Notes: generated from the letters alone by a model not told the origin. Positions 1-57,027 are shown, counted from the stretch's first letter. The stretch: 57,027 bases of DNA from Patellaria atrata CBS 101060 (GCA_010093705.1 MU006102.1:671993-729019); one strand, 5' to 3'. Numbers and translations: made by a program.

Positions 1-2790
1 CTTCCGGTTCGCTTCTAATATTCGATCTATTAGCAAGTACGTTGCCAGCGGCTCTTGTTTCCGATCGGGCTCGTTTTGGACATGCCGCTCCGGATCTGTG
101 GGTATATCTTCCCTTTCTTCTACCTTATACCTGACTTCCTTTTCTTTTTCAGTTGTGGTGGGAATTGTGGAGTGGATGGGCGTGGGCCCCGGCCTAGGGT
201 CGGGGTCGGGGTTAATGCACTTCTTTGACATGTTGTTCCTCCCTTTCGAGGTTTTGGTTGCTATGGACCCTTGGTCCTGAGCTTCGGCTCCCTCCGTCCC
301 CTGCGAAGGCTCGGCTATCGCCACCTCGGCTACCGCCACCCGGGTCCCGGGCCCTAACTTTGGAGCGTACTTTTCTGCCGCCCCCTCTCTAGAGGTTACA
401 CGTTTCTTGCTGCTCTAAGATATCTTCTCAGGTAGTAGTTATTATTTTATTAAGAGCCGAAGAGGTGCCACCGTTGTATTCGGGTCGATTAGCACCTAGG
501 TCCGTGCCGTAATGTCTTTATCTTTCGCTGTCTTTAGGTCTTCTTGTTTACGGGAGAGCGCGTCTACCACGACGTTTTGGGCTCCGGGCCGATACGTGAT
601 TCGGAAGTGGAAATCAGAGAGAGCTTCACTCCATCGGGCTTATCTAGCATTGAGTAACCGTTTCGTGGTGAAGTATTCTAGTGCTCTATAGTCAGTGATC
701 ACGGTGAAGGGAACTTGCTGTAGCCCTACTAGCATGCTTCTCCACTCGGCTAGTGCTCTCACCACGGCTAGCATTTCCTTGTCGTGGATTTCGTACCTCA
801 GTTCTNNNNNNNNNNNNNNNNNNNNNNNNNNNNNNNNNNNNNNNNNNNNNNNNNNNNNNNNNNNNNNNNNNNNNNNNNNNNNNNNNNNNNNNNNNNNNNN
901 NNNNNNNNNNNNNNNNNNNNCCCAAGTGGTTTCCAAACCCCTTTTCGTGTCCGTATCGTCAATGGTCGTATGACTCGTCCGAATTTCTCTAGGAACTTCC
1001 GGTAGAAGTTGCAGAATCCGTTAAACGATAAGATCCCCTTTACGTTCGTTAGTAACTTCCAGTTTCGGACTACTTCAGTCTTTTCTAGATCCATCGCTAT
1101 TCCGTCGGTGCTGATAATAAAGCCGAGGAACTTCGTCTTTATCACGTGGAACTCGCTTTTCTTAATATCGGCTTATAGGCCGGCCTTAGCTAGTGCTTCT
1201 AGCACTTTCGCGACGTGGGTCTAGTGCTCTAGTGGGCACTTAGAGTAGATTAGTATATCGTTAATATATACTATATAGAAGTCGTTTAGATATTGGAAGA
1301 GCGCCTTATTAATAAACCGTTAGAACGAGGCTAGGCTATTATATAACTTAAAGGGTAATACTTTATATTTAAACGATCTATATCTCGTTCGGAAGGTGGT
1401 AAGATCTTCGGCTAACTCCTTTATCTAGATTCGATAGAATGCTTATTTTACGTCAAGTTTCGTAAATATCTTTACTTATTAAAGGCGCGTTAATGTTTCT
1501 TTAATTAGGGGTAATAGATACTTATCCTTCTTAATAATACTATTTAGCTTTCTATAATTAATATAAAATCTCTAACCTCCCTCTAACTTCTTAGCGAATA
1601 ATACTAGAGACGCGTATAATGCCTCGCTTAGAATAATAAACCCCTTTTAAAGATACTTCTTTAAATAGTCCTTTACTAACTATAAGTGTTCGATAAATAT
1701 ATTATATAAGAAGCTAGTAGTAAGATTACTATCTTAATTTAATATTATATCGTGGTTTATATTTTCTCTAAGCGATAATAGCTTATCGGATATAGATTTC
1801 GAGAATACGTAGGTTAAGTAATAGTATTTCTTAGGTAACTTTTTATAGATTATCGCTCTATAAGTGTCTTTATCTTCGTTTAGAGAATTTTTATCTTCTA
1901 AAAGTCGATTTTATATTAAGGAGTTAATCTCGTATAGACTTATAGTATTTATAATAATATCTTTACGTTTTATATTCTTTAGATAGTTTTCTCCGCTAAC
2001 TAAGTAGATATTTATATAAATCCCGGTAATATTAACCCGTTTACTTAGCTTCGGCTTCGACTTTTTAGAGAGTTCCGGCGTCTCTCTCTCTATTAGATCC
2101 GATAATTCTAATTTTATCTTTTAAAGATTAAAGCTAATATTCTTAGCCTATAAACTCGATTATTTCTATTAGAATAGTTATAGTTTCCTTCTTTAGTTAA
2201 CTAATACTTTTTATCGATTATATTCTTATTTATTAATAGCTTTATCTTATCGTTCTATATCGAATTAGTGTTATAGGTTAGTTTAAGTTCGTAGCTCACT
2301 CTTCGAAATCACGATATCTCGTTATTAGTCTTTAACTATAGTAGCCTATTCCGGTTAAATAATCCGATAATATCTATAATTAAATAGATTATTAGTCTTA
2401 AAGAACTACTCCTTACTTATAAATATATTATTATAGCCTATATCTATTACTATAATCGATATTAGCCACCTTCGTCCTCTAATCACGAGGCTCGCCTCGA
2501 GTATTTAGTTAATTAATACTATCTTTAAATTATTAAAGATATTAACTTTAATCTCCTAGTCTATCTTTCTAATTTCGATTCCGAGATATTATTTTAGAGC
2601 GGGTAGCTATCTTTTATTTAATAGAATATATCTTTAAGCTCTAGTATCGATTAGAGCCTTAAGCTATATTATAATTCCGTTTTTCGAGATTTAGTATAGT
2701 ATCGTGAATAGCTTTTCTAATACTAGATCGTTAATCGGTATTACTAATACTTCTATTATTAACCCTAATATAGAGTCTCTACTTAAGGTT
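1..2790 (-). pseudogene. pol: pol remnant of A1 (protease, RT, RNase H, linker) with RIP stop codons
   Basis: RT/RNase H motifs with in-frame TAA/TAG at Gln/Trp positions; protease ALIDTGA-like at ~2640-2660; boundaries approximate. Confidence 0.85.
806..920. other. Assembly gap (N run) inside A1 pol
   Basis: 115 Ns; the homologous stretch in A2 (~20477-20670) is longer, so the gap size is only an estimate. Confidence 0.98.
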
Positions 2791-4497
2791 TCTCGTTTTT
2801 CGAATTTAACCTTAAATTTAACTTTAAACTCTAATACTTATCTTTTTAGACCGACTTTATTTTAGTTATCTTCTTTAATCCCCGGTATTCTAACACTCTA
2901 TATCCGGCTTTACTATAATTAAAGTAATTACCTATAAACTTTTAAATAGTTATAATCTACTTCGTTACTTATAATATTATAGATAAGATAGTTTCTCCAC
3001 TTCTTAATTAATATAAAATTCTATTTATTATTATTAAAATAGAAGTTATTCTAGTTAGTTTATCACGTTTTTAACTCTCTCTATAGGCTTTATTAGCTTT
3101 ACTTAACCTTTTTAATTCTCGTATCTATATCGTAGCTTTATTATAGTACTTCTAGAAGCTAATTTTATCGTTACTTATAGCTTTTACTATTATTAGTCTT
3201 AGACTATTATAGAGTCTATCGTGGAGTTTCTCTTTCCACTAATCGTGTAATAATCTAGCTTTATTAGCTAGCTAGATAAATATAAACTAGAACTTTAGAA
3301 AGTCTATTAAATAATCTTACTTTAACTTCTTTAGTTTATCTCTAACTTTTAGTTATTTATTTAAATTCTTATAAATCTAGTCTAGGAATCTTATTAGTCT
3401 TATTAAGATTATATTATCCTTCTCTAATTCTAAGAAAAAGTATATATATTTAGCTATCTCGCCACTAATCTATATTTTAATATAAGTAGTCTTCGCCCTT
3501 TTATCTTAGAATTAATCGTTATTAATATAGAGCTTATTATTTATTTTACTTTTCCACTTTTTATAGATTAACTTCTTACTATTAGTTAATTTTAATAGAT
3601 CGAGAAACTTCTTTATTTTATTATCGCCTTTACTTTTAAAGCTTTTAATTAAGTCGATTATTCTAACTTAATCGTTATAATTATATAGTGCTAATAGTTC
3701 TTTATTATTAAATTTATCGTTAAACTAGACGCTTCTTTAATCTAGTTTAGACTACTTAATCTACTTCTTTAAATTATCGATTTTATTTTAAAGGCGTTTT
3801 ATAGTTTCTTCGTTCGTTTAATATACTTATAGCTTTAGCTATAAGTTAGGCGTTATCTCGTTAATAAGGTTTATTATCTTTTCGAGTTATATCTCTTAAG
3901 CTATAAGCTTCGCTTTTATATAAAGATACTTTATTATAAATTAGTTTAAATTTTTAACTACTTATTTCTTTACTCCGTTAATTATATTAACATTTTAATT
4001 ATCTATAATAATAGTATATTTAAGAGGTTTCCCTTCTTTTATTATTTTAAGAATTCCTTTTAATAGGTTCTATAAATTCACTTCTAAAATATTATTAGTA
4101 ATTTACTAGTCGACCACTTTTAATATCGATTTACGTTAATATATTTTTCCTTTTTCTTTTAATCTAGTATTATTTTCTACTTCTAAATTTATAGTTAATT
4201 TATTATCTATCTACTTTACTAAGGTTATTAAAGGTTTAACTATCTTATTTAGTTTATTATAATATTTACTTCTCTAAGTAATTTATATTTATTAGTCCTA
4301 ATCTCTTTTAAATATTAAATTATTATTATTATTAGCGTTAATACTTTTAGGTATTAGATATCTTATTACTAGTAAAGCTTAGCTATTTATAGATTCTTAA
4401 TTAGTCCGATAATTATTTATTAACTAGATTAATATCGTACTCTAATTAGAATATTATATCGCCTTTTTAAAGGCTATTAAAGATAAACTTAATCTAA

Positions 4498-4769
4498 TAT
4501 AATAATATAGTATAACTATAATAATTATATTTTAATTATCTCTATTACTAACTATTAAGTGTAAAGATTAAATTAAGAAATAATAATATTATAGGCTAAA
4601 TATCCGTATATAATAGTCTTATCTTATTAAGTCTCGGCTTAACTATCTTCTATTTAACTAATTAGCGCTTAGAGATCTTTTCCGCGTTTAATCTAGTAAA
4701 AATCTTTTATAAATAAACTAAACACTTAATATAGAAAATATAGGATTAGTATCGTGATATATTATTATA
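4498..4769 (-). repeat. 5' LTR of A1 (272 bp, subtype A')
   Basis: Reverse complement matches the solo LTR at 26097-26368 and the LTR at 36208-36479; RIPed TG...CA ends. Confidence 0.9.
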
Positions 4770-4994
4770 TTAATATATTTTTTAATTTATTTTTTACTCT
4801 TTTTAAATAATAATTATAATTATTAAAATTAAAATATAAAAAAATTAAAATAAAATTAAAATTATATTAATAATATAAAATATTATTAAATATTATAGAA
4901 TTTTTTAATAATTATTATTTTTATTATAATATAAAATATTAAAATAATAATAAAGTAATAAAATTTAATAAAAAAATTAAATAAAATTTATTAT
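4770..4994 (+). mobile_element. Fragment of Fot1/pogo-like DNA transposon family D (transposase 5' part)
   Basis: ~4873-4990 aligns with ~43551-43660 and ~51021-51120. Confidence 0.65.
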
Positions 4995-5619
4995 TATAAT
5001 AGAAGTCTATATTTATTAAAATAGAATTAAATAAGTCTAAAAACGCGTCTAGCTTTTCACTTAATATAGTTAACTATAAAGATAGGTTCGGTAAAATAAT
5101 AGAATATATATAATAAAGATATTTTAAGTTAACGGTATAATTTACTAACTTCTTAACTTCGGGTAATACTTATAATAAGATAAGACGTATTATATAGAAA
5201 TAGCGTAATAAGTGAAGTTAAGTTTAAAACCGTAATATCTAAATTTATAGATAAGATTAATAGTAAGAATAACTACGAAGAATCTAAATATATAAAAGAA
5301 AGACTATCTTTAAATATTCTTATTCTTTATAATTAATTTAATTATCTATACTTTAATTGTTCTAGTTATTTAGTTATTTAGTCGTTTCTCTCACGACTAA
5401 GACGTTTATATATTTAAACGTCTAAGTTATATAGTATCTTTTAATCGTTTTAGTTATTTAGTCGTTTAGTCGTTTCTTTTACAACTAAAACGTCTAAATA
5501 TCTAAATATCTAAGTTACGTGGTTCGTTACTACTCGTTTTACCTATAATTCTTTTAAGTGATTTTCCTCTTTTTCCTTTACTCGTTATCTATATATTCCT
5601 ATAACTTATAGTTATAACA
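4995..5619 (-). repeat. 3' LTR of C0-left (625 bp, subtype beta)
   Basis: Matches 31101-31717; ends ...gttataaca and is followed by the PPT complement. Confidence 0.88.
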
Positions 5620-5734
5620 TTATTCTTCCCCTTCTTAACTCTTATTCTAAGAGTTTATTTCTTTTATTTAAGTATATAATAAACGTATCGCCTATCTATT
5701 AAATCGTATATACCTCTTTTTTCTTTCTTCTAAG

Positions 5735-6370
5735 ATACTAAAAGCTAAATCCCGTCTAGTCCATCGTTAACGTTACGCTATCTATATTACTTTATACGGT
5801 CGTCTTATATTAACTTTTTATTCCGTTTATTATTATTCTTTTTATTCTTATATTATCGATATCCTTTCTAGTTTCTATTCTAAGTGTCTCGCTCGTGGTT
5901 TAAAATACGATCTCGTGGTGATATAAAAGAATTAGGGTAAGCTCGACGCTTTAAAAGTAAAGCTTCGTTCTAAGCTTAACGCTACTAAAGATGCCGAAGA
6001 GGAAACCACTTATCTCCGTAAGGAGGTAGTTCTAAAGGCGATACGTCTTTAATAAGAGGCGATTCGTATTTAATATAAAGTAATTTATACCGCTCGTGTT
6101 TATTCTTATCGACTTTATTATAAGCTTCTTTTACTTAAGCGTAAAGAGACGGAAATATCTTATCGTAAGCTTAATTCTATCGAGAAACTTAAGACTTTAG
6201 AGCGAGTAACTAAAGAATAGCGAGCTTCCTTAGTCGCTTCTTTTTCCTCCGTTATTATATCTTCTTCTAGTTAGTCTAATTTAAATTTCTCTATCTTTAA
6301 GAGTCTAGAATTCCCTAATTTTAGCGATAAAACTATTTAAGTTTTTAATTATAATTTATTAAGTGTTTAA
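5735..6370 (+). pseudogene. Antisense accessory ORF of family C (long allele, 212 codons): Zn(II)2Cys6-like motif + coiled coil, RIP-inactivated
   Basis: Single frame without frameshifts; stops only at TAA/TAG that revert to CAA/CAG/TGG; de-RIP reading MPKAK..PCSxCRRSFxSCVVDISSGFCSECLARGLKCDLVVTQKDW.KLD. Confidence 0.75.
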
Positions 6371-8288
6371 GTGGTTTCTATATATTATCTATATATCTAT
6401 AACCTTTCTATTTTACTAAATACTTATATTAATCGTTTATTTATTATAGGTCTAAGATTTATTCTATTTTATAGATATCTTCTTCTTCGAGTTTTATAGA
6501 TCGTGTTTAGAGTTTAGTATTAATATATACTAGTTTTAGGAGTAATATATAGAAAATTAGATATATCTTTATTTCTTATAATAATTTTAACTTATAATTA
6601 ACTTTTCCTTTAACTTATTTAATTTTAAAGAGGTCGATTTTCTTATAATCTAGTTTCTTATTAGGTCGTTTTATTTTAAGATTTTTCTATAATAAGTAAA
6701 CTTTATCCCTCTTTTTAAAAATTAGTTCTAGCGATTTATATTAATTACTATATTTTATAGTTCTTATTATCTAGAAAGCTATATTTTATAATAATTATAT
6801 ATATAATTTTTTAATTTATTTAACTTTTAACGTTATTTTTTATAAAATACTTTATATTATTCTAGACTTTTAATATACTTTAAACTTAAAACTATAATTT
6901 ATATAGAAGGATAAAATCTTTATAATATCGAATTTCGCGTTATTATATATAAATTATATTATTAGTAATAGCTTTATCTAGTTATTCTATTAATAATTTA
7001 TATAATTATATAAATATTATTTTAGAGACTAGTTTATTCTCTTAGTCTAACTATTTATTTATAGATAAAAGTTTATCGATAACTTATAATTTATCTCTAA
7101 ACTTTATATTAAGATTTATTAAAATATTAATATAAATAGCTTATCTCGATTTAAAATAATTTCTTTAAATATCTAATAATTTATTAATACTATTTTTATT
7201 ATTAATATTATTATTTATAATACTATTATTATTATCTTTATTAGTATAAAATAAATAAACTTTATTAATCGTTTTATAATAATTAATATTATATTATACT
7301 TTACTTTTATTATTAAATCTTTAAATCTTAATAGACTTATAATAAAGTCTATTATTATTAAGTTTTACGCTCGTTTTAATAGTTTAATATATTATATTTA
7401 TCTATAAGATATATATTTTACACTTTTATTCTATATATAATTATTATATTTTAAGATAATTTATTTTATTATACTTCTTATTTTTAAGAAGTAATAATTC
7501 TTTAAAATTCTTTTTAAAATTTTATTAATATCTTAGTAATTATATATTAATATTTTATAGATCTTTTTAGTAAAAGTCTTTTATAATATTATTAATATAT
7601 ATATAAATTTATTATATAACTATATTTCTTAAATTATTTATATTACTTTAAAATTATTATTCTTTTAAAACTTCTCTATTATACTATTCTTTTAATAAGT
7701 ATTATAAATTTATTATTCTTTTATAAATTTAATTATTAATATTATAGTTAATCTTAATTAATTATAAATAATCGCGTTATTTTCTTTTTTTAATATTATA
7801 TTATATATTAATTTTATTTTTTTTAAATAATTAAATCTTCTATTTATAATATTAATTAATTTATTTTTAACTTCTAATTTATAGAATATTTTAAAGTTAA
7901 AAGATATAAGTGTTTTTATTTATTTTACTTATTTTCGATTTAACTTCTTTATTATAAAAAAGTTTATTAGATTTTAATAATCTAATTAAACTTTTATAGT
8001 ATATTTAAATTCTTTAAGATATAATCTTTATTATTTAAATATATCGATAATCGTTAATAGCTTTTTATTATATATATTATAATTTAGCTTTATAGCCGTA
8101 AATTTTTATAAATAAAAAGCTATTAAATATAATTATTCTTTTTTATCTAATTAACTTATATATATATCTAGTATATAATTAAATATATTAGTTTTTAGTA
8201 CTATTAATTTCTCTAAATTAAATATAATTATAATAGATATTATAATAAACTTCTTTTTAAATTTATTAAATACTTTCTATATCTTTAT

Positions 8289-8923
8289 TATAACGGGAGT
8301 CTATACTTATCGAGATAAAACTAGATAAGTCTAGAAACACGCTTAGCTTCTCACTTAACGTGGTTAACTATAAAGGTAAATTTAATAAAGTGATAAGATT
8401 TATATAATAAAGGCACTTTAAGTTAACGATATAACTTATTAACTCCTTAACTTCGAGTAATATTTATAATAAGATAAGACGTACTATATAGAAATAATAT
8501 AGTAAGTAAAGTTAAGTTTAAAACTATAATATCTAAATTTATAGATAAAATTAATAGTAAGAATAATTATAAAGAATCTAAATATATAAGAGAAAGATTA
8601 TCTTTAAATATTTCTATTCTTTATAACTAATTTAATTATTTATATTTTAATTATTCTAATTATTAGTTATTCTTTATAACTAACGCGTCTAGCGATTATT
8701 ATCTAGTCGTTTTAGTTATTAGTTATTCTCTATAATTAACGCGTCTAGCGACTATTACTTAATTATTTTAGTCGTTAATCGTTCTTTATAACTAGCGTGT
8801 CTAACGATTATTATTTAGTCACGTGATTCTCTATTATTTATTTTATCTATAGTTTCCTCGAGTGATATTCCTTTTTTCCTCTTATTTATTATTTATATAT
8901 TTCTATAACTTATAGTTATAATA
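8289..8923 (-). repeat. 3' LTR of C1 (635 bp, subtype alpha, three 56-bp internal units)
   Basis: Starts tataacgggagtc; followed by PPT complement ctatcctcccttttctt. Confidence 0.88.
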
Positions 8924-9038
8924 CTATCCTCCCTTTTCTTAACTTTTATCTTAAGAGTTTATTCCTTTTACTTAGATATATAATAGATATATCGTCTATC
9001 TATTAAGTTATATATACCTCTCTTCCCTTTTTTCTAAG

Positions 9039-9587
9039 ATACTAAAAGCTAAACCCCGTCTAGTCTATTATTAACGTTACGCTACCTATATCACTTTATA
9101 TAATTATTTTATATTAACTCTCTATTTCGCTTATCGTCGCTCTTTCTATTCTTATATTATTAATATCTCTTCTAGTTTCTATTCTAAGTATCTCGCTTAT
9201 AGTTTAAAATATAATCTCGTGGTAATATAGAAAGACTAAGATAAACTTAATACTTTAAAGACTCGAACTTATTCTAAATTAACTACTATTAAGGACGAAT
9301 AAGAATCTCTTTAAACTCGTGTATATTATCTTTATAAGTAGCTTCGTTCTCTCGAAGAGAAAAAGTTTAAGATATCTTATTATAAGCTTAATTCTATTAA
9401 GAAATTTAAGGCTTTAAAGCGAGTAATTAAAGAATAGCGAGCTTTCTTAATCACTTCTTCTTTCTTTATTATCGTGTCTTCTTTTAGTTAGTTTAGTCTA
9501 GATTTCTCTACCTTTAAGGATCTAGAATTCCTTAATTTTAGCGATAAAACTATTTAAGTTTCTAATTATAGTTTATTAAGTATTTAA
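9039..9587 (+). pseudogene. Antisense accessory ORF of family C (short allele, 183 codons), Zn(II)2Cys6-like + coiled coil, RIPed
   Basis: Same start and end context as 5735-6370; 87 nt shorter with frame preserved. Confidence 0.75.
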
Positions 9588-12500
9588 GTGGTTTCTACGT
9601 ATTATCTACGTGTTTATAGTCTTTCCATTTTACTAAATACTTATACTAACTATTTACTCGTTATAGGTTTAAGATTTATTCTATCTTATAGATATCTTCT
9701 TCCTTAAATTTTATAGATTATATTTAGAGTTTAGCGTTAATATATATTAGTTCTAGAAGTAATATATAAAAAACTAGATATATCTTTATTTCTTATAATA
9801 ATTCTAACTTATAATTAACTTTTCCTTTAATTTATTTAATTCTAAAAGGGTCGATTTTCTTATAGTCTAGTTTTTTATTAAGTTATTTTATTTTAAGATT
9901 TTTTTATAATAAGTAAACTTTATCCCCTCTTTTAAAGATTAGTTTTAACGATTTATATTAATTACTATACTTTATAGCCCTTATTATTTAGAAAGCTATA
10001 TCTTATAATAGCTATATATATAATTTCTTAATTTATTTAGCTTTTAACGTTACTTCTTATAATATATTTTAAACTATTCTCGGCTCACGATATACTTCCG
10101 ATTTAAAACTATAGTTTATATAGAAGGGTAAAACCTTTATAATATCGAATTCCGCGCTATTATATATAAATTATACTATTAGTAATAGCTTTATCTAATT
10201 ATTCTATTAGTAATTTATATAGTTATATAAGTATTACTTTAGAGACTAGTTTATTCTCTTAATCTAGCTATTTATTTATAGATAAAAGCTTATCGATAGC
10301 TTATAGTTTACCCCTAAACTTTATATTAGAGTTTACTAAAATATTAATATAAATAGTTTATCTTAGTTTAAGATAATTTCTTTAAGTATCTAATAATTTA
10401 TTAGCACTATTTTTATTATTAATACTATTACTTATAGTGCTATTATCGTTATCTTTACTAGTATAAAGTAGATAAACTTTATTAGTTATTTTATAATAAC
10501 TAATATCGCGTTATACTCTATTTCTATCGCTAGATCTTTAGATCTTAGTAGATTTATAATAAAGTCTATCGTTATTAAGTCTTATACTCGTTTAGGTAGC
10601 TTAATATATTATATTTATCTATAAGATATATATTTTACACTCTTATTTCGTATATAGTTATTATATTTTAAGATAATTTATTTTATTATACTTCTTACTT
10701 CTAGGAAATAGTAATTCCTTAAGATCCTTTTTAAGGTTTTATTAATACCTTAGTGACTATATACTAGTGCTTCGTAGATCTCTTTAGTAAGAGTCTTTTA
10801 TAGTGTCGTTAATATATATATAAGCCTATTATATAGCTATATTCTTTAAACTATTTATATTATTCTAGAATTATCACTCTTTTAGAACTCCTCTATTATA
10901 TTATTCTTTTAATAGATATCACGAATTTATTATTCTCTTATAGATTCGATTATTAATATTATAATTAATCTTAGTTAATTATAAATAATCGCGTTATTTT
11001 CTTTCTTTAATACTATATTATATACCGGTTTCGTTTCTTCTAGATAGTTAAATCTTTTACTTATAATATTAGTTAATTTATTTTTAACTTTTAATCTATA
11101 AAATATTTTAAAGTTAAAGAATATAAGTGTTTCCGCCTATCTTACTTATCTTTAGTTTAACTTTTTTATCGTAAGAAAGTTTATTAGGTTTTAATAATCT
11201 AATTAAACTTTTATAATATACTTAAGTCCTTTAAGGTATAATCTCTATTATTTAAATACGTCGATAATCGTTAATAGCTCTTTATTATATACGTTATAGT
11301 TTAGCTTTATAGCCGTAAACTTTTATAAATAAAAGATTATTAAATATAGTCGTTCTTTCTTATCTAGCTAACTTATATATATATCTAGTATATAATTAGA
11401 TACGTTAGTTTCTAGCACTATTAATTTCTCTAGATTAAATATAATTAAGATAGATATTATAGTAAATTTCTTTTTAAATTTATTAAATATTTTCTATACC
11501 TTCTTTATTTAAATAAAGGTATTTTCCTTCTTTATTAATTTTAATAGCGGTGTTATTATCCTTAAGTACCTCTAGATAAACTTTTTATAATAGTTTATAA
11601 AGTTTAAGAATAATTATATATCCTTTATATTTTTTAATATTAGCTAATCTTAGATTATAGCTATCTTTTTTAAATCTACTTATATACTTTTAGTGGTAAT
11701 AATAAAGCCTAAAAATTCCATTTCTTTAATATAGAATTTACACTTATTTAGGTGTACTAGAAGTTTCTTTTCTCGTAATTTCGTTAATACTTTCTTTATA
11801 TACTCTTTATACTCTTTAAGCGTTCTATTTATATATACTAATATATTATCTAGATAAGTAGTTATAAATACGTCTAAATATTCTTTTAATATATAATTAA
11901 TCACTACTTAGAATATTACTAGAGCGTTAATTAAGTTAAATAGTATTATTATATATTTATATAGTTTAAACCTTATTTTTATAACTATCTTTCACTTTTC
12001 GCCTTTTTTTATTTTAATTTAATAGTAACTATCTTAGATATTAAATTTCGTAAACTATTTTACTTCTTATAATCTATTTTAGATTTCCGAGATTAAGGGT
12101 AATAGATATTTATTCTTAATTATAGTATTATTTAGTTATCTATAATCGATATATAATCTTAGCTTACTATTCTTTTTTAATATAAATAGAATCGGTGAAG
12201 TTATTAGGCTCTCGCTAGATCGTATATATTCCTTTTCTAAGTTAGTATAGATATATTCTTTAAGTGCTTTATATTATTCTCTTATTAACGGGTAAATTAG
12301 GCCGGGTCGTAATTTCGTACTCTTTTTTAACACTATTTTATAATCCTATATCTAATAATTTAGAAGTATAGTCGTTATATCTTCTTTAAATAAATCTTTA
12401 AACTCGTTATACTCTTTAAGTATCTTAGGTTCTTTAAAAACCTTTTTAACGTCTACTTTTCTAAGTTATATTACTCTTATACTTTTAGATTTATTTCTAT

Positions 12501-12950
12501 AAATCTTTATTATCTTATAATATAAAATATATTCTATAGATATACTAGCGTCCGTTTACTTAATATATCTTATTTATTTAACTCTATTCTTTTATAAGAT
12601 ATCTTAGTTAATTTAAATACTTTTTATCTTCTAGTTAATATTTAAATTTATTATTTATAATTAATCTATTTCTAGAATTATATTTATATCTCTAAGATCG
12701 ATTATAGAGATACGTTAAATAATTATCTTTTCTTATATATTAACTTCTACTAGTATAGTTTTAAAGTTAATTAGACCTTATTTATATCCTATTCCTTCAC
12801 TATTTCTTAATTATAGCGGGACTAAATTTTCTAATTTTATATAAAGTATACTTTTCTTCTCTACTTATCGAGATAAGATAAACGAATTAGTGGCGTTATT
12901 ATTAATTAGCGCTATTATTCTCTTACTATATATAGTAATATTTATTTAAA
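9400..12950 (-). pseudogene. pol: pol remnant of C1 (protease, RT, RNase H, integrase, chromodomain)
   Basis: ALI[DSG]ATNSFIS at ~12880-12915; LRL[CV]DYR[Q]LN at ~12130-12165; YLDN/D ORF 11680..11904; YLVKWK chromodomain at ~9590-9640; ends approximate. Confidence 0.8.
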
Positions 12951-13372
12951 GCGTTTTATTATTACTTTATAAAATTCTAAGGAACTTAGAAGTTATATTT
13001 CTTAATCGTTTCTATTTCGAGTAGCTTAGTAGTTTTTTATATAACTATAAACTAGATAACTAGATTCTATATATATAGTCTAGTATAATTTATTATATTA
13101 GTTATAATATAATTCTTTATAATATTCTTCGCACTTTAATTTCTAATATTCTCGTTTAATAACTATATTATAACTTAAATTACTTTTAATTTCTACTCTT
13201 TATCTTTATACGGTATAGTAATCACACTATATTCCTCTAATCGCGTACTATTTAAAGTCTATTATATTATATTTAATAATATATTCGGGTATTTTCTTAT
13301 TATTTTATAGTATTTCTATCTTCTATAAAAATATTTTTATCTTATAAAACTTTTTCTTTAATTCTTTATAAT

Positions 13373-13570
13373 TATAATAATATTATAGATTATTATTTCC
13401 TATTTTCCTTTATTAATAGTAGTCGCGTTAAGGTTCTACTATTATATATTTAATATTAGTAGATTATATAATTATAATTTCTTTTTTTCTTAACTTAATC
13501 TCTTTATACTATAGTTAGGTTATACTAGTTATAATTTAATTCGATTCTTTATAACTATTATATCGTTATA
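13373..13570 (+). repeat. 5' LTR of B (198 bp)
   Basis: Direct repeat of 26624-26821, differing by transitions. Confidence 0.92.
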
Positions 13571-13621
13571 TTAGATTAAGTTCTACCACTATAACCTTAA
13601 AAAGGCGATATAATATTCTAA

Positions 13622-13860
13622 CCTAGTGTTTAAGAGTATTAAGACTAAAGACTATAAGTTTATCTAGTATTTAAGAGTATTAGAATTAACGATAATAAGA
13701 GAAACTCGATATTTAAAAGTATTAAAACTAAAGACTATAAGTTTATCTAGTACCTAAAAGTATTAGGACTAATAATAATAAAAGAAACCCGATACTTAAA
13801 AGTATTAAAACTAAAGATTATAAGTTTATCCGACACTCGAAAGTATTAAGACCGATAATA
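13622..13860 (+). repeat. ~83-bp tandem repeat (~3 copies) in the B leader
   Basis: actataagtt-type anchor at 13651, 13734 and 13817. Confidence 0.85.
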
Positions 13861-15285
13861 AATAAACTATTATAAAATAGTTAAACTATTAGGAATAATA
13901 ACGCGAGAAGATATTATAAAAGATACTAGATTTATAAATTATCTTATTATAGAGTATAATATTAAATTAAAAGGAAAGAGTATTAAATATAATCGGCGTT
14001 TCTTAAAAGTCGCGCTAATTAGTGTACCGATTATAGAGGAAATATTTAAGAAGGACCTTTAAGATATACTATAATAATATAAGAATAAATATAAGCGGTA
14101 AAAGCTAAAATATAAGATTATCTTAAGTTAAGAATATATTAATAGTATTAAAAATATTAAATAAGTACTATAAGATAATCTAAATAACTTTATAGAAGAA
14201 TATTTATAAAGCCTATTACGACTAATAACCCGCGAAGAGTAAATAAAGATACTAGCCGGGATAACTAGATAGTATTATAAAGAGATAATATAGAAGATAG
14301 CTATATATAAAGTTAATAAAAAGATTATAAAAGACCTTTAAAATAAGAATTAAGTTCTATATAATTAATTAACGCGAGTACGGGTTAACTAAAACTAAAC
14401 CGACTATATTATAATAGAAGATATAATAGAAAACGCGAGAACCTTAAAGAGTAAAAATAATAAGTTAAGTAAGTTTCCCGACTTATCTATATTAATCGAT
14501 AGTAAAAATTTAATTTACTAAATATAAAAGAGTTAATTAATAGATAAACTCGAGTATAATACTAACTAGTATTTAACGGATAGAGATTAAGTAGTATATA
14601 TTAAGATAAAGATAGATAGATAATTAATTAATTAGATATATTTATATCTAAAGTTAAAAATAGAAGATAATAAAACTATTATATTTAAAAATTTATTTAA
14701 ATTTATTTACTAGATTTATAAAGACTTTAATAAATATCTTAAGGCTAAAGATAAACTAAGAAAGTTAAACTAGAGTTATCTAATAAACTTTACGAAATTT
14801 TAGTTAGACTTTATTTATTTAGCTATAAAAGCTAAGTTATTTAGAGACTAATAGAAAGAAGAGATCTATAAAAAGCTATATAATTCTCTATAATAGATTA
14901 TAATATTAGACGTGATAAACGATAATATTAATTTTAAAGAGTTCTATTAACGAGTAACGCTTTAAGTATAAGGCCTAGAGAAGTAAAGCTAGAAGTTAAA
15001 AGAGTAATAAGAAAAATAATAAAAGCGTAAGATTATTAGAGTAGCTTTAAATATTACGGTAATAAGTAGAATTATAATCTAGCGATTAAATAAAGTTTCG
15101 AGTATAGCTACTTCTCTATAATAATTAATAGACTAGAGTACTATAATAATTTAAAAGTTCACGGGAAATTGCTTTAACTACGGTAAACCGGGGCACCGAT
15201 CGGCTAATTACCGAGTATAAAGAAAGATAGTCGAGGTTAAGTCGGCTTAAGCGGAGTAAAACGAGTTAGGCTAAGAATTAGAACC

Positions 15286-15330
15286 GAAAAACGAGAAATC
15301 TTAAATAGAGACTCCGCTTTAAAGTTATTA
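15286..15330 (+). promoter_or_regulatory. Probable -1 gag/pol ribosomal frameshift site of B (G GAA AAC-type heptamer, gag stop, hairpin)
   Basis: gaaaaacgagaaatcttaa lies just after the zinc knuckle and before the protease; same motif in A2 (18595-18635) and A1 (~2760-2802, minus). Confidence 0.55.
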
Positions 15331-16636
15331 ATAGGAGTATTAAGAGTATTAGTAAACGATCTAATTACGAAGGAACCTTTTATTATATTATATCGAGTAT
15401 TAAGAAATGAAATTATAATATAGCTTAAGACCCTAATCGATATAGGAGTCTAAAGGTATATTCTTTTAAATAGGAAGTAGTTACTTATATTAAAATAACG
15501 ACTAGATATCGAGCTAAAGAAGATATTATATATCGATATAAAGAGTTTTAATAGCTTAATAGTAGAACTAATCGACGAGATAGTTAAAGCTAGTCTCGTA
15601 CTCGTTAGTAGATGATAGAAAACCCCTATCCTAGTAATTAATACGGGCCGTACTAATATACTAATTAGAAGAGAGTGGTTCTTAAAAACGGGCGGCCTAT
15701 TAAACTATAAGTATAACGCGATCTTCTAGCTATTATAGGCTATAGCGATCGAGGACTAGTAACGAGATATTATAATATTAAAGAGAGAATTATAGACTAT
15801 AATAGATCTAGTCTACTAAGTCGATATAAAATAAAGAGATAAAGTATCCGATAAACGAGAGATATAGCGTCTAAAGACTAAGACTAGATAGAAGGAAAAG
15901 TCTATACTATTTAGATAGAAATAATTGAGATCGTAAAGACGAGAACTAAATTCGAGTATATAAAGGATAGAGATAAAACTATCGAATATAGTAGAAAAAG
16001 AGACCTTAGAGCTTTTAAAGAAACTAAAAGTAGACTAATATATTAATATATTCGAAATAGAGTTAAATATTTATATAATTAGTGCTAAAGATTACCTATA
16101 AAATATTTAGAGACTAGATATAATTATTAAAGCTATAAGTTTATATAAAATTAATTCTCTAATCTAAGATAGGCTTAGGAAAGACGAAAATCTATTACTA
16201 AACGACGAGGAAGGGCTTAAGACGATAATACTAGAAAAGCTATCTATAAAGTATTATCACCTCTCTCACGTATTCTTAAAGTATATATTAGACTAGCTAC
16301 CTCCTTATTAAGAAAGAGTTAACTATAATATTATACTAGAGTAAGATAATAATCTAGTAACGAGCCCGTTATATAATATACTAATCGAGTATCTTTAATT
16401 AATAAAGGACTACTTAAAAGAGTATCTTTAAAAAGAGTTTATTAAGTTAAGCGAGGCACCGTATATATCTCTAGTATTATTCGCTAAAAAGCCGGATAAT
16501 AGTTAAAGATTTTATATAAACTATTAAAAGTTTAATAGTATTACTAAAAAAGATAAGTACTTATTATTACTTATAAAAGAAATATTAACCCGGCTATAAC
16601 GTATAAAGATATTCACGAAACTTAATATACGATAAG

Positions 16637-16898
16637 TATAATAACTTATTACGATACTAGTCTTATTCCTATATTTAATAAGTTTATATAAGGTCTTAGC
16701 CGGCTTAAACGCGGAAGAGATCTCGTGGCTATAATTAGTTAAACGGAAGATAGTCGGGCCGAGATTTAGTAAGACGGGATTATTATAAGCGGGTATTTAG
16801 TCTATAATATAATTATTCCTTAACTTAATCTTTACACTTAGTAGTTAATAATAGAGATAGTTAAAATACGATTATTATAGCTATACTATATTATTATA
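16637..16898 (+). repeat. 5' LTR of A2 (262 bp, subtype A'', RIPed)
   Basis: Direct repeat of 23007-23268. Confidence 0.92.
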
Positions 16899-17169
16899 CT
16901 AGATTAAGTTCACCTTTAATAGCCTCTAGAAAGGTGATATAATATTTTAACTAAAGCACGATATTAGTCTAGCTAATAAACGATTATCGGACCGATCGAG
17001 GATCTATAAATAGCCGAGCTCCACTAGTAATAAGATATCTAGTATTTAAGAATATTAACGCCGATAATAATAACGACTTAGTATTTAAAAGAGATTAGGA
17101 CTAACGAATACGAATTATTTAGAGAAGTAAATATTATAGTAAACTAAATAAGATAGTTAAATCTTTAGT

Positions 17170-18613
17170 AACTTTAGTAAAGTAGATAGGTAATAAGCTA
17201 ACTATAGATTTAGAAGTAGAAAGTAGTACTAGATTAAAAGAAAAAGGAAAAATATATTAATATAAATCGATATTAAAAGTGGTCGATTAATAGATTATTA
17301 ATAATATCCTAAAAGCGGATCTATAGAATCTACTAAAAGAAATTCCCGGAATAATAGAAGAAGGAAAGCCTTTTAAGTATACCGTTATTATAGATAATCG
17401 AAACACTAATACGATTAATAGAGCGAAGGAATAGGTAGCTAAAAATCTAGACTAGTTTATAATAGAGTACCTCTATATAAGAGCGAAGCTTATAACTCGA
17501 AAGATATAACTTAGAAAGATAGTAAATCTTATTAATAAGATAATACTTAACTTATAGCTAAAGCTATAAGTATATTAAGCGAACGAAGAAGCTATAAAAC
17601 GCCTTTAAAATAAGATTAATAATTTAAAAAAGTAGATTAAGTAGTCTAAACTAGACTAAAAAAGTGTTTAGTTTAATAATAAATCTAATAATAAAGAACT
17701 ATTAGCATTATATAGTTATAATAATCGAGCTAGAATAGTCGACTTAACTAAAAGCTTTAGAAATAGAGGCGACGATAAGATAAAAAAGTTCCCTAATCCA
17801 CTAGAATTAATTAATAATAAAAAGCTAATCTATAAGAAGTGGAAAAGTAAGATAAACGATAAACTCTATATTAATAGCGACTAGTTCTAAGATAAAAGGG
17901 CGAAGACTACCTATATTAAAATATAAATTAGTGATAAGGTAGCTAAATATATATACTTTTTCTTAAAATCGGAGGAGGACGATATAACCTTAATAAGATT
18001 AATAAGATTCCTAAACTAGATCTATAAAAACCTAACTAGACGATTAAAAGCTAAAGATAAACTAAAGAAATTAAGGTAAGACTACTTAATAGACTTTCTA
18101 AAGTTCTAGTTTACGTTTATCTAGCTAGCTAATAAAGCTAAATTATCACGCGACTAGTAGAAAGAGGAACTCTATAATAAACTCTATAATAATTTAAGGC
18201 TAATAATAGCGGAAGTTATAAGTAACGATAAAATTAGCTTCTAAAAATATTATAGTAAAACTATAATATAGGCACGAGAGCTAAAAAGATTAGATAAAGC
18301 TAATAAAGCTCGTAGAGAGAGTTAAAAGCGTGATAAATCGATTAAAATAATTTCTACTTTAATAATAATAAATAGAACTTTATACCGATTAGAAAATAGA
18401 GGAACCACCTTATCTATAATATTATAAGTGATAGAGTAGATTATAACTATTTAGAAGTTTACGGGTAATTACTTTAACTATAGTAAGGTCGGATATAGAG
18501 CGTTAAAATGCCGGGGACTAAAGAAGATAACTAAAGTAAAGTTAATCTAGAAAGACGAGTATTAAAGTTTAAAGTCCGATTTAGGGTTAGATTTAGAAAA
18601 TAAGAAACCCTAA
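17170..18613 (+). pseudogene. gag: gag remnant of A2
   Basis: CCHC knuckle TGN[C]FN[CG]KVG[H]RA..CR at ~18461-18514; many RIP stops; start approximate. Confidence 0.7.
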
Positions 18614-21600
18614 ATAAAGACTCTATATTAAAGCTAATAGTAGAAGTATTAATAATATTAATTAGCGATCCGATATTAGAAAAGCTATTCACGATACTAT
18701 ACTAAATCTTAAAAAACGGAATCGTAATATAGCTTAGGGCCCTAATTAATATTAGAGCTTAAGAGTATATTTTACTAAATAAGAGATAGCTACCCGCTTT
18801 AAAATAATACCTTAGAATTAAAGTTAGAAAGATAGACTAAAAGATCGAAGTTAATATCTTTAATAATTCGAAGATAGTACTAATTAATTAAGTATTTAAG
18901 GCGAGCCTTATAATTAAAGAATAAAGATAGCTAATATCGATTATAGTAATAAATATAGGCTATAATAATATACTTATAAGTAAAGAGTAGTTCTCTAAAA
19001 CTAATAGTTTATTTAATTATAAGCACTATCGGATTATTTAGCCGAAATAGGCTACTATAGTTAAAGACTAGTAATGAGATATCGTGATTTCGAAGAGCGA
19101 GCTATAAATCTAAATTAATCTATAGCACTAATTCGATATAAAACGACGAGATAAAGCTATCGATAAACGAGAATATAATCGATAGAAAGTATTAATTAAC
19201 TAGAGAAGGAAACCGTAACTATTCTAATAGAAGTAACCGAGTTTATAAGTTAAGAATATCGACTTTAATCTCTAAAAGATAAAATTAGAACTATCGAATC
19301 TAATAAAGAGAGAGACGCCGGAACTCTCTAAAAAGCTAAAGCCGAAGCTAAGTAAGCGGGTTAATATTACCGGAATCTATATAAATATCTATTTAGTTAA
19401 CGGAGAAAACTACCTAAGAAACGTAAAGCGTAAAAACGTCGTTATAAATACTATAAGTCTATACGAGATTAACTCCTTAATATAAGATCGACTCTCGGAA
19501 GACGAAAACCCTCTAGATAAAGACGAAGACGCTTATAGAGCGATAATCTACGAAAAGTTACCTAAGGAATACTATCACTTAGCCTATATATTCTCGAAAT
19601 CTATATCCGATAAGCTACCACCGCTTAGAGAAGGCGTAGACCATAATATAGTACTAAACTAAGATAGTAATCTTACTACTAGCCCCTTATATAACATGCC
19701 TATCGAACACTTATAGCTAGTAAAAGACTACCTAGAAGAGTATCTCTAGAAGGGGTTTATCGTTCCGAGCGAAGCACTATACGCGTCTCCAGTGCTATTC
19801 GCCAAGAAGCTAGGAGGTGGCTGGAGATTTTGCGTCGACTATCGGAAGCTAAATAGCATCACGAAGAAGGACAAATACCCGTTACCATTGATCGAAGAGA
19901 CACTGACACGACTGCAGCGAGCCAAGATCTTTACCAAACTAGACGTAAGATAAGCATTCTACCGGATTCGGATGAAAGAGATAGCTGAAGACCTCACCAC
20001 ATTCCGAACGAGATACGGATCGTTTAAATATAAGGTACTACCGTTCGGGTTATGTAATGGGCCGGCCTCGTTCTAACGGTTTATTAATAAAGCACTCTTC
20101 GATTACTTGGACGACTTCTACACGGTATACGTCGACGATATCTTGATCTACTCTACGTGCCCGTTAGAACATAAGATTCACGTCACCAAAGTATTAAAAG
20201 CATTGGCAAAAGCCGGCCTGCAAGCCGATATAAAGAAGAGCGAGTTCCACGTAACGAAAACCAAATTCCTGGGGTTTATTATCAGCACCGACGGAATAGC
20301 AATGGACCTAGAGAAGACTGAGGTAGTTCGAAACTGGAAGCTACCCACGAGTGTAAAAGGCATTCTATCGTTTAACGGATTCTGCAACTTCTATCGGAAG
20401 TTCCTTGAGAAGTTCGGTCGGGTAATACGGCCGCTGACAGTTCGGACCCGAAAAGGAGCATGGCAACCGCTCGGGCCAAAAGAAGAAGAAGCATTCGAAA
20501 GAGCCAAAGAACTAATTCTATCGGATCAAGTACTAGCGCACTACGACCCTCTACTCGAGACAAAAGTCGAATCCGACTGTAGCGACGGAGTTGCTGCAGC
20601 AGTCCTATCTCAGCTTCACGGAAAGATCTGGAGACCGGTTGCCTTCTGGACAAAGACGTTATCAGAAACGGAACTAAGGTACGAAATCCACGACAAAGAG
20701 ATGTTGGCCGTAGTGAGAGTACTAGCCGAATGGAGAAGCATGTTGGTAGGACTACAGCAAGTCCCCTTCACTGTGATCACTGACCATAGAGCACTGGAAT
20801 ACTTCACCACGAAACGGTTACTCAATGCTCGACAAGCCCGATGGAGTGAAACCCTATCCGATTTCCACTTCCGAATCACGTACCGGCCCGGAGCCCAGAA
20901 CGTCGTCGCGGACGCGCTTTCACGTAAGCAAGAGGACCTGAAGACGGCAAAAGATAAAGACATTGCGGCACGGACCCAGGTGCTAATCGACCCGAATATA
21001 ATGGTAGCACCCCTCCAGTTCTTTACAGAACAACAACCACTGTCTAAGAAGACATCTCAGAACAGCAGGAAACGTGTAGCCTCCATGGGGAAGGCGGCAG
21101 AGAAGTACGCCCCGAACCCAGGACCCGGGGCCCGGGTTATGGTGGCCGAGGTGGCGATAACCGAGCCTTCGCTAATGCAGGAGACGGAGGGAGTCGAAGC
21201 TCAGGACCCGGGGCCCAAGGTAGCTAAAACCCCAAAAGGGAGAGACAACATGCCAAAGAAGTGTATTGACCCCGGCCCTGGGCCGGGGCCAATGCCCACT
21301 CACTCCACAATTCCCACCACTGAAGAAGAAAAGGAGGTCAGGTTTCAAGAGGAAGAAAGGGAGGATATACCCACAGATTCGGAGCGGCATGTCCAAAACG
21401 AGCTCGGTCGGAACCAGAAACCGTTAGCAACATACCTACTAGTGGACCGGATCTTAGAAGTAAACAGGAAGCATGACTCTCTATCGGTATACCGAAAGCA
21501 AGCCGAAGCCAAGGAGAGACACTGGGAACTACAGAACGGCCTACTCGTCAGATTTAGTAGGCTTATAGTTCCAGACGTGGATAACCTCAGAACGTATCTG

Positions 21601-22928
21601 ATACGAGACGTACATGACGCGCTGGTTACAGGACATCCAGGAACGAAGAAGACGAGAGAGCTAATCCGAGCACGATACTATTGGCCCGGCTTAGTGGCCG
21701 ACGTGGAGAGATACGTCCGGAACTGTCACACTTGTCGCCGAACGCATATACCAAGAGACAAAACCCCTGGTTTACTGAAATCACTGCCGATAGGAGACAG
21801 ATATTGGCAACACGTCTCTTTCGACTTCAAATCGTTCCCCAAAGACACACACGGTTTCGAAATGGCGTTCGTAGTGGTAGATCGACTAGGAAAGAGAGCG
21901 ATCTCGCTTCCCTGCACCAAAGATATCTCAGCTAAGATAGCTGCAAAGCTGTACTACGAACACGTATGGCGAATATACGGCACACCGGAAACGGCGACAT
22001 CAGATCGTGGCCCACAGTTTGTATCCGCGTTCACGGACGAACTTTGCAAACTGACAAAAGTGAAACAGAAGCTNNNNNNNNNNNNNNNNNNNNNNNNNNN
22101 NNNNNNNNNNNNNNNNNNNNNNNNNNNNNNNNNNNNNNNNNNNNNNNNNNNNNNNNNNNNNNNNNNNNNNNNNNNNNNNNNNNNNNNNNNNNNNNNNNNN
22201 NNNNNNNNNNNNNNNNNNNNNNNNNNNNNNNNNNNNNNNNNNNNNNNNNNNNNNNNNNNNNNNNNNNNNNNNNNNNNNNNNNNNNNNNNNNNNNNNNNNN
22301 NNNNNNNNNNNNNNNNNNNNNNNNNNNNNNNNNNNNNNNNNNNNNNNNNNNNNNNNNNNNNNNNNNNNNNNNNNNNNNNNNNNNNNNNNNNNNNNNNNNN
22401 NNNNNNNNNNNNNNNNNNNNNNNNNNNNNNNNNNNNNNNNNNNNNNNNNNNNNNNNNNNNNNNNNNNNNNNNNNNNNNNNNNNNNNNNNNNNNNNNNNNN
22501 NNNNNNNNNNNNNNNNNNNNNNNNNNNNNNNNNNNNNNNNNNNNNNNNNNNNNNNNNNNNNNNAAGCACCGATGGACCCGTTACCCGGACAACGGCTAGA
22601 ACCACCACCGCCGATCGAAATAGACGGCGAGCCCGAATATGAAGTAGATAAGATCCTGGCAAGCCGCATCTCTCGCGGCAAGTTACAGTATAAAGCAAGT
22701 TGGATCGGATACGACCCTGACGAGACGTGGTATCCGGCTCGTAACTTCATCAGAGCACCGCACAAGCTCGAAGAATTCCACGATCAGAGACCAGCCGACG
22801 CCGGACCACCAGTCCGACTTAAAGAATGGCTCCAAGCCTTTAGATCCGAGACAGAAGTAGAGCCGCACGACGATGACGATATAGCCGAAAAGAAGGGGCC
22901 TATACAGATTTTGAGACGTCGCAAATAG
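18600..22928 (+). pseudogene. pol: pol of A2: RIPed protease and RT N-terminus, then an open RT (YVDD)-RNase H-integrase-chromodomain stretch (20107-22928, across an N gap)
   Basis: Track ORFs 20107..22599 and 21966..22928: VYVDDILIYS; ESDCSD...YEIHDKEMLAVV; HDALVTGHPG...CHTC; SFDFK...SDRGPQF; EYEVDKILASRISRGKLQYKASWIGYDPDETWYP; upstream in-frame stops at ~19951 and ~20074. Confidence 0.95.
22074..22563. other. Assembly gap inside the A2 integrase
   Basis: 490 Ns; the frame offset across the gap is probably a gap-size artefact. Confidence 0.98.
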
Positions 22929-23006
22929 ATAACAGATCGAGTTATAGAACGCTACTAACGTCACCACGGAAATCGGGGCCGATTTCTACTGTTGGGGGGG
23001 GGGTAA

Positions 23007-23268
23007 TGTGACGACTTGTCACGATGCTGGTCTTGTTCCTATGTTTGGTGAGTTTGCACGAGGTCTTGGCCGGCTCGGACGCGGAAGAGATCTCGTGGCT
23101 GTGATTGGTTGAACGGAAGATAGTCGGGCCGAGGCTTGGCAAGGCGGGACTGTTATAAGCGGGCATTCGGTCTATAATACAATTATTTCTTAACTTAATC
23201 TCTATACTTAGTAGTTAGTAATAGAGATAGTTAAAATACGATTATTATAGCTATACTATATTATTATA
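23007..23268 (+). repeat. 3' LTR of A2
   Basis: Begins tgtgacgacttgtcacg right after the PPT; first ~160 bp un-RIPed. Confidence 0.93.
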
Positions 23269-26096
23269 GTAAGTATTCTACTAGATATAGATAATAGAGT
23301 TAGTTAAAGATTTTACTATATTCTAAACCTAGTATAACTTCTTTAAATATAAGATATTACTATTTAATTTATATAATAGCCCCGTCTCTTTCTAATAGTT
23401 TATTAATAAAGCTCTCTTTAAATATCTAAATAATTTTTATATAATTTATATAAACGATATTCTAGTCTATTCTATATACTCGATAAAGTATAGAGTGTAT
23501 ATTACTAAGATACTAAAAGCGTTAACCGAAGTTAGCCTATAGACTAATATTAAGAAGAGTAAGTTTCACGTAACTAAGATAAAGTTCTTTAAATTTATTA
23601 TTAATATAAATAGTCTAGCTATAAACTTAAAGAAAATAGAAATAGTTTAAAATTAATAACTATTAATAAATATTAAAGATATATAATCTTTTATCGAATT
23701 TTATAATTTCTATTAGAAGTTTCTCGATAAGTTTAAATAAGTAATACGGCTACTAATAAGCTATATTAAGAAAAGAGTATTTTAGTAACTACTCGAGCTA
23801 AAAGAATATAAGACTTTTAAGAGAATAAAATAACTAATACTATTAGATTAAATAATAATATATTATAGCTCTTTACTAGAAATTAGAGTCGAATTAGACT
23901 ATAACGATAGGATAATAGCTATAATTATCTTATAGAAGTATAGTGATAAGTAAAGACTTATTATCTTTTAAACTAAAACGCTCTTAAAGTCTAAATTAAG
24001 ATATAAGATCCACGATAAGAAGATACTCGCTATTATAAAAGTATTAGTTAAATAGAAAAGTATACTAGTAAAATTATAATAAGTGCTCTTTATTATTATT
24101 ATTAACTACTAAGCTCTAGAATACTTTATAATAAAATAGTTACTTAATATATAGTAAGCTTATTAAAGTAAAGCTTTAACTAACTTTTATTTTTAGATTA
24201 AGTATTAGCTTAAAGTAGAGAATATAATCGCTAACGCTTTATCTCGGAAGTAGGAGGATCTTAAAATAGTTAAGGAGAAAAATATTATCGTATAAACTTA
24301 GGTACTACTTTATCTATAGATAATAATAACTATAAACTATCTCTTTATAAGATCTAGCTAAGCTTATACTTATACTCTTATTATATTTAAAAGTGTTTTA
24401 GTTAAGCTTTTAATATCTCTTACTACGATAATAAAACTAATAAGATATATATCTAGAAAAGAGAAGAGTATAATTAAATTAATTACACTAAATTAGAGCT
24501 AGGTAGATATTATATCTAATTCGCTCTAGTCTAGCCCGGGAAATCACGGAATTAAAAGAGAGGAAAGGAGAAGACCTAGAACTATTATAAATTAATTTAA
24601 ATCTAGTATAAAAAAGGGCGATTTTAAATTATATAGATAGCTAGCTCTAAAGTCTTAAAAAGCGCTAATAGAGCGGTTATTATTAATTAAACTTATCGAT
24701 AAGATTATCTAAGAGAATAGAATATATAAGTTACTAGCCTCTTTTTAGAAGTAAGTTAAGATAAGAGAAAAGTACTAAAATATCTATAAAGATCTACTAC
24801 TATAGTTTAACCGGCTAATAGTACCGGACGTTAATAACCTCTATATATACTTACTCCGAGATATCTATAATATTCTAGTAACTAGATATCTAGAAGTATA
24901 GAAAATAAAAGATCTAATTAAAGATTAATACTACTAGCCGGGCCTAATAGCTAATATAAAGAGATATATACGAAACTATTATATATACTATTAAACGTAT
25001 ATACTAAGAGATAAAGCTCTAGGCTTACTAAAACCTTTACTAATTAGAGATAGATACTAGTAGTATATAGCGTTCGACTTTAAGTCGTTTCTAAAGAATA
25101 AACACGGATTTAAGATAATCTTTATTATCGTTAATAGACTTAGGAAATAAACTATCTTTATACCTTATAAACGAGATATATCCGTTAAATTAGTAGCTAA
25201 GCTATATTACGAATATATATAAAGAATATACGATATATTTAAAACGGTAATATCTAACCGAGGACCCTAATTTATCTCGGTATTTATAAACGAGTTATAT
25301 AAACTAATAAGAGTTAAGTAGAAGCTATCCACGATATATTACTTCTAAATAAATAGTGGTACGGAGATTATAAACTAATATATCGACCTAAGATTACACC
25401 TCTTTATAAACTATTACTAAGACGACTAATTAGAATTAATACTAGCCGTAGACTTCGCCTAGGTAACGCTAATCCATGAATTAATAGGTATCTCACTATA
25501 CGAATTAGAACTCGGATATAAACTATAGATATACTTTAATTAGCACGAGCGTATTAATCTAAATAGTTATAAGACCGCTAGAGATTATATAAACTAAGAA
25601 AAGGTATAGTAGTTTATAAAATAAATTCACGATATTATTAAGTAGGTTAGAGGGAACTTAACTCGAGTATAAGTAATATAAGCTAAAGTAGCTAATAAGT
25701 ATCGTTAAAAGCTAGACTTTAGACTAAATAACTATATCTTTATCACTCGGAAGGGCTAAACTTTAGATAGACTAAACGTTAAACTAGACTACTAAAACGC
25801 CGGACTATATAAGATTACCGGTATAAAGAGATACTTCTATATAGTAAACCTACCACCTAATATAAAGATATCGAACGTATTTTACGTGGATAGGCTAAGA
25901 AAGACTATTATAAATCCACTTCTAGGCTAGTAACTAGAACTATCTTCACTAGTTAAGATTAATAGGGAACCGGAGTATAAAGTCGATAAGATATTAACTA
26001 ACTATATCGTACGGGGTTAACTATAATATAAAGTAAGTTAGGTAGGTTATAACCTCGATAATACGTGATATCTAGCCTTAAATTTTATCAGAGCCC

Positions 26097-26368
26097 TATA
26101 ACGACGTGTCACGATGCTGATCCCGTATTTCTTATACTGAGTGTTTGGTTTATTTGCAAGAGATCTTTGCCGGGTCGGACGCGGAAAAGATCTCTAAGCG
26201 CTGATTGGTTAAACGGAAGATAGTCGGGCCGAGGCTTGGTAAGGCGGGACTATTATATGCGGATATTCGGCCCACGATATTATTATTCCTTAACTTAATC
26301 TCCACACTTAGTAGTTAGTAATAGAGATAGTTAAAATACGATTACTACAGCTATACTACATTGTTATA
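26097..26368 (+). mobile_element. Solo LTR of family A (272 bp, subtype A') in the chromodomain of B
   Basis: Perfect TSD AGCCC (26092-26096 / 26369-26373); host frame NFIRA|P[H]KIEEFHD rejoins. Confidence 0.93.
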
Positions 26369-26623
26369 AGCCCCGTATAAGATAGAGGAGTTTCACGACG
26401 AAAGACTATTAGACGCTAAGCCTCTAATCCGATTAAACGTATAGCTTAAAGCCTATCGGGCTAATAACCACGAACTAGAACCATATCTAAACGACGATAA
26501 AGTCGAGAAGAAAGGTCTAGCTTAGATTTAAAGGCGTCGAAAGTGAGTATAAATAAGGCGAACGTTACCTACTATAGAAATCCGTAACTAGTTAACGATT
26601 TCTACTTTTAAGGGGGGGGGTAG

Positions 26624-26821
26624 TATAACGATATTATAGATTATTATTTCCTACTTTCCCTTATTAGTAGTAGTCGCGCCGAGGTTCTACCGCTACGTGC
26701 TTAATACTAGTAGATCGCGCGATTATAACTTCTTTTTTCCTTAATTTAATCTCTTTATACTATAGTTAGGTTATACTAGTTATAATCTAATTCGATTCTC
26801 TATAACCGCTACGCCGTTATA
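26624..26821 (+). repeat. 3' LTR of B
   Basis: Follows the PPT; repeat of 13373-13570. Confidence 0.92.
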
Positions 26822-28571
26822 ATAATACTAGTAATCTATACTATATTTATAATCTTCCCACGTTACTACTATATATCCCGCGTGAATTAGCGCCTAATAA
26901 TATCGTCTATATTTAAGTTTATCTATATAACTAAAACTATTATATTTTTTATAGTCGTCTATTAATGGTTCGAGTTCTTAGTTCTTTTCGAGTACTTTTA
27001 TTTTATCTTCGTAGGTTTTATATCCTCTTATTTAGCACTCGTTTTTAGGTAAATATATATATATAAAGTTTTAATTCTTAAACTTTACTATAACCTTCTA
27101 CTATTTATAGTATAAGTAGTTATCCTCTTTATATTATATTTATCGAAAGATTAGATAGTTCTCTACTCTTAATATAAGGTTTAATTACTATTCTTCGATA
27201 ATTATATTAATATTAAGTTTAGGTTCGATCGGCTCCTAATTTTAGAATTCTTATTTAAGCTAATATTATTATTCTATAATCTAGTATATAAGGTTTAGTC
27301 TATTAAATATTTATACTCTAATCCTTTAACCTTAGTTCTATACTAGATATTTTAATACTATATACACGTGTACGTTTCTATATATCTAATATTATTAGTA
27401 GTTTAAATATTATCGGAATATCTCCTCCTTTAACTAATTTCCTATTATTAGGAACGGTGTTAGTAACCTACTTATCTCTATTTAATAGAGTAGCGGTGTT
27501 TCTTTAATCTTTTCTTCTTCGAGCGATAAGACTAGTGATAATAATATTAGATATATAACTCTAAATTATATACGTTAGTTATATCGCGAGGGTGGTTACG
27601 TCTTTTATAGATAGTCTCTCTTAAAGTATTCTACTTCTTTATATTATAGATATATTTTATTTATAAAGTGTTCTTTTTCTTTTTAGATAAATTATTATTA
27701 TTTCTTTAACTTCTTTTATTTTATCTATTATAGTCGGTTAAGATCTATTAAGTCTCCTTAATCTTATTTATTTATAGCTTTTATTATCTTCTTTCTATAC
27801 TTAACTATAATATTCTTCCGTCCTCCCTTTTTTTATCTATATTTATATAACCTATTATCTATTCTAACTATTAAGATTACTATATTCTATATAGTTATTA
27901 GTCTTTTATAATAAATTTACTTATCCTTTACTTCTTCCTTTAAACCTTAATAAAAGGCTATTATTAGTGGTTTATTAGGCTAACTTAATATTAATACTAT
28001 CTATTAGAATATAGTTATATACTTTAAAGTTAATCCTTTTTATCTAAGTTTTTAAAGCTTTCTTTTAGCTACTTATTATTTGTCGATTTCCCTAAAAACG
28101 TTTTTAAGTATTTCCTTAAACTTTAGAAACGACGCGAAGATTTTACTTATTTTATCTTTTTAATCTTCTTTATTATTCTTAAGGTAGTCCCGTATAATAG
28201 ATTCGAACTATTCTAAAGTATCTCCTTTAAGGTACGTTAATATATCGAGTATATATTCACTATCGTCTATTAACTCTATTCTTTTATAATAGATCCTTAT
28301 TTAGGTTAAGAATCCTCTTAACTCGTCTTATTTACTATCGTATAATACGGGTTCTTTAACTTTTACGATCCATTTTTATAGTGATAGTAACTATATAGTA
28401 AGCTACTTAAGCTAGTCCCTAAGTTCTTAGACTATCTCTTTATTTTCGAGTTCGCTAATACGTTTATATAACGCTTAGATATATTCTTTATCCGTCTTCG
28501 TATTAGCTATAGTTAACGATATCGTGTCTAGGTCTATTATACGCTTTCCTACTACGTGGTAGTTATAATAT

Positions 28572-29150
28572 TATAACGGGAGTCTATACTTATCGAGATA
28601 GAATTAGATAAGTCTAGAAACGCGTCTAGCTTCTTATTTAACGTGGTTAACTATAAAGGTAGGTTTAGTAAAGTGATAGGATTCGTATAATAAAGGCACT
28701 TTAAGTTAACGATATAACTTGCTAACTCCTTAACTTCGGGTAATACTTATAATGAGATAAGACGTACTATATAGAAATAGTGTAATAAGTGAAGTTAAGT
28801 TTAAAACCGTAACATCTAAATCTATAGATAAGATTAATAGTAAGAATAACTACGAAGAATCTAAATATATAAGGGAAAGACCGTCCTTAAATATTCCTAT
28901 CCTTTATAGCTAATTTAGTTGCCTATATTCTAGTCGTTCTAGTCGTTAGTCGTTCTCTACGACTAGCGCGTTTAGCGACCACTATCTAGTCGTTTTAGTC
29001 GTTAGTCGTTTTCTACGACTAGCGCGTCCAGCGACCACTATCTGGTCACGTGATTCTCTATCACTTGTTTCACCCGTAGTTCCCCCGAGTGGTGTTCCTT
29101 TCTTCCCCTTACTCGTTATCTATATATTCCTATAACTTATAGCTATAATA
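28572..29150 (-). repeat. 5' LTR of C1 (579 bp, subtype alpha, two 56-bp units)
   Basis: Matches 8289-8923 minus one 56-bp unit; least RIPed C LTR in the window. Confidence 0.9.
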
Positions 29151-31717
29151 ATAACTTAGATTACTTTTAATTTCTACTCTTTATCTTTACGCGGTATAGT
29201 AGTCGTACTATATTCCTTTAATTATATATTATCTAAAATCTATCGCGTTATATTTAATAGTTTATTTAATAGTTTCTCTATTATTTTTAAATACTTTTAT
29301 TTTCTATAAAAACATTTTTATTTTATAGAACTCTTCCTCTAATTCTTTATAATATTAGTAATCCGTATTATATTTATAATCTTTCTATATTACTACTATA
29401 TATCCCGCGTAGATTAGCGTTTAGTAATATCGTTTATATTTAAGTTTATCTATATAATTAAAACTATTATATTTTCTATAATCGTCTATTAGTGATTTAA
29501 GTTCTTAGTTCTTTTTAAGTACTTTTATTTTATCTTTATAGATTTTATACTCTCTTACCTAGCACTTGTTTTTAGATAAATATATATATATAAGGTCTTA
29601 ATCTCTAAATATTATTATAACCTTTTACTATTTATAGTATAAGTAGTTATCCTCTTTATATTATATCTATTAAAAGATTAGATAGTCTTTTACTCTCGAT
29701 ATAAGATTTAATTATTATTTTTCGATAATTATATCGATATTAAATTTAGATTTAATTAGCTCTTAGTCTTAGAATTTTTATTTAAACTAATATTATTATT
29801 TTATAATCTAGTATATAAGATTTAATTTATTAAATATTTATACTTTAATTCTTTAACTCTAATTTTATATTAGATATTTTAATATTATATATATATATAT
29901 ATATTTCTATACGCTTAATATTATTAGTAATTTAAATATTATCGAAATATCTTCTCTCCTAGCTAGTTATCTATTATTAGAAATAGTATCGATAGTTTAC
30001 TTACTTTTATCTAATATAATAGCGGTATTTCTTTAATCTCTTCTTCTTCGAGCGATAAGACTAGTAATAATAATATTAAATATATAATTTTAAGTTATAT
30101 ATATTAGTTATATCGCGAGGATAATTATATCTTTTATAGATAATCTCTTTTAAAATATCCTATTTCTTTATATTATAAATATACTTTATTTATAAAGCGT
30201 TCTTTTTCTTTTTAAATAAATTATCGTTATTTCTTTAATTTCTTTTATTTTATCTATTATAGTTAATTAAGATTTATTAAATCTTCTTAATTTTATTTAT
30301 TTATAATTTTTATTATTTTCTTTTTATATCTAATTATAATATTCTTCTATCCTCTCTTTTTTTATTTATATTTATATAATCTATTATTTATTTTAACTAT
30401 TAAAGTTACTATATTTTATATAATTATTAATCTTTTATAATAAACCTATTTATCTTTTATTTCTTCCTTTAAACCTTAATAGAAAGTTATTATTAATAAT
30501 TTATTAAGCTAATCTAATATTAATATTATCTATTAAAATATAATTATATACTTTAAAGTTAACTCTTTTTATTTAAGTTTTTAAAACTTTCTTTTAACTA
30601 TTTATTATTTATTAACTTCTTTAAAAACGTTCTTAAACGTTTCTTTAAACTTTAAAAACGACTTAAAGATTTTAATTATTTTATCTTTTTAATATTCTTT
30701 ATTATTCTTAAAATAGTCTTATATAATAAGTTTAAACTATTTTAAAGCGTCTCCTTTAAAATATATTAATATATTAAGTATATATTTACTATTATCTATT
30801 AATTTTATTCTTTTATAATAGATTTTTATCTAGATTAAGAATCCTTTTAACTTATCTTATTTATTATTATATAATACGGGTTCTTTAACTTTCGCGGTTT
30901 ATTTCTATAGTAAAAGTAACTATATAGTAAATTATTTAAGCTAATTCCTAAATTCTTAAACTATTTCTTTATTTTTAAGTTTATTAATATATTTATATAA
31001 TATTTAAATATATTCTTTATCTATCTTTATATTAGTTATAGTTAATAATATCGTATTTAGATCTATTATATATTTTCCTATTATATAATAATTATAATAT
31101 TATAACGGGAGTCTATACTTATTAAAATAAAATTAAATAAGTCTAAAAATATATTTAGCTTTTCACTTAATATAATTAATTATAAAGGTAAATTTAGTAA
31201 AATAATAGAATATATATAATAAAGACACTTTAAATTAATAGTATAATTTATTAACTTCTTAACTTTAGATAATACTTATAATAAGATAAGACGTATTATA
31301 TAGAAATAGCGTAATAAGTGAAGTTAAGTTTAAAACTATAATATTTAAATCTATAAATAAGATTAATAGTAAGAATAACTACGAAAAATCTAAATATATA
31401 AGAGAAGGACTATTTTTAAATATCTTTATTTTTTATAGTTAATTTAGTTATTTATACTTTAATTATTCTAGTTATTTAATTATTTCTCCTATAATTAAGA
31501 TATTTATACGTTTAAACGTCTAAATTATATAATATCTTTTAATTATTCTAGTCGTTTAGTCGTTTAATTATTTCTTTTATAATTAAAATATCTAAATATC
31601 TAAATATCTAAGTTATATAGTTTATTATTACTCGTTTTATTTATAATTCTTTTAAGTGATCTTCCTCTCTTCCCTTTACTTATTATCTATATATTCCTAT
31701 AATTTATAGCCGTAATA
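29151..31717 (-). mobile_element. Gypsy family C, copy C0-right (gag, leader, 5' LTR 31101-31717 subtype beta)
   Basis: Colinear with 13170-13372 + 26827-28571; LTR ends ...agccgtaata. Confidence 0.85.
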
Positions 31718-31774
31718 ATAAACTAAATATTTAATATAGAAAATATAGAATTAATATTATAATATATTATTATA
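31718..31774 (-). repeat. 57-bp terminal remnant of a family A LTR, interrupted by the C LTR
   Basis: Near-identical to the last 57 bp of 36208-36479 and 4498-4769. Confidence 0.8.
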
Positions 31775-34700
31775 TTTTTCTTTTTTAGTTATAATAAGAA
31801 TTATAAAATAGATAAATATAAATTTTAGTTTAAAGTTAAAATTAATATATTTTTTTAATATATTATTTCTTTCTTTTAAGATTTTAATTATTATAAATCT
31901 TTAATTTTAAGTTTTAACTTCTTTTATCTTTTATAAAGACTCGATTATTATTATTTTAGTTATTATTATCTAGATCTTAAATTTTAACTTTAAAATATAC
32001 TTTTTTATTATCTTTTTTTTAAGATTATATATTTTTTACTATATTAAGATATTTTCTTAAATAGTAGTTATTATTTTATTAAAAGTTAAAAAGATATTAT
32101 TATTATATTTAAATTAATTAATATTTAAATTTATATTATAATATTTTTATTTTTTATTATTTTTAAATCTTTTTATTTATAAGAAAGTGTATTTATTATA
32201 ATATTTTAAGCTTTAAACTAATATATAATTTAAAAATAAAAATTAGAGAGAATTTTACTTTATTAAATTTATTTAATATTAAATAATTATTTTATAATAA
32301 AGTATTTTAATATTTTATAATTAATAATTATAATAAAGAGAACTTATTATAATTTTATTAATATACTTTTTTATTTAGTTAATACTTTTATTATAGTTAA
32401 TATTTTCTTATTATAGATTTTATATCTTAATTTTATTTTTAATAATATTTTAGTTTAAAAGATAACTAATCTTTAAATATATTTATAAAATTATAATATA
32501 ATTATTATAATAATCTTATTATTATAATTAAACTTAACTTTTATCTTAAATAAAGAATTATAATATATTAATATTTAATTTAATAGAATTAACTTTTTTA
32601 TTTTCTTAAATATCTTTTTTTCTTTTTATTTAAGTGGTTTTTAAATCTCTTTTTATATTTATATTATTAATAATTATATAATTTATCTAAATTTCTTTAA
32701 AAACTTTTAATAAAAGTTATAAAATTTATTAAATAATAAAATTCTTTTTATATTTATTAATAACTTTTAATTTTAAATTATTTTAATCTTTTCTAAATCT
32801 ATTACTATTTTATTAGTATTAATAATAAAGTGAAAGAATTTTATCTTTATTATATAGAATTTATTTTTCTTAATATTAGTTTATAAACTAGTCTTAATTA
32901 ATATTTCTAATATTTTTATAATATAGATTTAATACTTTAATAAGTATTTAAAATAAATTAATATATTATTAATATATATTATATAAAAGTTATTTAAATA
33001 TTAAAAGAGCGTCTTATTAATAAACTATTAAAATAAAGTTAAACTATTATATAATTTAAAAAGTAATATTTTATATTTAAATAATTTATATCTTATTTAG
33101 AAGATAGTAAAATCTTTAATTAACTTTTTTATTTAAATTTAATAGAATACTTATTTTATATTAAATTTTATAAATATTTTTACTTATTAAAAATATATTA
33201 ATATTTCTTTAATTAAGAGTAATAGATACTTATTTTTTTTAATAATATTATTTAACTTTTTATAATTAATATAAAATCTTTAATTTCCTTTTAACTTCTT
33301 AATAAATAATATTAAAGATATATATAATATCTTATTTAAAATAATAAATCTCTTTTAAAAGTATTTCTTTAAATAATTCTTTATTAGTTATAAATATTTA
33401 ATAAATATAATATATAAAAAGTTAATAATAAAATTATTATTTTAATTTAATATTATATTATAATTTATATTTTCTTTAAATAGTAATAGTTTATTTAATA
33501 TAGATTTTAAGAATATATAACTTAAATAATAATATTTCTTAAATAGCTTTTTATAAATTATTATTTTATAAATATCTTTATTTTTATTTAAAAGATTTTT
33601 ATCTTTTATAAGTTAATTTTATATTAAAAAAATAATTTTATATAAATTTATAATATTTATAATAATATATTTATATTTTATATTTTATAAGTAATTTTTT
33701 TAGCTAATTAAATAAATATTTATATAGATTTTAATAATATTAATCTATTTATTTAATTTTAACTTTAACTTTTTAGAAAGTTTTAGTATCTCTCTTTTTA
33801 TTAAGTTTAATAGTTTTAATTTTATCTTTTAAAGATTAAAATTAATATTCTTAATTATAAACTTAATTACTTTTATTAAAATAATTATAGTTTTCTTTTT
33901 TAATTAATTAATATTTTCTATTAATTATATTCTTATTTATTAATAGCTTTATCTTATTATTTTATATTAAATGAATATTATAAATTAATTTAAATTTATA
34001 GCTTATTTTTTAAAATTATAATATTTTATTATTAATCTTTAATTATAATAGTCTATTTCGATTAAATAATCTAATAATATTTATAATTAAATAAATTATT
34101 AATTTTAAAAAATTACTCTTTATTTATAAATATATTATTATAATTTATATTTATTATTATAATCGATATTAACTATCTTTATTCTTTAATTATAAGACTT
34201 ATCTTAAATATTTAATTAATTAATATTACCTTTAAATTATTAAAGATATTAACTTTAATCTTTTAATCTATCTTTTTAACTTTAATTTTAAAATATTATT
34301 TTAAAGTAAATAGTTATTTCTTATTTAATAAAATATATTCTTAAACTTTAATATTAATTAAGGTCTTAAATTATATTATAATTTTATTCTTTAAAATTTA
34401 ATATAATATTATAAATAGCTTTTTTAATACTAAATTATTAATTAATATTATTAATACTTCTATTCTTAATCTTAATATAAAGTCTTTATTTAAGATTTTT
34501 TATTTTCTAAATCTAATTTTAAATTAAATTTTAAACTTTAATATTTATCTTTTTAAATTAATTTTACTTTAATTATCTTCTTTAATTTCTAGTATTTTAA
34601 CGCTTTATATTTAGTCTTATTATAATTAAAATAGTTATTTATAAATTTTTAAATAATTATAATTTACTTTATTATTTATAATATTATAAATAAGATAATT

Positions 34701-36479
34701 TCTTTATATTTTAATTAATATAAAATTCTATTTATTATTATTAAAATAGAAATTATTTTAGTTAATTTATTATATTTTTAACTTTTTCTATAAATTTTAT
34801 TAGTTTTATTTAATCTTTTTAACTTTTATATTTATATTATAACTTTATTATAATACTTTTAAAAGCTAATTTTATTATTATCTATAATTTCTATTATTAT
34901 TAATCTTAAATTATTATAAAGTTTATTATAAAGTTTCTCTTTCTATTAATTATATAATAATTTAACTTTATTAATTAACTAGATAAATATAAATTAGAAC
35001 TTTAGAAAGTTTATTAAATAATTTTATTTTAACTTTTTTAGTTTATCTTTAACTTTTAATTATTTATTTAAATCTTTATAAATTTAGTTTAAAAATTTTA
35101 TTAATTTTATTAAAATTATTATATTATTCTTCTTTAATTTTAAGAAAAAGTATATATATTTAATTATTTTATTATTAATTTATATTTTAATATAAATAAT
35201 CTTTATTTTTTTATCTTAAAATTAATTATTATTAATATAAAATTTATTATTTATTTTTCTTTTTTATTTTTTATAGATTAATTTCTTAATATTAATTAAT
35301 TTTAATAAATTAAGAAACTTTTTTATTTTATTATTATCTTTAAATTTAAAACTTTTAATTAAATTAACTATTTTAATTTAATTATTATTATTATATAATA
35401 TTAATAATTCTTTATTATTAAATTTATTATTAAATTAAATATTTTTTTAATTTAATTTAAATTATTTAATTTACTTTTTTAAATTATTAATTTTATTTTA
35501 AAGATATTTTATAACTTCTTTATTTATTTAATATATTTATAGCTTTAACTATAAGTTAAGTATTATTTTATTAATAAGATTTACTATCTTTTTAAATTAT
35601 ATCTTTTAAATTATAAACTTTACTTTTATATAAAAATACTTTATTATAAATTAATTTAAATTTCTAATTATTTATTTTTTTACTTTATTAATTATATTAA
35701 TATTTTAATTATTTATAATAATAGTAAATTTAAAAGACTTTTCTTCTTTTATTATTTTAAAAATTTCTTTTAATAGATTTTATAGATTTATTTTTAAAAT
35801 ATTATCGATAATTTTCTAATTAATTACTTTTAATATTAATTTATATTAATATATTTTTTTATTTTCTTTTAATTTAATATTACTTTTTATTTCTAAATTT
35901 ATAATTAATTTATTATCTATTTATTTTATTAAAATTATTAAAAGTTTAATTATCTTATTTAATTTATTATAATATTTACTTTTTTTAATAATTTATATTT
36001 ATTAATTTTAATATTTTTTAAATATTAGATTATTATTATCGTTAATATTAATTTTTTTAAATATTAAATATTTTATTATTAATAGAGTTTAATTATTTAT
36101 AAATTTTTAATTAATTTAATAATTATTTATTAGTTAAATTAATATTATATTTTAATTAAAATATTATATTACTTTTTTAAAAACTATTTAAGAAAAACTT
36201 AATCTAATATAATAATATAATATAATTATAATAATTATATTTTAATTATCTTTATTATTAATTATTAAATATAAAAATTAAATTAAAAAATAATAATATT
36301 ATAAATTAAATATTTATATATAATAGTTTTATTTTATTAAATTTTAATTTAACTATTTTCTATTTAATTAATTAATATTTAAAAATCTTTTTTATATTTA
36401 ATTTAATAAAAATCTTTTATAAATAAACTAAATACTTAATATAGAAAATATAGAATTAATATTATAATATATTATTATA
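31775..36479 (-). mobile_element. Gypsy family A, copy A3 (linker-RNaseH-RT-PR-gag-5' LTR 36208-36479), extremely RIPed
   Basis: Colinear with A1 ~139-4769 with C->T/G->A changes almost to saturation. Confidence 0.88.
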
Positions 36480-36518
36480 TTTATAAACTATATACTTTTA
36501 TAACTTATAATTATAATA
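36480..36518 (-). repeat. Short terminal remnant of a family C LTR
   Basis: tatatacttttataacttataattataata resembles the C LTR end tatatattcctataacttatagctataata. Confidence 0.55.
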
Positions 36519-39500
36519 AATAGTTTAAAAATTTAGAAATTAATTTAAATAACTTATTATATAATTATTATTACTATAAAAATAGATTATAAAAATTAAA
36601 GAATATATATTATATAATAATAAATAAGATAAATTAAAAAGATTTTTAATTTAAATAAAAATCTATTATAAAAGAATAAAGTTAATAAATAATAATAAAT
36701 ATATATTTAATATATTAATATATCTTAAAAGAGATATTTTAAAATAATTTAAATCTATTATATAAAACTATTTTAAAAATAATAAAGAATATTAGAAAAA
36801 TAAAATAATAAAAATCTTTAAATTATTTCTAAAATTTAAAAAAATATTTAAAAATATTTTTAAAAAAGTTAATAAATAATAAATAATTAAAAGAAAACTT
36901 TAAAAATTTAAATAAAAAGAATTAACTTTAAAGTATATAATTATATTTTAATAAATAATATTAATATTATATTAATTTAATAAATTATTAATAATTATTT
37001 TCTATTAAAATTTAAAAGAAAAAGTGAAAAATAAATAAATTTATTATAAAAAACTAATAATTATATAAAATATAATAATTAAAATAATTAAAATAAATAA
37101 TAGATTATATAAATATAAATAAAAAAAGAGAGAATAAAAGAATATTATAATTAAATATAAAAAAAAGATAATAAAAATTATAAATAAATAAAATTAAAAA
37201 GATTTAATAAATTTTAATTAACTATAATAAATAAAATAAAAGAAGTTAAAAAAAATAATAATAATTTATTTAAAAAGAAAAAGAATATTTTATAAATAAA
37301 ATATATTTATAATATAAAAAAGTAAAATATTTTAAAAAAGATTATTTATAAAAGATATAATTAATATTATAATATAATTAATATATATAATTTAAAATTA
37401 TATATTTAATATTATTATTATTAGTTTTATTATTTAAAGATAAAAAGATTAAAAAATATTATTATTATATTAAATAAAAATAAATAAACTATTAATATTA
37501 TTTTTAATAATAGAAAATTAACTAAAAAAAAATACTTTAATAATATTTAAATAATTAATAATATTAAATATATAGAAATATATATATATATATATAATAT
37601 TAAAATATTAAAATATTTAATATAAAATTAAGATTAAAAAATTAGAATATAAATATCTAATAAATTAAATTTTAATATATTAGATTATAAAATAATAATA
37701 ATAATTTAAATAAAAATTTTAAAATTAGAAATTAATTAAATTTAAATTTAATATTAATATAATTATTAAAAAATAATAGTTAAATCTTATATTAAAAATA
37801 AAAAATTATTTAACTTTTTAATAAATATAATATAAAAAAAATAATTATTTATATTATAAATAATAAAAAATTATAATAAAGTTTAAAAAGTATAATTTTA
37901 TATATATATATTTATTTAAAGATAAATATTAGATAAAAGAATATAAAATCTATAAAAACGAAATAAAAATATTTAAAAAAAATTAAAAGATTAAATTATT
38001 AATAAATAATTATAGAAAATATAATAATTTTAATTATATAAATAAGTTTAAATATAAATAATATTATTAAATATTAATTTATATAAAATATATAATAATA
38101 ATATAGAAAAATTATAAATATAATATAAATTATTAATATTATAAAAATTTAAAAGAAAAGTTTTATAAAAAAAAAGTATTTTTATAAAAGATAAAAATAT
38201 TTTAAAATAATAAAGAAATATTTAAATATATTATTAAATATAATATATAAAACTTTAGATAATATATAATAAAAAGTATATAATATAATTATTATATAAT
38301 ATAGAGATAAAAAGTAGAAATTAAAAATAATTTAAATTATAATATAATTATTAAATAAGAATATTAAAAGTTTAAATATAAAAAATATTATAAAGACTTA
38401 TATTATAATAAATATATTAGATTATATTAAATTAAATATATAGAATTTAATTATTTAATATATAATTATATAAAAAATTACTAAATTATTTAAAATAGAA
38501 ATAATTAAAAAATATAACTTTTAAATTTCTTAAAACTTTATAAAATAATAATAAAATATTTTAAATAAATATTATTATATATAATAAAAGAATAATAATA
38601 TTAATTAATAATAATATTAATTAATAATAATATTATTAATTTATTTATTTTATTTTAATAAATAGAAAAGAAAAGTATATTTTTTATAAAATTTAAAAAT
38701 TTAATTCTATTATAACTAAAAAATAATAAAGAAATAAAATATAAATAAAATTTAATTAATTTTAAAATTATATTAATAAAAGTTAATATATAAGAAAAGA
38801 TAATTATTTAATATATTTTTATAATTAATTTAAAAGATATAAATATATTTTAGAAATAAATTTATTATAAATAATAAAGTTAAATATTAATTAAAAAATA
38901 ATAAATTTTTAAATTAATTAAAATATTTTATAAAAGAATAAAATTAAATAAATAAAATATATTTAATAAATAAATATTAATATTTATAAAATATATTTTA
39001 TATTATAAAATAATAAAGATTTATAAAAATTAATTTAAAAGTATAAAAATAATATAATTTAAAAAAGTAAATATTAAAAAGATTTTTAAAGAATTAAAAA
39101 TATTTAAAAAATATAATAAGTTTAAAGATTTATTTAAAGAAAATATAATAATTATATTTCTAAATTATTAAATATAGAATTATAAAATAATATTAAAAAA
39201 AAATATAAAATTTAAATTTAAATTTATTTATTTATTATTAAAAGAATAATATAAAATATTTAAAAAATATATTTATATTAATTTAAAAAAGAGATATATA
39301 TAATTTAATAAAAATTTAATAATTTTAATAATTTTATTTATATTAAAAAAGAATAGTAAATTAAGATTATATATTAATTATAAATAATTAAATAATATTA
39401 TAATTAAAAATAGATATTTATTATTCTTAATTTTAAAAATTTAAAATAAATTATAAAAAGTAAAATAATTTATAAAATTTAATATTTAAGATAATTACTA

Positions 39501-42500
39501 TTAAATTAAGATAAAAGAAAATAAAAAATAAAAGATAATTATAAAAATAAAATTTAAATTATATAAATATATAATAATATTATTTAATTTAATTAATATT
39601 TTAATAATATTTTAAGTAATAATTTATTATATATTAAAAAAGTATTTAAATATATTTATAACTATTTATTTAGATAATATATTAATATATATAAATAAAA
39701 TACTTAAAAAGTATAAAAAATATATAAAGAAAATAATAAAAGAATTATAAAAAAAAAGACTTTTAATATATTTAAATAAATATAAATTCTATATTAAAGA
39801 AATAAAATTTCTAGACTTTATTATTATTATTAAAAATATATAAATAAATTTAAAGAAAATAATTATAATTAAAAATTAATTAATATTAAAAAATAAAAAG
39901 AATATATAATTATTCTTAAATTTTATAAATTATTATAAAAAGTTTATTTAAAAATATTTAAAAATAATAATATTATTATTAAAGTTAATAAAAAAGGAAA
40001 ATACCTTTATTTAAATAAAGAAAATATAGAAAATATTTAATAAATTTAAGAAAAAGTTTATTATAATATTTATCTTAATTATATTTAATTTAAAAAAATT
40101 AATAATATTAGAAATTAATATATTTAATTATATATTAAATATATATATAAATTAATTAAATAAGAAAAAATAATTATATTTAATAATTTTTTATTTATAA
40201 AAGTTTATAATTATAAAGTTAAATTATAATATATATAATAAAAAATTATTAATAATTATTAATATATTTAAATAATAAAGATTATATTTTAAAGAATTTA
40301 AATATATTTTAAAAATTTAGTTAAATTATTAAAATTTAATAAATTTTCTTATAATAAAAAAGTTAAATTAAAGATAAATAAAATAAATAAAAATATTTAT
40401 ATCTTTTAATTTTAAAATATTTTATAAATTAAAAGTTAAAAATAAACTAGTTAATATTATAAATAGAAAATTTAACTATTTAAAAGAAATAAAACTAATA
40501 TATAATATAATATTAAAAAGATAAAATAATATAATTATTTATAATTAATTAAGATTAACTATAATACTAATAATTAAATTTATAAAAAAATAATAAATTT
40601 ATAATATCTATTAAAAAAATAATATAATAAAAAAATTTTAAAAGAGTAATAATTTTAAAATAATAAAAATAATTTAAAGAATATAATTATATAATAAATT
40701 TATATATATTAATAATATTATAAAAAACTCTTATTAAAGAAATCTATAAAATATTAATATATAATTATTAAAGTATTAATAAAATCTTAAAAAGAATTTT
40801 AAGAAATTACTATTTTTTAAAAATAAAAAGTATAATAAAATAAATTATCTTAAAATATAATAATTATATATAAAATAAAAGTATAAAATAAATATTTTAT
40901 TAATAAATATAATATATTAAATTATTTAAATAAATATAAAACTTAATAATAATAAATTTTATTATAAATTTACTAAAATTTAAAGATTTAATAATAAAAA
41001 TAAAATAAAATATAATATTAATTATTATAGAATAATTAATAAAGTTTATTAACTTTATATTAATAAAGATAATAATAATAATACTATAAATAATAATATT
41101 AATATTAAAAATAATATTAATAAATTATTAAATATTAAAAGAGATAATTTTAAATAAAAATAAATTATTTAAGTTAATATTTTAATAAATTTTAATATAA
41201 AATTTAAAGATAAATTATAAAATATTAATAAATTTTTATCTATAAATAAATAATTAAATTAAAAGAATAAATTAATTTTTAAAATAATATTTATATAATT
41301 ATATAAATTATTAATAAAATAATTAAATAAAACTATTATAAATAATTTCATTTATATATAATAACGCGAAATTTAATATTATAAAGATTTTACTCTTTTA
41401 TAAATTATAGTTTTAAATTAAAAGTATATTATAAATTAAAAATAGTATAAAATATATTATAAAAAATAATATTAAAAATTAAATAAATTAAAGAATTATA
41501 TAATTAATTATTATAAAATATAATTTTCTAGATAATAAAAATTATAAAATATAGTAAATTAATATAAATTATTAGAATTAATTTTTAAAAAAGAAGATAA
41601 AATTTATTTATTATAGAAAAATTTTAAAATAAAATAATTTAATAAAAAATTAAATTATAAGAAAATTAAATTCTTTAAAATTAAATAAATTAAAGAAAAA
41701 GTTAATTATAAATTAAAATTATTATAAAAAATAAAAATATATTTAATTTTCTATATATTATATTTAAAATTAATATATATTAATATTAAACTTTAAATAT
41801 AATTTATAGAATTTAAAGAAAAAAATATTTATAAAATAAAATAAATTTTAAACTTATAATAAATAAATAATTAATATAAATATTTAATAAAATAAAAAAG
41901 CTATAAATATATAAATAATATATAGAAATTATTTAAATATTTAATAAATTATAATTAAATACTTAAATAGTTTTATTATTAAAACTAAAAATTTTTAAAT
42001 CTATAAAATTAAAGAAATCTAAATTAGACTAATTAAAAAAAGATATAATAATAAAGAAAAAAAAGATAATTAAAAAAATTTATTATTTTTTAACTTTTTA
42101 TTTTAAAGTTTTAAGTTTTTTAATAAAATTAAATTTATAATAAAATATTTTAAATTTCTTATTTTTAAAAAAATAAAATTATTTATAAAGATAATATATA
42201 TAAATTTAAAGAGATTTTTATTTATCTTTAATAATAGTTAATTTAAAATAAATTTAAACTTTTAAAATATTAAATTTATTTTAATCTTTTTATATTATTA
42301 TAAGATTATATTTTATATTATAAATAAGATATTTAAAATAAAAATTAAAAGAAATATTAATAATATAAAAGTAAAAAAAATAATAATAAATAAAATAAAA
42401 AGTTAATATAAAATAATTATATAAAATAATATAAATAATATAATATTAATAATAAATTAAATAGAATTTAGCTTTTAATATTTTAAAAAAAAAGAAAAAA

Positions 42501-43163
42501 AATATATATAATTTAATAAATAAATAATATATTTATTATATATTTAAATAAAAGAAATAAACTTTTAAAATAAAAGTTAAAAAGAAAGAGAATAATATTA
42601 TAACTATAAATTATAAAGATATATAAATAATAAATAAAAGAAAAAAAGAAATATTATTTAAAAAAAATTATAAATAAAATAAATAATAAAGAATTATATA
42701 ATTAAAATATTAATTATATTAATTATATTAATTATAGAAAATAATTATTAATTAAAATAATTAAATAATAATTATTAATTATATTAATTATAGAGAATAA
42801 TTAACGATTAAAATAATTAAATTAATTATAAAAAATAAAAATATTTAAAAATAATTTTTCTTTTATATATTTAAATATTTTATAATTATTTTTATTATTA
42901 ATCTTATTTATAAATTTAAATATTATAGTTTTAAATTTAACTTTATTTATTATATTATTTTTATATAATATATCTTATCTTATTATAAATATTACTTAAA
43001 ATTAAGAAATTAATAAATTATAATAATAATTTAAAATATTTTTATTATATATATTTTATTATTTTATTAAATTTACTTAAATAATTAATTATATTAAATA
43101 AGAAATTAAATTTATTTATAAATTTATTTTATTTTATTTTAATAAATATAGACTTTTATTATA
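36519..43163 (+). mobile_element. Gypsy family C, copy C3 (5'-truncated gag-pol, extra ORF, PPT, 3' LTR 42596-43163), extremely RIPed
   Basis: Reverse complement of the C1 internal sequence without the B insertion; YLD[D]IL at ~39667; PPT aagaaagagaataa at ~42582-42595. Confidence 0.85.
41933..42481 (-). pseudogene. Third copy of the family C antisense Zn2Cys6-like ORF (short allele, 549 bp)
   Basis: Same length and end contexts as 9039-9587 on the opposite strand; heavily RIPed. Confidence 0.6.
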
Positions 43164-44832
43164 ATAAATATATATATTTATATATATATTAAAATAAATA
43201 ATTATTTATTTATTATATTATTAATTATTAATATAATTAAAATAAATTATTATTATATTTATTAATAATAAATAAATTATTAATATTATATTTAATAATA
43301 AAAAATTTATTTAAAGAAAAATATTTTTATAATATTTAATTAATTAATAATATTAAATATATAAAGAAAAAATATATTTATAATATTAAAATATTTAATA
43401 AATTAAACTTTATATATTAAAATATAAAATAATAATTAAAATTTAAATAAAAGTTTTTAAAAAAAAAATTAATTAAATTTAAATATAATATAATAAAAAA
43501 TAATAAAAAATAATAATTAAAAATAATAAAATATAATAAATAAATTTTAGTATAAAATATTATTAAATATTATAAAATTTTTTAATAATTCTTATTTTTA
43601 TTATAATATAAAATATTTTAATAATAATAAAATAATAAAATTTAATAAAAAAATTAAAAAAATTTTAAATTTTAAATTTAAAAAAAAGATTAATTTTAAA
43701 GTTTATAATATATTATTATTATATATAATATATATTAATAAAAACTTTAATAAAAATATAATTAAATTTTTATTTAAATTTAATATTAATTAAATTATTA
43801 AAAATTTATTATAATTAAAAAATAAATATTTATTTAATATATTTTTAATTTTAATTTATAAGAATTTATAGTTTAATTATATAAAATAAGAAATATAATA
43901 AATAAACTATTAAAGAAATAAATAAAAATTAAATTAAAAGATTTATAATATATTTAAATAAATTAAAAATAATTTTTAATTAAATAAAGAATTATTAAAA
44001 AAGATTTTAAAAAGATTTTAAAATAATTAATATATAATTTAAATTTATTAAAAAGATAAAATTTAAATATAATATTTATAATAATAATATTTATATTTTC
44101 GATAAAATTAATTTTTAAATAAATTTAATTAAATTATAAAAATTATTATAAATATAAAAAAATATATAAAATTTAATTTTTTTTAATTAAATAATTAAAA
44201 GTAAATTATAATTATTTAAAATATTTATATTATAAAATATACGATTTTATCTTTTATTATTTATAAAGATTATATTTATATTTTTATATAATTTAAAAAG
44301 ATAAATATTTTATATAATTAAAAAATCTTAATTTTTAAAAATAATTAAATATAATATAAATTTAATTTTAAATATTTAAAACACTTTAATATATATATAA
44401 AAATATATATAATAAAAATATATTAATTATTTATTTTTAATAATTATTTTAATTATTTTAATTAAAATTTTAAGAATTATTATTTAAAAAAATAAAATTT
44501 TAAAATTTTATATATTTTTTTATTTATTATATATATTTTAATTATTTAATATAATTTATTTTTATTATTAAAATATAAATATTTTAAATATATTTAAAAT
44601 TTAATATATTAATATATCTTTTATATTAATAAAAAGAGTTTTTTATTAATTTTTAAAGATATATTTTTTAATATATTTATAAAGAAAAATTATTATAAAG
44701 ATTTTAAAATATTAGATTTTATTTTTATTAATATATAAATAATATTAAATTATTTTAAAATATATTTATATATTTTATAAAAATCTTTATTATTATAAAT
44801 ATTATAATAATTAAAGATTTTAAATAATATAT

Positions 44833-47800
44833 TATTATAATTATAAATTATAAAAATATATAAATAATAAATAAAAAGAAAAAAAGAAAATTATTTAATT
44901 ATATTAATTATAATAAATAATTAATAATTAAAATAATTAAAATATAAATTTATTATATTAATTATAAAAAATAAAAATATTTAATAATTATCTTTTTTTA
45001 TATAATTTAATTTTTTATAATTAATTTTACTATTAATTTTATTTATAAATTTAAATATTATAATTTTAAATTTAATTTTATTTATTATATTTTTTTTATA
45101 TAATATATTTTATTTTATTATAAATATTATTTAAAATTAAAAAATTAAAAAATTATATTATTAATTTAAAATACTTTTATTATATATATTTTATTATTTT
45201 ATTAAATCTATTTTAATAATTAATTATATTAAATAAAAAGTTAAATATATTTTTAAATTTATTTTATTTTATTTTATTTTAATAAATATAAACTTTAATT
45301 ATAATATTATATTTATTATATAATAGAAAAATATATAATAAATTTAAATATAATATTATTAATTATAATTAATATAAAAATAAATAATAAATATATTTAA
45401 ATATTATATAAATATATTAATAAATTTAAAAATAAAGAAATAATTTAAAATTTTAAAAAATAATTTATTATATAATTATTATTATTATAAAAGAGAATTA
45501 TTAAAATTAAAAAATTTATATTATATAATAATAAATAAATTAAGTTAAAAGAATTTTTAATTTAAATAAAAATTTATTATAAAAAAATAAAATTAATAAA
45601 TAATAATAAATATATATTTAATATAATAATATATTTTAAAAAAAATATTTTAAAATAAATTAAATCTATTAAATAATAAAATATTATTTTATAAATAATA
45701 AAAAATATTAAAAAAATAAAATAATAAAAATCTTTAAAAAAGTTAATAAATAATTAATAATTAAAAGAAAATTTTAAAAATTTAAATAAAAAGAATTAAC
45801 TTTAAAATATATAATTATATTTTAATATATAATATTAATATTAAATTAATTTTATAAATTACTAATAATTATTTTCTATTAAAATTTAAAGAAAAAAATA
45901 AAAAATAAATAAATTTATTATAAAAAATTAATAATTATATAAAATATAATAATTAAAATAATTAAAATAAATAATAAATTATATAAATATAAATAAAAAA
46001 AAGAAAATAAAAAAATATTATAATTAAATAAAAAAATAAAATAATAAAAATTATAAATAAATAAAATTAAAAAAATCTAATAAATTTTAATTAATTATAA
46101 TAAATAAAATAAAAAATATTAAAAAAAATAATAATAATTTATTTAAAAAGAAAAAAAATATTTTATAAATAAAATATATTTATAATATAAAGAAATAAAA
46201 TATTTTAGAAAAAATTATCTATAAAAAATATAATTATTATTATAATATAATTAATATATATAATTTAAAATTATATATTTAATATTATTATTATTAATTT
46301 TATTATTTATAGAAAAAAAGATTAAAAAAATATTATTATTATATTAAATAAAAATAAATAAATTATTAATATTATTTTTAATAATAAAAAATTAGTTAAT
46401 AAAGAAAATATTTTAATAGTATTTAAATAATTAATAATATTAAATATATAAAAGTAAATATATATATATAATATTAAAATATTTAATATAAAATTAAAAT
46501 TAAAAGATTAAAATATAAATATTTAATAAATTAAGTTTTATATATTAAATTATAAAATAATAATAATAATTTAAATAAAAGTTTTAAAATTAAAAATTAT
46601 TTAAATTTAAATTTAATAATATAATTATTAAAAAATAATAGTTAAATTTTATATTAAAAATAAAAAAATATTTAATTTTTTAATAAATATAATATAAAAA
46701 GAATAATTATTTATATTATAAATAATAAAAAATTATATTAAAGTTTAAAAATTAAGATTTTATATATATATATTTATTTAAAGATAAATATTAAATAAAA
46801 AGATATAAAATTTATAAAAATAAAATAAAAATATTTAAAAAGAATTAAAAATTTAAATTATTAATAAATAATTATAAAAAGTATAATAATATTAATTATA
46901 TAAATAAATTTAAATATAAATATTATTATTAAATATTAATTTATATAAATTATATAATAATAATATAAATAGATTATAAATATAATATAAATTATTAATA
47001 TTATAAAAATTTAAAGAAAAAGTTTTATAAAAAAAAAATATTTTTATAAAAAATAAAAATATTTTAAAATAATAAAAAAATATTTAAATATATTATTAAA
47101 TATAATATATAAGATTTTAATTAATATATAATTAAAGGAATATAGTATAATTATTATATAATATAAAGATAAAAAGTTAAAATTAAAAATAATTTAAATT
47201 ATAATATAATTATTAAATAAAAGTATTAAAATTTTAAATATAAAAAATATTATAAAGATTTATATTATAATAAATATAATAAATTATATTAAATTAAATA
47301 TATAAAATTTAATTATTTAATTTATAATTATATAAAAAACTATTAAATTATTTAAAATAAAAATAATTAAAAAATATAACTTTTAAATTTTTTAAATTAT
47401 TATAAAATAATAATAAAATATTTTAAATAAATATTATTATATATAATAAAAGAATAATAATATTAATTAATAATAATATTTTTAATTTATTTATTTTATT
47501 TTAATAAATAAAAAAGAAAAATTTATTTTATATAAAATTTAAAAATTTATTTTTATTATAATTAGAAAATAATAAAAATATAAAATATAAATAAAATTTA
47601 ATTAATTTTAAAATTATATTAATTAAAGTTAATATATAAAAGAAAATAATTATTTAATATATTTTTATAATTAATTTAAAAGATATAAATATAATTTTAA
47701 AAATAAATTAATTATAAATAATAAATTTAAATATTAATTAAAAGATAAAAAATATTTAAATTAATTAATATATTTTATAAAAAAAAATAAAGTTAAATAA

Positions 47801-50266
47801 ATAAAATATATTAAATAAATAAATATAAATATATTTATAAAATATATTTTATATTATAAAATAATAAAGCTTTATAGAAATAAATTTAAAAATATAAAAG
47901 TAATATAACTTAAAAAAATAAATATTAAAAAAGTTTTTAAAGAATTTAAAATATTTAAAAAATATAATAAATTTAAAGATTTATTTAAAGAAAATATAAT
48001 AATTATACTTTTAAATTATTAGATATAAAATTATAAAATAATATAAAAAAAATATAAAATTATAATTTAATTTTATTTATTTATTATTAAAAGAATAATA
48101 TAAAATATTTAAAAAATATATTTATATTAATTTAAAAAAATATATATATAATTTAATAAAAATTTAATAATTTTATTAATTTTATTTATATTAAAGAAAA
48201 ATAGTAAATTAAAATTATATATTAATTATAAATAATATAATTTATAAATAAATAATATATATAAATAAATAATATATTTTTTTATATATTATAACTTTTT
48301 CTTTTATAATAATATATTTCTCTATAATTAATAATACTTATATAATTAAATAAAAGTTAAATTATTTTTATTTAAACTTTTAAATATAATAAAAAAAATT
48401 AGTTATTAAAAAATTATAATAATTTATAATATTTTTAAAACTATTTTTTATATAAAAATAAACGATTAAACTTTTAAATATAATTATTATCTTAATTTTT
48501 AAAAGTTAATAGAAATTAAAAAAAAAGATAATTATTTAATATATTTTAAATTTAAATATATAAGAGTTTTTATTTTAATTAATTAATATAAAAAAGATAA
48601 TTAATTTATTTTTTATAAAATATATTAGAAAATATTAAATAAAGAATTTTATTAAATAATAATTAAAGTTAAAAATATATTTTTCTTATATTTATAATTT
48701 TTAAAAAGCTTTTTATAAAGATTTAAATATAATAAATATATAATTTTATTTAATAATTAATATATATATAAAATATATAATTTAAAATATTAATTTTTAT
48801 AATTTTAATAAAATAAATTTTATAATAAATATTATCTATAATAATATTATTATTATATATATTAATAAATATAATAAAGATAAATAATCTTAATTTAATA
48901 ATTAAATATATAAATAATAATAATTTTATATTATCTTCTTTTTTAATTATATAAAATATTAATTATCTTATATTTTAATATATTAAATATAATCTTTTAT
49001 CTTTTTAAATTATTAAGACTTTATTAAATAGTTAAATAAATAAAAAAATTATTATAAATTAAATTTAATATTTTTATTAATATATAAATATTTAATAAAA
49101 AGATATTTATTAAATAATTATTTTTAATAATTATATAAACTATTTATTAATATAATTTAAAAAATTTTATAAAGAAAAGAATATTATTATTATTTATTTA
49201 TTTATATATTTTTTATATTTTATTTAATCTTTAAATATTAAATATTTTAATATATTAAAATAAATATATAATTAAGAATTTAAAGTTTTTATTAAAATTT
49301 ATATTAATTATATTATTAAAATTAAATTTTTTATTATATTTAAAAATATTTATATTAATATTATAATATTTAAAAATATTTAAATAAGTTTTTTTAATAT
49401 TAATTTAATTTTTTATAATCTTTAAATTATTATTTTAAAATTTAATATAAAATTATAAATATTAATATTAATTAAATTTTATTTTTATTATTAATTTATA
49501 AATCTTTTAAATATTAAATAATTTTAAAAAAAGTTATTTTATAATTTAAATATATTAAAAATTAAATAATTTAATATTAAAAAAGTTTTTTAAATACTAT
49601 TTTCTTAATTATTAAATAATTAATAAAAAATATAAAATTTATTATTTATAAAATAATACTTTTATATAATAAAATTTAAATATTTTAATAAATTAATAAA
49701 ATATTTATAAAATAATAATAAATTAAAAAAATATATATATATAAATAAAAGTAATATTTAATATATAAAATATATAAAAATTAATTATTTAAAAAAAGAT
49801 TATTAGATAATAATTTAGTAAAAAGTTAAAAAAAAAAAAGAGATTTAATAAAAAAAGAATTATTATATTTATAATATTATAAAAAATATAGAAAAATTAG
49901 ATATAATATATAAATTTATTAAAAAAATAAAGAAATATTTAAAAAAGAAAATATAATTAAATATAATTAATTTTCTTAAATTATAATTATATAATTAAAT
50001 TTAAAAATTATAATAAAATAAAAAAATATATTATTTATTTATATATATTATTTATTTATAAATTATATTAATATATTTTATTTTATTATAATTATTATTT
50101 AAAATTAAAGAATTTATAAATTATATTATTAATTTAAAATATTTTTATTATATATATTTTATTATTTTATTAAATTTATTTTAATAGTTAATTATATTAA
50201 ATAAAAAATTAAATTTATTTTTAAATTTATTTTATTTTATTTTAATAAATATAAACTTTTATTATA
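44833..50266 (+). mobile_element. Gypsy family C, copy C4 (5' LTR 44833-45303, gag-PR-RT start, internal deletion, partial 3' LTR 50069-50266)
   Basis: Internal part colinear with C3 up to the RT LRLCVDYR motif; host D sequence rejoins on both sides. Confidence 0.78.
48235..50068 (+). mobile_element. Fot1/pogo-like DNA transposon family E, full length 1834 bp with ~50-bp TIRs and TA flanks
   Basis: Left atataatttataaataaataatatatataaataaataatatatttttttat is the reverse complement of the right end; each TIR holds two 17-bp direct repeats; de-RIP HTH-like KKIS..K...IYN[VPE]T[TL]...NG at ~48390-48470 and YNFDETGFMMGVI at ~48798-48836. Confidence 0.85.
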
Positions 50267-51020
50267 ATATATATTTAAATTATAATTATAATTAAAGTTT
50301 ATATAAAATTTTATTATTAAATTATTTATTATAATTTAATTTAAATTTATATAATTTATAAAAAAAAACTAAATTAATAATATATAAAGATATATTTATA
50401 AATATTTATATTATTAAAATTAAAAAATAATTAATAATAATAATTAAAAGAAAAATATAAAAATAAAAATAAATTTAATATAATAATATAATAAAATATT
50501 AATAAAAGAAATTATTAAAATATTTATAATATTTTAATAATTAAAAAAAATTTAAAATAATAATAATTATAAAATAATTTAATTAATTATATAATATTAT
50601 AGAAATTATAAAGAAATTAAATATAATATTTAAATATATAAAAAGAATTTAAAAAAGATTTTTAAATTTAATATAAATATAAATTATATAAATTCTTTAT
50701 TTAATAATAATTAATTTAATATTCTTTATAATAAATTTTTTATATTAAGAAATTTTATAATATTTAATAATATATAATATTTTATATTATATTAAAATTA
50801 AATAAAAAATTATTTATATTATAAATAAAAATTAAATTTATAAATATTTATTTAAAAATAAATATTAAATTAAAAAATATATAATTTTTAAATTAAATAT
50901 TTTAAAAATATATTATATAAATAAAAATAATTATATAAATAAATTAAAATATAAATAATATAATATTAAAAATATTATTTAAATAATATTATATAAAAAT
51001 AATAAATAAAATATATAAAA

Positions 51021-52783
51021 AAATTATAAATTTTTTAATAATTATTATTTTTATTATAATATAAAATATTTTAATAATAATAAAATAATAAAGTTTAATA
51101 AAAAGATTAAATAAAGTTTATATTTTAAATTTATAAAAAAGATAAATTTTAAAGTTTATAATATATTATTATTATATATAATATATATTTAAAAAAGTTT
51201 TAATAAAAATATAATTAAATTTTTATTTAAATTAATTATTAATTTAATTATTAAAAATTTATTATAATTAAAAAATAAATAATTATTTAATATATTTTTA
51301 ATTTTAATTTATAAAAATTTATATCTTAATTATATAAAATAATAAATATAATAGATAAACTATTAAATATATAAAATAAAGTAAATAAAGTAAATAAAAA
51401 TTAATTTAAAAAAATTATAATAAATTTAAATAAATTAAAGATAATTTTTAATTAAATAAAAAATTATTTAAAAATAATTAATATATAATTTAAATTTATT
51501 AAAAAAATAAAAAATAAATATAATATTTATAAAAATATTTATAATTTTAATAAAATTAATTTTTAAATAAATATAATAAAATTAATAAAATTATTATAAA
51601 TATAAAAAAATATATAAAATTTAATTTTATTTAATTAAATAATTAAAAGTAAATTATAATTATTTAAAATATTTATATTATAAAATATATAATTTTACTT
51701 TTTTATTATTTATAAAGATTATATTTATATTTTTATATAATTTAAGAAAATAAATATATTATAAAATTAAAAGATTTTAATTTTTTAAAAATAATTAAAT
51801 AAATAATATATTTAATCTTAAATAATTAAAGTATTTTAATATATATATAAAAATTTATATAATAAAAATATATTAATTATTTATTTTTATTAATTATAAA
51901 AGTTATTTTAATTAAAATTTTAAAAATTATTATTTAAAAAATAATATTTTAATATTTTATATACTTTTTTATTTATTATATATATTTTATTTATTTAATA
52001 TAATCTATTTTTTATTATTAAAATATAAATACTTTTAATATATTTAAAATTAAATATATTAATATATCTTTTATATTAATAAAAAAGATTTTTTATTAAT
52101 TTTTAAAAATATATTTTTTAATATATTTATAAAAAAAAATTATTATAAAATTTTTAAAATATTAAATTTTTTCTTTATTAATATATAAATAATATTAAAT
52201 TATTTTAAAATATATTTATATATTTTATTAAAATTTTTATTATTATAAATATTATAATAATTAAAGATTTTAAATAATATATTTAAATTTAAATTAAAAT
52301 TTATATAAAATTTTATTTTTAAATTATTTATTATAATTTAATTTAAATTTATATAATTTATAAAAGAAATTAAATTAATAATATATAAAAATATATTTAT
52401 AAATATTTATATTATTAAATTTAAAAATTAATTAATAATAATAATTAAAAGAAAAATATATAAATAAAAATAAATTAAATATAATAATATAATAAAATAT
52501 AATAAAATATTAATAAAAATAATTATTAAAATAATTATAATATTTTAATAATTAAAGAAAATTTAAAATAATAATAATTATAAAATAATTTAATTAATTA
52601 TATAATATTATAAAAATTATAAAAGAATTAAATATAATATTTAAATATATAAAAAGAATTTAAAAGAAATTTTTAAATTTAATATAAATATAAATTATAT
52701 AAATTTTTTATTTAATAATAATTAATTTAATATTTTTTATAATAAATTATTTATATTAAAAAATTTTATAATATTTAATAATA
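51021..52783 (+). mobile_element. Fot1/pogo-like family D, copy D2
   Basis: Colinear with D1; ends approximate. Confidence 0.7.
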
Positions 52784-52814
52784 TTTTATATTATTTATTA
52801 AAATAAAATAAAAT

Positions 52815-52980
52815 AAAATATTAATTATTTAATTATTTTTTATAATTAAATAATTAAAATATTTAAATATTTAAATTATATAATTTTAATTATTTATATT
52901 ATTTATAATTTTTTTTAAATAATTTTTCTTTCTTTATTTTATTTATTAATTATATATTCTTATAATTTATAGTTATAATA
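52815..52980 (-). repeat. Partial family C LTR forming the right edge of the TE block
   Basis: Ends tatatattcttataatttatagttataata like 5619, 29150 and 31717; left end approximate. Confidence 0.65.
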
Positions 52981-54689
52981 AAGATTTTCTTTTTATACTT
53001 TAATATATTTAAGCTTTTAAAGGTTTTAATATAAGAAAACTTAATATAGGGCGTATATATATCGCGTTAAGCTATAAAATATAAATCTACTATTATTCCC
53101 CTTTTCTCCTTTTATAATTATACTAGAAGTATTGACATTAAGCGCGTTAGCAATTCATTGACTTAGATTACATGTGGTAAGCAGGTTAAGGAATAGAGAG
53201 GCTCTCAACACCTATTTCTACAGTGAGCCCTCACCAATTTTGGACGATGTGTAGGTACATACCTATTTAACACTACACTTGTTCCTTTGAGATAGCACAT
53301 CGGTGGATGAAACATGGGTGAGTTATTTTTAGGGATACATCCAATGACTATGATCATTTGTGCAGTATAGATCTGTCGCTGTGAGCTCCTCTTGAATGTT
53401 AGCAATTTTGTGGCCAATTTTTGACGTTATCATTGCTCGTTGCTCTACGTTTTCCACCTTTATGAGTCATTCTCTTCAGTCGTTGTAAAATATACTATTT
53501 TGAAAATATGATTCTTTTTCTACGTTTGGAGGTGTTGGGATCGTGCAGTGATCAATCAGCGTACAGGATCAACGTCCAGACGCCCAGCTTGTATGATCGA
53601 TGGTATTCTATCGAACTTCTCTTTAGTTCGATTACTTTTGCTCTCGCAGTCCAGTTTATCTCTGTTTTCCATGTTAGCACGAGCCGTCCAGGGAGGTAAA
53701 TGGAACAAGCATACAAACTATCCTTCATCTCAACTCTCGTTGAATACAATCCACGGCTAGGTAGATGTTTGTTCGAATTCCCTTCCCTGGTAAACGAGAT
53801 TAAATCATGTGGTCGCCTCTGGCAGCAATACGCCCGATGTAAGAGTAGGCCATAAATGTGCCTGATGTATGTGTTGAAAGATCAACTCTTCAGTAGTCTC
53901 CCATGTGTTCTCGATTCGAAGACACAAATATAGGTTCTATCTCTGTGAAGTACATTGGCATATGTTCTGAATTCCTTCCTAGTTCTACCTTAGTCGCAAC
54001 TGGAGTTTTGAAATAAAGAGAGAAAGGACGAGGAATACAAGGGCAGGTTCCATTTTCTACACCCTTTTATTATTTCGCCCTTCCAACTCTCAATCAACTT
54101 TACATATCTACTCTCATAGACGACATTTTATTCATTATGAGTGGTTACTAAGCTGTTATACTTCTACAAAGTCTTACATATTGTGACCATAGCGTTTTGG
54201 GCCACAAGCAATTTCTTATTTCTTTACTGAACACTCTTCCTACTACCTCTATCCATTCACTAGTTTGAATCTACATAAACTATTCCTTGCTACCCTCGTA
54301 CATTTCTCCTATCTATGAGATTCTCATTCAGCTAAGTACTCTATACCTTCCCAAAGTCAGGGGTGAGTATATGAAGGCCAAATGTGTTTTAGGGGAACTG
54401 AACTAAAATGTACTAAACTGGTTTGGGATGCAACATGAAGGTCTTATTTTTGGTTGTCAGAAAGCTATATTACAGTTTTATTTTGTAGTTTAACCCAAGT
54501 CTTATCTCCTGATTTCAGTACCGTTTGGCAGCTTCTGTAGTTACATGTCTTTCTTCGATCCGGTAGCGACAGCACGGATCTCATACAACTCAATATGAGT
54601 CTAAGCGAGCACAAACGAGTGCCCTCAACCACGTATCTATATCGTTGGCAGAGGAGCTTTTCCTCTCGGATAATGGATCTGAAAGTTCG

Positions 54690-54815
54690 GTACGGCGGCC
54701 TGTGCTTAGTCTGAGCAACAAAACTGTTTTTCCCTCCTGCTCTCTCTTGCTCTTCTCTTCTTCTTTCTTCCTCAGATTGCTAACTTGAGTAAACTTATGC
54801 CAAATTTTTTGACAG
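54690..54815 (+). promoter_or_regulatory. CT-rich tract and possible 5'-UTR intron upstream of the Ser/Pro-rich ORF
   Basis: gtacgg donor-like at 54690, pyrimidine tract ~54727-54773, gctaac branch-like at 54779, acceptor-like cag ending at 54815. Confidence 0.3.
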
Positions 54816-54845
54816 TATACATTTTCTGCCGATAAAGCTTTTGAA

Positions 54846-56986
54846 ATGCACCGTTACAATCTACAACGCCCTTCTGTAAACCCCGCGGTATCGTCTGTTC
54901 AACGTATCTCGAGGATGTCTTCTACGGCATCAAATTCGACCTCTCAGCCTCTGATGCCTCCGATTACGACTCGGGGCCGTGCTCTTTACTCTACTAACAC
55001 TTCTCAGCTTCCGACATCTTCTAGCATAATAAGCCGTCCGTTCCTTCTTATACTTCTGCTAACTCTGCTGCTGCTACTTCTGTTACACCTGCTTTTCACT
55101 CTTTTAGACCTATTACTGCTGCTGCTCGTAACGTTGTTCCTTCTCTTGAATCGGTTCCTGAACCTCCAATTCGTCGCCAGACAATCTGGGGCTCTAAGGC
55201 TCGACCGAATCCTACATGGCTACGAATTATTATGCGGCCCCTCGTAGTTCCTCCACGCCGACCAGCAACCCCCGAAGACTCGATCGATTTAAATTCAATT
55301 CCTCGTCCTGATACTGTACGCGCTCGAGGCCCTTCGGTATATTATTCGATTGATTTGCACTGTAACTCTCATCCTGCGGTTGCGTCCTCTCCTTCTATTG
55401 ATGAATCGCTTGATTTTTACCCTCAACCTCGTCGCATGCTTGCGTCTCGACCTTCATTTAATGATTTTATTGATTTGAACACACCTCGTCGTATGCTGCG
55501 CCCTCGTCCTAGTACGATCGATTATTCGATCGATATTACAGATACCTTGTCTCATTAAAACCATGGGGTCGATGCCTCTGCTCCCAATCCACAGTCATTC
55601 TCTACGAACACGGAATACTTGTCCGCTTCTTGCTATGATGCATTTTCTGAGCACTCCACTCATAATGGAAGCTCATTATTCGTTGATTCATCTTTGCAGC
55701 CAATGGTTAAAGAACCAACTATGGAGCCACTCTTTGAACAGTCTTTTGGAGAACCGGTTGTAGAAACTGGAACTCCTCCTGCCTTCTCTCTGTCCTCTTT
55801 TTCAACGTCCTATTCCGAGCACTCTTCAACGTATATTTCACAGATGCCTTTTTACAGGCAAAGGTGGTATAGCGCCGTCCCTCCTGATGAGGTCTCTTAT
55901 TCAGAGAATACATCACGTCTAGATCCTCTTAAAGGCTAGACCGATACATTCATTTCTAATTCTTCATCTGACATTCCTTCAAATGTTCGGTCTCACGCCC
56001 CTTCTGGTATCATCTCTCCTGGTAGCTCGTTCGATCGCTCTTCCGATTCTTCTTTCGTTTCTCGTGGTTCCGGTCCATCACTCGTTTCTCGTGGTGCCCG
56101 TCTTTCTCGTTTCACTTCTCGCGCGTCGGCTAGTACATCTTCCGAGGTTGCCAGATCTTCTCTCGTTTCTGGTTCTTCTAGTCCTTCCCTTGTTTCCTGC
56201 GGTTCCGGTCCATCTCTCGTTTCCCGTATTTCTCGGCCCTCTCGTTTTACTTCTCGAGGTACTGGTTCTGGTCCTGCTGGTATTGTCGACCCTGGTAGCT
56301 CCTTCTCAGCAGATTTATTCGTTGCATCTAGCAAACCGACACTCGCTCCTTATTGTGATGGCGCTTCTGGTGTCGTTGGTTCTGGTAGTTCTTTCTCTGA
56401 CTCTTCGTTCTGTCCTTCTATTAAACCATCAGTCGCTCCTTCACGGCCTGTTTCTGCAGTTGCTTCGGTGATCGCTCAGCCAGTTGCTCTTTCTGCAGTT
56501 AAGTATGCAATCAATACTTTGTGTGGTGTATCTCCTAGTGCTCCAACTGTACCCGGCCCTTCCCAGCCAACACTCGCTCCTTACTGTGACGGTCCTTCTG
56601 GTATCGACGATCCTAGTAGCTCCTTCTCAGCTGATTTATTCGTTATACCTAACCACCCATCGCTCGCTCCTTACTGCGATGATCCTTCTGGTATTGTTGA
56701 TCCTGGTAGCTCTTTCTCTGCGTCTTCGTTCTGTGCTCCTGTCAAACCGCCCGCCGCTCCTTCACGCCCTGTTTCCACGGTTGCTTCCTCAATTGCTCAG
56801 CCGGTCACTCTTTCTGCTGTCAAATCGGCACTCGGCACTCTATCCGGCGTTCATTTAGAACCCGTTACTGCTCCATCCACTCCTTTAACAGTTAAGCCGG
56901 CCTTCTGTTCTTTGAATGTACAACGGCCAGTTACTGTCAGATTTGTGATGCACAAATCGATGGGGGGATATCGCTTGATTGTTTAA
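54846..56986 (+). pseudogene. Disrupted gene for a ~710-aa Ser/Pro-rich low-complexity repeat protein of unknown function
   Basis: Track ORFs 55232, 55619 and 56468 share one frame that is open from 55025 to 56986 except TAA at 55556 and TAG at 55937; the ATG 54846 ORF joins it by a frameshift near 55025; internal repeats have codon-multiple periods. Confidence 0.55.
56276..56840 (+). repeat. Diverged 321-bp tandem duplication containing 90-bp subrepeats
   Basis: GIVDPGSSFS-type units at 56279, 56369, 56600 and 56690; PSRPVS.VAS.IAQPV.LSAVK at 56438 and 56759. Confidence 0.8.
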
Positions 56987-57027
56987 TGACTGTTCTAACG
57001 AGCGTTTAAATACATGAGAACATGCAG

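Follow-up and report, generated by a model that had tools for sequence, protein, structure and literature searches.

Degraded copies of an antisense gene beside the 3′ LTR of a Patellaria atrata chromovirus, and a likely Gal4-type identity for its product

LTR retrotransposons are usually thought to be wholly dependent on host transcription factors. Here we describe three reading frames that run opposite to gag-pol, beside the 3′ LTR of a retrotransposon, in a stretch of 57,027 nt from Patellaria atrata CBS 101060 (the window, by which we mean this whole stretch). Judged by their codon-by-codon agreement with intact proteins, the frames are almost certainly RIP-degraded copies of a real protein-coding gene borne by a transposable element. 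The best explanation, and one we hold to be quite likely, is that RIP has killed copies of a genuine accessory gene of one Dothideomycete chromovirus clade, whose product would be a miniature Gal4-type factor. If true, a conserved Gal4-like element protein would provide such an element with its own handle on transcription, as in complex retroviruses.

Results

Chromovirus copies in a RIPed window

The elements in the window (Table 1) are chromoviruses, that is, Ty3/Gypsy elements with a chromodomain: RT and chromodomain motifs stand in one frame in copy B, and RT, RNase H, rve and Chromo domains (PF00078, PF17917/17919, PF00665, PF24626, PF00385) are present in the best pol homologues. Among the pol models listed, most of which bear no species name, none was named as Patellaria. 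The family lies on the minus strand, with the internal region of copy B reaching to ~13421. In a self-comparison, copy A (4854–8291), which is 5′-truncated, matched copy B (8149–11508), and copy C turned out to lie in a duplicated B/A junction, with 38093–44239 matching 13421–7191 at 76.6% identity. The inner edge of the 3′ LTR of copy A reads TGTTATAAC on the minus strand, and this LTR contains a tandem duplication of 83–88 nt at 5347–5517. As the preliminary description of this DNA had reported, the antisense frame begins 115 nt from the LTR edge (5619 in A, 8923 in B); at its other end it overlaps the end of the chromodomain tail-to-tail by 44 nt (6327–6370 in A, 9544–9587 in B).

RIP leaves C>T/G>A changes that deplete CpA/TpG, and the usual thresholds are TpA/ApT > 0.89 and (CpA+TpG)/(ApC+GpT) < 1.03. 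Over 4991–8290 the two indices are 1.31 and 0.095, respectively. The window as a whole is AT-rich and heavily RIPed, its GC content being 22–26% near the antisense gene and 2–5% at ~36 to 53 kb. A second chromovirus in the window, at 20302–22928, is nearly un-RIPed, and a search of its six frames with the family HMM (see below) detected no such antisense gene; across the six-frame translation of the window, this HMM matched at copies A and B only.

Table 1. Position of the antisense gene copies and of associated element features in the window
Feature	Position	Strand	Remarks
Antisense gene, copy A (long isoform)	5735..6370	+	RIP-dead; 9 internal stops
Antisense gene, copy B (short isoform)	9039..9587	+	RIP-dead; 9 internal stops; 29 codons shorter than A
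Antisense gene, copy C (short isoform)	41933..42481	−	Most degraded; 12 internal stops
Copy A, predicted zinc-cluster region	5819..5908	+	Cys codons at 5819, 5828, 5849, 5876, 5885, 5906
Copy A, 3′ LTR	4991..5619	−	Outer boundary approximate, from homology to B 8286–8923
Copy A, polypurine tract (PPT-like)	5620..5641	−	Purine-rich on − strand, directly inside LTR; read from sequence
Copy A, pol remnant	6327..8285	−	5′-truncated; integrase and chromodomain
Copy B, 3′ LTR	8286..8923	−	From self-comparison
Copy B family, further LTR copies	28569–29153 and 31098–31720
Copy B, polypurine tract	8924..8945	−
Copy B, gag-pol remnant	9544..13421	−	RT motifs at 12153 and 11856, chromodomain ~9639–9544, in one frame

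The antisense frame has intact protein counterparts

The three frames were found at the positions and on the strands given in the preliminary description, and their translations agree with it. All internal stops are TAA or TAG, a bias expected of any RIPed DNA and hence weak evidence when taken alone. The sole surviving Cys codon is the TGT at 5885, the fifth of copy A, as had been noticed before; the other five Cys positions of A and all six of B and C read TAT or TAC.

Might a Tyr-rich translation of AT-rich, RIPed DNA simply mimic a Cys spacing? By itself, the spacing could still have arisen by chance. When either Tyr or Cys is accepted, it occurs four times in the six frames of the window, namely in the three homologous copies and at an unrelated site, 44869 on the minus strand, and local shuffles contained it 0.38 times per window on average, with at least one occurrence in 32 of 100 shuffles. 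The plus frame has the lowest stop count, albeit by a small margin (10 versus 13–30 in the other five frames), and a Pfam scan of the RIPed frames returned no meaningful match, the best being BUD31 (E 0.47) and COG6_N (E 0.052).

It is homology to intact proteins that lifts the frame above chance. A profile built from the three read-through translations, with stops entered as X, was scored against 1.84 billion representative proteins using HMMER and gave eight matches. The best of these (P0001; E 7.1e-20) is an intact protein of 174 aa, whose N-terminus begins with exactly the six-Cys motif that had been inferred from the degraded copies. The agreement extends to individual codons: codons 25–183 of copy B align without gaps to an intact protein of 158 aa, P0010, with 156 of 158 codons being RIP-compatible (C>T/G>A only); in a shuffle control (n = 1000), this number averaged 31.8 and never exceeded 48. 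Copy B and P0010 are of equal length, share the same stop and are collinear from the second Met at 9111. All eight internal stops of copy B in the aligned stretch correspond to Q (6) or W (2) in P0010, as do all 11 of copy C to Q (6), W (2) or R (3). Chance would thus have to account for both the profile match and the codon-for-codon agreement with intact proteins; the chance-pattern reading was rejected on these grounds, and we leave it next to no probability.

Copy A, on the other hand, has its counterpart in the intact protein P0009, with 141 of 154 aligned codons RIP-compatible (47 of the first 50). Since A matches P0009, which represents the long isoform, and B and C match P0010, representing the short one, the gap of 29 codons between A and B is a natural in-frame isoform difference; indels among the copies are in frame. 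With both indices on the RIP side of their thresholds and 156 of 158 codons explained by C>T/G>A changes alone, the window copies are RIPed, and all three are dead.

The start of the frame is where the preliminary description stood only in part. Its start at 5735, an ATA derived from ATG, fits an N-terminal ‘MPK...’ extension, whereas the annotated intact paralogues start at the second Met, found at 5807 in A, 9111 in B and 42409 (minus strand) in C.

A multi-copy protein family with named members in Dothideomycetes

A profile of the intact members retrieved 78 proteins at E ≤ 1e-3, a lower bound for the size of the family, and the named members all belong to Dothideomycetes (Patellaria, Acidomyces, Watsoniomyces, Zopfia, Lepidopterella, Cladosporium and Botryosphaeria). 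Several genomes contain multiple copies, with eight proteins in one Patellaria atrata genome and eight in Acidomyces, and seven close paralogues of P0001 stem from one annotated genome, that of Patellaria atrata CBS 101060. P0001, P0009–P0014 and P0028 are P. atrata models, and the close match of the window copies to P0009 and P0010 accords with the window coming from this species or a very near one. RIPed members were found in other genomes as well, which implies that the gene is repeated there, too. As a lead only, three neighbouring clusters in the ESM Atlas, from Ascomycota, comprise 140, 122 and 62 members. Intact copies (seven paralogues of 127–175 aa and an eighth, N-terminally truncated, of 84 aa) have an open frame, and so do relatives that share only 30–45% identity.

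In intact relatives, the six positions are occupied by Cys and not by Tyr, His or Arg: 81 proteins have Cys, RIP-type Tyr (nine proteins) or gaps there, and nothing else, the gaps stemming from fragments. In an alignment of 45 members, Cys15, Cys24, Cys27 and Cys34 never vary, and conservation is 90% or higher at Cys5 and Cys8. The family motif reads C-x2-C-x(6, rarely 8 or 13)-C-x8-C-x2-C-x(6-8)-C; among 46 members with six Cys, 34 have the spacing (6,8,6), three (6,8,7 or 8), and in nine Cys2 and Cys3 are separated by 8 or 13 residues. P0001, P0009 and P0010 all show the spacing 2-6-8-2-6, so that the motif inferred earlier from the RIPed copies, C-x2-C-x6-C-x8-C-x2-C-x6-C, is borne out in the intact counterparts with Cys at all six positions.

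Intact relatives are mostly 150–220 aa long and follow a common plan. Many members start with an optional basic extension of 24–26 residues (‘MPK...’). In the alignment, a CDLVVT-type linker that hardly varies and includes a conserved Trp follows the cluster. Next comes a long region, rich in heptads, in which RLRKQL and ASIEELE-type motifs occur, and finally a Ser/Pro-rich, acidic C-terminal tail with conserved aromatic residues. The previously proposed order of zinc cluster, coiled coil and Ser-rich acidic tail is thus backed by the alignment, and also by the AlphaFold model described below.

Models point to a divergent Zn2Cys6-type module

Zn2Cys6 domains bind two zinc ions as well as CGG-type DNA half-sites, and their consensus is CX2CX6CX5-12CX2CX6-8C. 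A scan for Pfam Zn_clus (PF00172), which the preliminary description had suggested as a check, gave a divided answer: P0001 passes the cut-off of 21 with 22.0 bits, P0010 remains below it with 20.3 bits. Only seven of 45 family members reach E ≤ 0.01, most scoring below the cut-off, and the Fungal_trans middle region went undetected in Pfam scans of family members.

AlphaFold2, run for P0010 on the 45-sequence alignment, yielded a model with a mean pLDDT of 84.5. Short helices at residues 6–10 and 25–30 lie at the two CxxC motifs (pLDDT ~88–93) and a single helix of 74 residues extends from 40 to 113 (block-mean pLDDT ~93–99); the tail is disordered and of low confidence. When the model was compared to the PDB with Foldseek, the matches listed (20 rows, ranks 1–26) were all Zn2Cys6 DNA-binding domains, from PUT3, GAL4, LEU3, Pho7, PPR1, HAP1, LAC9, Cep3 and AlcR, and all of them weak, with a best E of 0.08 and hence nothing at E ≤ 0.001. 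The rmsd was 1.8 over 30 columns for GAL4 (1aw6) and 2.0 over 32 for LAC9 (1cld), and head, linker and coil together align, again weakly, over 56–73 columns with the DNA complexes of PUT3, GAL4, LEU3, PPR1 and HAP1. VIA-align gave low Z-scores of at most 4.1, with HAP1 (1pyc) at an rmsd of 2.2 over 39 residues. A profile search of PDB sequences returned coiled-coil noise only (PUT3 at E 0.94, LAC9 at E 1.4). A zinc-binding fold of the Zn2Cys6 type is probable, and the family likely belongs to this class as a divergent module.

Element context, an intron and the opposite strand

Outside the window, the transposon context comes from a single metagenome locus, L001, the one confirmed locus among 594 pattern matches of a metagenome scan. 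L001 is un-RIPed (GC 51%, TpA/ApT 1.01) and contains, in this order, the antisense gene, a PPT, a putative LTR of ~458 bp (TGTTACA...CA) and gag (Retrotrans_gag, E 2e-9; zf-CCHC, E 3.8e-8); the LTR was recognised by its two ends alone, and the arrangement is compatible with a collapsed assembly and with a tandem array alike. The antisense gene has its ATG at 2005, with the purine tract ~104 nt outward on the other strand, and the inner LTR end in the window, TGTTATAA, is a RIP-type derivative of the LTR start in L001. The position antisense to pol and adjoining the PPT/LTR, which was claimed for the window copies and is seen in A, B and C (the last as part of the B/A junction duplicate), hence recurs independently in L001, the start codon being located ~105–115 nt inside the PPT/3′ LTR. 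Lying inside the element, 3′ of the pol domains, 5′ of the PPT/LTR and on the opposite strand, the frame has the placement of an antisense accessory ORF.

In L001 the antisense gene carries an intron of 49 nt (GTCCGT...CTGAC...TAG). Once it is taken out, T|GG forms the codon of the conserved Trp and the reading frame continues. Being antisense, such an intron can persist through retrotransposition because it is not spliced from the sense genomic RNA, and its presence in the DNA argues for a separate antisense mRNA. Several database ‘proteins’ of the L001 lineage read through the intron stretch or start inside it.

That one lineage acquired or kept a frame-preserving intron also bears on whether the gene could be a mere passenger, i.e. 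a fragment of a host Zn2Cys6 factor that was captured once and has been carried along without a function for the element. The gene does resemble the N-terminal module of host factors, and accessory ORFs in LTR elements have often been captured, according to excerpts of PMC7264820 and PMC5408684. Yet its frame is open, its Cys are invariant and its motifs conserved down to ~30% identity in several Dothideomycete genera, its indels are in frame, and there is no long host factor among the close sequence relatives in a search whose scope ended below the ‘longer’ length class. We consider a passenger improbable and favour a genuine accessory gene of the element.

How does this gene relate to pol? 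The preliminary description had placed it between pol and the 3′ LTR; the antisense position holds, but to speak of a spacer may be an oversimplification. The pol-sense frame of L001 has no stop for 198 codons, running through the whole antisense gene and ending shortly before the PPT, and a second minus frame is open as well, for 145 codons. Two database pol models carry this tail, P0106 (106/211 identities, 50%) and P0099. When the codon order of the L001 antisense gene was shuffled, the sense register stayed open in 64% of cases over exon 1 and in 2% over exon 2. Given that exon-2 value and the tails of P0106 and P0099, the sense strand may be coding, too, and the antisense gene may overlap a long tail of pol instead of occupying a non-coding spacer. 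In the window the end of pol is hidden by RIP; for copy B, with P0010 encoded opposite, no stop is unavoidable in the pol frame, nor in any of the minus frames.

The same data could be pushed further, such that the C-terminal tail in pol sense would be the real coding strand and the antisense frame would be open as a by-product. The open 198 codons, the two pol models and the 2% of shuffles over exon 2 would all suit such a shadow ORF. However, the six invariant Cys, the Pfam match and the confident Zn2Cys6-like model all belong to the antisense product, whereas in the sense tail, a low-complexity sequence in which R, Q, E, S and P abound, L001 and P0106 show no conservation over the middle part. 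Moreover, the 49-nt intron shifts the sense register relative to intron-less lineages, so that any homology of a sense-strand protein must be confined to one side of it; the openness of two of the three minus frames in L001 points to an effect of composition; and, finally, both strands could be coding. A shadow ORF is accordingly very improbable in our view, and we retain the antisense frame as a coding gene.

Discussion

What might the product of this antisense gene do? As an accessory gene encoding a miniature Gal4-type factor, it could work as follows. The Zn2Cys6-like head would bind DNA, the coiled coil would dimerise, and the acidic tail would recruit the transcription machinery. The protein would be made from its own antisense transcript, starting in or beside the 3′ LTR, and would act on the LTR of the element itself or on host promoters, thereby tuning element expression. 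These steps deserve different degrees of confidence: that the protein is a sequence-specific DNA-binding regulator strikes us as an even call, and a putative promoter in the 3′ LTR as possible but somewhat doubtful.

With respect to binding sites, the LTR of L001 offers candidates only, namely four GTGATCGCAA units in tandem and more motifs of the GATCGC type upstream of a TATA-like box, along with just three CGG/CCG pairs (one CGG-N5-CCG and two CCG-Nx-CGG). This scarcity of CGG/CCG pairs next to repeated GATCGC-type motifs would also suit a protein that is real and element-borne without being a transcription factor, and that instead tethers integration complexes to chromatin or DNA, represses copy number or binds element RNA/cDNA. 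The borderline Zn_clus scores and the variable spacing between Cys2 and Cys3 lean the same way, as do the CDLVVT-like linker and the RLRKQL and ASIEELE motifs, which lie outside the Pfam Zn_clus match. Such a role is nevertheless rather unlikely, considering that the order of head, linker and coil aligns with that in DNA complexes of five Gal4-type factors and that the acidic tail with its conserved aromatic residues presumably resembles an activation domain.

Carrying the transcription-factor reading further, one may tentatively envisage a widespread, ‘complex’ clade of ascomycete chromoviruses with a Gal4-type factor of their own. In such elements the antisense unit beside the 3′ LTR, equipped with an intron in some, would be dual-coding over the 3′ end of pol, and the factor would bind LTR repeats or host promoters and thus switch the element on or off. 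If true, a sequence-specific regulator would be known from a fungal retrotransposon for the first time, functionally parallel to HBZ and Tax of deltaretroviruses. It would likewise account for a set of small ‘Zn(2)-C6 domain’ proteins, present in multiple copies and annotated as host genes, a listing that would inflate transcription-factor counts in fungi. Independent of its function, the gene illustrates that real genes overlooked by ORF finders can be recovered when RIPed DNA is read with C>T/G>A changes taken into account.

Compared to Gal4/Put3/Ppr1/Hap1/Leu3-type factors, the family is alike in the six-Cys spacing and, by the model, in the two short CxxC helices and in a linker followed by a predicted coiled coil. 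Unlike these factors, its proteins comprise only ~150–220 aa, are multi-copy and transposon-borne, and possess linker and coil motifs of their own; most members fall below the Pfam cut-off, and in some the Cys2–Cys3 spacing is 8 or 13. HBZ of HTLV-1, a vertebrate retrovirus, is a bZIP protein encoded in antisense at the 3′ end, and its antisense LTR promoter has been demonstrated. The concept, a dimerising regulator of the DNA-binding type encoded antisense beside the 3′ LTR, is similar to what is proposed for the fungal gene; the proteins are not homologous, and for the fungal gene an antisense LTR promoter is putative.

Antisense genes have been encountered in this position before. The Boty elements of Botrytis and Sclerotinia contain one between pol and the 3′ LTR, brtn (Zhao 2011, Virology 417:248; as cited in excerpts of PMC8365987, PMC7264820, PMC4227169 and PMC5987419), which is overlooked by the preliminary statement that canonical chromoviruses encode only gag and pol. 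Like the elements in the window, Boty is, by these excerpts, a fungal Gypsy element with a chromodomain, and its extra gene lies in antisense between pol and the 3′ LTR; a Monilinia transcript reported there to match both a chromodomain-bearing Pol and BRTN fits the tail-to-tail arrangement. Boty hosts are Leotiomycetes, as opposed to the Dothideomycetes here, and the likeness drawn here is one of position and orientation; no named Botrytis or Sclerotinia protein is among the 78 family matches, in a word-index search that falls short of proving absence. In plants, Grande, RIRE2, Retand and PvRetro13 harbour antisense ORFs between pol and the 3′ LTR, in the same position and orientation as the fungal gene. 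According to the excerpt of PMC7264820, these are conserved within families and of unknown function, and they belong to non-chromovirus lineages, with no zinc-cluster domain described in that excerpt. The literature searched contained no report of a zinc-cluster identity for an antisense gene of an LTR retrotransposon, and PMC3248453 and PMC10799480, searched by term, mention neither an antisense nor a zinc-cluster gene. The antisense accessory gene of LTR retrotransposons is known as such, and what this case adds is the probable Gal4-like identity, a zinc cluster combined with a coiled coil.

Possible coding capacity opposite the antisense gene, and putative splice signals within and near it

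In L001, an un-RIPed metagenome relative, a pol-sense frame of 198 codons without stops spans the entire antisense gene, and a pol tail opposite this gene is likewise present in two database pol models, P0106 and P0099. The ~600 nt concerned may be coding on both strands; alternatively, the open frame may be a by-product of composition. In the L001 lineage, the antisense gene is interrupted by a putative intron that falls inside a conserved Trp codon, and some database proteins of this lineage are read-throughs of the unspliced intron. The gene is intron-less in the window lineage. In copy A, the upstream start, an ATA derived from ATG, is immediately preceded by a pyrimidine tract ending in ..CTAAG; as this tract resembles a 3′ splice acceptor, a spliced leader originating in the LTR is conceivable.

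Coordinates of features in L001 and the window
Feature	Position	Strand	Remarks
L001 pol-sense frame	L001:1941-2537	minus	
Window counterparts of this stretch	9111-9587; 5807-6370	minus	
Putative intron	L001:2201-2249		49 nt; GTCCGT..CTGAC..TAG
L001 putative LTR	L001:1443-1900		
Pyrimidine tract	5712-5734		
Copy A LTR duplication	5347-5517		83-88 nt, tandem
Tandem units near upper end of copy B	13629-13877		three, 83 nt
Second chromovirus family	20302-22928	+	RNase H, integrase, chromodomain
N runs	806-920; 22074-22563		
AT-rich stretch	31000-53000		~20 kb

Surrounding elements and LTR repeats

The second chromovirus family is nearly free of RIP (GC about 50%) and broken by the second N run; the accessory-gene HMM found no match in this interrupted element. 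The AT-rich stretch is extreme, at 2-5% GC versus 22-30% in neighbouring RIPed elements. Tandem repeats occur in the copy A LTR and close to copy B. Upstream of a TATTTAAG box, the L001 putative LTR carries four tandem GTGATCGCAA units and, besides these, at least five further GATCGC/GCGATC motifs; all of these are candidate enhancer or factor-binding repeats.
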